Part shown: one piece after another, positions 1-64,000 of the stretch
Layout of the letters: every line of letters starts with the position of its first letter
How positions within the stretch are numbered: position 1 is the first letter of the stretch
Assembly: GCA_964431415.1 (NCBI GenBank)
Contig: CAYSJS010000001.1
Coordinates: 65,740 to 129,739 of the forward strand
Source of the DNA: an uncultured Candidatus Saccharibacteria bacterium
GTDB lineage: Bacteria > Patescibacteriota > Saccharimonadia > Saccharimonadales > JACDBH01
Direction: 5' to 3'
Length of the DNA: 64,000 bases
The notes under the pieces: generated by a model
Databases searched by the model: none
What the model saw: the letters and a program-made list of their open reading frames with translations, nothing else
Told to the model about the DNA's origin: nothing
Made by a program: the position numbers and the translations under genes

Positions 1-330
1 CGTCATCGCGAGGCTTGGGCTCGCAATTTTATACATGCGTATGGCGACTAGCCATACCTCCCTGGTCTTAGCTCCGGCTCTACTGCTTCGTGGGGAGACT
101 CGTCAAAGCAACAACAAAAATCCGGCCGAAAGCTGTCTGAGGCGCGTATAGTCGCCGAGTTCTTTCGGCTTGTTGTTGCTTTTGACGAGAGCCTCCGCCA
201 AGAAGCGGTAGTAGCCGGTCGTTTTTTGTCACTCTTTTTGTCGATACAAAAAGAGTGCGGCCTTGCTTCTTCGGCCGGACGAAGAAGTTGAAAGAACTTG
301 CTTCGTTAGGCAAGATAAAAAACCAATGAT
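1..330 (+). other. Highly structured non-coding region upstream of secE (unidentified RNA or leader)
   Basis: No + strand ORF of 60 aa or more. Consecutive stems: gcgag/ctcgc 8-24; gtatggc/gccatac 39-57; long imperfect hairpin ~91-200 with 19-bp core 99-117 / 170-189; perfect 12-bp stem 230-241 / 246-257; cttcttcg/cgaagaag 266-287. No tRNA, tmRNA, RNase P or SRP signature recognised. Confidence 0.3.
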
Positions 331-437
331 GCGTTCGTAGATTTCTCTCTTGTCAGATTTAAAAAGTTAGCGTACTATTGACTCATAGCACTACAAATTA
401 TTGTAGGCTTTTTTATTTTTAGAGGGGTACGAAAGAC

Positions 438-839
438 ATGGCAGAAAAGAAGCCGCGTGTTCGCAAAGTAGAAACGCTGCGCGAACGGAATGAAAAAGTT
501 GCGTTAAAAGCGCAGGCAAAGGCCGGAAAAACAAAAAAGCGTTTGCTTCGTAAGGCTGCAGCAACAGCGGTAAAGCCACTTAAGGCTCCGGCAAAGCTGA
601 TTGCGAAACCTTTCAAGCTTCGACCGGTACGTTTTGTTTTTCGCTGGTTGGGTAGAATTTTGTGGCCGCGCTACTTCCGAAACTCCTTCAAGGAGCTACG
701 CCAAGTAACCTGGCCAAGTCGCCGCGAGACCTGGAAACTAACTTTTGCGGTACTCACGTTTGCTGTTGTTTTTGGGTTTTTAGTCACCTTAACTGACTAC
801 GGATTAGATAAAGTAATTAGAAGGATTGTTCTACGATGA
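438..839 (+). CDS. secE: Preprotein translocase subunit SecE with Lys-rich N-terminal extension
   Basis: C-terminal single-TM core FKELRQVTWPSRRETWKLTFAVLTFAVVFGFLV. Sits directly upstream of nusG with a 4-nt overlap, the conserved secE-nusG synteny. Confidence 0.85.
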   Translation: MAEKKPRVRKVETLRERNEKVALKAQAKAGKTKKRLLRKAAATAVKPLKAPAKLIAKPFKLRPVRFVFRWLGRILWPRYFRNSFKELRQVTWPSRRETWKLTFAVLTFAVVFGFLVTLTDYGLDKVIRRIVLR

Positions 840-1375
840 AGCGTTACGACACAACAAAGCAATGGTATGCCATTCATACCTATAGCGGCTATGAAGAAAA
901 GGTAGCGGAGAGCATACGTCAGCGTGCAGAAAGCTTAGACATGAAGGACAAGATCTACCAAGTTCTTGTACCTAAAGAAAAGATGATCGAGATCAAAAAC
1001 GGCAAGCGCAAAGTAGTAGAGAAGCGCATCTTCCAAGGATATGTCATGGTGGAAATGAAGCTCACCGAAGACGCTTGGTACATTGTACGCAACACCCCAA
1101 GTGTCACCGGTTTTGTCGGTACCGGCACCGAACCAACACCGGTAGAGCCCGAAGAGATTGAGAAAATCATGAAACGCATGGGCCGTGACGAGCCGAAGCA
1201 CAAGATGGACTACAAGCTTGGTGACGTCGTAAGCATTATCGACGGGCCGTTTAAGGGCTTTGATGGCGCCATTAATGAGATCGACCAGACCAAGGGCAAG
1301 CTTAAAGTGCTCGTCAATATGTTTGGCCGCGAGACTCCTGTAGAACTCGACGGCTTGCAGGTTAAAAAGGCTTAG
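836..1375 (+). CDS. nusG: Transcription termination/antitermination factor NusG
   Basis: WYAIHTYSGYEEKV NGN start and C-terminal KOW (GDVVSIIDGPFKGFDGAINEID). Synteny with secE and rplK. Confidence 0.95.
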   Translation: MKRYDTTKQWYAIHTYSGYEEKVAESIRQRAESLDMKDKIYQVLVPKEKMIEIKNGKRKVVEKRIFQGYVMVEMKLTEDAWYIVRNTPSVTGFVGTGTEPTPVEPEEIEKIMKRMGRDEPKHKMDYKLGDVVSIIDGPFKGFDGAINEIDQTKGKLKVLVNMFGRETPVELDGLQVKKA

Positions 1376-1381
1376 GAAGGA

Positions 1382-1603
1382 ATGGCTACAGTGCCCGAAA
1401 TGAAAGATTTTAAAGCACCACCTTCGCAGGATTACGACGTGTACGAGGCCATGACTACAAGAGCTTTTGAACAAGCGGCGATGGCAATTCAGACTTTAGA
1501 CCGCTTGACAGCGTATACGGATACGTCTGAACAGCTACGTAGACTTCGTGCTATGACAGATTCGGTACAGATAAACCCCATAAATGATGAGGAGCAAAAA
1601 TGA
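1382..1603 (+). CDS. Hypothetical small protein (orphan, between nusG and rplK)
   Basis: 73-aa ORF starting 6 nt after the nusG stop, with GGAAGG RBS. ATGA overlap with the next ORF. No recognisable domain. Confidence 0.45.
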   Translation: MATVPEMKDFKAPPSQDYDVYEAMTTRAFEQAAMAIQTLDRLTAYTDTSEQLRRLRAMTDSVQINPINDEEQK

Positions 1604-1851
1604 GTAGCGAGTGTGATATTTTTAAAGACCAAAGACACCGACAAATAGACCGCCTATGTCAGGGAATCGGCACATTAGCGAGCATGACACGCGGCGCGGA
1701 GCCTGGAGTTATAGCGGAAGAAATAGTGCAACTTCGTGCAGCTTTAGATTCCGTAGCGCTTCAAGCAGACCAGGCCGCACAAACCCGCGCAGAGATAACC
1801 GATGCATCTTTCGTGCCTTGGGGCATTATCGAAACCCCAAAAACCATCTAG
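1600..1851 (+). CDS. Hypothetical small protein (orphan)
   Basis: 83-aa ORF translationally coupled (ATGA) to the preceding ORF. No recognisable domain. Confidence 0.45.
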   Translation: MSSECDIFKDQRHRQIDRLCQGIGTLASMTRGAEPGVIAEEIVQLRAALDSVALQADQAAQTRAEITDASFVPWGIIETPKTI

Positions 1852-1884
1852 TCCTAGAGTCCGTTTCTGTTTTATACTGCAAGC

Positions 1885-2079
1885 ATGAGTGACTTTGAAG
1901 GAATGGATTTGGCCGAAAGGTTAGCGGACGAAGAAAGCGAGCTCACAAACTTGGCGGTCAGACGCTTACTTGCGCTCGGAAGATATTTCCCGACAATGCA
2001 AGAAATAATAGCCGCAGAAGAAGAAAAGCAAAGCGCTACCAAGTCAATCGAGCCTCTAGACAACAGAGGTAATGCGTAG
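1885..2079 (+). CDS. Hypothetical small acidic protein (orphan)
   Basis: 64-aa ORF, same strand as the operon. No recognisable domain. Confidence 0.35.
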   Translation: MSDFEGMDLAERLADEESELTNLAVRRLLALGRYFPTMQEIIAAEEEKQSATKSIEPLDNRGNA

Positions 2080-2104
2080 TATAATGTTCCTGTTACGCAC
2101 ATTA

Positions 2105-2253
2105 GTGATTGCGTGCTTCAATTAGCAATCACATTTAGAATGTTGAGCAGTTATTTTGAGCCAAGGGTAATTTTCGCCAAGGCGAGGCTTCCATTTCGGC
2201 GTCGTATTTAACATACTACAGAGAAATGTCCTCGATTTGGCAAAAATTACCAC
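2105..2253 (+). promoter_or_regulatory. Structured leader upstream of rplK (possible L1/L11-operon autoregulatory leader)
   Basis: Perfect 8-bp hairpin gtgattgc/gcaatcac (2105-2112 / 2125-2132). Long-range stem gggtaattttcgccaa (2165-2180) pairs with ttggcaaaaattacc (2237-2251) and encloses ~55 nt. Ends ~35 nt before the rplK ATG. Confidence 0.35.
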
Positions 2254-2287
2254 TCTCTAAAATAGCTGCGCGCATCAAGGAGATTTT

Positions 2288-2722
2288 ATGGCAGAAGGCA
2301 AAAAAGTTAAAGCAAACCTAAAAATGAAGATCAAAGGCGGCCAGGCATCGGCAGCGCCACCAGTCGGTAGTACCCTCGGTCAGTACGGCGTTAATATGAT
2401 GGACTTTATCCAGCCGTTTAACGACGCCACCAAGGACAAAATGGGTCAAACCGTTACCGTGCACATCACCATTTTTGACGACCGTACCATGACCTGGCGC
2501 GTTGTGGGCACCCCAACAGACGACCTTATTCGCGCAGCGCTCAAGATCGAAAAGGGTTCCGGCGTTCCTAACAAAGAAAAAGTAAGCAAAAAGCTTACCC
2601 AGACACAGCTTACCGAAATCGCCGAAGCAAAGATGGTCGACATGAACGCCGATGACGTCGAAGCTGTTAAGAAAATGGTTGCCGGCACCGCTCGTTCTAT
2701 GGGCGTAGAAGTCGAAGCCTAA
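2288..2722 (+). CDS. rplK: 50S ribosomal protein L11
   Basis: KIKGGQASAAPPVGSTLGQYGVNMMDFIQPFND motif. RBS AAGGAG upstream. 144 aa. Confidence 0.95.
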   Translation: MAEGKKVKANLKMKIKGGQASAAPPVGSTLGQYGVNMMDFIQPFNDATKDKMGQTVTVHITIFDDRTMTWRVVGTPTDDLIRAALKIEKGSGVPNKEKVSKKLTQTQLTEIAEAKMVDMNADDVEAVKKMVAGTARSMGVEVEA

Positions 2723-2771
2723 AAATTAGTCTTAACGTTCTAACATTTAACTACGTTACAGGAGATATTCT

Positions 2772-2999
2772 ATGACTTTGCCCTACGGCGGTAGTACAAA
2801 AGAAGGACTTGTAGTGGAACCTTTTGGCGGTATTTTCAGCCCCGATGCCTTTCGCTCAGTTCCGTACGAGCTAGCAAACAGCGGTAATGAAACGACAAAT
2901 GTAGGCCCATATGAGCCCCAAACCATAAAGGACCTCGGCGCAACTGCAGCCAGACCAAATATTGACCGCACCGACGGTTCGCTCGATCACACTATGTAA
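2772..2999 (+). CDS. Hypothetical small protein (orphan, between rplK and rplA)
   Basis: 75-aa ORF with AGGAG RBS 7 nt upstream. No recognisable domain. Confidence 0.4.
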   Translation: MTLPYGGSTKEGLVVEPFGGIFSPDAFRSVPYELANSGNETTNVGPYEPQTIKDLGATAARPNIDRTDGSLDHTM

Positions 3000-3084
3000 C
3001 ATAGGCCGTAACCACGGTTGTAATTAAGACATTCGCCTATAGACGCAACGTTTGCTATAGTTTTTTCTAAAAGAGAGGGGCTAT

Positions 3085-3585
3085 ATGACTGAACGCATAC
3101 CAGCATTAGGCAACGCGCATCCACCAATCAGCGCCGTACTTAACTCGTACTTGCTGAGTGGTCTCGGTGAGGAATCCAAATTAGGCCCCGAAGGAGCGCT
3201 TCGTTATGAAGGAGCGCTGGTACGCATGGCCCAAGGGGATAGTACCGAAGAAATACCTGAAATTGCCGAAATAGAGGCGGCAGCGGCTGCGAGCGATCCG
3301 TTTGCAGTGCATCTACTTCATAAGATTGCGCGCATAGAGCAGCTTTCATTCAGCGCCCCAGATGATATGGTCAGGGAGTTCAAGAACGCAACCCGTCCTA
3401 CGTGTGCAACCGAGCTAGAGTACATACCAGGCTCCATATTCTCGGGCTGGCTTGAAGACGAACGGGCAATACGCGCCGAGGGCGAAGTCGCACTACGACG
3501 CATAGCTGAAGAAACATCGGAACTTCAATGTCTTCTAGACATAGTTGCCGGAATGTCAGATAAGCTGTTTCAGGAAGTTATATGA
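3085..3585 (+). CDS. Hypothetical protein (orphan, between rplK and rplA)
   Basis: 166-aa ORF with AGAGAGGGG RBS. No recognisable domain. Confidence 0.5.
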   Translation: MTERIPALGNAHPPISAVLNSYLLSGLGEESKLGPEGALRYEGALVRMAQGDSTEEIPEIAEIEAAAAASDPFAVHLLHKIARIEQLSFSAPDDMVREFKNATRPTCATELEYIPGSIFSGWLEDERAIRAEGEVALRRIAEETSELQCLLDIVAGMSDKLFQEVI

Positions 3586-3604
3586 TAGAAAGAACGACCA
3601 CTTC

Positions 3605-3937
3605 ATGAGTGGCTACGCAGGGCAAGATGAGCCATCGATATTTAGAGCGGAAGAACCCGACCCAGACAGGCGTATAAGTTTTGAAACGTTTACCGCCATG
3701 CGCACCGCAGCATTAGCCGACCCAACCGGAGCGTATGCCGAATTTTTAGCGCGCGCCCCATCAGAAGGTTGGACAATTGACGAGCTGCCAACTAACCCTG
3801 ACGGACTTTTGCCAACCTACGATACCATTGTCGGCACCATGTGGACCGACCGCGATCACCCAGATCCGCTTCGCGCAGCATGTGGCTTGCTGGTTGAGCG
3901 AGCATTACGTTTCGACCACGATGGCGACGGTAAATAA
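3605..3937 (+). CDS. Hypothetical protein (orphan, between rplK and rplA)
   Basis: The ORF track gives 3545..3937. The internal ATG at 3605 avoids a 41-nt overlap with the previous ORF, so the start is uncertain. No recognisable domain. Confidence 0.4.
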   Translation: MSGYAGQDEPSIFRAEEPDPDRRISFETFTAMRTAALADPTGAYAEFLARAPSEGWTIDELPTNPDGLLPTYDTIVGTMWTDRDHPDPLRAACGLLVERALRFDHDGDGK

Positions 3938-3976
3938 ATACTCCCGGCCGCACCTCTGGTCATCTGAGGGTGAATC

Positions 3977-3985
3977 TGGTATAAT
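3977..3985 (+). promoter_or_regulatory. Candidate extended -10 promoter element upstream of rplA
   Basis: tggtataat (TGnTATAAT) at 3977-3985, ~150 nt upstream of the rplA start. No good -35. Confidence 0.3.
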
Positions 3986-4136
3986 CTTACCGAGATATAA
4001 ACGTAATTTGTGGGACCTGTGCCGTCGTACCGATAGCCAGGGTTTGCACCACGACCCCAGCACATTTTCACTAGTATGTGTAATCTGATCGCAGACTACG
4101 TATAATCGGAAAATGTGCGGGGCAGGAAGGAAATGT

Positions 4137-5120
4137 ATGGCTGAAACAAAAGCCGACCTTATTAAACAAGCTAAAGAGCTCGGTATTGAGCATCTTTCCA
4201 GCACAAACACTATGGCAGATCTGCGCGAAGCGATTGCTGCAGCAGCCCCAAAAAAGCACGACAAAGAAGCTTTACCAGCTGAAGAACATGCCGCAAAAGT
4301 AGCTAAGTCAGGCAAGCGAAGTGAAAAAGCACTGAAAGAAGCCGAGGAAAAACTAGCCAAAGAAGAAAGAAAGACGCAAGAAGCGCAGACAGAAGAAAAG
4401 AAGCCAGCCGCTAAGCGAGTCCGCACTAAGCTTGAGCGCGCAGGTAAGAAATTCCGCGATGTTGCTGCCTTGGTAGAAAAAGAAAAGCAGTACAGCGTTA
4501 AAGAAGCTGTCGACCTCGCACTTAAGACAAGCCCCGTTAAGTTCGACGCTACGGTCGAAGTTCATATCAATCTCAATGTTGACCCACGCCAAGCCGATCA
4601 AAACGTTCGCGACAACCTCGTTCTGCCAAGCGGAACCGGAAAAACAATCCGCATTGCCGTTTTGGCCGAAGCCGATGATGCTGCCGCCGCCAAAAAAGCG
4701 GGTGCAGACATTGCCGGCACCGACGAGGTATTAAAAGACATTGAAAAAGGGATCATCAATTTTGACACCCTTATTGCAACACCTGCCTTGATGGCAAAAC
4801 TCGGTAAGTACGCCCGTGTACTTGGACCAAAAGGCCTTATGCCAAACCCAAAGAGCGGCACAGTTACCCCCGATGTCGTTAAAGCCGTCGAACAGGCTAA
4901 AGCAGGCCGCGTAGAATACCGCGTCGACAGCACCGGGATCGTACACCTCGGCGTTGGTAAGGTATCGTTTGGTCCTGAAAAACTGCTTGCCAATATTCAA
5001 GCCGTATTCGCTTCGGTTAAAGGCAACAAGCCAGCTTCGATCAAAGGCAACTACGTAAAAGCTATCGCACTGAGCACCACCATGGGCCCAGGCATCAAAG
5101 TAGCACCTACAGAAATCTAG
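4137..5120 (+). CDS. rplA: 50S ribosomal protein L1 with ~95-aa N-terminal Lys/Glu/Ala-rich extension
   Basis: Canonical L1 begins near KLERAGKKFRDVAALVEKEKQYSVKEAVDL...FDATVEVHINL. Start chosen at ATG 4137 (MAETK) behind a GGAAGG RBS; the ORF track start is 4113. Followed by an intrinsic terminator. Confidence 0.9.
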   Translation: MAETKADLIKQAKELGIEHLSSTNTMADLREAIAAAAPKKHDKEALPAEEHAAKVAKSGKRSEKALKEAEEKLAKEERKTQEAQTEEKKPAAKRVRTKLERAGKKFRDVAALVEKEKQYSVKEAVDLALKTSPVKFDATVEVHINLNVDPRQADQNVRDNLVLPSGTGKTIRIAVLAEADDAAAAKKAGADIAGTDEVLKDIEKGIINFDTLIATPALMAKLGKYARVLGPKGLMPNPKSGTVTPDVVKAVEQAKAGRVEYRVDSTGIVHLGVGKVSFGPEKLLANIQAVFASVKGNKPASIKGNYVKAIALSTTMGPGIKVAPTEI

Positions 5121-5139
5121 ATTCGATACGGCCCACCCA

Positions 5140-5176
5140 AAAAAGCCGCCTCTACTATTTAGGGCGGCTTTTTGAT
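5140..5176 (+). terminator. Rho-independent terminator after rplA
   Basis: aaaaagccgcc / ggcggcttttt stem followed by a T-run, 20 nt after the rplA stop. Confidence 0.8.
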
Positions 5177-5284
5177 TGCCATAAAACAGCGAACAATGCA
5201 GATTAAAAACCACAACATGTATATGCTTGTAACGCAACGGCATGTTCCAGTACACTACAACCAAGATATTGAGGGAGGTGTACC

Positions 5285-5998
5285 GTGGGGGTTTTCAGTA
5301 ATACGCAGATACGTGCCGCACTAAAGAATGGTCATATTGTATGCACCCCTCTGAACCCGAAACATGTTTCGGAAGCAAGTCTTGACGTAACGCTCGGCTA
5401 TTATTACTACCGCGTAGAAAGAGTTAATGAACGGGGAATTTATAACCCGTTTGAACGCGAGGACGTAGAAAGATATTTTGACGGCCCCTATAAAGCGATG
5501 CCCCACAAAGCATGGTGCGACTTAAATGGCGTGAAGCCGTTAAAAAACATTCCCGACGACCATCCGGTTATTGCACTTAAGCCGGGCGAAAGAATCCTTG
5601 CACATACTCACGAATTTTTTGGAATCATACCGCCCGGAGCATGTGAAGTAAAAAGCCGCAGCAGCTGGGGCAGGAACGGTGTTGCCGTATGTTTTGACGC
5701 TGGCTGGGTCGACCCTGGGTACATAAACCGCCTAACTCTAGAGATCTATAACCTAAACCAGCGCGAAACGGTTGTGCTGCCGGTGGGCGAACGTATAGCT
5801 CAGATTATTTTTCACGAAACCGGCGCCGTGGACGGTAACTACGGCGAGGGAAGAGACGGCGGTTTCAGCGGCAAATATCAGTCCGGGACAAACCTGAGCA
5901 CCATCATGAAGACCTGGTCTCCGGCGCAAATGCTGCCAAAAGCGTACAAAGACAAACGTGAAATGCCCGAAAAAATCGAAGGACTCAGTTATGAATAA
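5285..5998 (+). CDS. dcd: dCTP deaminase family protein (dUTPase superfamily)
   Basis: GTG start after GAGGGAGG RBS. N-terminus IRAALKNGHIVCTP...SLDVTLG and core KSRSSWGRNGVAV...DPGYINRLTLEIYN match the Dcd pattern. Confidence 0.75.
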   Translation: MGVFSNTQIRAALKNGHIVCTPLNPKHVSEASLDVTLGYYYYRVERVNERGIYNPFEREDVERYFDGPYKAMPHKAWCDLNGVKPLKNIPDDHPVIALKPGERILAHTHEFFGIIPPGACEVKSRSSWGRNGVAVCFDAGWVDPGYINRLTLEIYNLNQRETVVLPVGERIAQIIFHETGAVDGNYGEGRDGGFSGKYQSGTNLSTIMKTWSPAQMLPKAYKDKREMPEKIEGLSYE

Positions 5999-8321
5999 AG
6001 GACGCTATATCGTTATTGAAGGCCCGGAGGGAGTTGGCAAGACCCTGCAGCTTGATCTGCTTGCTCATCGCCTAGAGGTGGCGGGATACCCGGTACGTCT
6101 TTTCCGCGAGCCAGATAGCCAAAGCGACCTTACCGCTCGCGCTATCCGACTTTTGACACAAGACCCCATGTATCCTATGAACACACGGACAGAAGTCCTT
6201 CTGTATAACGCTGCCCGCAGCCAGTCGCTCGAAGTTATTCGTAAAGCGCGCGACCAAGGGGTTATATGTATTTGTGATCGAAACTACCTGACAACACTGG
6301 CCATTCAGTACTACGGACGCGGCGATGTCCCCGACTACAACACCATTAATGCAATTATTAACTTTGCGGTCGCCGACATGCAGCCGGATACCACCATTGT
6401 GCTTGATGCGCCGGCACAGATACTGCACGAACGTGCCCGCGGCCGTGCAGCAGGCGAACGTTTCGACAACCTTGACATCGCTTTTCTAGAACGGGTCCGC
6501 GCTGGCTACCTGTGGGAGTCAAAACAGCGAAACTATCCCGTCATAAGCGCCGTTGAGTCACCAGAGAAAGTTCATGAGGCAATTTGGCAGCAACTCAATG
6601 GCACTATTGCTTCCGAGGCGCCGCGCACCCACGAGCCACCCATTGTGACGGCCTCGGCGAACACCAGCGCCACATCTATCAAGGAAGTGCTGGAAGAAAA
6701 AGTCATACATTTGCATGACACAAAAGAAACAAATGCCGCCGTCTCTTTGGTGCAAAAAAACGCCGGCGGAACGTACGAAGTCACGCCAGGTGGTAAGAAC
6801 TATTTAAACGAAATAGTCACCACCAGCGACGGTGATGTATATGGCTTTACCGACAAAATACAGCCAGTGACTATAGCGGCGGCAATGGCACGCCTCAGCA
6901 GACGCGGCGATGACATGCGCGTCACTTTATTAGACGAGTTTGCCGGTTCTGCCGGAAAAGATGCCAAGCTGTTACAGCGAGTCATTACCGCGTATGGCGA
7001 CGATTCCGTACAGCAGCTCGTGGGCATACACATGGTGGTAGAAAATGCCAGCAATCTTCTGACGAAAAAATTGGAATGGGGCAGACTTGCCGCATACCTA
7101 GAACAGTCCACTCGCTATATTTACTTTGACCAAAAAGATGCAGCCGGAAAATACCGGTATTACACACCAGGGCATCTTACGGCAGACGTAAAAAGGCGCT
7201 ACGAAGAAACTATGGACAAGATTTTTGATATCTATTCCGAAATGGTACATGCGCTCACAAAATACATTACCGAACATTCTACGGTTCCGCAGAACGAGAG
7301 GGACATAGCATTCAAAGGTGCCGTCAGGGCTCAGGCCTGTGACGCAATCCGTGCCGTGTTGCCAGTCGCGACAAAGTCTACCGTGGGTATCTATGCATCC
7401 GGCCAGGCACTCGAAAGTTTGATTATGCACCTACAGTCAGACCAATTGCCAGAGGCACGCCAAGTAGGTGAAGATTTGCTCCGTGAGGCACGTAAAACCA
7501 TACCGACATTCCTAGAACGCGCAGACAAACCAGACCGCGGCGGGGCGCAGATTGCATACCGCGCCAATACCTTTTCGGCCATGCAGAAAATTGCCGAAAA
7601 ACAGCTCCCTCAAACTTTGGGCAATCTCGACGACGATATACAGCTGGTCGATTTTTGGCCAAGAAACGAACTGGACCTTCTGCCGCACATGCTCTACGAA
7701 CACAGCACCATGAGCCTAAACGACATAAAAAAGAGCCTTGCAAGCTGGACATATGAACAAAAGCTGGAAGCGTTCAGAACCTACATGGGCGAGCGTCTTA
7801 ACCGCCGCCACAAGCCGGGCAGAGCACTCGAAATAGCGCATTATAGCTGGGATCTTATGTGCGATTACGGAATCTTCCGCGACCTGCAGAGACACCGTAT
7901 GGTCGACGCTTTTGACTGGCAGCAGCTCACGCCGCGATACGGCTTTGACATGCCTGAGCTCGTTGAAAAGGCAGGTCTGAGCGAAAAATTCGAAGAATGT
8001 TTTGACTTAAGCGCCGCCCTTTACAGTGCACTGCAAGCTGCTGGCTTTAGCCTTGAAGCACAGTATGCAACCTTACTCGGCCACCGCATGCGCTGGAAGA
8101 TCACCTATAATGCCCGTGAGGCGTTTCATCTTCACGAGTTACGCACCAGCCCTCAAGGGCACCCCGGTTACAGAAAACTCGTACGAGCCATGCACGAGAA
8201 AGTCGCCGAAATTCATCCACTGCTTGCAGAGAGCATGAAATTCGTAAATCAGGGCGAAGACCCCGAGCTAACCCGCCTCGCAGCAGAACGCTACACCCAA
8301 TTCAAGTTGAATAGTATCTGA
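5991..8321 (+). CDS. tmk-thyX: Fusion protein: thymidylate kinase (N-terminal) plus long two-domain FAD-dependent thymidylate synthase ThyX (C-terminal)
   Basis: N-terminus RYIVIEGPEGVGKTLQLDLLAHRL..REPD (Tmk P-loop). C-terminus has the ThyX-like blocks LEQSTRY and FRDLQRHRMVD and ELRTSPQGHPGYRK. Start at ATG 5991 overlaps the dcd stop by 8 nt; the ORF track start is 5958. Confidence 0.8.
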   Translation: MNKGRYIVIEGPEGVGKTLQLDLLAHRLEVAGYPVRLFREPDSQSDLTARAIRLLTQDPMYPMNTRTEVLLYNAARSQSLEVIRKARDQGVICICDRNYLTTLAIQYYGRGDVPDYNTINAIINFAVADMQPDTTIVLDAPAQILHERARGRAAGERFDNLDIAFLERVRAGYLWESKQRNYPVISAVESPEKVHEAIWQQLNGTIASEAPRTHEPPIVTASANTSATSIKEVLEEKVIHLHDTKETNAAVSLVQKNAGGTYEVTPGGKNYLNEIVTTSDGDVYGFTDKIQPVTIAAAMARLSRRGDDMRVTLLDEFAGSAGKDAKLLQRVITAYGDDSVQQLVGIHMVVENASNLLTKKLEWGRLAAYLEQSTRYIYFDQKDAAGKYRYYTPGHLTADVKRRYEETMDKIFDIYSEMVHALTKYITEHSTVPQNERDIAFKGAVRAQACDAIRAVLPVATKSTVGIYASGQALESLIMHLQSDQLPEARQVGEDLLREARKTIPTFLERADKPDRGGAQIAYRANTFSAMQKIAEKQLPQTLGNLDDDIQLVDFWPRNELDLLPHMLYEHSTMSLNDIKKSLASWTYEQKLEAFRTYMGERLNRRHKPGRALEIAHYSWDLMCDYGIFRDLQRHRMVDAFDWQQLTPRYGFDMPELVEKAGLSEKFEECFDLSAALYSALQAAGFSLEAQYATLLGHRMRWKITYNAREAFHLHELRTSPQGHPGYRKLVRAMHEKVAEIHPLLAESMKFVNQGEDPELTRLAAERYTQFKLNSI

Positions 8322-8324
8322 GAC

Positions 8325-8663
8325 CTACAACTTTTTTTGTCGGCTCGAAAAGACATAGTAGAATCCAGGGAGCAGATTTGCGACACAATTACTTACGTAT
8401 TCAGGTAGCTCATCTGCGGCCGACACTGGAGTGACCCTTACATCCACCCCCCTATATCTCCTGCGTATCTCGTCATCAAGCACGCCGGGTTCTTCCATAG
8501 ATCCTACGCCGAAAAAGGCCGCAAATCCTTTATAAACGAGGTTACTCCTATCATCAGGCAGAACGACAATCCCGTCCGGTATTACACCATTACGAAGCAT
8601 TGCATCTACCTCCCGTGCGGTATCAAATCCATAATCTGGGCTGTTATTATTTCTTATGCTCAT
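8325..8663 (-). CDS. Hypothetical protein
   Basis: 112-aa ORF convergent with thyX. No recognisable domain. Confidence 0.45.
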   Translation of the reverse strand: MSIRNNNSPDYGFDTAREVDAMLRNGVIPDGIVVLPDDRSNLVYKGFAAFFGVGSMEEPGVLDDEIRRRYRGVDVRVTPVSAADELPEYVSNCVANLLPGFYYVFSSRQKKL

Positions 8664-8689
8664 ATTAAACTCACTCTTATTTTTATTAT

Positions 8690-9067
8690 TTAGCCATCCA
8701 TGCGTGCCGTAATACGGTAAGTAAGCTGATCCGCCTTTTCACCTTCTACACTTGCCAAAGGAGAGCGTTCAAGCACAATCCACCCCGCGAAGGTCGGCAA
8801 CAGGAACTCTCGATACTCTGTACCTAGCTCAATCCCGAGATGTTCACAAAAAGCCATATGTTGCTCTCTGTGTATTTCGTCCGTAAGCATGTAGTAAGCG
8901 CCGAATCCTTCGTTTCGGTCATCTAAATTGGAAGCAATCGCACCAAGCGACCGTGCGGTTTGTATTCCTTTTTGGCGGCTCTCACTACGTTGCACCTCAG
9001 AAAACGAGCCACTGTTTGAGGCAGCCACGGCAAGGCCCACTTCTATATATTCTGTACCAGTTGTCAT
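8690..9067 (-). CDS. Hypothetical protein
   Basis: 125-aa ORF in tandem with 8325..8663. No recognisable domain. Confidence 0.45.
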   Translation of the reverse strand: MTTGTEYIEVGLAVAASNSGSFSEVQRSESRQKGIQTARSLGAIASNLDDRNEGFGAYYMLTDEIHREQHMAFCEHLGIELGTEYREFLLPTFAGWIVLERSPLASVEGEKADQLTYRITARMDG

Positions 9068-9332
9068 AACAGCGAAATATTATACTGCTTTTGCGTATCT
9101 TTTTCAACATATCATTACGGCACAAAATGTTTGACATGGTTATGAATAGATGTATGATCAGTTATGTAATGCAAATTTTTAACACTTCATTCACAAAGCT
9201 TAACCTCGTGATTCTCGACGGAGGTTGTATTGTGCATGGAGTGAAGCAAAAAATTTAAACAGTACAACCGGTCACAACCAACCAGCTTCACTCCAAAAAG
9301 GTGAAGTTTTTTATTTTTCAAGGAGATTTACT

Positions 9333-9659
9333 ATGCCTACACCCCATTTTGATCATTACGTTGGCTGTGCCGACGCATCCGTGAGCGGACCAACCAGCAT
9401 AATGACCGCCGAAGGCGCCCAGCCGTATCAAACGCCCCCGGAAATTACAGGCCTCCCGCCGGTAGACCAATATAAAAAACCGCAATCCGGCCCGGAATTG
9501 CAGCGCAAACAACGAGCAGCATTTGTAACTACCATCGGTTCTTTAGCTTCCCGGAGTGTTTGTAGTGTGCCGGTTAGAAATGACTTATCCGACCAGCCCT
9601 CACCACTCAAACCAGCATCCCCTTATTGGGAGCGATTACAAGACGCCGATTGGCGATAA
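9333..9659 (+). CDS. Hypothetical protein
   Basis: Internal ATG 9333 preceded by AAGGAGA RBS; the ORF track start is 9225. Pro-rich, no recognisable domain. Confidence 0.4.
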   Translation: MPTPHFDHYVGCADASVSGPTSIMTAEGAQPYQTPPEITGLPPVDQYKKPQSGPELQRKQRAAFVTTIGSLASRSVCSVPVRNDLSDQPSPLKPASPYWERLQDADWR

Positions 9660-9676
9660 AAAAGGAGATTACAACA

Positions 9677-9901
9677 ATGATACCCAAACAATGCGAAATA
9701 CCACCCGCCGACCCGGCACATGCAAGATATGAAGATGCCCAGTGGGACCGTATACACGAAAACGAGCTGGACGGGTGGGAAGTAGCCGCCGAAGCGCATA
9801 CCAGCCAGGATCCCGCCCTGCCCCAAGCGATAGGAAGGGCAGCCGCTCATTATCTTGTAAACCCGGATGATATGATCGCAGCCCTTACCCGATCTTTATA
9901 A
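9677..9901 (+). CDS. Hypothetical small protein
   Basis: ATG 9677 preceded by AAAGGAGA RBS; the ORF track start is 9626. 74 aa, no recognisable domain. Confidence 0.4.
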   Translation: MIPKQCEIPPADPAHARYEDAQWDRIHENELDGWEVAAEAHTSQDPALPQAIGRAAAHYLVNPDDMIAALTRSL

Positions 9902-9906
9902 AATAG

Positions 9907-9935
9907 TTGCTATTGACCCCTGTTTGGGGTATACT
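9907..9935 (+). promoter_or_regulatory. Sigma70-type promoter for rplJ-rplL
   Basis: -35 ttgcta (9907-9912), 17-nt spacer, -10 tatact (9930-9935). Lies ~230 nt upstream of rplJ. Confidence 0.55.
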
Positions 9936-10062
9936 GTAGCGTGATTACCAAAGACAGTAGCGATCTGCCGTAACAAGCGATTTAAGAATGCTACCGAGGT
10001 TCACCGGATTACACTTACTTTTTGTAAGCTCCATGACGGTAAACATATCGACTTTAAAAAGC

Positions 10063-10092
10063 GTCTTTCGGTAACGAAAGGCCTTTTTTATT
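10063..10092 (+). promoter_or_regulatory. Attenuator-like hairpin plus T-run inside the rplJ leader (L10 leader-type regulation)
   Basis: gtctttcg gtaa cgaaaggc stem followed by cttttttatt, within the ~230-nt 5' leader of rplJ. Confidence 0.45.
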
Positions 10093-10166
10093 GGCCGGTA
10101 ATCAAGCTTTTTTGGATAGGTCGAACCAATCAAGCACTAGACAAAATTATGTAGTAAGGAGTTCTA

Positions 10167-10691
10167 ATGGCTCTTACCAAACAGAAAAAAGATGAAGTTG
10201 TTGCAGAGATAGCAGCACTTCTGAAGGAATCGAAACTAACCGTTGTAGCCGAATACAAAGGCACCACTGTTAAAGCGATCCAGGCGCTCCGCCGTGAGGC
10301 AAAGGCAAACGGAACTAAAGTAAGCGTCGTAAAAAACCGCTTGGTTATTAAGGCTTTAGAAAGTAACGAAGGGCTAAAAGGTATAGATGTATCTGCACTT
10401 AAAGGACAGCTGCTCTACGCGTTCAATGCGAATGATGAAGTAGCTCCTGCAAGCAGCCTTGCAAACTTTTCAAAGACTAACCCAACCATCCAGTTCGTCG
10501 GTGCTATCACTGCTGAAGGAACGTTCATTGGCGCTGAAGAAGTTAAGGCTCTCGCCGCACTTCCAAGCAAGAACGACCTGATCGCTCAGGTTGTCGCAAC
10601 ACTTACGTCACCGCTCAACGATGTTATGAATGGCCTCAGCGGCAATTTGCACGCGTTGCTTGACGGCGTTAGTGACAAGGCTACGGCTTAG
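10167..10691 (+). CDS. rplJ: 50S ribosomal protein L10
   Basis: AAGGAG RBS. MALTKQKKDEVVAEIAALLKESKLTVVAEYKGTTV is a typical L10 N-terminus. Adjacent to rplL. Confidence 0.95.
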   Translation: MALTKQKKDEVVAEIAALLKESKLTVVAEYKGTTVKAIQALRREAKANGTKVSVVKNRLVIKALESNEGLKGIDVSALKGQLLYAFNANDEVAPASSLANFSKTNPTIQFVGAITAEGTFIGAEEVKALAALPSKNDLIAQVVATLTSPLNDVMNGLSGNLHALLDGVSDKATA

Positions 10692-10726
10692 TAATTTTAG
10701 AAAAATTCTCTTGAAAGGAGAACATA

Positions 10727-11110
10727 ATGGCTAAAGATTTAAAGAAAATCGCAGAGGAACTAACCAGCCTTACCGTGCTGGAAGTAAATGAACTTAAGAA
10801 CATCTTGAAGGATGAATACGGCATTGAACCAGCTGCTGCAGCTGTTGCTGTTGCTGGCCCAGCTGCTGGCGCAGAAGCTGCACCTGCCGCTGACGAAAAG
10901 AGCGAATACGATGTTGTCTTGAAAGACGCTGGCGCACAGAAAGTTGCTGTCATTAAGGCTGTTAAAGACCTTACCGGTCTTGGCCTTGGCGAAGCAAAAG
11001 CCCTCGTAGACGGCGCTCCAAAGACCGTTCTTGAGAAGGCAAAGAAAGATGACGCTGAAGCAGCCAAGAAGACCTTGGAAGAAGCTGGCGCAACCGTAGA
11101 ACTCGCTTAA
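10727..11110 (+). CDS. rplL: 50S ribosomal protein L7/L12
   Basis: Ala-rich hinge, then [32 protein letters not shown], a canonical L12 C-terminal domain. Confidence 0.97.
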
Positions 11111-11137
11111 AGTACACCACCAAAAAAGCGAAACAAA

Positions 11138-11169
11138 TTGGAGGCCGGACATAGTTGGACGGCCTCCAA
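11138..11169 (+). terminator. GC-rich hairpin after rplL (possible terminator, weak T-tract)
   Basis: Perfect 10-bp stem ttggaggccg / cggcctccaa 28 nt after the rplL stop. The downstream tract is A-rich then ttatta, so it is atypical. Confidence 0.4.
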
Positions 11170-11338
11170 AAATTATTATCATAGAGTACGCCATTCGGAG
11201 TGTTTGCAACAGTCACGAAAGGCGAATTATCCACAAGGTAAACGAGCTTAACTTTGACTTGGAACATTATTCGTGGTAGGTTTAGCGTAAGTGTGCGGGG
11301 GTTCGAAATAAATACTTGAGGAATAAAACGGGATAGAC

Positions 11339-11845
11339 ATGGCAGATATACCAGAAAAACAGGTCAAACGATTACGATCGTTGATTCAAGAGGCAGAAAC
11401 AAACCTAGCGGCAGCCAAGGAACTGCTGGTGAGTTTGGTTGGCGATGACCCCGAAGTTACTTCTACCGTAAAAGATGAAAATATTGGCAAAGTGATTGAG
11501 GGCGTCTTTGATGGCCAAAATATGGTTGGCTCAGATGCAAAGACCTATCCTGTACCCGCTAACTACGCAAGCAAGTCTAAATTAGTCCAGGGCGACATCC
11601 TAAAGCTGACTATCGCAGAAGATGGCGCATTCTTATACAAACAAATTGGCCCAATCCCGCGCAAACAAATCGTCGGTATGCTCACCCAGAAAGAAGGACA
11701 TTACGTTGTCACTGTAGGCGACCGAGAATACCGTGTCCTGCTGGCATCGGTTACATACTTTAAGGCGAAACCGGGCGACCAAGTCAGCATAAACGTGCCC
11801 GAAGATGGCAATGCCGAATGGGCAGCGCTCGAAGCCGCATTATAA
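11339..11845 (+). CDS. Hypothetical protein
   Basis: 168-aa ORF occupying the position where rpoB normally follows rplL. No recognisable domain. Confidence 0.5.
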   Translation: MADIPEKQVKRLRSLIQEAETNLAAAKELLVSLVGDDPEVTSTVKDENIGKVIEGVFDGQNMVGSDAKTYPVPANYASKSKLVQGDILKLTIAEDGAFLYKQIGPIPRKQIVGMLTQKEGHYVVTVGDREYRVLLASVTYFKAKPGDQVSINVPEDGNAEWAALEAAL

Positions 11846-11863
11846 ATAAAACCAGAGTTCTAA

Positions 11864-12091
11864 ATGCATCACTTTCCTGTAAAAACCATGCTCGTCGTAG
11901 GCCTGTTTGCCCTTATGTTTTTTGTACCGATAGCAACGCGCGAATATGAAGAGTGCGGAGACGAACCACCCGTTACGCGCTTTCATATTTTGCGTGGCCA
12001 AAAAGACGACTTTGACAATACTGTATACACCCCCACCGGGTCACTGGTCTGCAACCCCTCAACCCACAAAGCTCAGCTCTTTATCTTATAA
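11864..12091 (+). CDS. Hypothetical small secreted/membrane protein
   Basis: 75 aa with an N-terminal hydrophobic segment (MLVVGLFALMFFVPIA). Confidence 0.4.
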   Translation: MHHFPVKTMLVVGLFALMFFVPIATREYEECGDEPPVTRFHILRGQKDDFDNTVYTPTGSLVCNPSTHKAQLFIL

Positions 12092-12256
12092 GCTATAAAA
12101 ATACTAGTTTTCAGGTTGATAGGTGTTATATACAACAGGGTAGCGAGGGCGAAAGAAGAACCGTATACTATATGTACGAAAAGGAGGCGGATTTTATTTA
12201 GTGTGTTCTTTGGTTTAGTGCACACACTAACATAACAATCTCTATAAATAACCAGC

Positions 12257-13798
12257 ATGGGACAGGCGTTATACCGTAAATATCGTTCAAAGTCGCTCGA
12301 CGAGATTGTGGGACAAGAGCATATCACCGATACGCTGAAACGCGCCATTAAAGCAGGGAAGCTAAGCCACGCCTATTTGTTCACCGGTCCAAAAGGTGTT
12401 GGCAAAACGTCTATTGCCCGAATTTTAGCCCATGAAGTAAACGGGCTGCCATATACCGACGAGTCAATTCACCTAGACATTATAGAAATAGATGCTGCCA
12501 GCAACCGCCGGATCGACGAAATTCGCGACCTAAGAGACAAGGTTCATATTGCCCCAACGAGTGCCAAATACAAGGTATATATTATTGACGAAGTGCATAT
12601 GCTCACTAAAGAGGCATTCAATGCGCTCCTAAAAACTCTCGAGGAACCGCCAGCACACGTAATCTTTATTCTAGCCACCACCGAAGCACATAAACTACCA
12701 GATACGATCGTAAGCCGCACCCAGCGCTTTACGTTTAAGGCTATAGAAGAACAAAGTGCCATAGAACACCTCCGGGCTATAGCTAAGAAAGAAAAAATGA
12801 AAATAGATGATGACGCGCTACGTCTGCTTGCCGAGCACGGCCGCGGCAGCTTCCGTGATGCGATCGGACTGCTCGACCAGGTCGGCCACAGCAAAGACGT
12901 CATTGGAAGGGCAGACGTAGAAAGCCTGATAGGCATTGCACCCGCCGAAGCCATTACCGGACTTTTGTCCGCTACTCTTTCGGGTGACCCAAAAAAGATT
13001 GTTGCGTGTATCGATTCTTTTGCCGAACAGGGTATTGCCGCTTCACAGGTAGCCAAGCAGCTTGGCACACTTGTACGGCGTCAACTTCTCGACGGTAGTT
13101 TTAAAGGCGAAAAACAAACTGCGCTTAGGCTTCTAGAACGCATATTGGCCGTTCCAAGCAGCAGCGATCCGGGCGCAACGCTTGAACTTGCGTTATTTGC
13201 AGCCATAGAAGATTCCCCGCAAACAGTACCGATTAAGCCCCAGCCGGATAGTTTAGCCGAGCCCCCGCGCCCGCAGGAGTCCACGCCAAAACCAACTGCG
13301 CAAACCCCAAATAAAAAAGATGCGCCCGCAACCACTGAAGATAACACTCCCGTAGCCGCCGCTGAAGCAATTGAAGAACCGGCTGTCGCACCAACCGAAC
13401 CACTCGGCGAGCTAGAAGATATAAGCAGCTGGTGGCCGCAACTGGTAGACAGCATCAAGAAACACAATAATACCTTGTACGGCGTGCTGCGCATGGCCCA
13501 TCCACAGTTTTCAGGCGAGACCCTAAAACTCAGCTTTGGATTTGCGCTCCACGCTAAAAAGACAGCCGATGCGAGCGTCACCCAAAAACTGCGGGAAGTT
13601 GTAAGCCAGCTCACCGGACGCGACGTGTCAGTTAAGGTGGTCCACGATATCTCCTTGAAGGGAACCACACCCAACCTTGCCGTACCTACCGCGAGCCCTA
13701 TAGCCGCGGCCACTCAAGCAACAACAGAAAACGTACCCACACCCGAATTAAGCGCTATCACTTCTATCTTTGGCGGTGCAGAGGTGCTGGAGAGTTAA
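12257..13798 (+). CDS. dnaX: DNA polymerase III subunit gamma/tau
   Basis: YRKYRSKSLDEIVGQEHI...AYLFTGPKGVGKTSIARILA, Walker B IIDEVHML, SRTQRF. Confidence 0.95.
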   Translation: MGQALYRKYRSKSLDEIVGQEHITDTLKRAIKAGKLSHAYLFTGPKGVGKTSIARILAHEVNGLPYTDESIHLDIIEIDAASNRRIDEIRDLRDKVHIAPTSAKYKVYIIDEVHMLTKEAFNALLKTLEEPPAHVIFILATTEAHKLPDTIVSRTQRFTFKAIEEQSAIEHLRAIAKKEKMKIDDDALRLLAEHGRGSFRDAIGLLDQVGHSKDVIGRADVESLIGIAPAEAITGLLSATLSGDPKKIVACIDSFAEQGIAASQVAKQLGTLVRRQLLDGSFKGEKQTALRLLERILAVPSSSDPGATLELALFAAIEDSPQTVPIKPQPDSLAEPPRPQESTPKPTAQTPNKKDAPATTEDNTPVAAAEAIEEPAVAPTEPLGELEDISSWWPQLVDSIKKHNNTLYGVLRMAHPQFSGETLKLSFGFALHAKKTADASVTQKLREVVSQLTGRDVSVKVVHDISLKGTTPNLAVPTASPIAAATQATTENVPTPELSAITSIFGGAEVLES

Positions 13799-13799
13799 T

Positions 13800-15164
13800 A
13801 TGGATCAGAAACCACAAAGCAACAGCATCCCACCACAAAACACCGAGGCAGAAGCAAGCCTGCTGGGCGCTATCTTAATAGACAGCGACGCAGTTGTTAA
13901 AGTAGCCGACCTCATTACACCGAAAGATTTTTATGACGAACGGCACGGCCGTATATTCGAGGCTGCATTGCAGCTGTACGAACGGCACAGCCCGATCGAC
14001 GTCCTCACTTTGTCTGACCAGTTGAGAAATACCGGGATGCTTGAATTAGTGGGGGGCGCTTCCTACCTTACCGAGCTAACCAACTTTGTGCCAACGGCAT
14101 CACATGCCGACCGCTATGCCGACATAGTAAAGCAAAAGGCTATGCGCCGGCGGCTTATTAAGGCCAGCCAATCAATCACCGAACTCGGGTACGACGAATC
14201 CCAGAGCCTGCAAGAACTAATTGAAAACGCCGAAACAACTCTCTTTGAAGTAAGCCAGCAGCACGTCAGCCAAGATGTAGAGAGCATAGAAAACATCTTA
14301 AGCGCCAGTTTTGACCGCCTTGATGAACTGCATAAAGACAAAGGCAAACTGCGCGGTGTTTCTACGGGCTACCGCGACCTAGACAACATACTGGCCGGCT
14401 TCCAGCCGTCTGACCTTATTATCCTGGCCGCTCGACCTTCCATGGGTAAGTCCGCTCTAGCACTGAACTTTGCTCATAACGTGGCCGTAAAAGCAGGTAT
14501 GCCAGTACTGATGTTCAGCTTAGAAATGAGTAAAGAACAGCTGGTTGACCGTATGCTTGCATCCGAAGCCGGAGTTAACTCGTGGAACTTACGGACCGGC
14601 AATCTGACAGACAGTGACTTCGAAAAAATAGGCCAAGCAATGGGCACTCTGTCCGAAGCGCAGATATATTTTGACGACACACCAGGCATCACCGTCAGCG
14701 ACATGCGCACCAAGGCAAGAAGAGAAGCACATCAGCATCCACTTGGATTAATCATCGTCGACTACCTCCAGCTCATGAGCGGCGGAAGTAAGTTTGGCGG
14801 CAGCGATAACCGCGTGCAGGAAATATCCGAAATATCACGTGGTCTAAAGGGGATCGCCCGCGAACTCAAAGTACCCATTATCGCCCTCAGCCAGCTCAGC
14901 CGTTCGGTCGAAAGCCGCAGCCCCCAGATTCCTCAGCTTGCCGACCTGCGCGAATCGGGTTCTATCGAGCAAGACGCCGACGTTGTGGCGTTTATATATA
15001 GAGAAGATTACTATAATCCGGAAACCGAAAATAAAAACATCGCCAAGATACTTATTAAAAAACACCGTAACGGACCGACTGATGATGTTGACCTCTACTT
15101 TGACCGCGAAAAACAGAAATTCTTCAGTATAGACAAAAACCACACCCAACCATTTGACTCGTAA
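13800..15164 (+). CDS. dnaB: Replicative DNA helicase DnaB
   Basis: PPQNTEAEASLLGAILID N-terminal motif, Walker A ARPSMGKSA, IIVDYLQLM, ESGSIEQDADVV. ATG 13800 lies 1 nt after the dnaX stop. Confidence 0.95.
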   Translation: MDQKPQSNSIPPQNTEAEASLLGAILIDSDAVVKVADLITPKDFYDERHGRIFEAALQLYERHSPIDVLTLSDQLRNTGMLELVGGASYLTELTNFVPTASHADRYADIVKQKAMRRRLIKASQSITELGYDESQSLQELIENAETTLFEVSQQHVSQDVESIENILSASFDRLDELHKDKGKLRGVSTGYRDLDNILAGFQPSDLIILAARPSMGKSALALNFAHNVAVKAGMPVLMFSLEMSKEQLVDRMLASEAGVNSWNLRTGNLTDSDFEKIGQAMGTLSEAQIYFDDTPGITVSDMRTKARREAHQHPLGLIIVDYLQLMSGGSKFGGSDNRVQEISEISRGLKGIARELKVPIIALSQLSRSVESRSPQIPQLADLRESGSIEQDADVVAFIYREDYYNPETENKNIAKILIKKHRNGPTDDVDLYFDREKQKFFSIDKNHTQPFDS

Positions 15165-15231
15165 ATTCTTTTTTTTTGAGCCTCAGCATCGTAAGGTTTA
15201 CAGCATAAGCAGAATAAAAATGGTATACTGA

Positions 15232-16416
15232 ATGATAATGAAACGCGCGTGGAACTATGTCGTCACGATGTGGCAGCCGGCCAGTATTTTTGCCGTGGGC
15301 GTGCTGCTTACTATTTCTTTGTTTACTTTTCGCATCACCTCACTGGTCCCGGGTAGTGCGGCCGTCGAAAGACACACCGCTGCAAGCAGCGCATCCGTAC
15401 AGGCCATCTATGACAATCCGCTAAACGCGCCCTATAAGCTTTTACAGTACGGCGTACACCATATAAGCAAAGGACTGGCCACCGACAGAATTATTAGTGG
15501 TATTGTGGCCGGCGTGAGCATTTGGCTTTTTTACTACGTCGCCAGGCGTTTTACCGGCAAAGCAGCGGCCATATTCGCAACCATTTTGTACGCTTCAAGC
15601 AGTGCGCTGCTCCATATAGGCAGAACCGCAGCACCGCACAGTATGCTGCTGATTCTCTTCCTGTTATTTGCGGGCGGCTTTTATATGCGTTTTGGGCGAC
15701 ACAATAAAACCGCTTGGCTATTGAGCGCTTTGGCATTAGTCCTGGCTCTATATACGCCGGGACTCATATTTTTTGTTATACCGGCCGGACTATGGCAGCT
15801 AAAAACCTTCCGGCGCAACTTTGATGTGCCTCGGAGGAGCCACTTGATTTTGTTATCACTGGCGATTTTCGTGATCTTACTTCCGCTGATTATCGGTTTC
15901 GTGAGGACGCCGACGCTTATTCGTGACTATCTGCTCATGCCGGCTACCGTTCCGAACCCGCTTACTTTTCTTAAGAATCTTCTTGCCGTGCCTTTCAGCT
16001 GGTTTTTCTGGGCGCCTACAAACCCTTTGTATCGACTCGGTCGTCAGCCGGTCTTAGACATCTTTACCGGTACCATGTTTGTTTTAGGGTGCATCCAGCT
16101 TATTCGTAATTATAAGCTCGACCGCTTCTTCCTGATCCTGGGCATATTCGCGGTTGCTGCGTTAGCTACCGCTATAAGCGGCGAGTTTGAGAACAGCATG
16201 ATTCTGCTGCCGTTTTTGTATCTGCTCGCGGCTATAGGTATAGAATACCTGCTCGAACAATGGCGAGCCGTCTTCCCACGGAACCCGCTAGCCAAATGGG
16301 TAGCCTTGATCGTAATTTCTCTCGCTGTAATTGTGTCGGCCAACTTCCAGACCCGGCGTTATTTTATCGCTTGGCCGAATAATGCCGCCACCAAAGCTGT
16401 CTTTACGGCAGAATAA
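15232..16416 (+). CDS. Polytopic membrane protein, possibly GT-C (ArnT/PMT-like) glycosyltransferase
   Basis: About 10 predicted hydrophobic segments with general ArnT/PMT-like topology, and no diagnostic motif seen. The second ATG at 15238 lies 8 nt after a tatact -10, so the mRNA may be leaderless. Confidence 0.4.
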   Translation: MIMKRAWNYVVTMWQPASIFAVGVLLTISLFTFRITSLVPGSAAVERHTAASSASVQAIYDNPLNAPYKLLQYGVHHISKGLATDRIISGIVAGVSIWLFYYVARRFTGKAAAIFATILYASSSALLHIGRTAAPHSMLLILFLLFAGGFYMRFGRHNKTAWLLSALALVLALYTPGLIFFVIPAGLWQLKTFRRNFDVPRRSHLILLSLAIFVILLPLIIGFVRTPTLIRDYLLMPATVPNPLTFLKNLLAVPFSWFFWAPTNPLYRLGRQPVLDIFTGTMFVLGCIQLIRNYKLDRFFLILGIFAVAALATAISGEFENSMILLPFLYLLAAIGIEYLLEQWRAVFPRNPLAKWVALIVISLAVIVSANFQTRRYFIAWPNNAATKAVFTAE

Positions 16417-16453
16417 TTTGCTATACTAAGGGGACTATAAGGAGTTATACGCT

Positions 16454-16747
16454 ATGAGCCGATTTGACCAGGCTAAGATGCTGATGCAAGTGAAGAAGCT
16501 GCAGAAAGAACTGCAGAAGCAAATTATTACCGTAGAAGCCGGAGACGGCGCCGTAAAAGTAGAAATAAACGGCGAGCAGAAGCTCAAAAAGATCCACATC
16601 GACCCTGAATATGTTGACCTTGACGATATAGGCCAGCTGGAGCGCTGGGTGGAAGATGCGGTTAAAGAAGCCATCTCCACAAGCCAAAAACTAGCCGCAG
16701 ATAAAATGCAGCCGATGATGGGCGCTTTAGGCAACCTCGGACTGTAG
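16454..16747 (+). CDS. ybaB: Nucleoid-associated protein YbaB/EbfC
   Basis: 97 aa. MLMQVKKLQKELQK...VEAGDGAVKVEINGEQKLKKIHIDPE pattern. Classic dnaX...ybaB-recR neighbourhood. Confidence 0.9.
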   Translation: MSRFDQAKMLMQVKKLQKELQKQIITVEAGDGAVKVEINGEQKLKKIHIDPEYVDLDDIGQLERWVEDAVKEAISTSQKLAADKMQPMMGALGNLGL

Positions 16748-16753
16748 CGATAT

Positions 16754-17365
16754 TTGAACATGAGCTTACTGCCGCGCGCCCTGCAAGACGTGATTGACGA
16801 CCTGGGAAAGTTACCGGGGGTAGGGCCGCGCACTGCCGAAAGATACGCCTACCATCTCCTCAAGTCGGATGCTTCGAAAAGCCGCAGTCTGGCGCGTTCG
16901 CTCGAAAAACTTCATGACGGCATCGGGTATTGCCGTATTACATTTGCGCTTGTAGAAAAGGGTCAGGAGCTTTCGCCCCTATATACCGACCCGGAGCGAG
17001 ACAAAACAATCGTAGCCGTAGTAGCCGAGCCTTTCGACATTGTTGCTTTAGAAAAAACCGGCAAATACAAGGGCACCTACCACGTGCTCGGCGGCCTGGT
17101 TTCGCCCATAGATGGTATCGGCCCAGAAAATCTCCACATTAATCAGCTCATTGCAAGAGTCGAAAAGGACAAGGTTACAGAAGTTATCCTGGCCACCAAC
17201 GCCAGCGTAGAGGGGGAGAGCACCGCTCTTTACATTCAAAAACAGCTCGAAAAAAGCGGTGTCCGAATCAGCCGCTTGGCACGCGGCCTATCGGTTGGCG
17301 TCGACCTAGAATATGCCGACCAGCTCACCCTGGCGCGCGCCCTCGAAGACCGCCAATCAGTGTAA
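16754..17365 (+). CDS. recR: Recombination protein RecR (Cys4 zinc-finger cysteines not conserved)
   Basis: LPGVGPRTAERYAYHLL helix-hairpin-helix and a Toprim region (VVAEPFDIVALEKTG..YHVLGG). TTG start at 16754 or ATG at 16760. Confidence 0.9.
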   Translation: MNMSLLPRALQDVIDDLGKLPGVGPRTAERYAYHLLKSDASKSRSLARSLEKLHDGIGYCRITFALVEKGQELSPLYTDPERDKTIVAVVAEPFDIVALEKTGKYKGTYHVLGGLVSPIDGIGPENLHINQLIARVEKDKVTEVILATNASVEGESTALYIQKQLEKSGVRISRLARGLSVGVDLEYADQLTLARALEDRQSV

Positions 17366-17437
17366 CCGGTCTGTTAGAAAAGACAGCTTTACTAAAACAC
17401 TACCTCTTTTGGCGCGTTACCCTATATACTATGAGAT

Positions 17438-18451
17438 ATGAGCGAACAGACGGATGCACTTAACAGCATCATATCCAATGCAACACGTATTGTAATTATC
17501 CAGGCCGACAATCCCGATGCGGACTCGCTGGGGAGCGCCTTGGCGCTTGAAAGTATCTTGGGCGACATGGGCAAAGATCCTCTGCTGTACTGCGCGCTGG
17601 ACATGCCGGAGTACCTTCGTCATATGCCGGGCTGGGACAGGGTTAACAAGGAACTTCCGGTTCAGTTTGATGCCAGCATTATTGTCGATACCAGCACGAT
17701 TACTCTGCTCGAGAAGCTACAAAATTCCGCTCAAGCGGTCTTAGTGCAAAAAAAACCTTGCATTGTACTGGACCATCATGCCGATGTACCTTGCGACATT
17801 CCCTATGCCAGCGTGGTCATCAATGATGCCGGCAAAGTATCCACCGGTGAGCTTATTTATGATCTCGCAAAACAGTTTAGCTGGCCGCTATCGCTGCAAA
17901 CCTGCGAATACATTATGAACTCGATATTGTCTGATTCGCTCGGTCTGTCGACCGAAAACACTACCGCAACCACCTACCGTGTCATGGCCGAGCTGGTCGA
18001 AGTCGGCGTACAGCGTTCTAAGTTAGAAGAATTAAGACGGGCGCTGAATAAAATGCCGCGCGAAATACTCCTCTATAAAGCCAAGCTTATTGAACGCACG
18101 CAGTTCGAGCTGGACGGAAAGCTCGCGCTCATAACTATCCCCCAGCAAGAAATCAATACATACAGTCCTCTGTATAACCCAGCACCACTCATACAGGGTG
18201 ACCTCCTGCAAACAGAGGGGGTATTGACGAGCGTGGTAATTAAAGCCTACGACAATGGCCGCGTGACCGCAGCTATACGCAGTAACTACGGCGCACCTAT
18301 AGCGGCCGATCTCGCCAAGCATTTTGGCGGCGGCGGACATGCGTACGCAGCCGGATTTAAGTTAGAGGGCAGGGCACTCAGCGAAATAAAGCTGGACTGC
18401 GTACGCTACTGCCATGAACTATTTGAAAAAGTTGAGGGCCAGCAAAAATAA
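17438..18451 (+). CDS. DHH-family phosphoesterase (NrnA-like oligoribonuclease/pAp phosphatase)
   Basis: Motifs IIQADNPDADSLGS, IVDT, VLDHH and GGGGHAYAAG (DHH plus DHHA1). Confidence 0.85.
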   Translation: MSEQTDALNSIISNATRIVIIQADNPDADSLGSALALESILGDMGKDPLLYCALDMPEYLRHMPGWDRVNKELPVQFDASIIVDTSTITLLEKLQNSAQAVLVQKKPCIVLDHHADVPCDIPYASVVINDAGKVSTGELIYDLAKQFSWPLSLQTCEYIMNSILSDSLGLSTENTTATTYRVMAELVEVGVQRSKLEELRRALNKMPREILLYKAKLIERTQFELDGKLALITIPQQEINTYSPLYNPAPLIQGDLLQTEGVLTSVVIKAYDNGRVTAAIRSNYGAPIAADLAKHFGGGGHAYAAGFKLEGRALSEIKLDCVRYCHELFEKVEGQQK

Positions 18452-19860
18452 TGAAACTCTATAACACTCTTTCGCGCAGCCTGGAAGAAGTCCGACCCCA
18501 AGAAGAAAATACCCTAAAGCTGTATACCTGCGGCCTGACCGTGTATAGCCAGCCGCACATCGGTAACTGGGTTGCGTACATTTACTGGGACATCCTGGTG
18601 CGGGCGCTCCGTGCAAGCGGCTACAAGGTAACGCGCGTCCAAAATATTACCGATGTCGGACACCTCACCAGTGACGAAGATGCCGGTGAAGATAAAATGC
18701 TTAAGGGGGCGCTGCGCGAAGGTCTGAGCGCTTGGCAAGTGGCAGAAAAATACATGCATATCGCAGACACCGAGGCTTACACCGAACTCGGCCTCGTTCG
18801 GCCGGATCACATGCCGCGTGCCACCCAATACATTCCGCAGCAAATCGCATTCGTTACAGAGCTCGAAAAAAAAGGCTTTACCTACACCATTCAAGATGGG
18901 GTTTATTTTGACACGAGTAAACTCAAAGACTATGGCAAGCTAGCACGACTCGACATCGATGGCCTCCAGTTTGGCGCTCGCGTCGCCGACACCGGAAAAA
19001 AGAATCCCACCGACTTTGCGCTCTGGAAATTCTCGCCGGCCGGCGAAAAACGCGACATGGAATGGGATAGTCCGTGGGGCAAAGGGTTTCCGGGGTGGCA
19101 TCTAGAATGTTCAGTTATGGCTCGAGAGCTGCTGGGCGACACTATCGACATACACACTGGTGGCATTGACCATATCCCGGTGCACCACACCAATGAAATT
19201 GCCCAGTCCGAAGCACTCACCGGAAAAGTATTTGCGCACACCTGGGTTCACGCCAACCATCTTAAGGTAGACGGAACAAAAATCAGCAAATCCCTCGGCA
19301 ACGGCTACACGCTTAGCGATGTCTTAGAAAGAGGCTTTACGGCCGACGCCTTTAAGATACTGGTATTATCTAAACACTACAGAACCGAAGGTAACTTCAC
19401 CTGGGAAATTCTGGAGGCGGCAGCTCAAAGGCTCAAAGGTTTTGAAGCTTTTGCCGACCTCAAGTATCAGGACAGCCCCGATGCAGGCACGCTTGGTAAG
19501 GACTATTTCGCCCAGCAATACCAGCGATTGCTGGATGCCGTATGTGATGACCTAAAGACTCCTGAGGCACTCGCTATCATTAATGACACCATCGATCATA
19601 TAGAGCGGCATGGGGGAGGTGTGCATACTATGCATGTTGACGATATGCAGACTTTTCTGACCAAGATAGATAATTTGCTTGGGTTGCATTTGAGCCAACG
19701 CAGCGATATCTCGGCTGCAGAAAAAGATCTGATCAAAGAACGTATGCGAGCACGGCAGGATAAAAACTGGCAGGAATCCGACAGACTCCGAACCGAACTA
19801 GAAAAGAAAAGAATCGGTATTCGCGACACCGTGCACGGAACAACGTGGTATCGCTTATAA
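18451..19860 (+). CDS. cysS: Cysteine--tRNA ligase
   Basis: MKLYNTLSR..., HIGN signature (QPHIGNW), KISKS (KMSKS-type), WHLECS. Start overlaps the previous stop. Confidence 0.97.
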   Translation: MKLYNTLSRSLEEVRPQEENTLKLYTCGLTVYSQPHIGNWVAYIYWDILVRALRASGYKVTRVQNITDVGHLTSDEDAGEDKMLKGALREGLSAWQVAEKYMHIADTEAYTELGLVRPDHMPRATQYIPQQIAFVTELEKKGFTYTIQDGVYFDTSKLKDYGKLARLDIDGLQFGARVADTGKKNPTDFALWKFSPAGEKRDMEWDSPWGKGFPGWHLECSVMARELLGDTIDIHTGGIDHIPVHHTNEIAQSEALTGKVFAHTWVHANHLKVDGTKISKSLGNGYTLSDVLERGFTADAFKILVLSKHYRTEGNFTWEILEAAAQRLKGFEAFADLKYQDSPDAGTLGKDYFAQQYQRLLDAVCDDLKTPEALAIINDTIDHIERHGGGVHTMHVDDMQTFLTKIDNLLGLHLSQRSDISAAEKDLIKERMRARQDKNWQESDRLRTELEKKRIGIRDTVHGTTWYRL

Positions 19861-19902
19861 CAAGCGTTTTTCGCGCTGAGGTTTAAACCTGGAAGAGTTT
19901 TT

Positions 19903-21036
19903 TCAGGAGTGTGCCGCCGGTCCGGGAGCGGGTGCCGTATGCGCATCACTAGAACTTAAGATGTTTTTTCTGTTCAAGTAATCTACCAGCAGGATCCGAA
20001 TACAGCCTGCCACCGGTATAGCAACAAGACCGCCAACCAATCCGTTGAAGCTTACACCAATAATGACTGAGGTAAACACCAGTAGGGGCGACATGTCGGT
20101 GGAGTTTGCCTGGATACGCGGCTGAATTGCATAATTTTCGATCTGTTGATACAAAATGTAAATACTAAGGACAATAAGCGCTGTACCCGGCGAGTTAAAG
20201 AGGGCAACCGTAGAAACTATCAAAGCGCCGATAGTGTGTCCAACCAGCGGAATGAGTCCGCAGATAAATATAATTACCATCAAAGCAACCGGGTAACTTA
20301 CATCGAGCAAGAAGAGGGGAACCACTATAACCAGAGCCGCTATCGCAGCTAATAACACTTGACCGTTGACGTAGCCTTTAACCACTTTATACATATCGCG
20401 CGCCAGCTTTTCTGCGTGCGGTTCTTTATCGTCCGGCATAAGCCGCCGAGCAAACGCTATCCAACGCGGCCCCTCGATTAGCATCATGAAAGTCAGCACC
20501 AAAACTGTTAGGCTGGAGAATATGCTGCTACCAACTCGGGTTACGGTCGATACGGCGGAGCCACTTAAGTTTTTGAGCCGGCTCGAAAGCTGTGAAGAAA
20601 GTTTATCGACTTGATCTTCCAGCTTATACTTCCTTACAAAACTACCCGTAGAAGAATTCTCATCGCGCAGCTGTTCAATAAGCGCCGGAGCCTCATTCAA
20701 AAAACTGCTCGTCTGCTTAACTAACGGCGGGACAATACTGGCAATAAATCCGATCAATAAAGAGATGATAATAAAAAACGATAATGCTGTTGCGAGCGTA
20801 CGGCTGCCTCTCCGCTTCCCAGGGATAGCTTGGGCAAGCGCGTGCACCGGTGCATTGAGCGCCAAGCTCAAGAAAAAGGCAATAAACAACAAGGTAAGCG
20901 CATGCGAAGCCTGCTTTATAGCCAACAGACCCAGAAACGAAAAGGTAATTAAACCTACAATTCGGAGAATAGTACGGTTAGAAATAGTTACACGAACAGT
21001 CTGAGTTGCTTTTGGATCTTTTGATATTAACGCCAT
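19903..21036 (-). CDS. AI-2E family transporter (PerM/UPF0118)
   Basis: 377 aa with ~8 TM segments. Conserved LIPLVGHTIGA and ENYAIQPRI blocks typical of AI-2E family permeases. Confidence 0.75.
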   Translation of the reverse strand: MALISKDPKATQTVRVTISNRTILRIVGLITFSFLGLLAIKQASHALTLLFIAFFLSLALNAPVHALAQAIPGKRRGSRTLATALSFFIIISLLIGFIASIVPPLVKQTSSFLNEAPALIEQLRDENSSTGSFVRKYKLEDQVDKLSSQLSSRLKNLSGSAVSTVTRVGSSIFSSLTVLVLTFMMLIEGPRWIAFARRLMPDDKEPHAEKLARDMYKVVKGYVNGQVLLAAIAALVIVVPLFLLDVSYPVALMVIIFICGLIPLVGHTIGALIVSTVALFNSPGTALIVLSIYILYQQIENYAIQPRIQANSTDMSPLLVFTSVIIGVSFNGLVGGLVAIPVAGCIRILLVDYLNRKNILSSSDAHTAPAPGPAAHS

Positions 21037-21043
21037 GTAAGCA

Positions 21044-22171
21044 TTATTGCATGTTCACTCGCTCATGCAAACAGCGTTTATATATTGAAACCACTTGTTC
21101 GCCAACAACCGCTATGTCATATTGCTGCACCGCTTCTTCTTGCCATGCGTGCATCTTATCGCGGAGCGAATTGTCTTCTACGAATAACCGAAGCTGCTCA
21201 GAAAAGGCATTGGTATCTTTAGGGTCGAACAGCAAATACGGCTGCTGACCCAGCACACTTCGGTAGCCAGGATTATTACCGCCGAGTACCACGCCCGCAC
21301 CGGCCGCCATTGCTTCAACCAAGACAATACCAAACGACTCACCGCTTATAGACGGGAATACAGCTATATCGGCACTGGCTAAAAAGTTAGCTTTTTCGGC
21401 TTCGCTTACATAACCGGCAAAATGCACCTCGCGGTTCCCGTGAACCATCTGTTTTGCCTTCGCTTTGAGCGGGCCCTTGCCGCCAATCAGCAGTCTGGTC
21501 CTTGATGCTACCACGTCATCCAGGTTGTTATATGCCTTAATTAGTTCTAGTACACCCTTTCTTTCTACCAAACGCCCCAAGAAAACAATATTGAGTTTGT
21601 TTTTTCCGTATTCTTTTAGCCGTTTCCCGCTTCGGAAGTCACTCATAACAATAGGATTTGGGACATATTCTGCGTTTATGCCGTATGCTTTCCGCGCAAA
21701 GTGGATTGCGGGCTCAGAAACTGCCATGATGGCATCAAAACGGTGCAAACTACGCCCAAGCAGCACTCTCAGCGCCTGGTTCGAATAGCCATGGAGCCGC
21801 GAGGCGGGCAAAATATGAAAAGTTCCGATAACTGCAGTTTTTGGACCGGCATATTTTATTACCTGTTTGGCCAAAAAAGGGCTATACGGCAGCATAATAT
21901 GAAGCACGTCGAACTGTTCATGCTCTAAGAGTTTTTTGATAGCTTTTCGGCTTGCCGGCAGTGGAGTACGAACGGTGTTTTTGTTGTAACGCAAGTTCAC
22001 AAAACGGCCAAGGCTGTGCACGTTGGGCAAATCCTTACGGGAAGTATCGGCGACTAAATAATGAACTACATGACCTTCGCTGCGAAGCCATGTCCCGAGA
22101 GTAATAACCGCCTGTTGCACGCCATCCGGTTTATCGAGTGTGTCGTCGAGAACTAGGCCAATTTTCACCAC
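21044..22171 (-). CDS. Glycosyltransferase family 4 (GT-B)
   Basis: C-terminal E-x7-E region FPSISGESFGIVLVEAMAAG. Paralogous to the neighbouring GT. Confidence 0.85.
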   Translation of the reverse strand: MVKIGLVLDDTLDKPDGVQQAVITLGTWLRSEGHVVHYLVADTSRKDLPNVHSLGRFVNLRYNKNTVRTPLPASRKAIKKLLEHEQFDVLHIMLPYSPFLAKQVIKYAGPKTAVIGTFHILPASRLHGYSNQALRVLLGRSLHRFDAIMAVSEPAIHFARKAYGINAEYVPNPIVMSDFRSGKRLKEYGKNKLNIVFLGRLVERKGVLELIKAYNNLDDVVASRTRLLIGGKGPLKAKAKQMVHGNREVHFAGYVSEAEKANFLASADIAVFPSISGESFGIVLVEAMAAGAGVVLGGNNPGYRSVLGQQPYLLFDPKDTNAFSEQLRLFVEDNSLRDKMHAWQEEAVQQYDIAVVGEQVVSIYKRCLHERVNMQ

Positions 22172-22185
22172 ATACCTCTCTTTTT

Positions 22186-23310
22186 TTATGAATGCTTTGC
22201 TTTTGCGGCTTTTTCGTACACCGCGACATACTGGTCTATAACCCGTTTGAAGTCGTACTGCTTAATCTCTTCCTTAGCCCAAGCCAGCCATAACTTTCGC
22301 ATGTCTTGATCATACAGAAGCAGCTCCAGCCGGCGGGCAAATTCTTCAGTGTCTTTGACGTTAACCAAAGACAGCAGCCCCCGGTCCTTCATCACACACG
22401 CATAGCCCGGGTTATCGCCGGCCACAGTCGGAACACCGGCAGCCATAGCTTCGATCAATACGATGCCAAAGCTCTCGCCGTAAATGGCGGGCGAGCAGAA
22501 CAGAGCAGCCTCATGAAGCAGCCGCAGTTTTGTGTCCTCGTCTACATTGCCCAAAAAAGTGACCCGCGGAATATCATTGTCTTCGACGTACATTTCCATT
22601 TTTTCGCGTTCCGATCCATCGCCTGCCAGAATAAGTTCAGCATTTTGATCCCGTTCTGCCAGCAAAGAAAAAGCTGCCAGCAAATACTTTACGCCTTTTC
22701 TTTTTTCGAGCCGTCCGACATACAAAATTTTGTTTTTAGATCGCTCCACACCGGCCGGCGCCGTTGCATAATGGGGTATGTCTACATAGTTAGGCACAAT
22801 TTCGACCGGCAGCTCTGCCCATTCACGCACAAAACGCGCCGCACTATCCGATACTGCTGTCATTGCCGCTAAATTTTTGAAGATGGATTTCGCGTAAGGT
22901 ATGCGCAGCAATTCTATGGTTTTACCCACTGCCGTTTCCGGAATAGTTGCGTGAAAGGTCGCCACAATAGGGCAGGTAGCATGAGCCGCAATCTGAGCAC
23001 CCAAAACTGGTATTTCCGGTTCGTGTACGTTGAGCACATCAAAATGCTCGGCCTCCAGCATGCTTTCGATCATGCTCGGTTCCAGGGTTATGCCAAATTC
23101 ATTGGTCGTGTTGAGCGGCGTGTTCCACTTGGCCGACTGACCTACAAATATTACTCGTTCGGGCACTTCACCCTTATAACTACGCGGCCTAGGAGTAATG
23201 ATGCGTACATCATGTCCGCGCTCTGTCAGCTCTGCGTCCAGGAGTTGAATCAGTTTTTGGACGGCGCCATGCCGAAAAAAATCATACGGGCATACAAGTC
23301 CGATCTTCAT
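22186..23310 (-). CDS. Glycosyltransferase family 4 (GT-B)
   Basis: CSPAIYGESFGIVLIEAMAAGVPTV. In tandem with 21044..22171. Confidence 0.85.
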   Translation of the reverse strand: MKIGLVCPYDFFRHGAVQKLIQLLDAELTERGHDVRIITPRPRSYKGEVPERVIFVGQSAKWNTPLNTTNEFGITLEPSMIESMLEAEHFDVLNVHEPEIPVLGAQIAAHATCPIVATFHATIPETAVGKTIELLRIPYAKSIFKNLAAMTAVSDSAARFVREWAELPVEIVPNYVDIPHYATAPAGVERSKNKILYVGRLEKRKGVKYLLAAFSLLAERDQNAELILAGDGSEREKMEMYVEDNDIPRVTFLGNVDEDTKLRLLHEAALFCSPAIYGESFGIVLIEAMAAGVPTVAGDNPGYACVMKDRGLLSLVNVKDTEEFARRLELLLYDQDMRKLWLAWAKEEIKQYDFKRVIDQYVAVYEKAAKAKHS

Positions 23311-23380
23311 ACACCTATCCTACCATGATTCGCTAAAAGCTTAAAACCAGGCGGGCCAACAAACATAACCTCAGGCAAGC

Positions 23381-24322
23381 CTAAGACTTGAGCTTCTTGC
23401 GCAACAGCTTATGAATCTTTTCAGGCACCAGAACCGCCGACTCTTCTTTACCGGCAATGACGTTCGGCATGTGACCGTCAAGCGGGATAATAATCGAGTT
23501 TACCTTTGTAAAGATTCGCTTCATGTTTTTTTCTACGAGATCGTTATCAAAATAAATATCCGCCTTTGTATGGATATGCCAGACCGGCAGATTAACTTTG
23601 CCCTTGCAGTTATTTAGTTTTAAGAAACTGACCGTTGTAGCCCAATGCGTACGTATGTCGTTCAGCCGCCATAAGTGAATTTCGTATTCGGTAAGCAATT
23701 TTCGATCTTCGTCGTCTAGGTTTTTAAATTTGTGCTTTGCATTATGGGTACGGCTATAGAATGTTCTCAGCACCATCGGATGCAGGATAACGCTGCGGAA
23801 AAAAGCTGCCCGAAGACGATGCGTAAAGAAGCTTGACCCCATGATGTACATCCGGTAACGGGTGCGCGTAAAGGTAAATTCGTCTTTATGCGTAAAACCA
23901 ACCACACTAATAAGCATATCTACTCGCTCGGCAATGTCCGGATAGCGCTCCAGCATACGAGTAACAGCCACAAAGCCATACGACACACCGATTATAGAAA
24001 ACCGCTGATTTTTCTTGTATCGAAGCTTCACAATTGATGCAAGATAGTCGGCCATTGTGTCAAGATCCGGCTTCTCACCAATCGTATATAAACTATCCAT
24101 ACCGCCAAAGCCAGGTAGATCCGGCATGGTGATGCCAATATCGTCGTTTATAACCTGCGCAAAACTGTACAGTCGCTCGAGCGAAGAGTGGTGCCCGTAG
24201 ATCACGAGAGCTTCACGCTTAGTACCGGCAGGCGGCGGCATACGAAGCATGCGCCCTTTTAAGCCGTTCATATTTAGCGGAACAATATATTGTGCCGGTA
24301 TTTCGATTTTTTTAGATGACAT
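23381..24322 (-). CDS. Alpha/beta-fold hydrolase
   Basis: LVIYGHHSS oxyanion region and nucleophile elbow GVSYG. 313 aa. Confidence 0.65.
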   Translation of the reverse strand: MSSKKIEIPAQYIVPLNMNGLKGRMLRMPPPAGTKREALVIYGHHSSLERLYSFAQVINDDIGITMPDLPGFGGMDSLYTIGEKPDLDTMADYLASIVKLRYKKNQRFSIIGVSYGFVAVTRMLERYPDIAERVDMLISVVGFTHKDEFTFTRTRYRMYIMGSSFFTHRLRAAFFRSVILHPMVLRTFYSRTHNAKHKFKNLDDEDRKLLTEYEIHLWRLNDIRTHWATTVSFLKLNNCKGKVNLPVWHIHTKADIYFDNDLVEKNMKRIFTKVNSIIIPLDGHMPNVIAGKEESAVLVPEKIHKLLRKKLKS

Positions 24323-24416
24323 TTGCTATATCGTAGTACGTAACGCAAAAGATGACAAGGCAGGACTATTGTGTTTGAGTCATACACGGTCTCTTTGCAA
24401 GAAGAGGGTTCTTCTC

Positions 24417-24445
24417 TTGACTCCGAAGATTCATTATGCTAAAGT
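24417..24445 (+). promoter_or_regulatory. Candidate promoter of the DEAD-box helicase gene with ~125-nt 5' UTR
   Basis: -35 ttgact (24417-24422), 17-nt spacer, -10 taaagt (24440-24445). Confidence 0.35.
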
Positions 24446-24577
24446 TAAAATAATTGTTTTGAAATGAATCCGGGTGTTTTTTGATGGTTAGTATTAGTAC
24501 TCGCTGTTCATTACCGAGCAATCACGAGAGTACTATTATTTAACCTACTTTATAGAGAAGGGTTCAGACCTAAAGTT

Positions 24578-25768
24578 ATGTATACACCAAGCCAGAGACG
24601 CCGCCTTAACCGCGGTACTTTTTCAGCAAACAAAAACAACGGCCGCCGTAAAGGCTTTGCCAAACAAAATATACATCCCAGCCGCTTCGTTAAGCCGGCT
24701 CGCATCATAGAAGAAGAAACCTATACCCCAGCCCATTCGTTTGGGGACTTTCCGATGCATGATCTCCTAAAAAAGAACGTGGCCGCCAAAGGCTACCAAT
24801 CTCCTTCGCCAATCCAAGATAAAGCAATTCCGCATAGTCTTGCAGGCAAAGACGTACTAGGCATCGCCAATACCGGCACGGGCAAAACCGCAGCGTTCGC
24901 ATTGCCACTTTTGAGCCGCATTCTGGAAACTCCAGGCAGCCGAGCGCTTATTATTGCACCCACTCGGGAACTTGCGGAACAGATTGAAGTCGAATGTCGT
25001 TCGTTTGCGCGCGGCAGCGGCTTGTTTGGCGTGCTTTTGATCGGCGGCGCCAGCATGACCAACCAGCTTCGGGACCTCAAAAAGCGCCCGGAAGTAGTAA
25101 TCGGCACCCCGGGCCGTATTAAAGACCATGTCGAAAGGGGCACGCTCGACCTCAGTACCTTTAACATGGTGGTGCTCGACGAGGTTGACCGTATGGTTGA
25201 TATGGGCTTTATTGCCGATATACGCTACCTGCTGGGCGGTATTCCGTCCGAGCGTCAGTCTCTTTTCTTTTCGGCGACCATTGAGCCAAAGGTGTCCCAG
25301 TTAATTCATACGTTTCTAAACGATCCGATTACCATTTCTGTGCGTACCGGCGAAACCAGCGACAATGTCGAACAAGACGTTATATATTACAGTGGACGAG
25401 AGGACCGAATAGACAAACTGCATACGGTACTCAACCAGGCAAAAGACGGCAAAGTACTTATCTTCGACGAAACAAAGTTCGGAGTCGAACGCTTAGGCAA
25501 CGAACTCGTTGCACGCGGCTTCAAAGCAGATGCTCTGCATGGCGGAAAAACCCAAGGCCAGCGTCAGCGCGCACTTCGGCGTTTTCGAGCTAATGAAGTA
25601 ACCATTCTCGTCGCAACCGACGTTGCGGCACGCGGCATTGACGTTGCGGACATTACACATGTCATAAACTATGCTACACCAAACAGTTACGAAGATTACG
25701 TGCACCGCATCGGACGCGCCGGCCGTGCCGGACGCACTGGTAACGCGCTTACTTTTGTGTCGAGATAG
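24578..25768 (+). CDS. DEAD-box ATP-dependent RNA helicase
   Basis: Q motif GYQSPSPIQ, motif I ANTGTGKTAAF, motif II DEVD, SAT, motif VI HRIGRAGRAGRTG. Confidence 0.92.
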   Translation: MYTPSQRRRLNRGTFSANKNNGRRKGFAKQNIHPSRFVKPARIIEEETYTPAHSFGDFPMHDLLKKNVAAKGYQSPSPIQDKAIPHSLAGKDVLGIANTGTGKTAAFALPLLSRILETPGSRALIIAPTRELAEQIEVECRSFARGSGLFGVLLIGGASMTNQLRDLKKRPEVVIGTPGRIKDHVERGTLDLSTFNMVVLDEVDRMVDMGFIADIRYLLGGIPSERQSLFFSATIEPKVSQLIHTFLNDPITISVRTGETSDNVEQDVIYYSGREDRIDKLHTVLNQAKDGKVLIFDETKFGVERLGNELVARGFKADALHGGKTQGQRQRALRRFRANEVTILVATDVAARGIDVADITHVINYATPNSYEDYVHRIGRAGRAGRTGNALTFVSR

Positions 25769-25777
25769 CGTAACGAA

Positions 25778-25812
25778 TCGTATATCGTATTTAGTATTTC
25801 GTATTCTGTAAT
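25778..25812 (+). repeat. Imperfect heptanucleotide tandem repeat (TCGTATT-like, 5 units)
   Basis: Units tcgtata|tcgtatt|tagtatt|tcgtatt|ctgtaat at exact 7-nt phase, ~80 nt upstream of the first pilin-like gene. Confidence 0.7.
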
Positions 25813-25892
25813 CTATTGTCTAAATTCTGTACTCTAAGCGTCTAATTCCCAGTTCCTATACCTAACCATATGCATTATACTTAAGATCAAGT

Positions 25893-27458
25893 ATGAGCGA
25901 ACGGAAAGAGGGTGGGTTTACTTTGGTAGAGTTGCTGATCGGCATGCTCCTCCTTGGTATGATTGCCATTAGTGCTTTTACCCTATTTTCGACCCTTATC
26001 CGCAGCACCGTGATCATAAAAAGAAAGGCTATTGCGTCAACGCTCGCCACCACTCAGATGGAGTATTTGCGGTCGCTGCCATATAACTCGCTGGCAATAG
26101 CTGGCGGCCCGATTTATTCCACCTCTTATCTGCCGGCAACAAAAACGACTGTGCTCAATAACATCACCTACACCACGACCACCACGGTAGAATACGTAGA
26201 TGACGCGTACGATGGCTGCGGATCTTACCCGACACAAGCGCTCAAACAAACCTACTGCCGCAACTATCCGCCGCCTAGCGGGGCGCCCGCCACCGACACC
26301 AATCCTCAGGACTATAAAATTGCCCACGTCAAAGTGACCGACCAAAACAGCTTAATTTTAGCCGAGGTCGACTCACAAATTTCGGCGCGCGTTGCAGAGA
26401 CCGCCAGCACCACCGGCGCCCTGTTTGTAAAAATTTTGGACCAAAACGGCAATCCTTTGTCCGGCGCAACCGCCCAGGTAAGCAACACTACAACGACGCC
26501 GGTCATTAACTTGAGCGACACCACCGACAGCAATGGAGTAGCCATTTTTTACGGGCTCCCGCCGGACACCACCGGCTATGACTACGTAGTAACCGGCACT
26601 AAAGCTAACTACTCAACACTGTTTACGATAGCCCCGAGCGGCTCGCTCGTTCCCACCTATCAAAGCCAGCGAATCCTGACTCAAGCCTCTTCCTTTGTGA
26701 CGCTGACCCTAAAGCAACAGGGAACAAATAGCCTCGTGATTGAGGCAACCGACACCGGCGGCAGCCCCATCAACAACCTAAAGGTGTATGTGAAAGGCGG
26801 CTATAAAAAATACACTGCAACGAGTGATACCACGTACTATTTCGACAACATGACTCCCGCAGACACCCGTCCCACTACCGACTCAAGCGGACTTGCCGCC
26901 CTTACTAACCTAGTACCGGGTAACTATATATTCTGCAGCGAAACAGCCGGCACGAACTGCCGCGTTGGCAATACTAACTACTACGTGGCTGCAGTGCTGC
27001 CATACAGCGGCACCAACTCATTCAACCCACTTGCGGTTCCTTCGTATGATGCAACCGATCCTCCAGCCACTACCTATACCTATAACGGGTCCGAATACTT
27101 ACAAAAAGTGCGCCTCATCATGACGACAAGCAGCTCATTCCCGCGGGTATATACGCTCGCACCAGAAGACGTAAGTCTTGCGACCAGCAACCTTAATGCC
27201 TTCGCGTTTCAGATTACCGGCGCTAACTTGCCGTGCAGCAGCAATCCGGCCAGCTGCGGCACTACCATAAGGTTCAGACAAGGGGCAAACACCTATAATG
27301 TTAGCTGCACAGGGAATGCGAGCGGCGCCACCCTAAACTGCAGCGCTAATTTGAACGGTGTTTCACTCGGACTTACGCAGTTAGTGGTAACGGTGGGCAG
27401 CAATACCCTCACCATTCCGGCCGGTTCAATGCTGGGAGGTCTCAATGTCGGCTCGTAA
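25893..27458 (+). CDS. Large type IV pilin-like protein (prepilin-type N-terminal cleavage/methylation domain)
   Basis: MSERKEGGFTLVELLIGMLLLGMIAI is a class III signal (G|FTLVE). The 521-aa remainder is rich in Thr, Ser, Asn and Tyr. Confidence 0.8.
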   Translation: MSERKEGGFTLVELLIGMLLLGMIAISAFTLFSTLIRSTVIIKRKAIASTLATTQMEYLRSLPYNSLAIAGGPIYSTSYLPATKTTVLNNITYTTTTTVEYVDDAYDGCGSYPTQALKQTYCRNYPPPSGAPATDTNPQDYKIAHVKVTDQNSLILAEVDSQISARVAETASTTGALFVKILDQNGNPLSGATAQVSNTTTTPVINLSDTTDSNGVAIFYGLPPDTTGYDYVVTGTKANYSTLFTIAPSGSLVPTYQSQRILTQASSFVTLTLKQQGTNSLVIEATDTGGSPINNLKVYVKGGYKKYTATSDTTYYFDNMTPADTRPTTDSSGLAALTNLVPGNYIFCSETAGTNCRVGNTNYYVAAVLPYSGTNSFNPLAVPSYDATDPPATTYTYNGSEYLQKVRLIMTTSSSFPRVYTLAPEDVSLATSNLNAFAFQITGANLPCSSNPASCGTTIRFRQGANTYNVSCTGNASGATLNCSANLNGVSLGLTQLVVTVGSNTLTIPAGSMLGGLNVGS

Positions 27459-28047
27459 TTATTCACAAAAAGGTTTTACGCTCATAGAACTCGTGATCGG
27501 ACTGTTTATTATTAGTATTATTTCGACCGCGTTCTTCACGTTCTTTAACACTTCTATAAGTCAGTACCTGTCTCTTCACCGTGACAGTATGGCGTTTGGC
27601 GACCTTGCCACTCAGACACAACGAGTCGCAAATGTAGTGCGCAGTCTAACCGACATAACGCAAGCAGAAAATAACGAACTCACTATGTATGCTTACTTTG
27701 CGCCAAATGATACATACGTATCTTTAGTGCATTATTACTTAACAAACAGCAACACCAAAATGGTTGCAGACGTTACGCGTATGACTTCAAACCCACCTAT
27801 TGGTACACCGATTGCAGCTTCTTTAAAGAACTTCAAAATCATCGATAACTTTTATCTTGCAAGCAATCTTAATACGTTTAATTATTACGATGGGGGAGGC
27901 AACTTGCTTACACCGCCCATAGCCGACCTTCATACCATCAAAACAATCAGGATTAAACTTGCCGTGCCGTCTAAGTCGCCTGTTGCTACCAGCAACACAA
28001 CAATGACTGTTGATGTTTCGCTGCGAAACAGAAAGACAAACCTATGA
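27445..28047 (+). CDS. Type IV pilin-like / minor pilin protein
   Basis: MSARNYSQKGFTLIELVIGLFIISIIS prepilin signal. Overlaps the upstream gene by 14 nt. Confidence 0.8.
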   Translation: MSARNYSQKGFTLIELVIGLFIISIISTAFFTFFNTSISQYLSLHRDSMAFGDLATQTQRVANVVRSLTDITQAENNELTMYAYFAPNDTYVSLVHYYLTNSNTKMVADVTRMTSNPPIGTPIAASLKNFKIIDNFYLASNLNTFNYYDGGGNLLTPPIADLHTIKTIRIKLAVPSKSPVATSNTTMTVDVSLRNRKTNL

Positions 28048-29684
28048 TAGATTTCTTTAAACGAGCAAGGGGACATAAAGCAACTTACAATCTGCCCGCT
28101 ATGCGCTCCTCAAAGACACTCGAGCCACAGAACGGCTTTATCATTCCGGCCATACTAAGTCTTATGGTTGCACTGTCCATAATCACCGGTTCGGTCGTGA
28201 TATTGATCGACAGCAACTTTTCGCTGGTTAATCGAAATATTAAAAGTCAGGAAGCCTTCAATATTGCCGAGGCCGGTATTAACTATTATTTATGGCACTT
28301 AAGCCATAACGCTACCGACTACCGCGACGGGCAAAGCACTCCGGTAAATCCCGACGCGATACTTGGTTACGGACCATACACCCACAATTATATGAATAGC
28401 AATGCCACGATATCGGGAACCTTCAAGCTATACATAAAACCACAGTCAGCCACATCGAGTATTGTTTCCGTGCGCTCGACCGGTACTGCAAACGGCTACA
28501 ATGCGTCGCGCACTATCGAAGCTCAGATCGGCGCGCCGGCATTTTCTAGTTACGCCATTGTTTCCGACTCGGCATTATGGTTTGGCAGCAATGAAGAGGC
28601 AGATGGACCAGTCCATTCAAACCAGGGCATACGCATGGACGGCGCAAGCAACTCGGACATAACCAGTGCGAACGCCACCTATATTCCTTCGAGCGCCATT
28701 GGTGGGAACGGCAGCACCAGTCACCCTGGGGTCTGGTGTGATACGAGCGTCGTATCGCCCGTCAACTGCAGCACACGCCCAAAGACCGATTGGCGCTATC
28801 CCGTGCCTGCAGTCGACTTTAACCAAATCAGCGGAACGCTCTGCACCATCAAGAAGCTTGCTTTTGCCGCCGATGCCGCCACCAGCGCACTTGCAAATCA
28901 GGCCAATGCCTGCTCACAAACGCCCACTACGCGGACAGCTGCATATTTGCCACAGCGCAGTTCAAGCGCAAATACCTCGCGCGGATATCTGATCGAGCTT
29001 AATAATAACGGCACATATAATCTTTCAACGGTAAACAACGAAAACGATACGCAGTCATCCTACAGTACAGCCCTAAACACTCAGTCGGTCGCTAATAATA
29101 TTGCTATTCCGGCAAGCGGCGTTATATTTACAGAAGATAACGTCTGGGTACGCACAACTTCTACGTTTACCGGTCGCCTTACGATTGCTTCCGGTAGACT
29201 GGCAACCACCGTCGAAACAAATATAAATATTGCGGACGACATCGTATACACCAGCAAAAACGGCACCGATGCTATTGGTTTAATAGCCGAAAATTCTATA
29301 ATTCTTTCGCCGTATGCTGCACCGTCAAGCGGTAATTTTACATTGGAAGTGAACGCAGCAGTAATTGCCCAAAACGGCGATGTAGTATTCCCATCTAACT
29401 ACAGCTTTAGTAACGGTACTTGTACAAAAGGATACGTAAATCCGAATCAAAAACTTTATTTTTACGGCTCTATTGCGGTACGCCAAACCTGGACATGGTC
29501 GTGGCAGTGGTCAAGCAGCTGCGGCAACAATACATACGATTCAGTATCAGGAAAGTATATTTCCGGCTTTAAGTACAACACCACAAAGTATGACTACAAT
29601 CTAATGTATAATCCACCGCCCAGCTTCCCTATAACCAGCAGTTACAACACGCTCTCGTGGCGGGAAGTACTCGTTGCGCCCTAG
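28044..29684 (+). CDS. Pilus-associated large protein (PilX-like N-terminal hydrophobic helix)
   Basis: N-terminus QNGFIIPAILSLMVALSIITGSVVILI. ATGA-coupled to the preceding pilin gene. 546 aa, rich in Ser, Thr and Asn. Confidence 0.55.
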   Translation: MIDFFKRARGHKATYNLPAMRSSKTLEPQNGFIIPAILSLMVALSIITGSVVILIDSNFSLVNRNIKSQEAFNIAEAGINYYLWHLSHNATDYRDGQSTPVNPDAILGYGPYTHNYMNSNATISGTFKLYIKPQSATSSIVSVRSTGTANGYNASRTIEAQIGAPAFSSYAIVSDSALWFGSNEEADGPVHSNQGIRMDGASNSDITSANATYIPSSAIGGNGSTSHPGVWCDTSVVSPVNCSTRPKTDWRYPVPAVDFNQISGTLCTIKKLAFAADAATSALANQANACSQTPTTRTAAYLPQRSSSANTSRGYLIELNNNGTYNLSTVNNENDTQSSYSTALNTQSVANNIAIPASGVIFTEDNVWVRTTSTFTGRLTIASGRLATTVETNINIADDIVYTSKNGTDAIGLIAENSIILSPYAAPSSGNFTLEVNAAVIAQNGDVVFPSNYSFSNGTCTKGYVNPNQKLYFYGSIAVRQTWTWSWQWSSSCGNNTYDSVSGKYISGFKYNTTKYDYNLMYNPPPSFPITSSYNTLSWREVLVAP

Positions 29685-29821
29685 GCTATCAGTCTAATAG
29701 TCGGGTCAAGATTCACTTCAATAAACTCTATTTCAAAGTCAGACAGTACTACGCGCCGGTGGTCTTTCTGGCGCACAGATCGTTTTTTAAATTCTGGTTT
29801 TTTTGAAAAGCTACGGCTCAT
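29681..29821 (-). CDS. Candidate micro-ORF (46 aa, basic N-terminus)
   Basis: Not in the ORF track (under 60 aa). ATG at 29821 preceded by AAGGTGGAG ~10 nt upstream. Translation MSRSFSKKPEFKKRSVRQKDHRRVVLSDFEIEFIEVNLDPTIRLIA. Confidence 0.3.
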   Translation of the reverse strand: MSRSFSKKPEFKKRSVRQKDHRRVVLSDFEIEFIEVNLDPTIRLIA

Positions 29822-29847
29822 TGGTTTTTACTCCACCTTATTCGTAG

Positions 29848-29931
29848 TTAGATGTTAAATTCGGCAAATTTTTTATCAAGAAAGCGATGAATCTTTATTT
29901 CTAGATCGTGACTATTTAACATTGTTGGCAT
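29848..29931 (-). CDS. Candidate micro-ORF (27 aa)
   Basis: Not in the ORF track. ATG at 29931 preceded by GGGAGGTGG RBS. Translation MPTMLNSHDLEIKIHRFLDKKFAEFNI. Divergent from the Crp-family gene. Confidence 0.3.
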   Translation of the reverse strand: MPTMLNSHDLEIKIHRFLDKKFAEFNI

Positions 29932-30063
29932 AACCACCTCCCTTTTTTTAATCTACCTTTTCTTATTGAACACTCTCATAGTATCGTTCTTATGATTATC
30001 CGGCTGTAAGGACATAAACATGGCGAAAGCGAGATTTTTCACAAAGTAGTCTATACTATACAT

Positions 30064-30714
30064 ATGGAAGGTTTTACTTTACCGGGAGCTATTGTTCGTC
30101 ATTACGGCAAGTCCAGCATTGTTGTCTATCAGGGTGAAATTCCACGCGATGGTTTTTATGTAGAAAAGGGAATTATTAGGGTATATCAAATCGGCAGTAC
30201 GGGCGAAAGCCGTACGATAACGTTTTGCCGACCCGGTGACATTTTCCCGGTCGCGTGGTTAGCCGGTTCGGCAACGCCCGCAATTTACTACTACGAAGCA
30301 TTTGAAGATGTAGATCTTATGCAGGTAACCCGCGACGCGTGGACCGAGGCTCTTACGAACAAAGAAATACACGAACAATTTACAAAATATGTTATCCAAA
30401 ACTATCAGAACGCCCTCGTGCGCATAGCCGCCCTAGAGCAAGCAAAAGCACGCGAAAAGATTGCATACACCCTTTTTTACTTAATGCTGCGCCATGGGCG
30501 CGAAATAGTCCCTGGCGTCTTTCGGCTGGATATTCGCTTAAAACACCAAGACATAGCCGAACTAGTGGGTCTGACACGCGAAACCACCGCCATAGAAGTA
30601 CATGCGCTTCAGAAAGAAAAAGTTTTGTCCTATCAGAATCAACGCTATCTCATCAAAAAAGAAAAGCTGCTGGTTCAGCTTAACGAAGACAGTCTTCGTC
30701 ACCTCGAACTCTAA
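30064..30714 (+). CDS. Crp/Fnr-family transcriptional regulator
   Basis: N-terminal cNMP-binding beta-barrel-like region and C-terminal HTH (QDIAELVGLTRETTAIEVHALQKEKVL). A tatact -10 at 30052-30057 sits 6 nt before the ATG, so the mRNA may be leaderless. Confidence 0.8.
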   Translation: MEGFTLPGAIVRHYGKSSIVVYQGEIPRDGFYVEKGIIRVYQIGSTGESRTITFCRPGDIFPVAWLAGSATPAIYYYEAFEDVDLMQVTRDAWTEALTNKEIHEQFTKYVIQNYQNALVRIAALEQAKAREKIAYTLFYLMLRHGREIVPGVFRLDIRLKHQDIAELVGLTRETTAIEVHALQKEKVLSYQNQRYLIKKEKLLVQLNEDSLRHLEL

Positions 30715-30723
30715 ACGTTTATT

Positions 30724-31092
30724 TCAGGCACTAAGCTGCGCGTCTATCATTTTGGTAAGTTCCGATGGAGACGCCCAAGACTTCAGCATATATTTCGTGG
30801 CTCCGAGCGCAAACGCTTCGTCTATTTCTTTTTGCATATCTAAGTTACTAAATATGATCACTTTTACTTTTGGATGATTCTCGGCAATATTGTATTTTTT
30901 TAAGAATTCGATCCCGCCTATATGCGGCATACGTAAGTCAAGCAGTATAAGATCGGGTTCAAACGTTTCGCAGATCTTCAAAGCTTCCGCACCATCAAGT
31001 GCGCTTTCGACCGTATGGCCAGCCCGTTTTAAAATGAGTACGTACGCATCATTAAGGGCTTTTTCGTCTTCTGCGATGAGTATTTTTGCCAT
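30724..31092 (-). CDS. Stand-alone response-regulator receiver (CheY-like)
   Basis: KILIAEDE...DLILLDLRMPHIGG...KVIIFSNL...K. 122 aa with no output domain. Confidence 0.9.
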   Translation of the reverse strand: MAKILIAEDEKALNDAYVLILKRAGHTVESALDGAEALKICETFEPDLILLDLRMPHIGGIEFLKKYNIAENHPKVKVIIFSNLDMQKEIDEAFALGATKYMLKSWASPSELTKMIDAQLSA

Positions 31093-31168
31093 GGTTTCCT
31101 AACTTTTCCGAGCTTTCATATGTACTCTATAGTATACACTCATAAGCGAGCTGTAATATTTCTTACAT

Positions 31169-32944
31169 TTACTCCTTATGTTTCTTCGGTAAGGTGACGG
31201 TAAAGGTAGAGCCTTTTTTAGGCAAAGACACAAACGTTATATCGCCCCCATGCAGTAAGGCAAGCTGCTTTGCCAAATAGAGACCTATGCCGCTTCCGGC
31301 AATCTGACGCGTCAATTCATTAGGGATACGACTAAACTTTTTAAAAACATCGATATGATTTTTTTCGTCGATACCGACTCCATGATCTACAAAATCTACC
31401 ACCGCTATACCGCCCACAGATCGTAAGACAATCTTGATACGCTTATTCGGATACGAATATTTTGAAGCGTTAGAAAGAAGATTTTCAAATATCATCCTGA
31501 CATAGCGCGGATCAACTTCTGCACTTAGACCTCTTTTTGGCTTACTCAAAGAAACCTGCTGACCACGCTCTTTAATGGATGCCTTTTGATCGCGTATAAC
31601 CGACTCCAGAAGTTCGTCGATACGCACCGGTTCCGGATGCAAAGTAGTTTGTCCGGCATCAACGCGGGCAACATACAAAAGGTCGTCAACAATAGTAAGC
31701 TGCCGTTCGTTACTTTCGTACGCCATCTGAAGGAGCTTTTTTTGGTCTTTGCTGACATTGCCGGCAAAGCCATCGCGCACCATAGATATGTACTGCTTTA
31801 CGGCAGTTGCCGGTGTACGCAACTGATGAGACGCAAGGGACAGCAGCTCGTCTTTAGCCTCCTCGAGTCTTCTTTGTTCGTTATATGCAAGCGCCCGCGT
31901 CCGCCGTTGAATTAATAAATAGATAATTGCGGCGAGCGTTGTGGCGAATACACCCCCGCCCACGAGCACCCCGGTTGGTCGTGTCCGAATAGAGTAGGGC
32001 ACAATTCCTTCTTTGGTAAGATAGCGAACCACCCATGTCCTCCCGTAAAGCCGGAGCTCTTTTTGTAGCGATGACTCGTAGCTCATGACAGAATCATGGG
32101 GGACACTTTCGTAGACCAGCGTCTGATCTTCGACTCGGCTATCGTGGATAGTGAAGGCAAAGTCCGGCTCAGTCGGCGAAAACAAACTAGTAAATATCGA
32201 TTTTGTTTCAAATGGTGCATAAAAGTAGCCGGTGAGCGCCTCAAGCCGCTGCGTGTCGGTTTCGGTCGGCATACCCGTTTTATAAAGCGGCATATAGAGT
32301 AAAAAGCCGTCTCTCGTATTTTCTTTGCCCGACTGAATAAGGCTAACTAAATCCGAGAGAGTGGGTTCACCCGTCCGGGCAGCAAGCAGCATAGCCGAAC
32401 GACGCGTGGCATCGGAGTACATATCAAAGCCAAGAGCCGGCGAATTACGATCGGTTGTCACTTGGTTACCGGTTGGTACAATATAGGTAATCGGCGCATA
32501 TTCAGTCCGCTCGCCTTCAGGGTAAATCGTGTAGCTATCTAAACTTTCACTGCGAATAGACTGCTGGAAGCCTTCTTTGTCCGGCCCAGACACGAGCTTG
32601 ACATACCCAACACCTCTGATTCCCGGATACCTTTTTGTAAGCTGCAGCGACTGCACAAACGTCTTCCACTCATCGCGCGTCACTGCGTCGGAACTCATAA
32701 ATAAACCGTTAGCCGCCCGGAGCGCGTCCTCATAAATACTAAAGCGCTGCAAAATACTGCTTTCTATAAACGAAGCGTTTTGGCTAACCGTTGTGCTCAG
32801 CTGAGTTTTTATATCCTGCCGAGCGGTACGCCAGCTAACCACAATAATCATCATGAGCGCCAAAAACACCAGCAAGGCCGGCAGCAATGGCCGAACATAC
32901 TCTTCGCGTTTTGTATTATCTTCTGGGGAATTAATTATAAACAT
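31169..32944 (-). CDS. Sensor histidine kinase with large extracytoplasmic sensor domain (CHASE-like)
   Basis: Two TM segments flank a ~280-aa periplasmic-type domain. H-box SLASHQLRTPATAV; N and G boxes LLSNASKYS and GSGIGLYLAKQLALLHGG. Confidence 0.9.
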   Translation of the reverse strand: MFIINSPEDNTKREEYVRPLLPALLVFLALMMIIVVSWRTARQDIKTQLSTTVSQNASFIESSILQRFSIYEDALRAANGLFMSSDAVTRDEWKTFVQSLQLTKRYPGIRGVGYVKLVSGPDKEGFQQSIRSESLDSYTIYPEGERTEYAPITYIVPTGNQVTTDRNSPALGFDMYSDATRRSAMLLAARTGEPTLSDLVSLIQSGKENTRDGFLLYMPLYKTGMPTETDTQRLEALTGYFYAPFETKSIFTSLFSPTEPDFAFTIHDSRVEDQTLVYESVPHDSVMSYESSLQKELRLYGRTWVVRYLTKEGIVPYSIRTRPTGVLVGGGVFATTLAAIIYLLIQRRTRALAYNEQRRLEEAKDELLSLASHQLRTPATAVKQYISMVRDGFAGNVSKDQKKLLQMAYESNERQLTIVDDLLYVARVDAGQTTLHPEPVRIDELLESVIRDQKASIKERGQQVSLSKPKRGLSAEVDPRYVRMIFENLLSNASKYSYPNKRIKIVLRSVGGIAVVDFVDHGVGIDEKNHIDVFKKFSRIPNELTRQIAGSGIGLYLAKQLALLHGGDITFVSLPKKGSTFTVTLPKKHKE

Positions 32945-33020
32945 AGGTTATCTTTAGGTGGGTCGCTTTAAAGGTGAAGATAGCAGCCACAGGTAAAACG
33001 CGCTGTAAGGTATATTACAC

Positions 33021-33200
33021 TCAGGAAGATTTTGAAGGGGTTTTCTTGCCGGCGCGGCGCGCTTCAGAAATACCAATTGCCACCGCTTGTTTTCGATCTT
33101 TAACTACTTTGCCGCTTCTACCGCTTTTGAGCTCTCCTTCTTTAAACTCTTCCATAACATCGTGTATTTTGTCCTGAGCCGCTTTGGAATACTTCGCCAT
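33021..33200 (-). CDS. Small basic conserved-looking protein (59 aa)
   Basis: Not in the ORF track. ATG 33200 with AAGGAAAAAGG upstream. Translation MAKYSKAAQDKIHDVMEEFKEGELKSGRSGKVVKDRKQAVAIGISEARRAGKKTPSKSS resembles a widespread small stress-type protein family; this is from memory and unverified. Confidence 0.5.
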   Translation of the reverse strand: MAKYSKAAQDKIHDVMEEFKEGELKSGRSGKVVKDRKQAVAIGISEARRAGKKTPSKSS

Positions 33201-33232
33201 ACCTTTTTCCTTTACTTTTTAGGCTGGGGGTT

Positions 33233-33451
33233 TTAATCGTTGCCATCGTTTTCTTCTTCTGTGACTACATCACTCAGCTTATCGTCATCGTCAGCCACCG
33301 CATCGGTATCGTCTTGCATATCACTAATGAGCTCATCCGCCTCTTCTTCAGAAATTTCGTCGCGGCGTATACCTCTTTCGCTCAGCAAACGGTCGCGCTC
33401 CAGCATCTCTTCGTCACTTCTCGTATCATCGTCCGTGTATGTTCCGTCCAT
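33233..33451 (-). CDS. Highly acidic small protein (72 aa)
   Basis: Internal ATG 33451 follows AAAGGAGAA RBS; the ORF track start is 33508. More than 45% Asp/Glu. Confidence 0.45.
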   Translation of the reverse strand: MDGTYTDDDTRSDEEMLERDRLLSERGIRRDEISEEEADELISDMQDDTDAVADDDDKLSDVVTEEENDGND

Positions 33452-33593
33452 CCGATATTCTCCTTTTTTATTACTTGATACCAATATAATTATAGAACCG
33501 CTTGCCAAGGGACCGCTACGAGAAATGTTACAGACGATTCTAGTATATATACCCGACTATTGTTATGCTTAAGGTAAGGGAACTATCTAGCAT

Positions 33594-34820
33594 ATGTGGC
33601 GCATACATAAAAGCCGTACGATTCGTAAAAAGACATTGGCGTTTCTTTTACTGTGCGTGCTGACCAGCGGTCTGGGTCTTTATTCTTACCGCTCTTTTGC
33701 GATGCCGCTGCCGCTCGCTTCAGTATCGACCTATACCACTTCGGCAAAAAGTTCGGAGCTGGTGCCATTACCATGGCCCGAAAAAGGTCAGGCGGCAATT
33801 GGCAGCTTGGCCGAGGGAGTGTTGGCACGTTCTAGCACCGACCAAAATCCGCAGCCAATTGCCAGTATTGCAAAGATACTTACTGCACTTGCCGTACTCG
33901 ATAAAAAACCACTGGCACTCAATGACGACGGGCCGTCGATTACGCTCGGCCGCCGAGATGTGGATATATATAAAGACTACATAGCAAACGGCGGTTCTGC
34001 AGTAAAAGTGGAAGAGAATGAAGTACTGAGTTTAAGACAAATACTTGAAGGCACACTTCTGCCATCGGCAAACAATCTCGCCGACAGCATGGCTATATGG
34101 GCGTTTGGTTCACTTGAAAATTACACCGAGTATGCAAACAAACTCGTTAGCTCGTGGGAGCTACACAAAACTACCGTACGTGATGCCAGCGGCTTTTCCG
34201 ACACCACAACCAGCACAGTAGACGAACTTGTTCGTATAGGCCAAAAAGCAATGAGCAACCCCGTGCTTGCAAACATCGTTCAGAAAAAGGAGGCTACTCT
34301 ACCTGTAGCCGGCGTAATAACCAATACCAACATCTTACTGGCAAACGGAGCCACGGGTATAAAAACCGGCCACACTGACAAAGCGGGCGCGTGCCTCTTA
34401 TTTGCGACTAATTATGCGGTTACTGATTCTGCAACTATAACCGTAATCGGGGCAGTGCTCGGCCAATCGGATATGAGCCAAGCATTTGCCGCTTCAGGGT
34501 CGATCATAAGCGCCAGCAAAAAGAATTTTGGCGAACAGACCATAGTTGCAAAAGGGGAGAGAGTCGCCAGTTACCGCAGCGCCTGGGGCTCGGTTACAGG
34601 AATCGTAGCCAACGAGCCTCTGACATTTGTGGGCTGGAAGGCCAGCAACGTAAAGGTAACCACCGCCATAAAAGAGGCGAGCACGGTAAAAAAGGGCGAA
34701 GACAGCGGCGTCGTAAGCATCAGCTTTAACAACAAAACTTCAAGTGTCGCAGTAAGTGCCGAAAACGACCTCGGCAAACCGTCTATATACTTTAGGCTGA
34801 GACATGGTCTTTCGTTATAA
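33594..34820 (+). CDS. D-alanyl-D-alanine carboxypeptidase (serine-type, PBP5/S11 family)
   Basis: SxxK (ASIAKI), SxN (PSANN), KTG (KTGHT). N-terminal signal/anchor. Confidence 0.88.
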   Translation: MWRIHKSRTIRKKTLAFLLLCVLTSGLGLYSYRSFAMPLPLASVSTYTTSAKSSELVPLPWPEKGQAAIGSLAEGVLARSSTDQNPQPIASIAKILTALAVLDKKPLALNDDGPSITLGRRDVDIYKDYIANGGSAVKVEENEVLSLRQILEGTLLPSANNLADSMAIWAFGSLENYTEYANKLVSSWELHKTTVRDASGFSDTTTSTVDELVRIGQKAMSNPVLANIVQKKEATLPVAGVITNTNILLANGATGIKTGHTDKAGACLLFATNYAVTDSATITVIGAVLGQSDMSQAFAASGSIISASKKNFGEQTIVAKGERVASYRSAWGSVTGIVANEPLTFVGWKASNVKVTTAIKEASTVKKGEDSGVVSISFNNKTSSVAVSAENDLGKPSIYFRLRHGLSL

Positions 34821-34844
34821 ATATCTGTTACAATTGGGTCAATT

Positions 34845-35813
34845 ATGACCGCACATAGTCCAAAGCTTTCAGTAGTGATACCCATCTTTAACGAATCGGC
34901 CGGCTTGGCGCGATTTCACGAAGAGCTTTTAGCGGTTTTAGAGCCGATGTCCATACCGTACGAAGTTTTATACTGCGACGATGGCAGTCATGATAACTCG
35001 GGTGATATGGTGAAAAACTGGGCGCAAAACAGGGATTCGATTAAGCTTGTTTCGCTTTCAAGAAATTTTGGCAAAGAAGCGGCGCTTGCCGCCGGACTCG
35101 CGCATGCCCGCGGCCAGGCAATACTCATGATTGATGGCGACGGACAGCATCCGGTTGAGCTTATTCCCGACTTTCTTGCTGCGTGGGAGCAGGGGGCACA
35201 GGTAGTGGTCGGCCTGCGCCGGTCCAATAGCGGCGAAGGCTACGTAAAACAATATGGCTCAAAATTCTTTTACTACCTGTTTAACAAGTTCGCTTCGGAA
35301 CCACTTATACCGGGCTCAACCGACTTTAGGCTCATAGACAGAGAGGTACAGCAAGCATTCCTGGAATTAAAAGAAAACGAAAGACTCACCCGCGGACTTA
35401 TCGACTGGCTTGGCTTTAGGCGGACGTTTATTTCTTTTGATGCGCGTGCCCGCGAGCACGGCAAGGCAGGCTATTCAAATCGCAAGCTTATCGGCCTTGC
35501 TGCCAACAGCATTATTTCGCTCACCGTAGCTCCGCTCTATCTATTCGGCTACATCGGCATGGCCATCACGTTCTTTTCGTTTATATTCGGCACAGTCGTG
35601 TTCTTGGAGCAAATCCTACTTAATGATCCGCTATCGTGGGATTTTACCGGTACGGCATTACTCGGCATCATGACCGTCTTTTTGGTCGGCATTGTACTGC
35701 TTTCACAGGGAATCTTAGCGATTTATATATCTCATATTCATGCCGAAACAAAACAGCGTCCACTCTATGTCGTGGATTACTCGCATTCTGCCGGCATTAA
35801 TGAGAAACGTTAA
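34845..35813 (+). CDS. GT2 polyprenyl-phosphate glycosyltransferase (GtrB/ArnC/DPM1-like)
   Basis: LSVVIPIFNES, YCDDGSHDNS, DGDGQHP and two C-terminal TM helices. Confidence 0.88.
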   Translation: MTAHSPKLSVVIPIFNESAGLARFHEELLAVLEPMSIPYEVLYCDDGSHDNSGDMVKNWAQNRDSIKLVSLSRNFGKEAALAAGLAHARGQAILMIDGDGQHPVELIPDFLAAWEQGAQVVVGLRRSNSGEGYVKQYGSKFFYYLFNKFASEPLIPGSTDFRLIDREVQQAFLELKENERLTRGLIDWLGFRRTFISFDARAREHGKAGYSNRKLIGLAANSIISLTVAPLYLFGYIGMAITFFSFIFGTVVFLEQILLNDPLSWDFTGTALLGIMTVFLVGIVLLSQGILAIYISHIHAETKQRPLYVVDYSHSAGINEKR

Positions 35814-35815
35814 CG

Positions 35816-36235
35816 ATGTTTAGCCGCTTAAGAAAAGTCAACCCGACCATTAGGCGTTATGTCGTAGTGGGCGTGCTCGTATATTTTTTTGAGATAGCGG
35901 TCCTTATTCTTGCGCAACAGCTTGGAGCCAGCGCTTTAGTGGCGGTAACGTTTAGTTTCTGGCTCGGTCTCGTGGTCTCCTTTCTGCTGCAGAAGTTAGT
36001 AACATTCAAAGATAAGCGCCTACATAGAAAAATCGTCCTCGTCCAGTTCCTGGCTGCCTGCGCCTTGGTTCTTTGGAACTTCTTATTTACGCTGTTGGTA
36101 ACAAAAATCCTTGAAAGCGTTATACCCGCGGCCCTAACCCGAACACTCGCTTTAGGTGTCACCACTATATGGAACTTTTACTTATATAAAACACGCATTT
36201 TTAAACAACCGCCGCTAGATCCGCTTGTTTCCTGA
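35816..36235 (+). CDS. GtrA-family membrane protein (putative lipid-linked sugar flippase)
   Basis: 139 aa with 4 TM helices. Size, topology and position immediately after the GtrB-like gene fit GtrA. Confidence 0.75.
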   Translation: MFSRLRKVNPTIRRYVVVGVLVYFFEIAVLILAQQLGASALVAVTFSFWLGLVVSFLLQKLVTFKDKRLHRKIVLVQFLAACALVLWNFLFTLLVTKILESVIPAALTRTLALGVTTIWNFYLYKTRIFKQPPLDPLVS

Positions 36236-36267
36236 GAGCTTTTCGGTAATACTTATACGTAAGCGAT

Positions 36268-38859
36268 ATGACTGTTCTTAAAAAATACAGAAAATTAGTC
36301 AAAACACTGCGGCACTATAGAACGCAGCACCTCAAAAAACATATCCAGACCGTTCGTTTTGCAGAACAGTATCTAAGATTCTCTCTTTTCATCTTAATTG
36401 CGAGCACCGTCCTGTGGTCCCTCGTAAGTGCCTCCATACACATGACCAACGCGGATCAGCTGGTGAGCCCGTACATGTTCGACTCGGTAGCAGTATTTAA
36501 AAACGCTACTTTTCCCGGTCAGCACACGTTTCTATTTAAATGGCCGGTTTTTTGGTTGGTCCATGCGCTTGACTCGACCACATTCGCTTACACATTTTTT
36601 ACTGTTATCTTAAGCCTTGCGACCGTAGGCGCGTTTGCGTATTTGCTATCTAAAATCGAAAAAAGACCACTCGTGTTAGGCACTCTTATCCTTGCCTTAA
36701 GCGGAACACTCCTGCTCGTTCCCGCCCAGGCCGCTCCTGGTATGCTTTTGCCGGTAAACTTTGGAATGATCACAAACCGTAACGTCGAATACATTTTACT
36801 GTTCGCCGGAGTGATCGCAATTTTAAAAAGCACAAAGATAAAAAGTCGTTTATTCGTAAGTACTACAGTTATTCTCGCACTCCTCACAGCCAGCGATCGG
36901 CTGTTTCTTTCTATATCCGTAGCCGGAGCAGGTATCGGCCTTACGGCGGTGACGCTTGCCAAAAAATGGCGTTATTCGAGCGCTATGGCGCGTTTCACAT
37001 TAAGCAGTATAGCCGGCGGCATTTTGGGCAGTGGCATCTTGTTTTTGATTGACTCGCTGCATATAACCTCTATCGCCCAGCAAACGACCGCGACGTACAG
37101 CATAAACCACTCAGCACACACCTTAGTGCTGAACCTCTTTTATGCATGCAGCGGTATACTTACAAACTTTGGCGCAAACCTTGCCGTGCACACAACTACC
37201 ATTTCACAAATGCCGCGTGAGGCCCTTCGCACTTTGTTTTCTTTTGGCGGCCCCTTAAGTGTTCTTAATCTCGCCGTCTTTTTAGTAGCACTGCTCGCAA
37301 GCATCAAATTATTTGCCCATATCTTAAGGCGTAAAACGACCGGCTTTTCACTTACGTATGCGGTATTTATCGGATCGTTTTGCGTTGCGCTCGCCGCTCT
37401 AGCAGCTTTTGTGCTTACCGATCACTATGCAGCAGGTGATTCGCGGTACTTGACGGTCTTTTTATTTGCTTTATTCATCGGACTAACCGCATACCTCCGT
37501 GATCGCCACTTAAACCTGGAGCGCTTGGTTTATTTGGGCGGTGCGCTGACGACCGCCATTCTCTTAGCTACTCCTTCGGTTTTTGCAAATGCCCGATTAT
37601 CAAAACAAGTAATGGCAGAGACTAACCGCCGAAATAGCCTCATTGTCGACGCGCTAAAGAGTCACCACGTGAACATATTGCTCGGCGATTATTGGCGCGT
37701 ACTACCTATTCGTCAGGCAAGCAGCTCAAAACTGGACGTTATGCCGCTCAGCGACTGCACAACCGCACGCGACGTACTGAGCAGCCTCTCTTGGCAGCCC
37801 AACATGCAGCAAGTTAGCTTTGCCTATATACTGACTACCGACAAAGGACTTACCGACTATCCAAGCTGCACACTCGACGACATCACCACCGCATATGGCA
37901 AACCGAACGCCAGTATCGTCATAGCTGGCACACAGGACGACCCAAAAGAGCAGCTGCTGTTTTATGATCACGGTGCGCATAAAAGTAGTCCAAAATTAGG
38001 CTCAGACACTACTGCAACCTCACCGCTCTCGACCGAAGAACTCCCAAATACTTCATGCAGCAAAAGCACCCGATTCAATATCGTTGCACACGAAGACGAT
38101 GATTTGCTATTTATGAACCCGAGTATTCAAACTGAGCTAAACCAGGGAACATGCGTTAGGACCATATATCTCACAGCTGGCGACGCCGGCTCTAACCAGT
38201 TTTATTGGCTGAGCCGCGAGCAGGGATCGGAAGCCGCCTACAACCACATGATAGGTTATGATGCACTCTGGGTACACCGAACCGTCAAACTTGCGGATAA
38301 GCAATATATTACGGTCGCAAACCCAAGAGGCAACCCCCGCGTTTCACTTATATTTTTCCGCTTGCCCGATGGTAACCTGCAAGGCGGAGGTTTTAGCGGT
38401 TATGGCTACGAAAGCCTGCAGAAACTCTATGACGGCTCAATTAATTCCATACGTTCCGTATACGGAGACAGCAATTTTACAAAAGAAACGCTTATAGATG
38501 CCATCCTGCGGCTTATGCAGCTCTATGGCCCGTCATCGGTCCATACACAAAGTACCTGGAATGAACCACCTTTACACGATCACAGCGACCATATTGCGAC
38601 AGCACACTTTACCGATGCGGCCTATCAGCATTACATTTCTGGCTCTTCTGCCAAAGCCGAGCTAACTACCCTGAGCCACTACGCCGGCTACTCGGTAAGA
38701 AATCTGCCAGAAAATGTGCACGGCGAAGACTTGCACCGAAAAACCGAGTCGTTTCTTCGGTATGCACAGCACGACTCAGGGGTATGTCATTCGCACGACG
38801 AATGCGAGCACACCCCAACATACGGCGGCTACTTAAAGCGTCAATACTTAACCGACTAA
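36268..38859 (+). CDS. Fusion: polytopic GT-C-like membrane domain plus C-terminal PIG-L/LmbE-family deacetylase domain
   Basis: About 560 aa with more than 12 hydrophobic segments, then RFNIVAHEDDDLLFMNP...YLTAGDAG and HDHSDH, the LmbE zinc-binding motif pattern. Confidence 0.7.
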   Translation: MTVLKKYRKLVKTLRHYRTQHLKKHIQTVRFAEQYLRFSLFILIASTVLWSLVSASIHMTNADQLVSPYMFDSVAVFKNATFPGQHTFLFKWPVFWLVHALDSTTFAYTFFTVILSLATVGAFAYLLSKIEKRPLVLGTLILALSGTLLLVPAQAAPGMLLPVNFGMITNRNVEYILLFAGVIAILKSTKIKSRLFVSTTVILALLTASDRLFLSISVAGAGIGLTAVTLAKKWRYSSAMARFTLSSIAGGILGSGILFLIDSLHITSIAQQTTATYSINHSAHTLVLNLFYACSGILTNFGANLAVHTTTISQMPREALRTLFSFGGPLSVLNLAVFLVALLASIKLFAHILRRKTTGFSLTYAVFIGSFCVALAALAAFVLTDHYAAGDSRYLTVFLFALFIGLTAYLRDRHLNLERLVYLGGALTTAILLATPSVFANARLSKQVMAETNRRNSLIVDALKSHHVNILLGDYWRVLPIRQASSSKLDVMPLSDCTTARDVLSSLSWQPNMQQVSFAYILTTDKGLTDYPSCTLDDITTAYGKPNASIVIAGTQDDPKEQLLFYDHGAHKSSPKLGSDTTATSPLSTEELPNTSCSKSTRFNIVAHEDDDLLFMNPSIQTELNQGTCVRTIYLTAGDAGSNQFYWLSREQGSEAAYNHMIGYDALWVHRTVKLADKQYITVANPRGNPRVSLIFFRLPDGNLQGGGFSGYGYESLQKLYDGSINSIRSVYGDSNFTKETLIDAILRLMQLYGPSSVHTQSTWNEPPLHDHSDHIATAHFTDAAYQHYISGSSAKAELTTLSHYAGYSVRNLPENVHGEDLHRKTESFLRYAQHDSGVCHSHDECEHTPTYGGYLKRQYLTD

Positions 38860-38866
38860 GATCTTT

Positions 38867-41263
38867 TTAGGACTTGGTTTCGCTCGTTCCGAAATCCCAC
38901 TTCCAGTCGCGTATTTCTGGCATATCGATACCATTTTTCTCTATATAGTGGCGATGCTGCAGGAGTTTTTCTTCCATAGCCTGCTTTAGGTATGTGCCTT
39001 TCGTGCCTAGCTCCGGCAGGCGGTCAATAACGTCTATTACCAGATGAAAACGGTCAATATTATTCAGAACCGTCATGTCAAAGGCCGTGGTAATGGTACC
39101 TTCTTCTTTGTACCCTCGGACATGCAGGTTGCGGTTAGTGCGCCGATACGTCAGCCGATGTATGAGCCAAGGATACCCGTGGAAAGCAAAGATAATGTGT
39201 TTGTCTTTGGTAAATAGCGAATCGTAGTCCACGTCGCTCAACCCATGCGGACTCTCCGTTTCCGGCTCCAGCTTCATGAGATCGACTACGTTAACCACCC
39301 GCACACGAAGCTCGGGCAGGGCAGCCCGCAATATTGATACTGCCGCGAGCGTCTCTACGGTTGGCACGTCACCGGCACAGGCCATAACAACATCCGGTTC
39401 CTTTTCCTGGTCGTTGCTGGCCCATTTCCAGATACTTATGCCTTTCGTGCAATGGTCGATAGCCGCCTCCATACTTAAGAACTGTGGTGCTTCCGGATGC
39501 TTGCCGGCGATAACTAAGTTTACATAGTTTTGGCTGCGCAAACAGTGGTCAATAACCGACAGTAAGCTGTTGGCGTCCGGAGGCAAATACACACGTATAA
39601 TCTCTGACTTTTTGTTAATGACATGATCAATAAAACCCGGATCCTGATGTGTAAAACCATTATGATCTTGACGCCACACGTGCGAGGTCAAAAGATAGTT
39701 AAGCGACGCAATATTCTGGCGCCACGGCAGTTCGGAGCACATCTTGATCCACTTGGCATGCTGGGTAAGCATAGAGTCGATAATGCGGATAAACGCTTCA
39801 TAACTGTGCAGCAGCCCATGGCGACCGGTTAGCAGATAACCCTCCAGCCAGCCTTCGCTTTGGTGCTCGCTTAGCATCGAATCAAGTACCCGGCCATCGC
39901 GCGCCAAGAATTCATCGTTTGGCTTAATAGCGGCGTTCCATTGACGAGGTGACGCCTCAAATACAGCCTCAAGCCGGTTAGATACCGTTTCGTCCGGACT
40001 AAATATTCGGAAGTTGCGCTGCTCATCATTGAGCTTTATTACGTCCCTTAGGAACGGTGCGAGCGTATGCATACAGCTTGCCTGCACTTCAGTCGGGCGG
40101 GGGACATCAATAGCATACTCTCTAAAGTCCGGCATATTCAGCGTGCGGAGCAGTTTGCCGCCATTGGCATGCGGGTTTGCACCCATCCGACGTGTTCCTT
40201 TAGGTGCCAGTTCCGCAAGATCAGCGTTAAGCGTCCCATTTTCGTCAAACAGTTCTTCGGGACGGTAACTACGCAGCCAGTCTTCTAGCTGTTCAAGATG
40301 CTCTTTTGGTGAAGTTGCTGAAATAGAAAGCGGAACTTGATGCGACCGGAAAGAACCTTCATTAGGCATGCCATCAATAACTTTTGGACCAGTCCAGCCT
40401 TTCGGCGAGTTAAATATGATCATCGGCCAGCGTGGACGCTCATAATTTTTGCTGCGAGCCGCTTTCTTCTTTATGTCTTTGATATCTTTCATGGCTTGGT
40501 CAAGCGTTGCAGCCATTAACTGGTGCATCTTTTCAGGATCCGACCCCTCTACAAAGTACGGCTTCCAGCCATAGCCCTTAAATAATTGTTCTTGTTCCTT
40601 TCTGGTAATGCGCGCAAGCACAGTCGGGTTGGAGATCTTGTAACTATTTAAGTGCAGTATAGGGAGCACCGTTCCGTCCGTTAGTGGATTTAAAAACTTG
40701 TTGGAATGCCACGCGGTCGCAAGCGGACCGGTCTCTGCTTCACCGTCCCCAACTACACAGGCAACTACTAAATCCGGGTTATCAAACGCCGCTCCAAAAG
40801 CATGGCTCAGCGAGTACCCAAGTTCGCCGCCTTCATGAATCGAACCCGGCGTCTGCGGAGAAACGTGGCTGGATATACCGCCAGGGAAGGAAAACTGCCG
40901 AAACAAACGCTTAAGACCAGCTTCGTCTTGGCTTACGTGCGGGTATATTTCACTATATGTTCCTTCTAGATACACATTGCCAACCAACGCTGGACCGCCA
41001 TGCCCCGGACCGGAAATGTAGATCATATTCTGGTCGTATTTGTTAATGATACGGTTCAGGTGAACGTAAATAAAGTTTTGGCCCGGCGTCGTCCCCCAGT
41101 GCCCAAGCAGCAACTGCTTAATGTGGCTAAGCTCTAGCGGCTGCCGTAGCAACACATTGTCACATAAGTAGATTTGACCCACCGACAGGTAATTCGCCGC
41201 TCGCCAATACGCATTCATCTTACCTAATACACTTGGACTAAGCGGTTTACTAGTACGCCTCAT
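38867..41263 (-). CDS. xfp: Xylulose-5-phosphate/fructose-6-phosphate phosphoketolase
   Basis: 798 aa. N-terminus [36 protein letters not shown] (TPP-binding). Confidence 0.95.
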
Positions 41264-42468
41264 ACTGACCCTTCTTTTTTATTAACTTTATCCATTATTT
41301 TTTGCACCCCATCATAAATCGTTGCCGATTCGTCGGTAGGCAATACATACACAGAAACCGTACTCTCGGGCAGGGATATAAGCTCTTTTGCAGCATCATT
41401 TGCCCCTTGGCCTAGTCTAACGCCAAGAAACTCAAGCCCCTCACAGATACGCCAACGAATTTTCGGCGCCTGTTCGCCCATGCCGCCGCTAATTACTATA
41501 TAGTCAAGCCCGCCCATTGCAGCCGCATATGCACCGATCGTCTTCTTAACCTGATAACAAAAAGCCTCCACCGCTTCATGAGCGCGCGGATCTATGGCTT
41601 CTTGCTCCAGCAGCACCTTCATGTCCGGAGTCGTGCCCGACATACCCAAAAGTCCGGACTGAAAATTAAAAATGTCATTTAGCTCATCGGCATCCATATG
41701 CTCGTGCTTTACCAAAAATACCGCCACACCCGGATCAATATCGCCAGAACGCGTACTCATAGGTATGCCGCCAGCCGGCGTAAGCCCCATAGTCGTGTCA
41801 ATTACAGCACCGTTTTTTACCGCACACATGCTTGCGCCGCTGCCCAGGTGTGCAAACACCACGCGTTTTGTCTGCAAGTCATCACCGCTTACTTTTTGCA
41901 GAGCACCATAGAGGTATTGATACGAAAGCCCATGGAAGCCGTATCGCTTCAAGCCTTTTTCGGAGTACCTACGGGGAATAGGCAGACGCTGTGCTCGGTC
42001 GGGCAAATCGCGGAAGAAACCGGTATCAAAACAGGCAACGTGCAGCGCATTTGGGTAGAGTTCCTGCGCGGCATGAATAATTTCCAGCTCAACTTTAATA
42101 TGCTCTGCATCAAACTCGGCGATACGGTGCAGCTCCTTAAGCACCGATTCGGTAATGTGTTCAACTTCTTTAAGCTTCGGACCGCCGTGCACCACTCTAT
42201 GTCCTACCGCTACCACATCTTTCATAGGCGTGTTTTCTCTAAGCCACACAACGACCATTTGCAGCGCTTCACCGTGGTCGGCGGCCGCAAGCGGTATTTC
42301 GGACGCGTCATCGGCATCCTCGATTTTTAGCGTGGCATGAGTCAACCCTATATTTGACGCCGTGGCATGGGCTATTTTTACCGCATGAGAGCCGGCTTCA
42401 TAGACAGTACACTTCAGGCTCGAAGAACCCGTGTTCAATACTAAAATAACGTCTTTTGTTTCTGCCAT
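41260..42468 (-). CDS. ackA: Acetate kinase
   Basis: [34 protein letters not shown] 4-nt overlap couples it to xfp. Confidence 0.95.
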
Positions 42469-42588
42469 GCCCCTATATACCCTCTATAGTAAAAAGCTAT
42501 GTCTAGATCATATCAAAAAATAAGCATATGTATATTGATCTTTCCCACAAAATAAGCGAACCATACTACGGCGTAACAAATTTCTCAT

Positions 42589-42801
42589 TCAGGCAAGGTC
42601 TTTAACATGATGCCGAACCACAAAAACATACAATATAACGCTTATTACAAAACTAACGCTGTAGCTCAAAGTAGCGTCATTAGGGAACAGGTAAATATCC
42701 ATCAGACCCCACACGCCGCGCCAAAACATAATAATCGCTCCTGCGGTAAAGATTGTATAAAGCGGTGCCGGTCGTTTTTTAGATTTTTTGGCCATTTCCA
42801 C
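42589..42801 (-). CDS. Small membrane protein (2 TM)
   Basis: 70 aa with a basic N-terminus followed by two hydrophobic helices. Confidence 0.45.
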   Translation of the reverse strand: MEMAKKSKKRPAPLYTIFTAGAIIMFWRGVWGLMDIYLFPNDATLSYSVSFVISVILYVFVVRHHVKDLA

Positions 42802-42844
42802 TTTATTCTAGCATAAGCAGAATAGGGAACCGAAGATGGTGGTC

Positions 42845-43030
42845 TTACTTTTTCTTTTTCTTCAGATCGCCCTCGTGGCCATGCCCAGGTTTTGCTATCT
42901 TTTTGCTTTTTACTTTAGAATCGCGTTTGATCGATTTTGCTATGCTCGAAATTGAGGCAAACGTCCCATTCTTTTTTCTTGTTGCGTAGCGCTTTTTGTT
43001 TCCCACTTTAATAATGCTGCGTACACTCAT
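42845..43030 (-). CDS. Small highly basic protein
   Basis: 61 aa, ~35% Lys/Arg, ending in a poly-K tail. No recognisable family. Confidence 0.35.
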   Translation of the reverse strand: MSVRSIIKVGNKKRYATRKKNGTFASISSIAKSIKRDSKVKSKKIAKPGHGHEGDLKKKKK

Positions 43031-43107
43031 TTTTTTGCCTTTTACTTACGTAATATACTCTCCGGTATACTCCTTATGCTTCAGAAACACAAATTAATAT
43101 TAAAACT

Positions 43108-44016
43108 TTATCCGTCGGTCGGCTGCCCACCGTTAAAGTCGAGCGTCTTATGCGGCGCATATGAACAATAATCACTAACAATGTTTGGCTTGGACGGATT
43201 CACAACCTTCAGGGACAGTTCCTTTGCTTTCTGGATGTCACTGCCCGGCAATTGCTCTATCCAGCACCGTCCGTACCACTCCAGCGATTGGAACTGATTG
43301 TGAATGGCTGCCCATGTTTTATTCTTTGATATATCATTTGGCATCCGGTAGTCATAGGTGCCGAAGTCAAAGCCGAAGTTTTTTGTAGCAGGGAAGCCGA
43401 CTTCAGTAGCAACAACTTCTCCTGCCTTAAACTTCTTTCTTTCAAATGGAGCATTCGGATCAGAAAGAGTGTCGTTCAGCTTCGGTTCTGGCGTCTTTTT
43501 GGCGATTTCCGCAAACTCTGGCGTCAAGGTGTACACATGGTCAAACCGAAACGCGATACCGCAGTCTGTTTCGAACGTAAGTAAGTATTGCAGCTCTGCT
43601 GGACTTCCTTCGAAATATCGCTTTAGGTTTACGAGTGTGGCATCCGCCGGCATTACGATTTCGATTTTGCCGCTGTTCATGTCTTTTAGGCGCATACCCC
43701 CGTGAGGCTTATAGTTAAAGCCTCTGTACGCACCAGGCATACCTATAACCTCTATCTTAGCAAGGTCGACAGGGGAGCGGTCAAATACGTACGGATCCGC
43801 GCACTGAGTCGGCGTACCGGACTTTGCAAACCACTTCAACTCTTTTTCATTAAATCCCCAGACCACATCACCGTTTGCAGTGCTGCCGCTGCTTTGTGTC
43901 GTATCTTTGTTATTTTTTTCGAATACTTTCAGCCCTGCAAAAAAGACTACGCCCAGAACGCACAGAACCAGAACAAGAGGAAGAATATGGAAGCCAGCTT
44001 GGCTGGATTTTTTCAT
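43108..44016 (-). CDS. Secreted/anchored hypothetical protein
   Basis: N-terminal signal/anchor FHILPLVLVLCVLGVVFFAG. 302 aa. Confidence 0.55.
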   Translation of the reverse strand: MKKSSQAGFHILPLVLVLCVLGVVFFAGLKVFEKNNKDTTQSSGSTANGDVVWGFNEKELKWFAKSGTPTQCADPYVFDRSPVDLAKIEVIGMPGAYRGFNYKPHGGMRLKDMNSGKIEIVMPADATLVNLKRYFEGSPAELQYLLTFETDCGIAFRFDHVYTLTPEFAEIAKKTPEPKLNDTLSDPNAPFERKKFKAGEVVATEVGFPATKNFGFDFGTYDYRMPNDISKNKTWAAIHNQFQSLEWYGRCWIEQLPGSDIQKAKELSLKVVNPSKPNIVSDYCSYAPHKTLDFNGGQPTDG

Positions 44017-44101
44017 AATATTAGCAGTTTACCGTGTATGTTTTTACGGCACAACCCGCTTATGGTTTACTGCGTGGCGTTTTTTGCAAATATACTGCTT
44101 A

Positions 44102-44641
44102 TTATATTTGGTTAGGCAGCGCCAATCTCGCGCCTTGGTAAAGCGCGACGGCCAGACTTTCAACGGCTATACTCAAGCCAGATCCCATGTTTTGCATGAA
44201 TACTTCCGGCGTTGGATCTCCCGGTAGCATTAAACTAGTAGAGGAGTCAATCACCAAAACCTCGCCCGGCCTAAGCGTCTTCCTGCATGCCAGAAAAGCT
44301 GCCCGAGCCAAAGAGTCGCTTCCGTATACTGCTTCAAAGTCGTCGTCGGGAACGGGTTCCCAAGACGCTACATCACATACAGTAACCGGCTGAGTTCCTA
44401 GGCGCATTTCTACGGGAGTGTGCAGTAAAACACTTTCAAGTTCATTGACCGCCATACCAAGATCTTTCCTGCGCATCGCAGCAAGCACCCCCACATCTCC
44501 ACCTATATAATTACCATCATGCTCATCATGAAACGCTACAGAAAGCAGACGCAGCTGTGCGTCTCTGAGCAAACCAACAACCGGTCCGTCTTCCATAGTA
44601 CGTATCGTACCAAACTTACATGCGCATGATAAGAAAAACAA
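44102..44641 (-). CDS. Hypothetical protein
   Basis: 179-aa ORF. The start is uncertain (alternative ATG at 44596). No recognisable domain. Confidence 0.4.
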   Translation of the reverse strand: MFFLSCACKFGTIRTMEDGPVVGLLRDAQLRLLSVAFHDEHDGNYIGGDVGVLAAMRRKDLGMAVNELESVLLHTPVEMRLGTQPVTVCDVASWEPVPDDDFEAVYGSDSLARAAFLACRKTLRPGEVLVIDSSTSLMLPGDPTPEVFMQNMGSGLSIAVESLAVALYQGARLALPNQI

Positions 44642-44706
44642 AATATTACTTGTATTTTTAAACGTTTTATGTTATAATTACAATATAAATCTGTAGCTGT
44701 TTATAC

Positions 44707-45840
44707 ATGAAATCACCATTCTTTCTAGATGATTGTAACGCCTCGGGCTCACTTATAGGCTTTGAAGGTCCATTTTTTATAGGGAACACGCCTGTATTTG
44801 ATGAACGCTATCCTCTTGATGCGCGAATTATAAGAACCCTGGCTGACGTTACTCCCGAGATGTCTGACCTTAAAAAACATCTGCTTGCCGGAAAACTCTT
44901 TCCCGACCACTTTTTTGATATATCAGAAGGCAGCGCTGCGAACACAGTGCCAGAAGTCATGCAACTGGAAGATGCTGAGGCCGCCTTCGAGAACTGGTTC
45001 TTGTCGTCTCGCGGTGTTAACACAAAACAAGATCTGAGCCCGAGCGATGCACGGTCTTTTGTTGACCAAAAAGATATTTGGATGCTTCGTGCATACTCAG
45101 TAAACGGCGTCTGCCCTAATGGCAGTTACTTATACGATCCAGTCTACAGCTTAATTCCTCCTATCAGTGAACCTGATTTGTTTTTGAAACACATAGTGCA
45201 AGGGTTTAGCAAAAACGGTAACGACCATATGGCGCTGCGACGCAACATGGGAAACGTGCCGAATGGCATAACCGGCTTCCTGAAGGATGGCGCTACCTCA
45301 AGATCCCACAGCTCAATCATGCACGACCTACGTATAGTAGACGCTGTCGCCCAGAGAACTTTCCCTGTAGAAATTGTTTCGAGATACGCAACTATGAATC
45401 TTTTTGAAGGCCTGTACTGCAAAGAGGCGCTTCCAGATGGTAGCACGCCATCCGCTTCAATATATTCAGAAGATTCAGGCCCAAAATATGCATTAACTCT
45501 CTATCAGAGAGATTGTAAAGATGTTTTTGAAAGAGAATTAGGTGCAACAGAAGTCGGTAAAAAATATGCCTATGATTTCAGTTGTTATACGGCAGAAATA
45601 GTAGCCACCGCCTTAGCCTGCGACAACTTTATAAAAACCAGTGGAAGACACGAGCTACTACCCGAAGGGTACAGTTGTTTTAATGAGCTCTTGGCTCATG
45701 CTGCAGCAGCAGGCGTGGGTAACTTGGTTACAGACATTCGTGCATTTTGTGCCGAGCGAGGTTTAGACAGTACGCCTTTTATGCTGCCGTATGCATGGTT
45801 TTTGGAAAAAAGTACTCCGCCAACCACAAGCACGCAGTAA
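44707..45840 (+). CDS. Hypothetical protein
   Basis: 377-aa ORF with no recognisable domain. Confidence 0.5.
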   Translation: MKSPFFLDDCNASGSLIGFEGPFFIGNTPVFDERYPLDARIIRTLADVTPEMSDLKKHLLAGKLFPDHFFDISEGSAANTVPEVMQLEDAEAAFENWFLSSRGVNTKQDLSPSDARSFVDQKDIWMLRAYSVNGVCPNGSYLYDPVYSLIPPISEPDLFLKHIVQGFSKNGNDHMALRRNMGNVPNGITGFLKDGATSRSHSSIMHDLRIVDAVAQRTFPVEIVSRYATMNLFEGLYCKEALPDGSTPSASIYSEDSGPKYALTLYQRDCKDVFERELGATEVGKKYAYDFSCYTAEIVATALACDNFIKTSGRHELLPEGYSCFNELLAHAAAAGVGNLVTDIRAFCAERGLDSTPFMLPYAWFLEKSTPPTTSTQ

Positions 45841-45851
45841 TACTACGTGGT

Positions 45852-46280
45852 TTATTTAATACCCGCTTCTTCAAGCATGTCAGACACAACACTTCTTTTC
45901 GTTCCTCGTAACATATGCGCAAATCGACCACACCCCTGCATACGTCGAAGTCCATTAACGACTACTGCGGCGTATTCTCCTTCAATAGGAAAATCCGCGT
46001 TGCGTAATGCTGCCAGTACCTCGCCACTCACGGCATCGTACAATATGTCCTCGTCGCGAGGATGACGCTCGCCTAAGGCAGAAGCCACGTTTCTCACTCT
46101 GTCTAGCTCTTCTTCGGCGACGTTTGCTCCAGCGTCAACAAATAGACGATCTTTAACACCGCGTTTAACATTCTCTAGATAAGTTATGGTATCTTCCTCG
46201 CGTAGAATACGAGCACCAACACGAGCATGATGCAACTCTTGCGATCCTGCAAGGACGATTCCTGTTTCTGTCTGTCTCAT
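45852..46280 (-). CDS. Hypothetical protein
   Basis: 142-aa ORF convergent with 44707..45840. Confidence 0.45.
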   Translation of the reverse strand: MRQTETGIVLAGSQELHHARVGARILREEDTITYLENVKRGVKDRLFVDAGANVAEEELDRVRNVASALGERHPRDEDILYDAVSGEVLAALRNADFPIEGEYAAVVVNGLRRMQGCGRFAHMLRGTKRSVVSDMLEEAGIK

Positions 46281-46394
46281 TTTAGCTATTATACCACATT
46301 GTTCAACATTTACACGCCTGCGGACCGCAACAATTTATATATAATTATTCGGTCAATATATTCAAAAGCGGCCGCGAGAAGCGCAAATCATTGG

Positions 46395-46778
46395 TTAGCG
46401 AGTACTCCACCACACGACTATTTTGTCCCACTGAGTAAGCAAGGTTCCTATGACTAAGAAGGTGGTTAGGCAAATTACCGCCAGCACCCCGCGCTCAAAC
46501 TGCAAGAGAATCGGTATCAAACATACATATGAGCCCGTCAGGAAAATAATTATGTGAAACGAAAGAAGACCTTTTACAAACGTATAACCACGTACATACT
46601 TGCTGGTCGCGATCAGGACAAGCAACATCAACAGGCTTAATGCTACCCCTAAAAGACTTTCGTAAACAATATACGTTCCGGCAAAGGCGAGAAACAATAC
46701 GGCGTCAAAGCCATATAAAAAGTAGTCGGCTATTGTGTATTTTTTCTTTGCTTTTTTCTTACTGTTCGCCATTTCCAT
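46395..46778 (-). CDS. Small integral membrane protein (4 TM)
   Basis: 127 aa with a basic N-terminus and four hydrophobic helices. Confidence 0.5.
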   Translation of the reverse strand: MEMANSKKKAKKKYTIADYFLYGFDAVLFLAFAGTYIVYESLLGVALSLLMLLVLIATSKYVRGYTFVKGLLSFHIIIFLTGSYVCLIPILLQFERGVLAVICLTTFLVIGTLLTQWDKIVVWWSTR

Positions 46779-46858
46779 CTAAATAGTACCATAACCGTTT
46801 TGTATGCAGAACTTAAACATTTCACGCATCGAAACGTTTGTTATACTTATGCTTAAGT

Positions 46859-47851
46859 ATGTCTGACAACGAAAAAGCAGAACTCTTACTGGTGCTAATC
46901 AAGATCATGGTTCTCTTGCTCGTGATAGGTCTTTCAGTATATGCCGGCATTGCGCGCAAAAAACGGGGCATATCCTATCCCCGTACCTCTGTTTTATTAT
47001 CTTATTACACCGAAGGCCTAAGCCTAATACCTATCACAAGCGGTAAAGTTGGCAGCATGCCATTCAGCGCCATAATCACCGTCGATGCTCGAGTTTTAAT
47101 GTATAGAGTTGAGCTGCCTTTTTCTTCAAAGGTTCATCTCTTAGGTATTCCTAACAGAGAGGGTGTCGCGCAGCTTGCACCCATAAAAGGATCAAGCTTG
47201 ATGGAACGGGTGCAGCTTGAAGGCAACTATGACAGTGATTTTTCACTCTTTGCCGAAAAGAATGAACAAGTAACGGCGCGGTATGTACTAGACCCAAAAG
47301 CCATGGCCTTCACAAGTGACTTCTGCAAATCCCATAACTGGGAAATAATAGAAAATGAGCTCTATTTTTTGCAGGCCAGCGCTGGCAGCCCGGACGACCC
47401 CACGGATATGTTCAGTGATATCGAACGGTTTGTGAGCGAGATCCGTCCTGCAGTAGCAAAGCCGCTCGAAGCAAAAGAGCGCCGCGCATCACTGCCATAC
47501 GGCGTCGACGAGAGACAAACACTGCCGTGCCCCGTATGTTCCAAGCCAATGAGTAACCAGCGAGGTTACTTTGTTTGCCCGGACGGACATGGAGCACTTG
47601 TTACCGGCAAGAAACTTCATGAACTAAAAAAAGGCATCCAAATAGAACTTCCGCCACTAGTATCGTCCACGAATAGATCGCATAAATCCCTAAAGTGTCC
47701 ATCTTGCGGCAGCACCATGACGGCAATTAAGTACAATGGCGGCAAAAATATAATCGACAGCTGTACGTCGTGTCCATACCGGTGGCTCGATCACTACGAA
47801 GCGGCAAAAATCGCAGAGACTAAACCTACTGCATCCTCTTTCGCTAGCTGA
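46859..47851 (+). CDS. Membrane-anchored protein with two C-terminal zinc-ribbon (CxxC...CxxC) modules
   Basis: ATG at 46859; the track start 46838 is TTG. One N-terminal TM. CPVCSKPM...FVCPDGHG and CPSCGSTM...CTSCPYRWLD resemble TFIIB-type zinc ribbons. Confidence 0.55.
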   Translation: MSDNEKAELLLVLIKIMVLLLVIGLSVYAGIARKKRGISYPRTSVLLSYYTEGLSLIPITSGKVGSMPFSAIITVDARVLMYRVELPFSSKVHLLGIPNREGVAQLAPIKGSSLMERVQLEGNYDSDFSLFAEKNEQVTARYVLDPKAMAFTSDFCKSHNWEIIENELYFLQASAGSPDDPTDMFSDIERFVSEIRPAVAKPLEAKERRASLPYGVDERQTLPCPVCSKPMSNQRGYFVCPDGHGALVTGKKLHELKKGIQIELPPLVSSTNRSHKSLKCPSCGSTMTAIKYNGGKNIIDSCTSCPYRWLDHYEAAKIAETKPTASSFAS

Positions 47852-47935
47852 CGCGACATAATAAAAGGTGCGTTCACCAACCATAAGACTCATCTAGCTC
47901 GATCATAAAAAATGCCTATTCTCTGTGGCGACACT

Positions 47936-48032
47936 CAGCATGAGCAGAGCGTTTAGCGTAATCCGAGAAAGCGTTTAACTCTTGACTAGGATCGTCTATT
48001 TTTTGCACTATTGTATGGCTAGTACCAGCAGG
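47936..48032 (-). repeat. Cassette-3' motif family, long copy (I)
   Basis: cagcatgagcagagc (47936-47950) and tgtatggctagtaccagcagg (48012-48032) match the left and right arms of the 62962-63037 element. Lies 18-114 nt 3' of the stop of 48050..48592. Confidence 0.5.
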
Positions 48033-48049
48033 GAAGTTACTTTGCTATT

Positions 48050-48592
48050 TTATTTCGTCTGTAGCCGTTCATTAACGATCTTGCTAACCGATTCATACAC
48101 CTCTTTTGGTGACTTATTGGCGTCTACTCGAATCAAATCAGGACGTTTAAGATTTTCAATGAATTCGTACTTAAACATCACATCTTCAAGTTTGTCTCCA
48201 CCTAGATTTAAATGTTCTTTGTTTGTGCGACCACGTTCTTCAATGCGTTCACGATGCGTCTCGATTGTAGCTTGTAGTATGATCGGCACTACGCAAATCT
48301 CGGACATATCCTTTTTCAGAGCGTCCAGACTCTCCCATACCCTTGGCGCAGACATATGTGTGTCCACTATTACCGTGATCCCTACGGACAGTTGTTTCCT
48401 GACCAAATACCACATAACTTCATAAGCTACCGGCGAAACCTCATGAAAACTTTTATCAAGGGCGGGGCGCAGGGCATCATTAATAACATCTGAACTAAAC
48501 ACAGGATACTTAAATGCGGCAGACAACTTTGCTGCTACAGTAGTCTTGCCAGCCCCAGCAAATCCACCAATCACAACGAGTCCCGTTTTCAT
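48050..48592 (-). CDS. P-loop NTPase/kinase (AAA_33/zeta-toxin-like fold class)
   Basis: Walker A GGFAGAGKTT near the N-terminus. 180 aa. Confidence 0.6.
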   Translation of the reverse strand: MKTGLVVIGGFAGAGKTTVAAKLSAAFKYPVFSSDVINDALRPALDKSFHEVSPVAYEVMWYLVRKQLSVGITVIVDTHMSAPRVWESLDALKKDMSEICVVPIILQATIETHRERIEERGRTNKEHLNLGGDKLEDVMFKYEFIENLKRPDLIRVDANKSPKEVYESVSKIVNERLQTK

Positions 48593-48659
48593 GCCCTTAC
48601 TATAACAAACCTAATTTGCTTCGAAGTAGTTATTTATAATCCGGTACTCGACAAGATGT

Positions 48660-49232
48660 CTATTTTCTACTGATAAATCTTGAGATTACCCAGGTACCTA
48701 AAGTAATACCAAAGAATATGCCTGACGTATGGCTCCAACCAGGAAGTGTTTTTTCTTCCGCACCTTTTATATATGTATCAGGAATAGGCACGGCTTGGTC
48801 TTTAACCGGGTGTATAGACAAAACCTTTTTTGGATTTATGCGTTCTAACGCAGCAGGGAGAAGCGCCATCGACTCGCCAAAATCCGGGTTAACTCTTAAC
48901 AAATGTTTGCCTATGGTTTCGGGTCTATTAATTTTTCCGCAGATACACACGACTTTGGTTATTTTATTTGATACAGAAAATACATTGAGTGCCGCACTGG
49001 CGCCGGCACTAACTCCAGCCAAAGAAACTGAATTATTTTTTGAATGCAATGAGTCTATTAGTTCTAATAGTCGCTGCTGTTTAGCTTCAAACCCTTCGGC
49101 TTTATTCCAGCCCAGCGGCATATAATGCGGCCGCAGTCCAAAAAGACGCCATAGCTGAATGACAATATTTTGACCATAACTCCTATGATCACCAATCCCC
49201 GGTATATAAATGACGTGTCTAGCCATTCGCAC
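48660..49232 (-). CDS. Small alpha/beta hydrolase (esterase-like)
   Basis: VIYIPGIGDH and nucleophile elbow GVSAG. GTG start at 49232 or ATG at 49226. Confidence 0.55.
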   Translation of the reverse strand: MRMARHVIYIPGIGDHRSYGQNIVIQLWRLFGLRPHYMPLGWNKAEGFEAKQQRLLELIDSLHSKNNSVSLAGVSAGASAALNVFSVSNKITKVVCICGKINRPETIGKHLLRVNPDFGESMALLPAALERINPKKVLSIHPVKDQAVPIPDTYIKGAEEKTLPGWSHTSGIFFGITLGTWVISRFISRK

Positions 49233-49271
49233 ATCATAGCAGATATTACTCAGACATCACTCACTACCTAA

Positions 49272-49295
49272 GGGGTTTCCGCCAGCTGAAGGAGG
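49272..49295 (-). repeat. Cassette-3' motif family, GGGGTTTCCGCC variant (H1)
   Basis: ggggtttccgccagctgaaggagg, 33-56 nt 3' of the stop of 49328..50059. Shares a 13-mer with 50706-50730. Confidence 0.55.
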
Positions 49296-49327
49296 AATAC
49301 ACTTTTTTTAGAGCCCGGCAGAAGAAC

Positions 49328-50059
49328 TCACACTATACTGATCAGTTCGCTTAAATGTTTTATCGTATACGTAGGTTTGTGTATTCCATCTAGTTTCTCA
49401 TTGTTTTTATTGAACCAGCAGGAGTCTATGCCAGCATTCATACCGAAGCCTACGTCAGACTTTAAGGAATCTCCAATTATCAAATAATCATCTCTACAAA
49501 AGTCTTTATACCTTTGCTCTATGGCTTCAAAGAATTCTACTTTTGGCTTCATGAATCCAAACATATCAGCCGACAGCACTTCTGTAACAAACTCTCGGCA
49601 GCCGATTTTTTCGAGTTTCGTTTCGGTTGCAGCGCCAGGACCATTTGTAGCAATAATTATCGTATATTCACCGGCTAGGTATTTGAGCGTACGTAATGCG
49701 CCATTAATTGGATACACGCTTTCTGTTAAAGCAGCAGTAAACACATCTTTAAGTTCAATGGCACGTTCTAAGCTGATTGATTGTCCAAAATACAGAAGAA
49801 ACCGCTGGGCACGTACCCAGTCAAGATATTTTTCGCTCTTTTTGCCGGTCTCTTGTTTTAATTCGTCTGGTATTTGTATCAGTCCATCCTGCCAGTCAAG
49901 CCAGAATTTTTTATCGAGCGCATACCATCTGTCAAAGTTGTTTTCGGTATAATCCTCACCGCAGAAGGCTACCATAGCCTTAAAGGCAGCCCGAACACTT
50001 TCTTTATTATCTATAAGTGTGTCATCCAGATCAAAAATAAGGATTTTATATTTCTTCAT
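49328..50059 (-). CDS. HAD-superfamily hydrolase (YjjG-like nucleotidase class)
   Basis: Start at MKKYKILIFDLDDTLIDN (DxDxT motif I); the ORF track start is 50095. GDSLKSDV motif IV. Confidence 0.8.
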   Translation of the reverse strand: MKKYKILIFDLDDTLIDNKESVRAAFKAMVAFCGEDYTENNFDRWYALDKKFWLDWQDGLIQIPDELKQETGKKSEKYLDWVRAQRFLLYFGQSISLERAIELKDVFTAALTESVYPINGALRTLKYLAGEYTIIIATNGPGAATETKLEKIGCREFVTEVLSADMFGFMKPKVEFFEAIEQRYKDFCRDDYLIIGDSLKSDVGFGMNAGIDSCWFNKNNEKLDGIHKPTYTIKHLSELISIV

Positions 50060-50191
50060 ACAGGTGAATATAGCAGAAATATCGGCCGCGAGCATCTGCG
50101 CAGCAGTGCTGTCGCCCTCAACTCAGTTATGACATGCCGCGTAACTTTTTATACATCAGTCCTTGCTTAATGAAGTTATATACTATAAGAC

Positions 50192-50686
50192 ATGACATCG
50201 CAAAATCCCGAGTCCAGTAGTCGTGAAGCATTCGATGCTTTATGTCATACAGTCGATGCGTTGTTGCTCGGCAAAGAAACCGAAGTGACCGAGTGGAGCG
50301 AAAAAGACCCTTCCGGAATGCGCCTTTCTTCAAACGGCGTAATTAGAGGTATTCAATGTTTTCTTGCTCCGAGCCGGCAACACAAAGTTGTTAGTAAAGA
50401 GGTTGATGTAATGACACAGGGAGGTTATGAGGGTGTACGGATTATCGACAGAACCGCATCTGTGGATGGGCAGATATCTGTATGCGACATTCTTATGACA
50501 GGTTATTATGCATACGACATAAGCTCATTTCTGATGGGTCAGGCCGTATGGCATGCGCCGCTTGCGCCCGAAAGATTAACCGAAGAAGAGGCGAAAGCTA
50601 TATCTGGCTGCATTAGTGGTGAACTACGTAACGTAGAGGCCGCCGAAACCACCCTGCAGAGGTTTAGGGTTTATCACAATATCTAA
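50192..50686 (+). CDS. Hypothetical protein (only + strand unit in the array)
   Basis: 164-aa ORF. A tatact -10 (50179-50184) lies 7 nt before the ATG, so the mRNA may be leaderless. Confidence 0.45.
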   Translation: MTSQNPESSSREAFDALCHTVDALLLGKETEVTEWSEKDPSGMRLSSNGVIRGIQCFLAPSRQHKVVSKEVDVMTQGGYEGVRIIDRTASVDGQISVCDILMTGYYAYDISSFLMGQAVWHAPLAPERLTEEEAKAISGCISGELRNVEAAETTLQRFRVYHNI

Positions 50687-50705
50687 ACGATATGCGTACT
50701 GTTCA

Positions 50706-50730
50706 GGGGTTTCCGCCGGCTAGCGGAGGG
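50706..50730 (-). repeat. Cassette-3' motif family, GGGGTTTCCGCC variant (H2)
   Basis: ggggtttccgccggctagcggaggg, 15-39 nt 3' of the stop of 50745..51218. Confidence 0.55.
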
Positions 50731-50744
50731 CTTATCTCTGAAGC

Positions 50745-51218
50745 TTAAATTTCGGGCTTGAGGCGACTGACTTCTGCAATTATACAACCGATTTTTAGCG
50801 GCCTTACCGCCCAATCCACGGTTAATGGCCCATGTAAGTAGTCCGAGTAATTTCCTATTTCTTGCGCATAATCTTCCTCAGTGCTAGCACCTACTGTCAC
50901 TATTTTAGCTGCATCTAATGTTACTGGTTCGTTATCTACATTCATGCCGATAGGCCTTCTTACAAAACCCTGCATAAACAAATAGCTTAATACTTCCTTA
51001 CCTCCACCCATGCCATTACCCAAATTTGAGTCAACAAAAGCAACATCAACTAAGTCCGGGTTGACTTCGCCTCGTTCACATAGTGCTATAACGTCCCAAA
51101 CGCAAGATGCCGAAGCGACAACTACATGCCCGAGACGATTTAAGGCGTCGGTAATTTCTTCGGTTTTAAATTCATCATCATCAACTATTAATGCTCTGAT
51201 CCGCCTTGATTCACTCAT
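50745..51218 (-). CDS. Receiver-domain-like (CheY-fold) protein with uncharacterised C-terminal part
   Basis: RALIVDDDEF...DLVDVAFVDSNLG resembles receiver acidic-pocket and phospho-acceptor spacing. 157 aa. Confidence 0.45.
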   Translation of the reverse strand: MSESRRIRALIVDDDEFKTEEITDALNRLGHVVVASASCVWDVIALCERGEVNPDLVDVAFVDSNLGNGMGGGKEVLSYLFMQGFVRRPIGMNVDNEPVTLDAAKIVTVGASTEEDYAQEIGNYSDYLHGPLTVDWAVRPLKIGCIIAEVSRLKPEI

Positions 51219-51255
51219 GGCAAAAAGAATAACATTTTATTATTAAAAAGCATAT

Positions 51256-51302
51256 CGCTTGCGCTCGGCTGTGGCTTCAGCCAGTGGCGGAGTATGTACT
51301 CC
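51256..51302 (-). repeat. Cassette-3' motif family copy (G)
   Basis: cgcttgcgctcggctgtggcttcagccagtggcggagtatgtactcc, 9-55 nt 3' of the stop of 51311..51676. Bridges the GCTT..GGCTG and GCCAGTGGCGGAG variants. Confidence 0.5.
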
Positions 51303-51310
51303 CGGAACTC

Positions 51311-51676
51311 TTAATGCCTATGTTGGATTTCCATAAGAAAAAATACAGCTAGCCAAGAAGGTAGCAGAAAACCAAATAAGATTATCCTCAAATTTGATAC
51401 CATTTTATTTATTATTTTATCTTTTGGGAGGTCATTAGATAATCCTGGTAAAGCCCATTTCCAAACATAAAACACAGCTTTTCGATTACGAGCAAGCTTT
51501 TCAGGATCAGTTAGTATCATAAATTGTTTTGGACTTCCTATTATTTCATAGTATTTAGGATAATGCTTAGCTATATATTTAAATAAGTCGTTGGTCAGCA
51601 AAAAAGCATATAAGATTGCCACTAAAAATATGATGGTAACGGATACCGGCAGAAGATTAGTTGTAGCATTAGTCAT
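51311..51676 (-). CDS. Small membrane protein
   Basis: 121 aa with 3 hydrophobic helices, in an AT-rich region. Confidence 0.45.
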   Translation of the reverse strand: MTNATTNLLPVSVTIIFLVAILYAFLLTNDLFKYIAKHYPKYYEIIGSPKQFMILTDPEKLARNRKAVFYVWKWALPGLSNDLPKDKIINKMVSNLRIILFGFLLPSWLAVFFLMEIQHRH

Positions 51677-51763
51677 AAGTCAATTATAGCAAGTAAAGAA
51701 CCTCTAGGCATGACAAGGGGTTAGGATTAAACCGCGCAAGCAGTTCGGTCGCCTAAACCAACA

Positions 51764-51805
51764 GCCAAAGAAAAACCCGCCATTTTAGGCGGGACTTTCT
51801 TTGGC
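51764..51805 (-). terminator. Rho-independent (bidirectional-type) terminator
   Basis: gccaaagaaaaacccgcc atttta ggcgggactttctttggc: GC core stem with flanking A/T tracts, 34 nt 3' of the stop of 51839..52351. Confidence 0.75.
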
Positions 51806-51838
51806 TGGACATTGTAGACGTTATTAGAACTATACTTA

Positions 51839-52351
51839 TCACAGAGCGATCAGTAACATAAGTCCAAAAATAATTCCAAGCAAAAACAAAACAGAGAACA
51901 GACGCCCAGTTCTGCTCATGCTTTTTAAACTTAACAGAATCTTTTGAACAGCTGGTTTATTTTTTATAAATCTGTTCCATATACCCGTGAATACCGAAAA
52001 CAGTAATGAGAATATCCAGAACTTGAATGTTATTGCAGCAATATTTTTAAAATTTTCAGCCTGTTGATTTTCGACAGCATATCTTCCACAGTTTCCAACA
52101 CCAGCAATTTCATCTGAGGCGTTTAATACACTGACCGTCAGCAGCGCAAGGGTAACAATGCCTAAGACTACAATTGAGTAAAGCGTTATTTTCGTAACTA
52201 ATGATTTCTTATGTTTACGAAAGAGTAATTTAGTTGCGGATAAAAGTACTGGGATACCCAGGGATACAGCTGCGACGATAAGGAGCGTAGTAATTGAGGC
52301 TTTTTGTGTGATATCAAAAGTAATGCAATCGGCAAAATTGCTGATGTTCAT
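51839..52351 (-). CDS. Membrane protein (4-5 TM)
   Basis: 170-aa hydrophobic protein with no recognisable family. Confidence 0.45.
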   Translation of the reverse strand: MNISNFADCITFDITQKASITTLLIVAAVSLGIPVLLSATKLLFRKHKKSLVTKITLYSIVVLGIVTLALLTVSVLNASDEIAGVGNCGRYAVENQQAENFKNIAAITFKFWIFSLLFSVFTGIWNRFIKNKPAVQKILLSLKSMSRTGRLFSVLFLLGIIFGLMLLIAL

Positions 52352-52393
52352 GCGTAAACTGTACCACTCTTAAATAGAATTATCTATTATACT

Positions 52394-52427
52394 TGTGCTT
52401 GGCTGGGGCTAGTGGACGAGTTGCAGG
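52394..52427 (-). repeat. Cassette-3' motif family copy (A)
   Basis: tgtgcttggctggggctagtggacgagttgcagg, 16-49 nt 3' of the stop of 52443..52820. Confidence 0.6.
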
Positions 52428-52442
52428 AAGTATGGACAGGAT

Positions 52443-52820
52443 TTAAAGATTTGGGCTGTGCAGTTCTTCACGATTTTTCATTAGCATGAGTTTTGATTGC
52501 TCTAGATCATAGACCCGTAATCCAACGACGATTATCCTTCCAACTTCATCTGTGGGAATTCTGATTTGATCACCACCCAAACCAAATTCTAGTTTCTTAC
52601 CTGGGAACATTGCTTGTACGACACCGTAGTATTGATCGCCGACCTCTCGTGCTCGCCGCGCACCATGGGTCTGGGCAAAACTTAAGTTATCAAGTGGCGC
52701 AAGAAACACGTCACCATTGCCGTCACGGAATCCCTCTTCGGCAATTCTTTCGGCACTTCTAAAATCTGTACCATGATAGCCGCCAATGTGAATATTTCGA
52801 ACAGAATCATACTCCGACAT
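52443..52820 (-). CDS. Hypothetical protein with GYHGT...E pattern (speculative ADP-ribosyltransferase/Tpt1-like fold)
   Basis: 125 aa. N-terminus IHIGGYHGTDFRSAERIAEEGF resembles the YHGT nucleotide-binding start of ART-fold enzymes; this is weak and motif-level only. Confidence 0.4.
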   Translation of the reverse strand: MSEYDSVRNIHIGGYHGTDFRSAERIAEEGFRDGNGDVFLAPLDNLSFAQTHGARRAREVGDQYYGVVQAMFPGKKLEFGLGGDQIRIPTDEVGRIIVVGLRVYDLEQSKLMLMKNREELHSPNL

Positions 52821-52826
52821 AATGAT

Positions 52827-52855
52827 ATATTACCACATTATATGCATAATTTCAA
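52827..52855 (-). promoter_or_regulatory. Promoter of 52443..52820, probably producing a leaderless mRNA
   Basis: On the minus strand: -35 ttgaaa, 17-nt spacer, -10 taatat, then 6 nt to the ATG at 52820. Confidence 0.5.
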
Positions 52856-52865
52856 TAGTTCTAAA

Positions 52866-52906
52866 GTGCTTATGCTTGGCTGGGATTAGCGGACAAACTT
52901 CGCAAC
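52866..52906 (-). repeat. Cassette-3' motif family copy (B)
   Basis: gtgcttatgcttggctgggattagcggacaaacttcgcaac, 42-82 nt 3' of the stop of 52948..53409. Followed by a ttcgca/tgcgaa 6-bp inverted repeat. Confidence 0.6.
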
Positions 52907-52947
52907 ATTGATGCGAAATTACTTTCTATCATTCAACATGCGTAAGT

Positions 52948-53409
52948 TTATTCTTTCGGTAGTTCCGTCTCTGGGTTAGCTGCACCAAACAGTGTTGACG
53001 CATCTACTGACCCTTCAGGATGACCTACTGCTTCTGCTAATTGTGCTGCGAGTTCTGGGTCACCCGCAATTCTTCGTTCTACCAGTTGCGATATTGTTGC
53101 TGGGTAAAATACGCCGACAACACGTCCGTGTCGTGAAACTATTGCTGGTGTATTATTCATCACCGATTCATCAATCCCTTCAGCTAAAGTTCGTACCCCT
53201 TCAGACGCCCTATCTGTTCTTGATGCTTGAATAGTTGGTTCCATTCCGTGGATACGATCAACTCCTCCGCCAAGAGCACCTTGCTCTAATGCTATTAAGT
53301 CTGAATCGCCGTCAGGATTAGCTGCTATAGCGTCTGCCCATTCTTGTGCTCGCTGATCTTTAGCACTTGATATCGCAGGTAGTTCACCGCCTTCATGTTG
53401 CATGCTCAT
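52948..53409 (-). CDS. Hypothetical protein with Phd/YefM-antitoxin-like segment
   Basis: Start at ATG 53409 (MSMQHEGG) behind AAGGAG. The longer track ORF (to 53517) reads through a repeat element. The segment NNTPAIVSRHGRVVGVFYP resembles the Phd/YefM N-terminal beta-strand region. Confidence 0.5.
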   Translation of the reverse strand: MSMQHEGGELPAISSAKDQRAQEWADAIAANPDGDSDLIALEQGALGGGVDRIHGMEPTIQASRTDRASEGVRTLAEGIDESVMNNTPAIVSRHGRVVGVFYPATISQLVERRIAGDPELAAQLAEAVGHPEGSVDASTLFGAANPETELPKE

Positions 53410-53451
53410 ATAAAACTCCTTTTGAATAATAATACGCCCACCCCCGAAAAC

Positions 53452-53516
53452 TGCAAGCATGAGCAAATTAAAAAGATCTCTGGTTATAGAGGTCAAAGTG
53501 CCTATGGCTGTAGGCA
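53452..53516 (-). repeat. Long copy (C) of the cassette-3' element; direct repeat partner of 62962-63037
   Basis: tgcaagcatgagcaaattaaaaagatctctggttatagaggtcaaagtgcctatggct aligns with 62962-63018 with ~5 substitutions and 1 indel. Contains a terminator-like hairpin with no gene upstream of it on the minus strand. Confidence 0.8.
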
Positions 53517-53702
53517 TATCTACAATGATTGTAACAGCTATAAACGAGACAAATGAGACACTACTGCGGGCCTCTCGTATTTAAAGATATTCTGTCCAGC
53601 TCTTCAGTCTGTTTTAGCATTACGCAAGCAGTCCGATATTGTATTTTTTATTGTCTTACTCTACTGTAAACGTCAGTAAGAGATTAACCGTCTGGAGCAG
53701 AT

Positions 53703-55013
53703 GTGAAGACACTTGGTGTAGTAGGCTTAGGTTATGTAGGCTTACCGCTTGCCGTACAAGCTGCAGCAAAAGGCTACAAGGTTACTGGAATAGACCTAAA
53801 CGCTAAGCTGATAGCACAAATTAATAACCGCCAATCGCCATACGTTAACGACATGCGATTTAGTGATGCCTTGCGACAGATAGACAAGAGCAGGTTAAGT
53901 GCAACGAACTCTTTTTCTTCCTTGAAGAAGGTGGAAAATATTGTTGTATGCGTACCAACGCCTACCGAAAGTGGCGTACCAGATCTGAGGTATGTGTCTC
54001 GTGCAGCGGAGCAGATTGCAACATATATTAAACCAGGACAGTTTGTGTCATTCGAGAGCACCGTAAACCCAGGCGTAACGCGCGATGTGGTACTTCCGCT
54101 ATTAGAAAAAGGATCGGGTTTAAAAGTTGGCGAAGACTTTTTTCTGGCTCATTGTCCTGAACGAATCGATCCAGGTAACGACAAATTCTTTGTAGGCAAC
54201 CTCAACAGGGTAGTGGGAGGAATAACGGATAGTTGCACGCAACGGGCGGTGAAATTCTATTCGAGCATTATCGATGCGAAGATTCTACCACTAAAATCTG
54301 CCGAGGAAGCTGAGTTTGTGAAATCATGGGAGAACAGTCATCGAAACGTCATGATTGCGCTGGCGAACAGCGCTGCGGTTATTTGTGATGCGCTCGGTAT
54401 GGACGTCGCTCGCGTACTAGAAGGTCTGCAATCTAAGGTGGATCAGTTTGGTCTTTCCTTAGCTAAACCAGGCATAGGCCCAGGCGGACATTGTATACCC
54501 GAAGACATACATTATGTGATAAGACGCGCTCGACAAATGGGAGTCGACACACGTCTTTTAGACGATGCTGCAGACCTAAACGATAATATGCCACGTTATG
54601 CTGTACATAAATTATCTGAAATGGTAAGGGATTCAGGAGAAGATCTTAGCAAGCTTTCTGTCGCCCTTCTTGGCCTAGCCTATAAACCTGAGGTAGCAGA
54701 CGTGAGATGCTCGCCGTCGATCGAAGTCGCGTACAGTTTAATACGATGCGCGAAGTCGGTTATAGTCCAGGACCCCTACGCAAAGAACATCGGCGACGCA
54801 CTGCCTCCTATACATGAAGCTACCAGCCTAGAAGAAGCATTACGCCTAGCTGATGTCATTTTTCTAGGCACGGGTCACAAGATATATATAGATCGGTTGA
54901 CGGCAAAAACATTAATGAACTACAAAATAAGGTATGTTCTCGACGGTCGTAACGTTTTAGATAAGAGCAGTATTGAAGCGGCGGGGATAGGCTACAGGGG
55001 CATCGGAAGGTAA
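53703..55013 (+). CDS. NDP-sugar dehydrogenase (UDP-glucose/GDP-mannose dehydrogenase family; WecC/TviB-like active site)
   Basis: GTG start. Rossmann motif GVVGLGYVGLPLA, catalytic GPGGHCIPEDI. 436 aa. Confidence 0.88.
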   Translation: MKTLGVVGLGYVGLPLAVQAAAKGYKVTGIDLNAKLIAQINNRQSPYVNDMRFSDALRQIDKSRLSATNSFSSLKKVENIVVCVPTPTESGVPDLRYVSRAAEQIATYIKPGQFVSFESTVNPGVTRDVVLPLLEKGSGLKVGEDFFLAHCPERIDPGNDKFFVGNLNRVVGGITDSCTQRAVKFYSSIIDAKILPLKSAEEAEFVKSWENSHRNVMIALANSAAVICDALGMDVARVLEGLQSKVDQFGLSLAKPGIGPGGHCIPEDIHYVIRRARQMGVDTRLLDDAADLNDNMPRYAVHKLSEMVRDSGEDLSKLSVALLGLAYKPEVADVRCSPSIEVAYSLIRCAKSVIVQDPYAKNIGDALPPIHEATSLEEALRLADVIFLGTGHKIYIDRLTAKTLMNYKIRYVLDGRNVLDKSSIEAAGIGYRGIGR

Positions 55014-55037
55014 AACCTGCCATGATAAGATAGTCTA

Positions 55038-55967
55038 GTGAAGAAAATACTAGACTCTGAGCTTTTAGAACTACTTCAGCGAATATATGGCCTAGCAGAC
55101 CCGGTATTGTCCAGGCCCGTAAGCGGCATTGAGAGCAGCACATACATCATAGCTACTAAAAAACGAAAGTACGTAGCAAAGCTATACGACGATGTTCCCA
55201 GTGCAAAAATCATTGCTCAGTTTCAGGACCGGCTTTCTATATCCCATCTACCAGTGCCCTATATACTGCGCACAAGTTCTGGTGAGCTCACAACCCAAAT
55301 AGATGACGGCGTTATGGTGATATCCACGTTTTCATACGGCGAACCAATTGGCTGGAGTAAGGAGTTTGCTTCTCTGCCCAGTCATCTAAATACAAGTCTC
55401 GCTCTTGTTGTAGCTAAAATGCACTTACTATCCCTAGATATAGACACAAAGACCAAGCCGTCACATCGATTAAGTGTTGAACGAATAACGGGCTTACAAA
55501 GTTATGACTCTACAAAATGGCCATTTTTAGACAAACTTCAATATGTAAGAAAAGGCATGATACACGGCGACTTGGCACGTGAGAATATATTTATCAGCAA
55601 GTCACGTAAGTCAGTTGAGGCAATCATTGACTTTGGTGATGCCCACTATGACTACATAACATTCGACTTAGCTATATTGCTCACGCAAATTTATGTTACA
55701 AAAAGCTGGGGCATAGACTTTGATGGCATTCGTGAATTTCTGGCACAGTACACTCAGATGAACCTTTTATCTGAAAGAGAGCGCGAAACTATACTACCCT
55801 TGATGAAACTTCGAAATAAAAGCTTGTTGCAGGAAATTGAGCAAAAGCTTCGTAAAGAAAATGCCGACGTGATGACCTTGGATTCGATAAAGCGATCTCT
55901 GGAGTTCAAACTAGAGTTGCTAAACGAACACGGCAATCGATTAAATAATATTATTCTGAGCAGCTAG
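55038..55967 (+). CDS. APH/choline-kinase-family phosphotransferase
   Basis: GTG start. Brenner motif MIHGDLARENIF and IIDFGDAHYD. Confidence 0.8.
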   Translation: MKKILDSELLELLQRIYGLADPVLSRPVSGIESSTYIIATKKRKYVAKLYDDVPSAKIIAQFQDRLSISHLPVPYILRTSSGELTTQIDDGVMVISTFSYGEPIGWSKEFASLPSHLNTSLALVVAKMHLLSLDIDTKTKPSHRLSVERITGLQSYDSTKWPFLDKLQYVRKGMIHGDLARENIFISKSRKSVEAIIDFGDAHYDYITFDLAILLTQIYVTKSWGIDFDGIREFLAQYTQMNLLSERERETILPLMKLRNKSLLQEIEQKLRKENADVMTLDSIKRSLEFKLELLNEHGNRLNNIILSS

Positions 55968-57184
55968 CTTTCGCTATCCGACACGGTTAGAATTCCCTTA
56001 CGCGAAAGTCGTGCTCCCGTTTCGTCCATTAAATCAAGCACATCGGCAAATCTGAATGAAGGCACTCTCAACATATCTTCTCTTCCGATAACACCTTCTG
56101 CATACAGATTCATCATCTCGTACTGCGTCATGCAGTATGAACAGTCTTCATGTTTTTCGCTTGGGTCGTAGTTAGAATCCGCGCGATGTATGTCAAATAC
56201 TTCACTGGAGTCATTGAGAACATTTCCCAACATCGGCATAGTACTTCCGCACGCACACATTTCTGCGTTACCGTAGTTATCGACTCCCTGTACGAAAAAC
56301 GGTACGTAGCACCGATTCGACCGACGACCATCACTCATCATCGCAACCAATCTCTCAAGGTATGGCTTTGGTGGCAATACAGACTGGTAGTCGTCATATC
56401 TGTCAATAACAACTCGACGAAATATTTCCAGCTGCTCCGCGGTAAAGTCTAGCATTTTTCGACCGTCTCCCCTTACTGGGCGGGGAACTACGATTATGTC
56501 GCCCATATCTTTGAACGTGTCGAGCATCACGTCGAAGCTTCCCGTATTATGACGCGTAAGTACACAGTTTATTTCTATTGGCATGCCTTTTTCCAAGATA
56601 TAACGTATGTTTTCAATAACTTTCTCTGTAATATTGCCGTTTGGCGTACGCGCTCTGTTCGTCTCCAGAGTAGTACCGTCCAGTGATATTTGGAAGTAGA
56701 CGTTACCCATACCGGCAAAATCGTCGATTTGCCCAGGGGTCAGTTTATATCCGTTAGTAAGAATCTGAACCGCAGCATAGTTGTCGTGAACTTTGCGAAC
56801 ATAATCTGTCAGCTGTGGGTAAAGCGTTATCTCGCCGCCGGACAGCTTAAGTATGCGGGAATCAGCCTCCGTGCTCATAGCCGATATGACTTTCTCGCCC
56901 AAAGCAAAAAAGTCTGTGATTTGTGGTCTTGCAGGCAACGCCTCTTCCGCTATAGGAACTAGGCTCAGTGTTTTACGCCAGCTTTCTGGCATATGGGCTT
57001 CGCCTTGCCGGTCGATACGCATCGGGAAACCGGATGGAGCACAGTAACCACACGCAAGATTACAGGCCTCATCGAGTATTCTTTGGTCATGGAAAACAAA
57101 TTTTGGCTTACGGTCTTGCTCTTGTATGTCGACAACTGAAGACAACGAATTTTCTCCGTTATCAAAAACTTCCAACTCCGCCAT
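55964..57184 (-). CDS. Radical SAM enzyme with C-terminal Cys-rich SPASM/twitch-like extension
   Basis: CNLACGYC (CxxxCxxC), SGGEITLY, QISLDG. C-terminal cysteines: NRCYVPF...AEMCACGS and HEDCSYC. Confidence 0.85.
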   Translation of the reverse strand: MAELEVFDNGENSLSSVVDIQEQDRKPKFVFHDQRILDEACNLACGYCAPSGFPMRIDRQGEAHMPESWRKTLSLVPIAEEALPARPQITDFFALGEKVISAMSTEADSRILKLSGGEITLYPQLTDYVRKVHDNYAAVQILTNGYKLTPGQIDDFAGMGNVYFQISLDGTTLETNRARTPNGNITEKVIENIRYILEKGMPIEINCVLTRHNTGSFDVMLDTFKDMGDIIVVPRPVRGDGRKMLDFTAEQLEIFRRVVIDRYDDYQSVLPPKPYLERLVAMMSDGRRSNRCYVPFFVQGVDNYGNAEMCACGSTMPMLGNVLNDSSEVFDIHRADSNYDPSEKHEDCSYCMTQYEMMNLYAEGVIGREDMLRVPSFRFADVLDLMDETGARLSRKGILTVSDSES

Positions 57185-58535
57185 TTCGACCTCCGATAAT
57201 AACTTTTCTTTTCGCCAACGAACCTAAAGTAGAACGTATTGTTTCATGACTTAACCCTGTCGTCAATCTTATCTCCTCGATAGATACAGCATTGCCGCAG
57301 CATGCCATGACGGCCAATTCATTTTCTGACAGGTCATATATTTTTGGCGGTAATTCGTTGTTGCCAGAGAGATATACTTTTCCGTTTTGCAAAGTAGCAA
57401 ATGGTGAGATAAAAAATGTCTCGGGCACAACAAGCTTGTCCTTGTGATTCTGGGCGATATCGAGATAAAGCCGCATGTAAACTTCGCTTATTGTTTTCAT
57501 GTTGTAGTCCGTCTCCAGTATCGTACGAGATTCGCGTAACACATCCCCCATCTTAGGATCTGTTAACAAGCGTCGAATCCCGCGGATAATAGCATCTGTG
57601 GAGGGCTCACACGTAACAACTGCCGGCAATGCCTCTGCAAGACCGGGCAGGTTGCCAAACGGAAATGCAAGCACTGGCGTACCACATGCTACAGACTCTA
57701 TGCATACTTGCGAAAATGACTCAGGAAGCCTTGAAAGGGAAAGGGTTATGTCAGCGACAGAGTATAAGTACTTGAGATTGGCGGACTCCTGCCAACCGAT
57801 ATGTTTGACCCGTGGATGCTGCTGGCGGGAATCTACGTCAAAAGTGGTTATAACTGTCAGATTTGAATAATCTTCCGATAGTGACTCGCAAATTTGGCCT
57901 ATGCGATCATCACCTTTACCGACGTCTGCTCTACCAGGGAAGAATAGAATAGGTCCGTCCTTTTCGTCTAACTGAACTCCCCATTCAGCTAGTTTTTTTA
58001 GCGCTTTAGCTTTCGGCACATTATAAAACAGTTCAAAGTCGACGCCCCGGTTTATGGTATGAACCTCGGCAGGGCTTCCGGTGAGAGCCGCAAAGTTTCG
58101 AAATGTCCTAGTAGCGAAACTGGATGGGCTTATCACCGCATCCCAGTCGCCAGCTAAAGCTTTATCAAGATGGCTGCCTTTGTCGGCCGTCGTAAGCATT
58201 ACGTCATGAAGATGGTATACAAGTGCAGCCCTCCTTCGTTCCAGAGGAATACGCGGGAAAGTAAATGAGCATGTATGGACACTTAATACATCTACTTCTT
58301 CGGCTTCCTCAGTTAACCGGCCGACCATATTTTGATCATCAAGCTTTTCAAACTTGACTCCATCGTAATCAGTAAACTCATCTCGGGGATCATTAATACT
58401 GCGACTTAGCACGGTCACCTCGTCTATAACATCAAAATCGAGTGCGCTCCTCGCGAGGGCGAGGATCGTTCGAGCCTTCCCGCCGTACTGAAGCGGATAT
58501 ATCTCTGGTTCGTCATCAATAAAACTAACTTTCAT
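57162..58535 (-). CDS. GT-B glycosyltransferase fused to a C-terminal winged-helix-like domain
   Basis: Start at ATG 58535 (MKVSFIDD), in ATGA overlap with the upstream stop. GT4-like LPESFSQVCIESVACGTPVLA. The last ~70 aa, LSENELAVMACCGNAVSIEEIRLTTGLSHETIRSTLGSLAKRKVI, look like a MarR/wHTH. Confidence 0.7.
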   Translation of the reverse strand: MKVSFIDDEPEIYPLQYGGKARTILALARSALDFDVIDEVTVLSRSINDPRDEFTDYDGVKFEKLDDQNMVGRLTEEAEEVDVLSVHTCSFTFPRIPLERRRAALVYHLHDVMLTTADKGSHLDKALAGDWDAVISPSSFATRTFRNFAALTGSPAEVHTINRGVDFELFYNVPKAKALKKLAEWGVQLDEKDGPILFFPGRADVGKGDDRIGQICESLSEDYSNLTVITTFDVDSRQQHPRVKHIGWQESANLKYLYSVADITLSLSRLPESFSQVCIESVACGTPVLAFPFGNLPGLAEALPAVVTCEPSTDAIIRGIRRLLTDPKMGDVLRESRTILETDYNMKTISEVYMRLYLDIAQNHKDKLVVPETFFISPFATLQNGKVYLSGNNELPPKIYDLSENELAVMACCGNAVSIEEIRLTTGLSHETIRSTLGSLAKRKVIIGGRNGGVGSF

Positions 58536-59473
58536 ATGCAGACTCTCCAGTATCTTTGTGCGCATTCTGTTTGTGTGTCAACCCCTTCAAATCGAGCTTC
58601 AGCCACTACTGCGCGAAAGTCCTCCCGCATAATGGCATGCATTTGAGCACGGTTAATATCATCGAATTGTGAGCGGTAAATTATTGCCGTATCCGCCATT
58701 GTGTCCAAATAATCATCCACTTTAACGTATTCTGGTACGAGTCGACATTCATCCATAACGCTTCGTAGACGGTGAGCGTATGCACTCTTGTTTCGCGCGT
58801 ACGGATAGTCCTCATAAAGCACTAATTTAACTTCCTCTCCGAGTTGACGCTTAATAGCTACGCCTATATCAAATGTCACCAAATGGTCAATGTGACCTTG
58901 TACCGCCAAAGGACAGAGCACTATATCGGCGCCAAATTCCAGGACAGATTCTATAAGTATACCTGTTATATTTTGCACTAATTCTTGGTCGTTGTGGTTT
59001 TCGCCAAAAATTTCCTCATAGCCTCTTTTGCCTGCCAAAGGAAGTCGTAGAGACTCGAATTGTTGCCCGAGCAGCTCCTCAACTGCCAAACGGGACTCCT
59101 CTAATCGCAGGTCTTCTAGCTGCTCTTCGGTGATTGCAACTTTATCTTTCCAGGGAAATCGGTCGATAGCAGTCTTAGAAAACACATTTATTACACGACA
59201 CACACCTCCGACCCCCACGGCATTCATCATATAACCCGAGGCAGATAACGCTGCGTCATCAGGATGAGGCTCCAATATCACAGTCCGGCAGCCTTCCTGT
59301 TCTGTCGCTGGAAAATCTGGTTTATTTACATAAATTCCTTCTGCTAACAGGATTTTTCTTCCGGCCGGTGACTCTGAATCTATCCCTTCGGTTTCAAGGT
59401 AGGTGTATTGCCCAAGGTATTTGAAACAGCCTTCTTCCTTAGTAAAGTAAGGGAGCTGCAAGATCTCACTCAT
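58532..59473 (-). CDS. PIG-L/LmbE-family N-acetylglucosaminyl deacetylase
   Basis: VILEPHPDDAALSASG and QGHIDH (zinc-ligand motifs of the MshB/BshB/BtrD family). Confidence 0.85.
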   Translation of the reverse strand: MSEILQLPYFTKEEGCFKYLGQYTYLETEGIDSESPAGRKILLAEGIYVNKPDFPATEQEGCRTVILEPHPDDAALSASGYMMNAVGVGGVCRVINVFSKTAIDRFPWKDKVAITEEQLEDLRLEESRLAVEELLGQQFESLRLPLAGKRGYEEIFGENHNDQELVQNITGILIESVLEFGADIVLCPLAVQGHIDHLVTFDIGVAIKRQLGEEVKLVLYEDYPYARNKSAYAHRLRSVMDECRLVPEYVKVDDYLDTMADTAIIYRSQFDDINRAQMHAIMREDFRAVVAEARFEGVDTQTECAQRYWRVCI

Positions 59474-60617
59474 TTCCTACTATACTCCTAGCTAGATTTT
59501 GGTATGTCTCGCCCCACCGTCGGATATCATAACGATTCGACCACGCCATATCAGGACGCTGCCTCTGCATATCTTTCAACACCGTTGTTAGTGTTTGCGA
59601 AAACGCTTGAGCCGTATGTTCAAAAAAGTGGGCTTTTTTATTCCCAGCTCCTATTTCCTTAAAAGTAGGCAGACTATTCAAAATTGTGGGTATTCCTAGT
59701 GCTAACGATTCAAGCGCCGAATAACCAAAACTTTCCGATTTACTAGGCAGAGCTACAATGTCGGCATGCCTGTACGCTTCCGCCATTGAAGGAAACTTAC
59801 AAAATTGCGCCTCAAATCCCGCCTTCACAGCTATTCGTTCTAGTTTTTTGCTGTTTTCCCGGTACTGGGGGTCTTTTCCTGTAGCAAGGACGGTGATGCG
59901 CTTTCTCAAGCTCACGGGCAGCAGTGCGACACCACGAAACACAATCTGTGGTCTTTTTTGAACCAGCTCCAGACGACTTGGCAGAAGTATGGTCACTCTG
60001 CTGGGGTCGTTGTCCGCATCTTGATTAAAGACAGTCCCCGTCGAGGGCTCGTGGTTGAGCCTCGATATATCGATAGCGTGAGGTATGGTTAGTACGTGTC
60101 GTTGAAACATTTTAGAGAAACGCTGACTGTAGTAGTCCGATGGTGTCGTAAGGAGCGTCCTTTTATACAAGCCTCTTCGCATCTTTTTTGCTACACAAAG
60201 AAGTCTTTCTCGTCCCCAGTCAAGTCGAAACTCAAAAGGATTTGTGTGTATGGTAAGAATCCGAGGCATATCCTGCCATGCATCGACGAAGAGCAGCGAG
60301 TTCAGCTGTATAGCATCAAACTTACTCACGTTAACTTTGGCCTCTAAATAGCTTGCCCATTTAGCATAGAATGAATCACCCGTATCATTGTTAGCAAATG
60401 CCTGTAAATCATACTCGTCAGCTGCCTCTTCATTCCCGAGCAAATCAAGACTTGTATACTTCACCTCATTAATTCTGCAACTCTTACCCGACAATACAAA
60501 AACTTCCACATGATTACCCAGCACATGCAACTGGCTAGCTAGATCAATCGTAAACCTCTCCGTTCCACCGACCGAAGTCTCAGAAATCGCCCAAGGACTA
60601 ATGATGGCTATATTCAT
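59466..60617 (-). CDS. Glycosyltransferase family 4 (MshA/BshA/BtrM-like)
   Basis: N-terminus ISPWAISETSVGGTERF. E-x7-E PSKSESFGYSALESLALGIPTI. Confidence 0.85.
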   Translation of the reverse strand: MNIAIISPWAISETSVGGTERFTIDLASQLHVLGNHVEVFVLSGKSCRINEVKYTSLDLLGNEEAADEYDLQAFANNDTGDSFYAKWASYLEAKVNVSKFDAIQLNSLLFVDAWQDMPRILTIHTNPFEFRLDWGRERLLCVAKKMRRGLYKRTLLTTPSDYYSQRFSKMFQRHVLTIPHAIDISRLNHEPSTGTVFNQDADNDPSRVTILLPSRLELVQKRPQIVFRGVALLPVSLRKRITVLATGKDPQYRENSKKLERIAVKAGFEAQFCKFPSMAEAYRHADIVALPSKSESFGYSALESLALGIPTILNSLPTFKEIGAGNKKAHFFEHTAQAFSQTLTTVLKDMQRQRPDMAWSNRYDIRRWGETYQNLARSIVGNE

Positions 60618-61608
60618 TCGAAACTCCTAGAATCTCATCATATAGCGAATCAGTTAACCGGCTGCTCAGGTCAAGGGAGGGGGTCTTTTCGTCTAGTATC
60701 GTGTACCGGTCCATTCGAGGTCGAATACCTTCAAGTGAAGCAACGATTGACCGCCGCACGTCATATCTGTCGGCTATATCACTCATGACGCCAATTCGCC
60801 GTAGAGCAGCCTGTATATCGGCAGAGTAATTGTCCTGGAGATGGGACATTAGTGTTATGCCGCTAGCGATGCTGATTCCATGCGGTATATCAGTCATAAG
60901 CTCAAGTTCTTTGGCGAAGATGTGCTCAGAACCACTCTCCGGTCTTCCGCTTCCGTAAATATTAGTTATATGTCCCGATTCGCCTATCATAGAAAACAAA
61001 GAGGGTATGTCAAGAGTGTTCGGAGCCGTTAGTCCAAGCGCAAAGGTGGTAGCATTATGAAGCAGGTTTTGTGACATTCTATAAATAGAACTATCGATTT
61101 TTTCTACTCCGGCACTGTCCGCTAAACGCCAATCATGGAGCGCTGTATGGATGGATAATATATCGCACAATCCATAGAGATTTTGCGTTCCAGCCGTAGC
61201 AACAAGATCGGTATCTAAAATTATCTCGTCCGCCATCTTAGCGTCAAGCGTAACCTTTGCACCATTCTTGATTAGGGCAACTTTATTCGTCGCAAAGGCA
61301 TTCGTAGACAAGATAGTTGGCATGCAAATGAATTTACTTTGCAAAATGTATGCTATGTATTTTGCAATATCGATGGCCGTGCCGCCCCCAAATCCAATTA
61401 CCGTATCAATGTCTAATCTGGCGCAAAGTTCCTCGATCTTGGCGGCATCTTTGCCAACTTCGTGCGCACTGACAAAAACGCCTTTTCCTCGTACGTTTTT
61501 TAAGCGCCTAAGTGAGGTAGGTGAATATATTACCAACGAATGCTTTGAAGTAGCGTTAATACGAGCTTCGGCAGATGCATGCGTAGTGATATCCAGAAAA
61601 TGTTTCAT
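60598..61608 (-). CDS. Glycerol-1-phosphate dehydrogenase (AraM/EgsA)-like enzyme of the DHQS/iron-ADH superfamily
   Basis: GFGGGTAIDIAKYIA, CMPTILSTNAFAT, CDILSIHTALHDW, SGSEHIFAKELE, PHGISIASG. This block order matches G1PDH/AraM better than DHQS/DOIS. Confidence 0.65.
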   Translation of the reverse strand: MKHFLDITTHASAEARINATSKHSLVIYSPTSLRRLKNVRGKGVFVSAHEVGKDAAKIEELCARLDIDTVIGFGGGTAIDIAKYIAYILQSKFICMPTILSTNAFATNKVALIKNGAKVTLDAKMADEIILDTDLVATAGTQNLYGLCDILSIHTALHDWRLADSAGVEKIDSSIYRMSQNLLHNATTFALGLTAPNTLDIPSLFSMIGESGHITNIYGSGRPESGSEHIFAKELELMTDIPHGISIASGITLMSHLQDNYSADIQAALRRIGVMSDIADRYDVRRSIVASLEGIRPRMDRYTILDEKTPSLDLSSRLTDSLYDEILGVSNEYSHH

Positions 61609-62261
61609 ATGATAAAACTTAATATCTTTTTCATATTCTGCGGCGTATACCCGTGGATTATATCGTCCGCTTCACTCAAGTCTTGAGTTTCATTGAAGCC
61701 ATTGCGCAAACCAAAGCAATACAGACCTGCCGCTTTTGCCGATGTAACCCCGTTCTTAGAATCCTCAATAGCAATGAGTTTAGAAGTTTGTTCGCCGAGA
61801 AGTTCTGCTGCCCTCAGATACACATCTGGAGCTGGCTTACCCTTTGCAACTGATTTGTCGTCGCCTGATACTATCACTGTAAAATCAATCGGGAGCGCGG
61901 AATTATGCAGCGCAGTGTCGATCCATATACGTTTAGACGAAGATGCGACCGCCATTTTAGTTTTACGTATGCTTAATCTACGAAGCAGCGTTTCGATATT
62001 CTGTAGTGGCTTTGCATAATTTGCGTATAGCTCCATTGCCATCTTATGGTAATCGGCGAAATACTGCTCTTCCGTTAATCTCAGTCCTCTGTTTTTGAGA
62101 TATGTATATGCTTCTGGAAGTGAGTGGCCTATTAAATGCTTATACTCATAAGGATCCCAGCCAGGGACACGCTCAATAAGATAACGATTCTCTATCTTTT
62201 CCCAATGCTTCTCGCTATCGTATAAGACACCATCAAAATCGAAAATTATACCGGAATACAC
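61605..62261 (-). CDS. HAD-IA phosphatase (beta-phosphoglucomutase-like subfamily)
   Basis: IIFDFDGVLYDSE motif I, SSS motif II, K...EDSKNG motifs III/IV. First gene of the six-gene minus-strand operon. Confidence 0.85.
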   Translation of the reverse strand: MYSGIIFDFDGVLYDSEKHWEKIENRYLIERVPGWDPYEYKHLIGHSLPEAYTYLKNRGLRLTEEQYFADYHKMAMELYANYAKPLQNIETLLRRLSIRKTKMAVASSSKRIWIDTALHNSALPIDFTVIVSGDDKSVAKGKPAPDVYLRAAELLGEQTSKLIAIEDSKNGVTSAKAAGLYCFGLRNGFNETQDLSEADDIIHGYTPQNMKKILSFII

Positions 62262-62310
62262 ACGCAGCTTCTCCTGAGCGTCTGTCTATTTTAGCCTTCC
62301 TGAAAATGTT

Positions 62311-62339
62311 ATTTTACTGCTCGAACATAGTATTTGCAA
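62311..62339 (-). promoter_or_regulatory. Promoter of the six-gene operon (61605..62261 through 55964..57184)
   Basis: On the minus strand: -35 ttgcaa (62339-62334), 17-nt spacer, -10 taaaat (62316-62311). CAGGAGAAG RBS before the ATG at 62261. Confidence 0.55.
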
Positions 62340-62408
62340 ACCCTAGTTTATATAACGGCAGCTATTTTGTTATGTCCTCGACTGGAGATGCAGGAGATGA
62401 TCTTTGAG

Positions 62409-62429
62409 CAGATATACTGAAAATATCTG
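62409..62429. promoter_or_regulatory. Perfect 7-bp inverted repeat upstream of the operon promoter (possible operator)
   Basis: cagatat actgaaa atatctg, ~70 nt upstream of the -35. Confidence 0.3.
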
Positions 62430-62440
62430 TAAATTATCGT

Positions 62441-62466
62441 TTGGGCCAGTGGACGTACTTCGCAAC
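62441..62466 (-). repeat. Cassette-3' motif family copy (E)
   Basis: ttgggccagtggacgtacttcgcaac, 20-45 nt 3' of the stop of 62486..62932. Shares agtggac...acttcgcaac with copy B. Confidence 0.6.
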
Positions 62467-62485
62467 CTTTTCGTTGACATTAATA

Positions 62486-62932
62486 TTAATGATTATTTGC
62501 AGTCTTGAACGGAATTATAGCAACAATTTGATGCGTAGGTTTTCTTCCGACTTTTTTCCATATAGTTCCGGGGTTTTTAACTGCCTCTATTGCAACATCT
62601 CTTCCTTCTTCAAAGAATTTGGAAATCATTTTACCAACTATCATATGTGATACTTGAGCCAATGCTCCACCAAACGCCTGCTCACCATCCATACCTCTAT
62701 CAATTATGCCTGTAGGTGATAGGTCTGGTTTGGCATGTACGATTTGATTATGCCCACGTCGCGTATAGCACGTAGTTAGTCCTACCTCTAATGCATCAAA
62801 AGCAGTAAGGGCATCATGCTGAAGGGCAATAGTAGCAATATCCATACCATGTTCACGTCTAATGACTCTATCGATGAACTTATAATCACCGTGGGGCAAT
62901 GTTAGGCCTATATAGTAATCTGTTTCTGTCAT
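62486..62932 (-). CDS. Hypothetical protein
   Basis: 148-aa ORF with no recognisable domain. Confidence 0.45.
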   Translation of the reverse strand: MTETDYYIGLTLPHGDYKFIDRVIRREHGMDIATIALQHDALTAFDALEVGLTTCYTRRGHNQIVHAKPDLSPTGIIDRGMDGEQAFGGALAQVSHMIVGKMISKFFEEGRDVAIEAVKNPGTIWKKVGRKPTHQIVAIIPFKTANNH

Positions 62933-62961
62933 TACATCAAAATAGCATTATTACAACATTT

Positions 62962-63037
62962 TGCAAGCATGAGCAAATTAAAAGACCTCTGGCTACAGAG
63001 GTCAAAGTGCTTATGGCTAGTGGACACACTTCATAAC
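62962..63037 (-). repeat. Long copy (D) of the cassette-3' element, including a rho-independent terminator
   Basis: Left arm gcaagcatgagc; perfect hairpin gacctctg gcta cagaggtc (62984-63003) followed on the minus strand by ttttaattt; right arm gtgcttatggctagtggacacacttcataac. Lies 8-83 nt 3' of the stop of 63045..63626. Confidence 0.8.
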
Positions 63038-63044
63038 ATTTGTG

Positions 63045-63626
63045 CTATCGCCTATAAATAACATCTATCTCTTTAACGATGTAGGTATCAAAGCTGCTAG
63101 TAAGTAGTGCTGTTTTTTGAGTTGCCGTCGTATTACTATCAAATTTGCAAGTATACCCTTCTGGACAGGTATATGTTTTATCGAGCACATAGGTAATACT
63201 GATTGATTTATTTCTATTTATGTAGCGGGTATTAATTGACGAGAATTTTGGCCCATTCGATGCAGTATCATAATAGGGTTTCGCAGGCTCACCTTGGATT
63301 ATAAATCCTGCCTTCTTTAAATTTAACGATACATCACTATACAGCTGATTAAAACTGCTGTTAAGTTCTATCCGAGCTTGCGCATAAGCCGATTTATAGG
63401 TATCGGCAGATGCAGTCAGGATGTCACCGTCTACTTGTTTAACGGCAGCAGTAGAAAATCCAGAAACTATATTTATACTACTTAACTCTTCAGCCTTCTT
63501 TTGGGCCAGATAATTGAGTCTCATCATCTTTGCCACTGGATTAATACTTGGACTTAGCAAGGCGTACCCAATAATGACTACCGCGAATGTCATACCTAAT
63601 ATCTTAATAACTTTTTTCTTTTTCAT
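63045..63626 (-). CDS. Secreted/anchored hypothetical protein
   Basis: Start at MKKKKVIKILGMTFAVVIIGYALL (ATG 63626). The longer track ORF (to 63686) runs into repeat copy F. Confidence 0.5.
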   Translation of the reverse strand: MKKKKVIKILGMTFAVVIIGYALLSPSINPVAKMMRLNYLAQKKAEELSSINIVSGFSTAAVKQVDGDILTASADTYKSAYAQARIELNSSFNQLYSDVSLNLKKAGFIIQGEPAKPYYDTASNGPKFSSINTRYINRNKSISITYVLDKTYTCPEGYTCKFDSNTTATQKTALLTSSFDTYIVKEIDVIYRR

Positions 63627-63662
63627 AGGCCTATTGTAACTAATTACAATAAAACTTACACG

Positions 63663-63695
63663 GCGCTTATGCTTGGCTGACATCACAGTTGCAGG
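63663..63695 (-). repeat. Cassette-3' motif family copy (F)
   Basis: gcgcttatgcttggctgacatcacagttgcagg, 24-56 nt 3' of the stop of the IMPase-like gene. Shares a 15-mer gcttatgcttggctg with copy B and ttgcagg with copy A. Confidence 0.6.
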
Positions 63696-63718
63696 GCTAA
63701 ACTACTGCAAGTTAATTA

Positions 63719-64000
63719 CTAAAAATAATGATACTCTGCGTCGATCTCTGCCAATCGAGAGACGACAATTTGTAATAGCTCAGGTGTTGCTGCGGCAAGG
63801 AAATACCTATCCCATCCACTTTCCGGCTTCGTATAATCTAGTTTTTTACCATCTATATCCGTTATGCTGCCACCTGCTTCTGTAAGTATTACTTCTGCTG
63901 CCAAGGTGTCCCATTTACCTGCCTTGAGGTTTGTATGAATAAATATATCTGCATCTGCAGCGGCAACAAGACCAATTTTTGCGCCGATACATCCCTCTGG
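63719..64000 (-). CDS. Inositol monophosphatase / CysQ-family phosphatase, C-terminal part (truncated by the window edge)
   Basis: The frame stays open to position 64000. GKWDTLAAEVILTEAGGSITDIDGKKL matches the IMPase WD-x-AA...EAGG motif. Confidence 0.75.
   Translation of the reverse strand, partial: PEGCIGAKIGLVAAADADIFIHTNLKAGKWDTLAAEVILTEAGGSITDIDGKKLDYTKPESGWDRYFLAAATPELLQIVVSRLAEIDAEYHYF

What the first reader, a model, noticed from the sequence alone, without database searches (positions are those of the whole stretch)
34845..38859. GtrB-GtrA-GT-C three-component glycosylation system with an LmbE deacetylase fused to the GT-C
**Seen in sequence.** Three consecutive genes encode:
- a GT2 polyprenyl-phosphate glycosyltransferase
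- a 4-TM GtrA-like protein
- an 863-aa protein whose N-terminal ~560 aa are polytopic membrane, and whose C-terminal ~300 aa carry LmbE/PIG-L motifs (AHEDDDLLFMNP, HDHSDH)

**Established knowledge.** GtrA/GtrB/GtrC-type and CsbB/GtcA/YfhO-type systems load a sugar on undecaprenyl-P, flip it, and transfer it to an extracytoplasmic polymer.

**Inference.** The fused deacetylase suggests GlcNAc is transferred and then de-N-acetylated to GlcN on the envelope polymer, creating a positive charge. I do not know of this fusion being characterised. A D,D-carboxypeptidase gene sits immediately upstream.
Basis: partly seen in the sequence, partly recalled or inferred. Interest (0 to 1): 0.55.

Follow-up and report, generated by a model that had tools for sequence, protein, structure and literature searches.

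The report
Surface sugar-adding system with built-in deacetylase
A Saccharibacteria (candidate phylum TM7) operon encodes the standard three-protein machinery for adding a sugar to a cell-surface polymer, but its outward-facing transferase is a new sequence family joined to a deacetylase that normally works inside cells, so it probably decorates the surface with a positively charged amino sugar.

Summary
Three tightly spaced + strand genes encode:
- a GtrB/ArnC-type polyprenyl-phosphate glycosyltransferase (34845-35813);
- a 4-TM GtrA protein (35816-36235);
- an 863-aa protein (36268-38859).

The 863-aa protein has 11 TM helices (residues 1-440), a ~125-aa soluble domain, a flexible 16-38-aa T/S/P-rich linker, and a PIG-L/LmbE domain (598-863) with every catalytic motif invariant.

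AlphaFold models (pLDDT 91-92) match only GT-C enzymes in the membrane part (DPY19, PglB, ArnT, AftA; TM 0.37-0.44). No Pfam GT-C family is hit by any of 57 relatives, so it is an unclassified GT-C-fold family.

The positive-inside rule (57/57 sequences) and three conserved cysteine pairs place the PIG-L domain outside the cell, which is unusual for this family.

The family is confined to Saccharibacteria (161 species genomes). About 86% of members are fused. GT2 and GtrA lie directly upstream in about 77% and 80-90% of loci. In one unfused subclade the same PIG-L subfamily is a separate adjacent gene.

The sugar (inferred HexNAc), the acceptor, and whether deacetylation precedes or follows transfer are all untested. 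I found no published description. Verdict: a new variant of a known kind, of moderate interest.

The parts
34845..35813 (+). GtrB/ArnC-type polyprenyl-phosphate glycosyltransferase (GT2 catalytic domain plus a C-terminal two-helix membrane hairpin). Predicted to make the lipid-linked sugar donor on the cytoplasmic face.
   Evidence: PF00535, E = 1.7e-29. NCBIfam best matches are PgfS (1.2e-67) and ArnC (1.6e-41), both below the equivalog cutoffs. Aligns end to end with GtrB 5EKP (4.8e-66) and ArnC structures (2.5e-35). Directly upstream of the fusion gene in 53/70 and 48/62 related loci.
35816..36235 (+). GtrA-family small 4-TM protein, the presumed flippase for the lipid-linked sugar.
   Evidence: PF04138, E = 3e-12 over the whole profile. 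Lies 2 nt after the GT2 stop. Present upstream or fused N-terminally to the GT-C in 56/70 and 56/62 related loci. Fused variants of about 1000 aa carry PF04138 + PF02585.
36268..37587 (+). Membrane domain of the 863-aa protein (residues 1-440): 11 TM helices, N-terminus inside, GT-C fold, unclassified by sequence.
   Evidence: Hydropathy and positive-inside analysis. AF2 models with pLDDT 91-92. Foldseek hits only to GT-C enzymes. No Pfam GT-C family hit in any of 57 members at E <= 10. Invariant polar residues N61, D63, Q64, H86, K91, R171, N172, E174, D210, H386, D391, R393 and Y394 all lie in predicted outside loops.
36448..36459 (+). N61-A-D63-Q64 motif at the start of the first extracytoplasmic loop. 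D63 is the candidate catalytic acid of the GT-C domain.
   Evidence: N61 and Q64 are invariant and D63 is present in 56/57. Translation verified. The motif lies immediately after TM1 in both models. The catalytic role is inferred from the general GT-C pattern.
37588..37974 (+). Extension of the last TM helix plus a soluble alpha/beta domain (residues 441-569), predicted extracytoplasmic. Contains the invariant cysteine pair C497/C534.
   Evidence: AF2 secondary structure H417-465, then strands and helices 470-566. C497 and C534 are present in 57/57. Also present in the PIG-L-less homologues.
37975..38058 (+). Flexible T/S/P-rich linker (residues 570-597).
   Evidence: Lowest pLDDT in the model, 58-77. 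Length 16-38 aa across 53 homologues, 37% T/S/P, and the least conserved segment. Translation verified.
38059..38859 (+). PIG-L/LmbE (CAZy CE14) zinc-deacetylase domain (residues 598-863, plus the stop codon), predicted extracytoplasmic.
   Evidence: PF02585 at 49.8 bits against a cutoff of 28.2. Foldseek hits BC1534, BshB, TT1542, diacetylchitobiose deacetylase and MshB at E = 8e-5 to 9e-4, TMt 0.46-0.62. Motifs AH608xD610D611D612, T636xGDxG, R650, LPD701G and D771H772SD774H775 are invariant or nearly so in all 53 fused members. Cysteine pairs C597/C629 and C840/C846 are present in 53/53.
33594..34820 (+). D,D-carboxypeptidase (Peptidase_S11), 24 nt upstream on the same strand. Possibly co-transcribed here, but not a conserved member of the system.
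   Evidence: PF00768, E = 5.1e-23. A homologue is adjacent in only L005 and L006 (upstream) and L008 and L050 (downstream) out of 80 loci.

Best explanation
The three genes form a Gtr-type three-component extracytoplasmic glycosylation system in which the last component is bifunctional.

**Step 1 (fold and family shown, activity inferred).** The GtrB/ArnC-type GT2 transfers a sugar from a nucleotide sugar to undecaprenyl phosphate on the cytoplasmic face. Because of the PIG-L partner, the sugar is most likely an N-acetylhexosamine such as GlcNAc.

**Step 2 (family shown, activity inferred).** GtrA moves the lipid-linked sugar to the outer leaflet.

**Step 3 (fold and topology shown, activity inferred).** The 11-TM GT-C-fold domain transfers the sugar to an acceptor outside the membrane. 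Its conserved acidic and polar residues, notably the N-A-D63-Q motif, lie in outward-facing loops. The acceptor is unknown: a wall or lipid-anchored glycopolymer, or possibly a surface protein.

**Step 4 (domain, intact catalytic set and outside location shown or predicted; substrate inferred).** The PIG-L zinc deacetylase is tethered to the transferase by a flexible linker. It removes the N-acetyl group of the newly attached sugar, leaving a free amine (GlcN-type, cationic) on the cell surface.

I favour deacetylation after transfer. PIG-L-less family members keep the same invariant residues in the membrane domain, and the one such locus examined has a similar GT2 partner. This suggests the donor handled by the transferase is the same with or without the deacetylase.
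For: **Gene identities**
-.

**Conserved gene order**
- GT2 then GtrA then fusion, in two independent locus sets: 53/70 and 56/70 genome loci, and 48/62 and 56/62 metagenome loci.
- GtrA is sometimes fused to the same polypeptide. This fits the topology, because an even number of added TM helices keeps the GT-C N-terminus inside.

**GT-C fold**
- High-confidence models: pLDDT 91.2 / pTM 0.86 (full length) and 91.9 / 0.90 (N-domain).
- The only credible PDB matches are GT-C enzymes.

**Outside location of the C-terminal half**
- Every inside loop is net positive and every outside loop is neutral or negative, in 57/57 sequences.
- There are 2 + 4 conserved cysteines.
- The linker is T/S/P-rich.

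**Deacetylase competence**
- All PIG-L motifs are invariant in 53/53 fused members.
- The fold matches BshB, MshB and diacetylchitobiose deacetylase.

**Functional coupling of GT-C and PIG-L**
- 201 of 234 complete family members are fused.
- In the P0117/P0118 subclade a separate PIG-L gene lies immediately upstream of the unfused GT-C.
- Its C-terminus is orthologous to the fused domain: 36% identity, E = 3e-17 by BLASTP, and 1e-28 against the family C-domain HMM.

**Order of steps**
- Unfused homologues keep N61, Q64, H86, K91, R171, N172, D210, H386, D391 and R393.
- The GT2 at an unfused locus is 49% identical to the window's GT2, inside the 44-61% range of GT2s at fused loci.
Against: - No enzymatic activity, sugar identity or acceptor has been shown for any member of the family.
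- The GT2 is as similar to glucose-specific GtrB (226 bits) as to PgfS (228 bits). HexNAc is therefore inferred only from the PIG-L partner.
- GT-C similarity is remote (TM 0.37-0.44, E = 3e-3 to 2e-2), and no sequence family is matched.
- Topology is predicted from charge bias and helix counts, not measured, and no dedicated topology predictor was available.
- I had no model coordinates or PAE. The distance and orientation between the two active sites, and the predicted disulfides, could not be checked.
- All known analogous amino-sugar pathways (ArnD, NaxD) deacylate the lipid-linked donor, not the product. PIG-L's namesake substrate is also a lipid-linked GlcNAc. Both facts favour the rival order.
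- About 20-25% of loci lack an adjacent GT2.
Confidence: 0.5

Rival explanations
1. The components are the same, but the order is reversed. After flipping, the tethered PIG-L domain de-N-acetylates the lipid-linked donor at the outer leaflet (Und-P-GlcNAc to Und-P-GlcN). The GT-C domain then transfers the already deacetylated amino sugar. This would be an outside-the-membrane version of the ArnC-ArnD-ArnT, FlmF2-NaxD-FlmK and PpgS-(unknown deacetylase)-Rv3779 logic.
For: - All characterised pathways of this kind are described as deacylating the lipid-linked intermediate before GT-C transfer. NaxD acts on undecaprenyl-phosphate-linked GalNAc (PMC10927774). [quoted passage not shown]
- The founding PIG-L enzyme acts on a lipid-linked GlcNAc (GlcNAc-PI; established knowledge).
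- Fusion to the membrane protein keeps the deacetylase at the membrane surface, where the donor is.
- pTM of 0.86 for the full-length model suggests a defined rather than free arrangement of the two domains.
Against: - PIG-L-less homologues retain the same invariant putative active-site residues.
- The one PIG-L-less locus examined in detail has a similar GT2 partner. If the donor differed (GlcN against GlcNAc), some divergence in the donor site would be expected.
- The linker is variable in length and poorly conserved. That suits reaching a polymer better than a fixed lipid headgroup.
- Neither argument is strong.
Confidence: 0.3
2. The two activities are tethered but act on different residues. 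The GT2/GtrA/GT-C arm transfers a non-acetylated sugar such as glucose, as classical GtrB does. The PIG-L domain de-N-acetylates a GlcNAc or other N-acetyl sugar already present in the acceptor (peptidoglycan, a linkage unit or a wall polysaccharide). This would either create the acceptor site or be an independent second modification.
For: - The GT2's closest solved relative is glucose-specific GtrB, and nothing in the sequence shows HexNAc specificity.
- A D,D-carboxypeptidase lies immediately upstream in this window, hinting at a cell-wall context.
- An unfused homologue sits in a polysaccharide cluster with mannose-nucleotide genes (L082).
Against: - The carboxypeptidase neighbour is not conserved (4/80 loci).
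- The tight, ancient and twice-realised (fused and split) coupling of this PIG-L subfamily with this GT-C family is most simply explained by successive steps on one sugar.
- Known extracytoplasmic polysaccharide and peptidoglycan de-N-acetylases belong to CE4, not PIG-L (established knowledge).
Confidence: 0.12
3. The membrane domain is not a glycosyltransferase. It would be only an anchor or transporter-like scaffold that holds an exported deacetylase at the surface, with the neighbouring GT2 and GtrA serving another transferase.
For: - GT-C similarity is only at fold level with modest TM-scores, and there is no sequence-family match.
- Some loci lack an adjacent GT2.
Against: - The hits are exclusively GT-C enzymes, with a sharp drop to TM <= 0.17 for all other polytopic proteins.
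- About 15 invariant polar residues cluster in outside loops, including an acidic residue at the start of loop 1 as in GT-C enzymes.
- The domain exists on its own next to GT2 and GtrA (L082).
- A mere anchor would not need 11 conserved TM helices.
- No other GT-C candidate is encoded beside the GT2/GtrA pair.
Confidence: 0.05

Closest known systems
GtrA/GtrB/GtrC(type) O-antigen glucosylation of Shigella/Salmonella phages, and the general 'three-component' extracytoplasmic glycosylation systems (reviewed in PMC11127046 and PMC13390465)
   Same: - A GtrB-type GT2 with a C-terminal TM hairpin (E = 4.8e-66 to GtrB 5EKP).
- A GtrA-family 4-TM protein.
- A polytopic GT-C-fold transferase.
- All three clustered in one operon.
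   Different: - The transferase matches no Pfam GT-C family, including the GtrC-type Glucos_trans_II family.
- The host is a Gram-positive-like Patescibacterium without O antigen.
- The transferase carries an extra extracytoplasmic deacetylase domain, which no described Gtr system has (literature).
Gram-positive CsbB/GtcA/YfhO and GacI/GacJ/GacK/GacL systems, which add GlcNAc to teichoic acids or rhamnopolysaccharide (bioRxiv 10.1101/180810; PMC13390465)
   Same: - The same three-step logic in a monoderm envelope.
- Und-P-GlcNAc is the donor in those systems, as inferred here.
   Different: - The YfhO family is not matched.
- Those systems leave the sugar N-acetylated.
- No PIG-L domain is involved.
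Mycobacterial/corynebacterial arabinogalactan galactosamine modification: PpgS (GT2) + Rv3632 (small membrane protein) + Rv3779 (GT-C)
   Same: - GT2 + small membrane protein + GT-C in a monoderm-lineage cell wall.
- The donor is made N-acetylated and the final residue is the free amine (PMC9671496).
   Different: - In that system the deacetylase and the flippase are 'as yet unidentified'. Here a deacetylase is encoded in the same polypeptide as the GT-C.
- The window GT2 matches the PpgS model only weakly (1.3e-7).
- The relationship of the GT-C domains was not testable here.
Lipid A amino-sugar pathways: ArnC/ArnD/ArnT (Ara4N), Francisella/Acinetobacter FlmF2/NaxD/FlmK (GalN), Bordetella LgmA/LgmC/LgmB (GlcN)
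   Same: - A GT2 related to ArnC (E = 2.5e-35).
- A deacylation step that unmasks an amine.
- A GT-C transferase with ArnT among the structural matches.
- The outcome is a cationic surface.
   Different: - The deacylases there are CE4 (ArnD) or YdjC-type (NaxD/LgmC) enzymes, described as acting on the lipid-linked sugar. They are not PIG-L domains exported and fused to the GT-C.
- The acceptor there is lipid A, which Saccharibacteria lack.
- The placement of those deacylases on the cytoplasmic side is from my own knowledge, not checked here.
LmbE/PIG-L (CAZy CE14) deacetylases: MshB, BshB, BC1534, TT1542, archaeal diacetylchitobiose deacetylase, eukaryotic PIG-L
   Same: - Pfam PF02585 above its cutoff.
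- The same fold.
- The complete zinc-ligand and catalytic motif set.
   Different: - No sequence hit to any solved PIG-L protein and no NCBIfam subfamily match.
- Predicted to work outside the cytoplasmic membrane, with conserved cysteine pairs, and covalently attached to a glycosyltransferase.
- The characterised members are soluble cytoplasmic enzymes or face the cytoplasm (established knowledge).

Membership tests
Three-component (Gtr-type) extracytoplasmic glycosylation system | Polyprenyl-phosphate glycosyltransferase: a GT2 catalytic domain with a C-terminal membrane hairpin | tested here: met
   PF00535. End-to-end alignment, including the TM hairpin, with GtrB 5EKP (4.8e-66) and ArnC (2.5e-35).
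Three-component (Gtr-type) extracytoplasmic glycosylation system | Small GtrA-family membrane protein (presumed flippase) encoded alongside | tested here: met
   PF04138, E = 3e-12 over profile positions 1-117/117. Conserved adjacency or fusion in 56/70 and 56/62 loci.
Three-component (Gtr-type) extracytoplasmic glycosylation system | Polytopic GT-C-fold transferase as the third, specificity-determining component | tested here: met
   Fold-level match only: DPY19, PglB, ArnT and AftA at TM 0.37-0.44, prob 0.87-1.0. Non-GT-C membrane proteins score TM <= 0.17.
Three-component (Gtr-type) extracytoplasmic glycosylation system | Formation of a lipid-linked monosaccharide, its flipping, and its transfer to an extracytoplasmic acceptor | not testable with these tools
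   Requires biochemistry or genetics.
GT-C glycosyltransferase superfamily | 8-13 TM helices with a conserved acidic residue in the first extracytoplasmic loop | tested here: met
   11 TM helices. D63 is present in 56/57 within the invariant N-A-D-Q motif at the start of loop 1. Its equivalence to the catalytic Asp of PglB or ArnT could not be checked without coordinates.
GT-C glycosyltransferase superfamily | Structural similarity to solved GT-C enzymes | tested here: met
Named GT-C sequence families (PMT/ArnT PF02366 and PF13231, YfhO PF09586, GtrC-type Glucos_trans_II PF14264, and the other GT-C families in Pfam) | Significant match to the family HMM | tested here: not met
   No such family appears for any of 57 members even at E <= 10. 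No NCBIfam match. A family profile finds no PDB sequence. An exhaustive HMMER search finds only 392 clusters at 50% identity, and the best 150 listed are all full or partial members of this same family.
LmbE/PIG-L (CE14) deacetylases | Match to PF02585 above the gathering threshold, and the LmbE-like fold | tested here: met
   49.8 bits against 28.2. 53/57 family members match. Foldseek hits BC1534, BshB, MshB and Dac at E = 8e-5 to 9e-4.
LmbE/PIG-L (CE14) deacetylases | Zinc ligands and catalytic residues: the AHPDD-type motif (His, general-base Asp, Asp) and the HxDH motif | tested here: met
   H608, D610, D611, D612, H772, D774 and H775 are invariant in 53/53 fused members. T636xGDxG, R650 and LPD701G are also conserved. 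The residue-to-role assignment is by motif analogy with MshB (my own knowledge), not by a structural alignment made here.
LmbE/PIG-L (CE14) deacetylases | De-N-acetylation of a GlcNAc-containing substrate | not testable with these tools
   Requires an enzyme assay.
Und-P-amino-sugar pathways of the Arn / NaxD / Lgm type | Deacylase of the CE4 (ArnD) or YdjC (NaxD/LgmC) family acting on the lipid-linked sugar | tested here: not met
   The deacetylase here is PIG-L and is predicted to lie outside the membrane. The system may work like these pathways but is not a member of them.

The most novel reading that the evidence does not exclude
This would be the first extracytoplasmic PIG-L/CE14 de-N-acetylase, hard-wired to a previously unclassified GT-C family. 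The pair would install free-amine (cationic) GlcN-type residues on the Saccharibacterial surface, a lineage-wide envelope trait that could shape attachment to host bacteria, or resistance to cationic antimicrobials and lysozyme. It would also give a concrete template (an exported PIG-L partner of the GT-C) for the still unidentified deacetylase step in the actinobacterial arabinogalactan-GalN pathway.
Probability: 0.3. Interest if true: 0.7.

Novelty: new variant of a known kind. Interest (0 to 1): 0.55.

Why it matters
**Saccharibacterial surface chemistry.** Saccharibacteria are ultrasmall episymbionts whose surface chemistry is essentially unknown. A recent study of their pili calls their glycosylation 'unexplored' (PMC11623550). 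This operon is one of the few envelope-modifying systems that can be read from sequence. It is conserved in at least 161 species-level genomes, and it predicts a specific, checkable chemical feature: free-amine hexosamine on an extracytoplasmic glycoconjugate.

**Three points of wider interest:**
- A GT-C family invisible to current sequence models.
- A PIG-L deacetylase relocated to the outside of the cell.
- A natural fusion that couples glycosyl transfer and de-N-acetylation. The corresponding deacetylation step in the mycobacterial/corynebacterial arabinogalactan-GalN pathway still has no assigned enzyme.

**Limits.** The overall logic (GT2, flippase, GT-C, unmasked amine) is well known, and nothing here has been shown biochemically.

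Tried and rejected
1. **Sequence placement of the membrane domain failed.** Pfam at default thresholds and at E <= 10 over 57 members, NCBIfam, and PDB sequence searches with a single sequence and with a profile all found nothing. An exhaustive HMMER search with an N-domain profile found only this same family.

3. **PDB sequence search with the PIG-L domain alone:** no hit. Residue roles therefore rest on motif analogy.

4. **Carboxypeptidase as a system member: rejected.** It is adjacent in only 4/80 loci. No other conserved neighbour was found. A histidine kinase/response regulator/Crp trio, a TagH-like ABC ATPase and a GT4 recur in only 11-19 of 80 loci.

5. **Using the partner GT2 to tell fused from unfused systems,** and hence the sugar, was uninformative. 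The GT2 at the unfused locus is 49% identical, against a 44-61% range at fused loci.

6. **Retrieving a full-length split PIG-L protein** to test for a signal peptide or membrane anchor failed.
   - The P0117 contig has no DNA on file.
   - The 89-aa and 142-aa fragments found nothing in the indexed search.
   - The metagenome scan returned 79 fused loci and one truncated locus.

7. **Promoter and terminator scans** were at chance level.

8. **Second copy:** there is no second copy of any of the three genes in the window. The other PIG-L gene, at 58532-59473, is unrelated beyond family level.

9. **Literature searches** for the fusion, or for any extracytoplasmic PIG-L linked to GtrA/GtrB or GT-C, found nothing relevant.

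Full report
**1. What is there**

Four + strand genes are packed with gaps of 24, 2 and 32 nt:
- a Peptidase_S11 D,D-carboxypeptidase (33594-34820);
- a GT2 (34845-35813, 322 aa);
- a GtrA-family protein (35816-36235, 139 aa);
- an 863-aa protein (36268-38859).

The 863-aa gene ends 8 nt from the stop of a convergent phosphoketolase gene. The window comes from an uncultured member of Candidatus Saccharibacteria. The 863-aa protein has an identical copy in public assemblies, and its named homologues are all Saccharibacteria, Saccharimonadales or Microsaccharimonas.

**2. The two small partners**

The GT2 aligns end to end, including its C-terminal two-helix membrane hairpin, with the polyisoprenyl-phosphate glycosyltransferases GtrB of Synechocystis (5EKP, E = 4.8e-66) and ArnC (E = 2.5e-35). 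NCBIfam places it nearest PgfS and ArnC, but far below the equivalog cutoffs. It is therefore a lipid-phosphate sugar synthase whose sugar cannot be read from sequence. GtrB itself uses UDP-glucose (PMC12698845, abstract seen). The 139-aa protein covers the whole GtrA profile.

**3. Anatomy of the 863-aa protein**

Hydropathy analysis and two AlphaFold2 models agree on the layout. The models are full length (pLDDT 91.2, pTM 0.86) and residues 1-590 (pLDDT 91.9, pTM 0.90).

| Residues | Feature |
|---|---|
| 1-28 | K/R-rich N-terminal helix |
| to about 440 | eleven TM helices |
| 59-104 and 264-327 | two long loops, predicted outside |
| to 465 | extension of TM11 |
| 470-566 | small alpha/beta domain |
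| 570-597 | low-confidence linker |
| 598-863 | PIG-L domain |

Across 53 homologues the linker is 16-38 aa long, 37% Thr/Ser/Pro, and the least conserved segment.

**4. Is the membrane domain a GT-C?**

By sequence, no known family is matched:
- No Pfam or NCBIfam hit.
- No GT-C family for any of 57 family members, even at E <= 10.
- No PDB sequence hit with a family profile.
- An exhaustive HMMER search of 1.84 billion representatives with an N-domain profile finds only 392 clusters. The best 150 listed are all full or partial members of this same family.

By structure, yes, remotely. With the full model and with the N-domain model, the only PDB matches of meaningful probability are GT-C enzymes:

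| Match | TMq | Probability |
|---|---|---|
| C-mannosyltransferase DPY19 | 0.44 (E = 2.6e-3) | 1.00 |
| PglB | 0.37-0.39 | 0.99-1.00 |
| ArnT | 0.39 | 0.97 |
| STT3, AglB, AftA | 0.33-0.43 | 0.72-0.87 |

MFS transporters, CLC channels and the other polytopic proteins listed at comparable E-values score TM 0.07-0.17 with probability <= 0.33.

The family's invariant polar residues are N61, D63 (56/57), Q64, H86, K91, R171, N172, E174, D210, H386, D391, R393 and Y394. All sit in loops predicted to face outward. The N-A-D-Q motif lies at the very start of loop 1, where GT-C enzymes carry their catalytic acid. The last point is established knowledge of the superfamily, not a structural superposition made here.

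I conclude it has a GT-C fold (confidence about 0.85) and forms a new, unclassified sequence family.

**5. Which side is the PIG-L domain on?**

- *Charge bias.* Averaged over 57 sequences, every predicted inside loop is net positive: N-tail +7.4, and the five short loops +0.9 to +1.9. Every outside loop lies between -1.1 and +0.8.
- *Density.* K+R density is 0.31-0.36 per residue inside against 0.05-0.06 outside, and inside exceeds outside in 57/57 sequences.
- *Parity at the C-terminal end.* The last three loops are +1.9, -1.1 and +1.5, so TM11 runs from inside to outside.
- *The one doubtful helix.* Helix 283-300 has a mean hydropathy of only 1.16. Treating it as a TM helix would put the K/R-rich loops 355-361 and 412-416 outside, so I read it as a juxtamembrane helix.
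- *Cysteines.* The post-membrane part contains exactly three conserved pairs: C497/C534 in 57/57, and C597/C629 and C840/C846 in 53/53. This is the pattern expected of disulfides in an exported domain.
- *GtrA fusions.* Variants with GtrA (4 TM) fused in front keep the same parity.
- *Known GT-C enzymes.* In solved enzymes such as PglB and ArnT, the soluble domain after the last helix is periplasmic (established knowledge).

The C-terminal 420 residues, PIG-L included, are therefore predicted to be extracytoplasmic. This was not measured, and no dedicated topology predictor was available.

**6. Is the PIG-L domain a working enzyme?**

- PF02585 is matched above threshold (49.8 against 28.2 bits).
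- The fold matches BC1534, BshB, TT1542, diacetylchitobiose deacetylase, MshB and teicoplanin deacetylases (E = 8e-5 to 5e-3, TMt about 0.5-0.6).
- All canonical motifs are conserved in all or nearly all of the 53 fused members examined: A-H608-x-D610-D611-D612, T636-x-G-D-x-G, R650, L-P-D701-G and D771-H772-S-D774-H775.
- By analogy with MshB (His13/Asp16/His147 zinc ligands, Asp15 base, His144; my own knowledge), H608, D611 and H775 would bind zinc and D610 would be the general base.

The domain is nevertheless divergent. It finds no PDB sequence and no NCBIfam subfamily.

**7. Evolutionary evidence for the system**

*Distribution.* A scan of one genome per GTDB species found relatives in 161 genomes. 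Of the 80 loci kept, 73 are labelled Saccharibacteria, Saccharimonadales, Saccharimonas or Microsaccharimonas. Five carry only generic labels (bacterium, uncultured bacterium, Patescibacteria group). The two labelled Binatia and Bacillota are probably mis-binned.

*Gene order.* Two independent locus sets agree:

| Locus set (>1.6 kb upstream available) | GT2 directly upstream, same strand | GtrA present (separate or fused) | Both |
|---|---|---|---|
| 70 genome loci | 53 | 56 | 45 |
| 62 metagenome loci | 48 | 56 | 44 |

No other neighbour is conserved.

*Architectures.* Among 234 complete family proteins:

| Architecture | Count |
|---|---|
| GT-C + PIG-L | 187 |
| GtrA + GT-C + PIG-L | 14 |
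| GT-C alone | 31 |
| GtrA + GT-C | 2 |

The unfused forms mostly make up their own, more divergent subclades.

*Unfused loci.*
- P0119 (L082) lies beside a GT2 and a GtrA inside a polysaccharide cluster containing a Bac_transf initiating enzyme, GT4s and mannose-nucleotide genes. The GT-C module therefore works in three-component systems without the deacetylase.
- At the P0117 locus, a separate 445-aa PIG-L gene lies 219 nt upstream of the unfused GT-C on the same strand.
- At the syntenic P0118 loci (L087, L168), the upstream gene fragment aligns with residues 772-863 of the window protein. The alignment runs from the HSDH motif through the Cys pair to the terminal YGxYLxRQY, at 36% identity, E = 3e-17, and 1e-28 against the family's own C-domain HMM.

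The same PIG-L subfamily is thus coupled to this GT-C family in two different gene arrangements. That is the classic signature of a functional partnership.

**8. Mechanism**

*Shown or strongly predicted:*
- A GtrB-type lipid-phosphate sugar synthase.
- A GtrA protein.
- A GT-C-fold transferase with an outward-facing conserved site.
- An outward-facing, catalytically intact PIG-L domain on a flexible tether.

*Inferred:*
- The sugar is an N-acetylhexosamine (from the PIG-L partner only).
- GtrA flips it.
- It is transferred to an unknown extracytoplasmic acceptor.
- The N-acetyl group is removed, leaving a free amine.

*Two orders are possible.*
- I slightly prefer transfer first, then deacetylation. 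Unfused homologues keep the same invariant membrane-domain residues, and the one unfused locus examined has a similar GT2. The tether is also variable.
- The reverse order is deacetylation of the flipped Und-P-HexNAc, then transfer of HexN. All characterised analogues are described this way: NaxD on undecaprenyl-phosphate-linked GalNAc, and the mycobacterial arabinogalactan-GalN pathway. It also fits PIG-L's namesake lipid-linked substrate.

I put the two orders at about 0.5 and 0.3. Smaller alternatives are that the deacetylase acts on a different residue of the acceptor (0.12), or that the membrane domain is not a transferase (0.05).

*The acceptor is open.* The top structural matches include both protein glycosyltransferases (DPY19, PglB) and lipid or polysaccharide ones (ArnT, AftA). 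Pilin glycosylation in Saccharibacteria is so far only predicted.

**9. Comparison with what is known, and novelty**

The system works like the Gtr, CsbB/GtcA/YfhO and GacI/L three-component systems, and meets their defining features at the family or fold level. Its transferase is not a member of any named GT-C sequence family (tested, not met).

It resembles the Arn/NaxD/Lgm and PpgS/Rv3779 amino-sugar pathways in outcome, but it uses a different deacetylase family on the other side of the membrane. In the PpgS/Rv3779 pathway the deacetylase is explicitly still unidentified (PMC9671496).

Nine full-text literature searches found no description of a PIG-L/GT-C fusion or of an extracytoplasmic PIG-L linked to GtrA/GtrB (among others).

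I rate it a new variant of a known kind: real, conserved and lineage-wide, with an unusual domain placement, but an unsurprising overall logic and no biochemical evidence. Interest 0.55.

Noticed in passing
window 53703-62261: A second glycan-related cluster containing a different, stand-alone PIG-L gene (58532-59473, - strand, 313 aa, PF02585, E = 1.6e-10). It is flanked by two GT4 genes, a radical SAM enzyme, an Fe-ADH_2 protein (glycerol-1-phosphate dehydrogenase or DHQS-like), a HAD hydrolase, an APH-type phosphotransferase and a UDP-glucose/GDP-mannose dehydrogenase. The combination recalls either MshA/MshB-type GlcN-conjugate synthesis or an aminoglycoside-like pathway. This PIG-L is unrelated to the fused domain beyond family level.
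   Followed up: partly
window 25893-29684: Two genes with type IV pilin N-terminal methylation motifs (25893-27458 and 27445-28047), followed by a 546-aa ORF with no Pfam match. This looks like a pilin locus about 5 kb upstream of the glycosylation operon. Pilins are one conceivable acceptor, but no link was tested.
   Followed up: no
window 30064-32944; related loci L001-L080: A trio of a Crp-like regulator (30064-30714, +), a response regulator (30724-31092, -) and a CHASE-domain histidine kinase (31169-32944, -) lies upstream of the operon. Homologues of these three recur near the operon in 11-19 of 80 related loci. This may be regulatory linkage or simply conserved synteny.
   Followed up: partly
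L017/L021 (MAG DATKGQ01) and L031/L033 (MAG CAZNOW01): Some Saccharibacterial MAGs carry two paralogous copies of the GT-C/PIG-L fusion on different contigs, each with its own GT2 nearby. This suggests more than one acceptor or sugar per cell.
   Followed up: no
L042 (labelled Candidatus Binatia) and L067 (labelled Bacillota): Two contigs assigned to non-Saccharibacterial MAGs carry typical members of this otherwise Saccharibacteria-restricted family. L042 also has the usual GT2 and GtrA upstream; L067 shows neither in the flank. Mis-binning is more likely than lateral transfer.
   Followed up: no
L087 2268-4420; P0117 locus: In the split (unfused) subclade, the GT-C gene is followed by a small PGPGW-family membrane protein (PF09656). 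In L087 it is then followed by an ABC transporter ATPase and an ABC-2 permease. This may be an export system for the acceptor polymer.
   Followed up: no
related loci L001-L080, downstream flanks: In 10-13 of 80 loci the operon lies next to jag/khpB, yidC, rnpA and dnaA homologues, that is, close to the replication origin region. That is not the case in this window, where phosphoketolase (38867-41263, -) and acetate kinase (41260-42468, -) follow instead.
   Followed up: no

Follow-up and report, generated by a model that had tools for sequence, protein, structure and literature searches.

A tRNA-Gln cassette array in a Saccharimonadia-like bacterium, with a block of sugar genes as its probable large cassette

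Genomic islands anchored at tRNA genes (Prochlorococcus islands and tycheposons; tandem tRNA/tmRNA islands) are among the closest described systems to the locus treated here. Built by serial site-specific integration, they share with it an intact tRNA on one flank, a hypervariable region strewn with partial, directly oriented copies of the tRNA 3' end, a build-up in which newer insertions would push older ones distally, and cargo that includes metabolic clusters and defence genes. Another described group, the Xer-dependent modules (pdif modules of Acinetobacter plasmids; IMEX elements at dif), consists of small modules with short conserved sites, whose recombinase is encoded elsewhere. Patescibacteria have tiny genomes and depend on hosts; their gene acquisition is poorly understood.

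The host of the DNA analysed here is a Saccharimonadia-like (Patescibacteria) bacterium. The window, meaning the whole stretch analysed, is 64,000 nucleotides long. The favoured explanation of the locus, held with moderate confidence, is a tRNA-Gln cassette array in which two similar repeats, A and B, are two junction leaders and a block of sugar genes is one large cassette lying between junctions E and B.

The array downstream of tRNA-Gln

The window can be lengthened by 8.9 kb with contigs identical to it, and these reach as far as an intact tRNA-Gln gene. One of them, L011, is 99.99% identical to window positions 52486-64000 and carries tRNA-Gln(TTG) at L011:2101-2175 (ARAGORN; Rfam 59 bits); the tRNA-Gln(UUG) gene thus lies 6.8 kb past the right end of the window. 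The array lies downstream of this gene, spanning the window from ~48 kb to 64 kb and the 6.8 kb beyond its right end, and its cassettes are co-oriented with the tRNA. A degenerate copy of the tRNA 3' end occupies nearly every spacer from tRNA-Gln to about 48 kb of the window. From the tRNA to window position 52408 the cassette strand has eight exact copies of the final 9 nt of the tRNA including CCA, CCCCAGCCA: the first is the tRNA's own 3' end and the other seven, by the gene calls, are intergenic. Elsewhere on both strands of the 72.9 kb the exact sequence is absent, with a chance expectation of ~0.6 by our estimate. A profile search finds seven tRNA-end fragments at E <1e-3, all on the same strand, and tRNA-3'-end copies are likewise present in metagenome loci L021, L024, L028 and L030.

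The locus shows three features of a tRNA-targeting integrative island: an intact, co-oriented tRNA at one boundary, partial 3'-end copies that delimit segments, and gene content that varies between related genomes, each tRNA-Gln locus having different cassettes. Also inside the array are tRNA-type fragments (GAATCCCTCACCCCCAGCCA) that the simplest serial model does not predict.

Each junction has a common anatomy. A conserved left arm, GTTGCGAAGTACGTCCACTAG, mimics the T-loop and acceptor strand of a tRNA; the core is the tRNA end CCCCAGCCA; the right side is the variable leader of the next cassette, typically a terminator and then a promoter. A junction HMM built from independent metagenome loci, together with alignment, gives the following sites:

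63665..63679, minus strand: junction F, shortened, GTCAGCCAAGCATAAGC; weak match, E 3.5
63017..63037, minus strand: left arm of junction A, GTTATGAAGTGTGTCCACTAG; 17/21 of the consensus arm matched by our count
62442..62466, minus strand: junction E, GTTGCGAAGTACGTCCACTGGCCCA; HMM 34.1 bits, E 2.3e-9, the best conserved in the window
53508..53535, minus strand: junction B, left arm and core both decayed, GTTACAATCATTGTAGATATG-CCTACAGCCA; hand alignment
52866..52906, minus strand: junction C, GTTGCGAAGTTTGTCCGCTAATCCCAGCCA then AGCATAAGCAC; HMM 23.5 bits, E 4.7e-6
52387..52418, minus strand: junction D, GTCCACTAGCCCCAGCCA then AGCACAAGTATAA; HMM 23.4 bits, E 5.3e-6, exact CCCCAGCCA
51749..51812, minus strand: junction G, CCAGCCA and a terminator (51793-51776)

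Junction F separates an inositol-monophosphatase-family gene from a 193-aa cassette gene. Junction A matches the HMM at 63015-63032 (12.8 bits, E 0.011), and its core seems, on our reading, to be 6 nt short (CTAGCCA vs CTAGCCCCAGCCA). Junction C is followed by a promoter-like site, TTTAGA-17-TATAAT. Junction G matches the intact tRNA-Gln gene at its CCA end and its trailer, a terminator, with 84% identity across 58 nt. Junction B has no HMM match because its left arm is too decayed; hand alignment to the consensus gives about 9/21 for the arm and 7/10 for the core at the correct spacing, and it is on this alignment and its leader that B is called a junction.

The repeat pair and the limits of the sugar block

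The features around the repeat pair are:

62962..63018, minus strand: copy A of the 58-nt repeat (alignment, terminator scan, identity matrix)
53452..53509, minus strand: copy B of the 58-nt repeat (blastn, fold, terminator scan)
63045..63626, minus strand: 193-aa cassette gene upstream of copy A, with a 60%-identical homologue, P0123
62486..62932, minus strand: 148-aa orphan ORF between junctions A and E, GC3 0.275
52948..53409, minus strand: 153-aa orphan cassette gene downstream of copy B

The sequence-only reading, made before this analysis, had described direct repeats of ~65 nt bracketing the sugar genes. The pair is real and is the top family in a repeat search; its length is 58 nt, with 53/58 positions identical and one gap (blastn, local E 8e-19), and the right end earlier given for B, 53516, overshoots by 7 nt. 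Beyond this unit the similarity of the flanks is sparse at both ends (MAFFT), and just 5' of AGCC it is ~50% by hand alignment. A formal identity test confirms that the two copies resemble each other more than they do the rest of the family: A vs B is 0.91, and either copy reaches at most 0.71 against 41 other junction units, drawn from the present array and 29 metagenome loci. With a mean of 0.58 over all unit pairs, A/B is an outlier among the 43 units. Similar leader pairs do occur inside other single arrays or elsewhere in this one (tRNA trailer and G, 0.84; two L030 junctions, 0.81), which hints at a process that copies leaders locally.

On the minus strand copy A runs from AGCCA, a remnant of the CCA end, through TAAGCAC, the hairpin GACCTCTG-TAGC-CAGAGGTC and TTTTAATTT to a -35-like stretch, GCTCATGCTTGCA. 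The first 20 nt of this leader recur at a complete junction in locus L037. Copy A serves both as leader of the 148-aa ORF cassette and as terminator of gene 63045-63626; copy B is the leader of the 153-aa ORF cassette, whose gene has an AAGGAG ribosome-binding site 8 nt ahead of its ATG at 53409. A database search returns no homologue of the 153-aa gene besides itself.

A terminator hairpin had been reported in both copies. In A it is called by the terminator scan at 63003-62984, with a GC-rich 8-bp stem, a 4-nt loop and a U-run (TTTTAATTT) lying 41 nt past the stop codon. The gene that it ends is real, as had been proposed: its homologue P0123 has the same length and sits in a different cassette context, L059, and the N-terminus of the 193-aa protein looks, to our reading, like a signal or membrane anchor. 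In B the scan calls no terminator. The hairpin at 53475-53494 is indeed defective, with a C.A mismatch in the stem on the minus strand, the relevant one; the G.U pair noted earlier belongs to the plus strand. Nor does any gene read into B, as previously noted: its neighbour, 53703-55013, is divergent on the plus strand. Copy B is a vestigial terminator with no co-oriented gene upstream. Copy A is a textbook Rho-independent terminator, but the A/B unit recurs 9.5 kb away where no gene reads in, and a remnant of the tRNA end is joined to it in register, so that the pair is not explained by termination alone.

Between the copies lies the sugar block, its genes named from Pfam and NCBIfam matches:

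53703..62261, both strands: sugar block, 8 genes (Pfam, NCBIfam, GC3, orthologous blocks L021-L029)
53703-55013, plus strand: nucleotide-sugar dehydrogenase
55038-55967, plus strand: APH-family kinase
55964-57184, minus strand: radical SAM protein
57162-58565, minus strand: GT4 glycosyltransferase
58532-59473, minus strand: PIG-L deacetylase
59466-60617, minus strand: GT4 glycosyltransferase
60598-61608, minus strand: glycerol-1-phosphate-dehydrogenase-like Fe-ADH_2 protein
61605-62261, minus strand: HAD-IA hydrolase

The block is uniform in composition, with GC3 of 0.41-0.47 (0.43) vs 0.52 in core genes and 0.25-0.28 in its immediate neighbours. Orthologous blocks with 59-78% amino-acid identity occur in other contexts: 3.5 kb downstream of tRNA-Gly in L024, 3 kb downstream of tRNA-Phe in L028, and in L021 among toxin-antitoxin cassettes separated by tRNA-Gln-type fragments. 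Together with the tRNA-Gln array, this distinct GC3 and these contexts support the view of the cluster as acquired, cassette-like cargo, and with it the earlier inference that it is mobile and horizontally acquired.

Its limits are different from those first proposed. Junction E, which separates ORF 62486-62932 from the first gene of the operon, falls between A and B and is the proximal boundary of the block; junction B, judged by its leader and aligned arm, probably forms the distal end. Because E falls inside the interval, the limits become E and B, and the sugar block is one large cassette bounded by these and not by A and B. The "one giant cassette" first offered as an alternative is the closer description. 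The 148-aa ORF, earlier counted as part of the block, is a separate small cassette outside the conserved block: E divides them, the ORF's GC3 is 0.275, it has no Pfam or NCBIfam match, and tblastn finds no counterpart next to the block in relatives.

The sequence-only reading had the block inserted or duplicated into an ancestral junction, which would make A and B its ends or a by-product of its arrival. In its sharpest form a circular segment holding the 148-aa ORF and the sugar block integrated between 63045-63626 and 52948-53409, either by Campbell-type homologous recombination across a 58-nt leader common to both partners or by a recombinase crossover inside the leader, leaving A and B as an attL/attR-type duplicate. 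This is unlikely, though it has real points in its favour. The two copies, direct repeats whose edges are clear at either end, enclose a segment of foreign composition, and each resembles the other far more than it does any further junction unit; bracketing pairs are also found elsewhere (74 nt at 74% in L028, 43 nt at 81% in L021, and the L030 and tRNA trailer/G pairs at 0.81 and 0.84). The position of the repeat speaks against it. Nearly all of the 58 nt is 3' of the conserved arm-core motif, the overlap being AGCCA only, and the remainder falls in the part that differs between junctions. Conservative site-specific recombination is not expected to duplicate the leader side; under it, A and B would draw their leaders from different parents. 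Integration through the leader needs two similar leaders beforehand, which is already the leader-family explanation, and the strong junction E inside the interval would force the insert to be composite. In relatives the block has no comparable A/B-like repeats at its flanks, an outcome that the earlier reading had itself named beforehand as its refutation. No empty site with adjacent homologues of 63045..63626 and 52948..53409 was found in ~13 samples of the strain or by a homologue search with the flanking genes, and tblastn found no remnant of gene 63045-63626 beside copy B. The 9% divergence and the apparent 6-nt core deletion in A argue against a recent event. The likeness of 0.91 could also be explained by a recent local event, such as a Campbell-type insertion through the 58 nt or gene conversion.

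The junction motif and how the array may grow

The junctions belong to a widespread family. A 30-nt consensus, GTTGCGAAGTACGTCCACTAGCCCCAGCCA, is near-invariant in ~25 of 29 loci from a JGI metagenome scan, between unrelated flanks. In all eight metagenome loci that hold a tRNA-Gln, it lies 0.5-1.4 kb upstream of the motif on the same strand. About 22 of 33 motif instances lie -1 to 42 nt past the stop of a co-oriented ORF of ~77-270 aa. A leader type with a GACTTCT...AGAAGTC terminator recurs in L030, L034, L050, L058 and at L011:8274. Arrays also have cassettes in common: the 193-aa gene with L059 (60%), a Fic toxin-antitoxin pair in L021 and L053 (74%), and a cassette in L041 and L058 (84%).

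The repeat, the array with its tRNA, the conserved motif with its distribution, and the block's composition and surroundings are observed directly. The favoured explanation, a tRNA-Gln cassette array with A and B as junction leaders, comes with a mechanism that we infer, as we do the ownership of the arm by the cassette and the order of arrival. For circular cassettes carrying arm, core and leader, the partner in recombination at the core would be the tRNA 3' end or an existing junction; each integration would restore the tRNA and shift older cassettes distally, the recombinase acting in trans. A and B would each be the leader side of a junction, made up of the CCA end, a terminator hairpin and a -35-like stretch; they would belong to the 148-aa and 153-aa cassettes and form a sub-variant of a leader type that is widespread. 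The 91% identity between them would then reflect common descent of two leaders rather than duplication when the block arrived. The B hairpin may be a fossil that formerly terminated the tRNA or an upstream cassette, the sugar block having later been placed ahead of B with its last genes pointing the other way.

Searches for the enzyme gave no candidate: no recombinase or Phage_integrase domain in the window ORFs tested, no recombinase among the Pfam marks of the 8.9-kb extension (four of its ORFs also lacking such a PHROG match), and no integrase or remnant in the 73 kb or near the arrays L030, L037, L049, L051 and L057. Contigs from the ~13 samples containing this strain are at least 99.98% identical and have the same gene order, and no polymorphism, excised circle or empty site was seen among them.

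The motif and the A/B repeats might instead act at the RNA level only, as tRNA-like 3' tags and terminators for the processing or stability of mRNA 3' ends, with recurrence due to selection. We regard this as improbable. It would suit a motif placed directly after stop codons, often followed by an intrinsic terminator, whose conservation ends exactly at CCA (~90% before, 40-50% after). Yet the acceptor-like helix has no 5' partner strand, since the upstream flank is variable, and a near-invariant sequence without covariation is typical of a protein-bound DNA site. The core, moreover, switches with the anchor tRNA: besides the form found in tRNA-Gln arrays, it is CCCCTGCCA in L030, on tRNA-Trp, and GCACCA in L024, on tRNA-Gly, a change that recombination predicts and an RNA tag does not. 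Gene content beside the same tRNA is also wholly different between genomes.

That the family consists of integron attC sites, making the region a chromosomal integron or an attC cluster without integrase (CALIN), is very hard to sustain. Small orphan ORFs, most of them pointing the same way and each with a related short repeat behind it, do resemble one, as do the toxin-antitoxin cassettes of a relative's array. However, the RYYYAAC...GTTRRRY inverted-core pair was not seen in the spacers inspected by eye; apart from the terminator hairpin, the DNA of junctions B, C and E folds no better than shuffled sequence on either strand (z -0.4 to +0.5); no ORF tested has an integrase domain; the repeats are copies of a tRNA 3' end with the intact tRNA heading the array; and many cassettes have promoter-like sites of their own, according to a scan and our reading of the spacers.

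Equally implausible is a small dispersed mobile repeat (MITE or REP-like) flanking the block by chance: a hairpin and weak terminal inverted similarity (GCAAGCAT...GTGCTTATGGC) would fit, but the 72.9 kb contain only two copies, none of the 29 related metagenome loci has a complete one, viral, phage and plasmid collections give no match, no target-site duplication was seen at the ends, and both copies are in register with a tRNA-derived junction (AGCCA at the 5' end).

Significance and comparison with known systems

More tentatively, Saccharimonadia-like bacteria may possess an undescribed integron-like gene-capture platform. Its fixed docking site would be a tRNA 3' end (that of Gln, and also those of Trp, Gly and Phe), receiving single- or multi-gene cassettes that end in a near-invariant, tRNA-mimicking arm and core of ~30 nt, GTTGCGAAGTACGTCCACTAGCCCCAGCCA, and bring their own terminator and promoter leader, with the recombinase encoded elsewhere. 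On this view a single leader type would be present twice, as A and B, and the sugar cluster would be a giant cassette belonging to the system. If real, such a tRNA-docking array would be a compact route of gene gain in Patescibacteria. The motif is a concrete handle for finding arrays, cataloguing their cargo (surface-sugar clusters, toxin-antitoxin pairs, defence genes) and seeking the recombinase. For this locus the boundaries of the sugar island are corrected, and its flanking repeat is read as a junction leader, not an insertion scar.

The array presents a conserved junction site in many environmental genomes with no local integrase found, and would contrast usefully with integrons and cyanobacterial tRNA islands. 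The units here differ from tRNA islands in that most are one small gene each, 0.4-0.8 kb long, and genes for an integrase, for replication or for excision are lacking. Their junctions also carry the near-invariant non-tRNA arm GTTGCGAAGTACGTCCACTAG, common to many metagenomes and to arrays on different tRNAs; this arm is not part of the tycheposon description.

With integrons the array shares ordered, mostly co-oriented single-gene cassettes, each ending in a related recombination-type site, presumed growth at one fixed anchor, and a content of orphan genes and toxin-antitoxin pairs. It differs in that no IntI was found among the ORFs tested, a tRNA 3' end takes the place of attI as anchor, the sites do not have the form of folded imperfect palindromes bearing R''/R' boxes, and the cassettes bring their own terminators and promoter-like sites.

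Like the Xer-dependent modules, the array appears to be made of small modules bounded by short conserved recombination sites, with a recombinase that by analogy would be encoded elsewhere in the genome; its sites are direct repeats derived from a tRNA end, and not 28-bp dif-like XerC/XerD sites.

A cassette array anchored at a tRNA-Gln gene

The first 42.5 kb of the window (from position 1) consist of core chromosomal genes, including dnaX, dnaB, recR, cysS, the genes for ribosomal proteins L1 and L10, a thyX-tmk fusion, phosphoketolase and acetate kinase (ackA). The fusion is a single 787-aa ORF (5958-8321) with thymidylate kinase and ThyX (flavin-dependent thymidylate synthase) domains. A core-region protein of 863 aa (36268-38859, with a GT2 gene adjoining) carries a C-terminal PIG-L deacetylase domain, and the genome thus holds, besides that of the block, another PIG-L enzyme that is not in the array. 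Small, mostly orphan ORFs on the minus strand, with spacers of 60-220 nt, occupy the window from about 48 kb onwards; no paralogy was found among the cassette proteins. Among GTDB species representatives, acetate kinase reaches a best identity of 47%, to Candidatus Saccharimonas and Paceibacterota MAG proteins, and one homologue of the radical SAM protein of the sugar block is named as from Candidatus Saccharimonadales; the organism therefore falls within the Patescibacteria and is poorly sampled.

Exact-sequence look-up of a 148-aa ORF beside the sugar block retrieved 18 contigs (ENA and Logan assemblies); those compared all match the window at 99.98% identity or more and share its gene order. 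One of them, L011, reaches 8.9 kb beyond the right end of the window and carries an intact tRNA-Gln(TTG) at L011:2101-2175 (ARAGORN; Rfam tRNA model, 59 bits), which lies on the same strand as the cassette genes and ends in ...GGTTCGAATCCCTCACCCCCAGCCA. The “family” repeat of the spacers copies this 3' end in degenerate form, with the consensus GTCCACTAGCCCCAGCCAAGCATAAGCAC in gene orientation. Eight exact copies of CCCCAGCCA lie on the cassette strand from the tRNA to window position 52408 (chance estimate about 0.6); the first is the 3' end of tRNA-Gln itself and seven are intergenic by gene calls, and none was found elsewhere in the 72.9-kb composite on either strand. A profile of the tRNA-end copies detects seven fragments at E < 1e-3, all on one strand. 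Rfam searches returned nothing for the window at gathering thresholds, and the tRNA alone in an E-value search of the 10.7 kb containing the tRNA and the junctions up to E.

Several junctions have in common a 5' extension, GTTGCGAAGTnnGTCC, which resembles a diverged T-loop. A scan of JGI metagenomes with GTTGCGAAGTNNGTCCRCYRNYCC gave 29 loci, about 25 of which hold a near-invariant (aaa)GTTGCGAAGTACGTCCACTAGCCCCAGCCA with wholly unrelated flanks; on three contigs the motif is present two or three times. Column conservation is about 90% over 30 nt and 40-50% directly past CCA. Eight of the metagenome loci contain a tRNA-Gln, in every case on the strand of the motif and 0.5-1.4 kb upstream of it, and the stop codon of a co-oriented ORF of about 77-270 aa falls within -1 to 42 nt in about 22 of the 33 motif instances. 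The junction core tracks the anchor tRNA: behind a tRNA-Trp (L030), all three junctions read CCCC(T)TGCCA, the end of that tRNA, and one junction in L024, anchored at tRNA-Gly, reads TCCACTAGCCGCACCA. A junction is interpreted as a constant left arm, a tRNA-terminus core and a variable right-hand leader, the last usually a terminator followed by a promoter-like site. The motif had no match in viral contigs, phage records or plasmid records.

Two further elements lie around the anchor. An ORF-less module of about 180 nt (L011:2176-2362) follows the tRNA-Gln terminator. Within it lies an inverted T-arm-like GGGATTCGAAC, and its last part is a second tRNA-Gln 3'-end copy with another terminator. 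Similar stretches follow tRNA-Gln in the unrelated arrays L031, L044/L051, L055, L057 and L059:300-425, and the module may be a pseudo-tRNA or small RNA cassette. A 250-nt element occurs at window 39-288 and at L011:1544-1793 (92% identity, same orientation, about 71 kb apart), the second copy about 7 kb past the right end of the window and directly upstream of tRNA-Gln. It folds into a hairpin of about 60 bp plus small hairpins (MFE -120 kcal/mol, z -11.6 versus shuffles) and has no Rfam match.

Position and origin of the 58-nt repeat pair

Repeat copies, genes and junctions around the sugar block (window positions; scores from a junction model built from metagenome loci only and then scored on the window)
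63045-63626: 193-aa gene
63015-63032: left arm of junction A, 12.8 bits, E-value 0.011
62962-63018, minus strand: repeat copy A
62486-62932: 148-aa ORF
62441-62470: junction E, 34 bits, E-value 2e-9
53703-62261: sugar block, eight genes
53452-53509, minus strand: repeat copy B; junction B undetected by the model
52948-53409: 153-aa gene
52865-52906: junction C, 23.5 bits, E-value 4.7e-6
52387-52418: junction D, 23.4 bits, E-value 5.3e-6
51749-51812: junction G, 84% copy (58 nt) of the tRNA-Gln CCA end and trailer (terminator), 19 kb away

Copies A and B align in blastn as a direct repeat with 53 matches and one single-base indel (local E 8e-19), rank first among the repeat families in a repeat search of the window and are also clear in MAFFT. 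The near-identical direct repeats of the sequence-only reading are real, with a length of 58 nt instead of about 65. On the plus strand the unit reads TGCAAGCATGAGCAAATTAAAA(A)GAYCTCTGGYTAYAGAGGTCAAAGTGCYTATGGCT, and similarity declines beyond both edges. A formal comparison bears out that the two copies are closer to each other than to their family: identity is 0.91 between A and B, at most 0.71 between either of them and 41 other units, and 0.58 on average over all pairs.

On the minus strand, that of the neighbouring small genes, copy A reads GACCTCTG-TAGC-CAGAGGTC and then TTTTAATTT, a classic intrinsic terminator that is predicted at 63003-62984 by a terminator scan. The stem of copy B has a C.A mismatch on this strand and receives no call, so the terminator hairpin assigned to both copies stands for A, and the hairpin of B is indeed degraded, although the G.U pair noted earlier belongs to the non-relevant strand. 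No minus-strand gene enters copy B, as had been read, because the adjacent gene (53703-55013) is divergent on the plus strand. A remnant of the 193-aa gene beside copy B was rejected, since tblastn and blastn match nothing outside the 58 nt.

In gene orientation, copy A comprises GTTATGAAGTGTGTCCACTAG-CCA, then TAAGCAC TTT, the hairpin, TTTTAATTT and GCTCATGCTTGCA; its arm agrees with the consensus at 17 of 21 positions (hand count), and its core appears shortened by 6 nt. Copy B comprises GTTACAATCATTGTAGATATG-CCTACAGCCA, then TAGGCAC TTT and the hairpin, with a decayed arm that keeps about 9 of the 21 consensus positions at correct spacing (hand alignment). The repeat begins exactly at AGCCA and extends rightwards, and is therefore junction leader rather than conserved arm-core. 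A common leader type, AGCATAAGCAC-ATGAAA-GACTTCTnnnAGAAGTC-TTTTT, of which this one is a variant, is present twice in L030 and also in L034, L050, L058 and at L011:8274. A complete junction in L037 (...CCCCAGCCA followed by TAAGCATTTTGACCTCTGTA) has the first 20 nt of the leader of A in common.

When site-specific recombination is conservative, the two product sites inherit what lies right of the crossover from different parents. A repeat right of the core would therefore not be expected from the insertion itself; the pair would require two cassettes that carried similar leaders beforehand. Homologous leaders on the 148-aa and 153-aa cassettes are the simplest reading. The earlier proposal, that the block was inserted or duplicated into an ancestral junction of the 193-aa and 153-aa genes, is not supported: the repeat is leader-side, junction E falls inside the interval, and relatives have no comparable repeats around the block. 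The main rival, judged unlikely, is a homologous (Campbell-type) insertion through the leader homology of A and B. Against A and B as the ends of the block stand the same lack of repeats in relatives, the position of E, the strongest junction, which separates the 148-aa ORF from the start of the operon, the GC3 of this ORF (0.275 versus 0.41-0.47 for every block gene) and its absence near the block in all relatives. The 148-aa ORF was also rejected as part of the block, since the ORFs that precede the block in L026 and L028 are not homologous to it.

The predicted empty site, with the 193-aa and 153-aa genes adjacent, was not found. The 153-aa protein matches only itself among 5.8 billion proteins, the 193-aa protein has one homologue (60%, L059) on a 1.5-kb contig that stops 84 nt past the gene, and all contigs with the exact 148-aa or 193-aa proteins, from about 13 samples, are clonal. 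The end of contig L016 was rejected as a variant site: its terminal 46 nt (L016:7067-7112; ENA contig NODE_9852, ERZ3756521) are Illumina adapter and non-genomic. The opposite end of L016 breaks within copy A.

The sugar block as probable mobile cargo

The 9-kb block encodes a nucleotide-sugar dehydrogenase (TIGR03026, above cutoff), an APH-family kinase, a radical SAM enzyme, two GT4 glycosyltransferases, a PIG-L deacetylase, a HAD-IA hydrolase and an Fe-ADH_2 protein that is glycerol-1-phosphate-dehydrogenase-like. GC3 falls from 0.52 across 25 core genes to 0.43 across the block and 0.345 across the small cassettes. Orthologous blocks in relatives (59-78% identity per protein) occupy other sites:

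L021: among PIN, PemK/MazE and Fic cassettes, tRNA-Gln-type fragments between, one side truncated by an rve-family IS
L024: 3.5 kb downstream of tRNA-Gly, tRNA-Gly-type fragments, no dehydrogenase gene
L028: 3 kb downstream of tRNA-Phe, first cassette bracketed by a 74-nt repeat
L026: no evident fragments

The composition contrast with the core genome and the occurrence of these blocks at other tRNAs and arrays support the view of the block as mobile cargo, or a giant cassette. The conserved unit runs from the HAD hydrolase through the radical SAM gene and the kinase, usually with the dehydrogenase. Small cassettes are also common to arrays: the 193-aa gene with L059, one of L041 with L058 (84%), and a Fic toxin-antitoxin pair of L021 with L053 (74%). 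No relative of the GT4 protein was found in GTDB genomes, and aligned spacers upstream of the dehydrogenase gene in relatives were too divergent to place the distal block edge. In L021, the closest relative of the block (radical SAM identity 78%), an rve-family transposase (L021:8628-9428) replaces the first five operon genes; these are present within contig reach in L022 and L023, other samples of the same lineage.

The radical SAM (55964-57184) and kinase (55038-55967) genes are convergent and overlap. Dozens of more distant homologues (P0037 to P0116) are fusions of the two, about 630-645 aa long, which points to a joint function. An inositol-monophosphatase-family gene (63700-64000 into L011:8411-9214) forms a separate cassette two positions upstream of the block; together with the GT4, PIG-L and HAD phosphatase genes, it hints at a glucosamine-polyol-type product. 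Elsewhere in the array, a reverse-oriented pair (L011:4843-6638; AAA_15/AAA_21 ATPase of 401 aa and a 196-aa partner) and a 239-aa protein (L011:3924-4643; weak matches to HSDR_N_2, restriction-endonuclease-type, and a phage endonuclease family) look like defence cargo.

Proposed recombination and relation to known systems

No recombinase was found among the window ORFs, four extension ORFs and large ORFs near five other arrays; the remaining extension ORFs were judged by precomputed Pfam marks. Two unannotated candidates were rejected: a 377-aa protein (44707-45840) has no Pfam, PHROG or PDB sequence match and a 302-aa protein (43108-44016) no Pfam or PHROG match, and both sequences lack obvious recombinase motifs. 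Neither polymorphism nor circles nor an empty site turned up in about 13 samples. The proposed mechanism of cassette recombination thus derives from anatomy and distribution. Two features misfit the simplest serial-insertion model, namely the tRNA-type fragments within the array and the locally similar leader pairs (the tRNA trailer with junction G, and a pair in L030). Junction G may mark an earlier limit of the array or a leader that was copied locally.

The literature search did not find the junction motif, and keyword searches turned up no account of such arrays for Saccharibacteria or Patescibacteria. An integron attC array was rejected, as R-box pairs were absent by eye, folds were not significant and no IntI was found among the ORFs tested; the array is similar to an integron in logic but showed neither IntI nor attC structure, the defining features. 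In Prochlorococcus, tycheposons integrate serially into tRNA-anchored islands and leave partial tRNAs behind (10.1101/2020.12.28.424599). The tRNA-anchored arrangement described here works like those islands, although tycheposon-type elements bear their own integrase and none was found in this array. Missing from the descriptions that were read or found are the near-invariant non-tRNA arm, common to many metagenomes and to arrays on different tRNAs, and the single-gene size of the cassettes.
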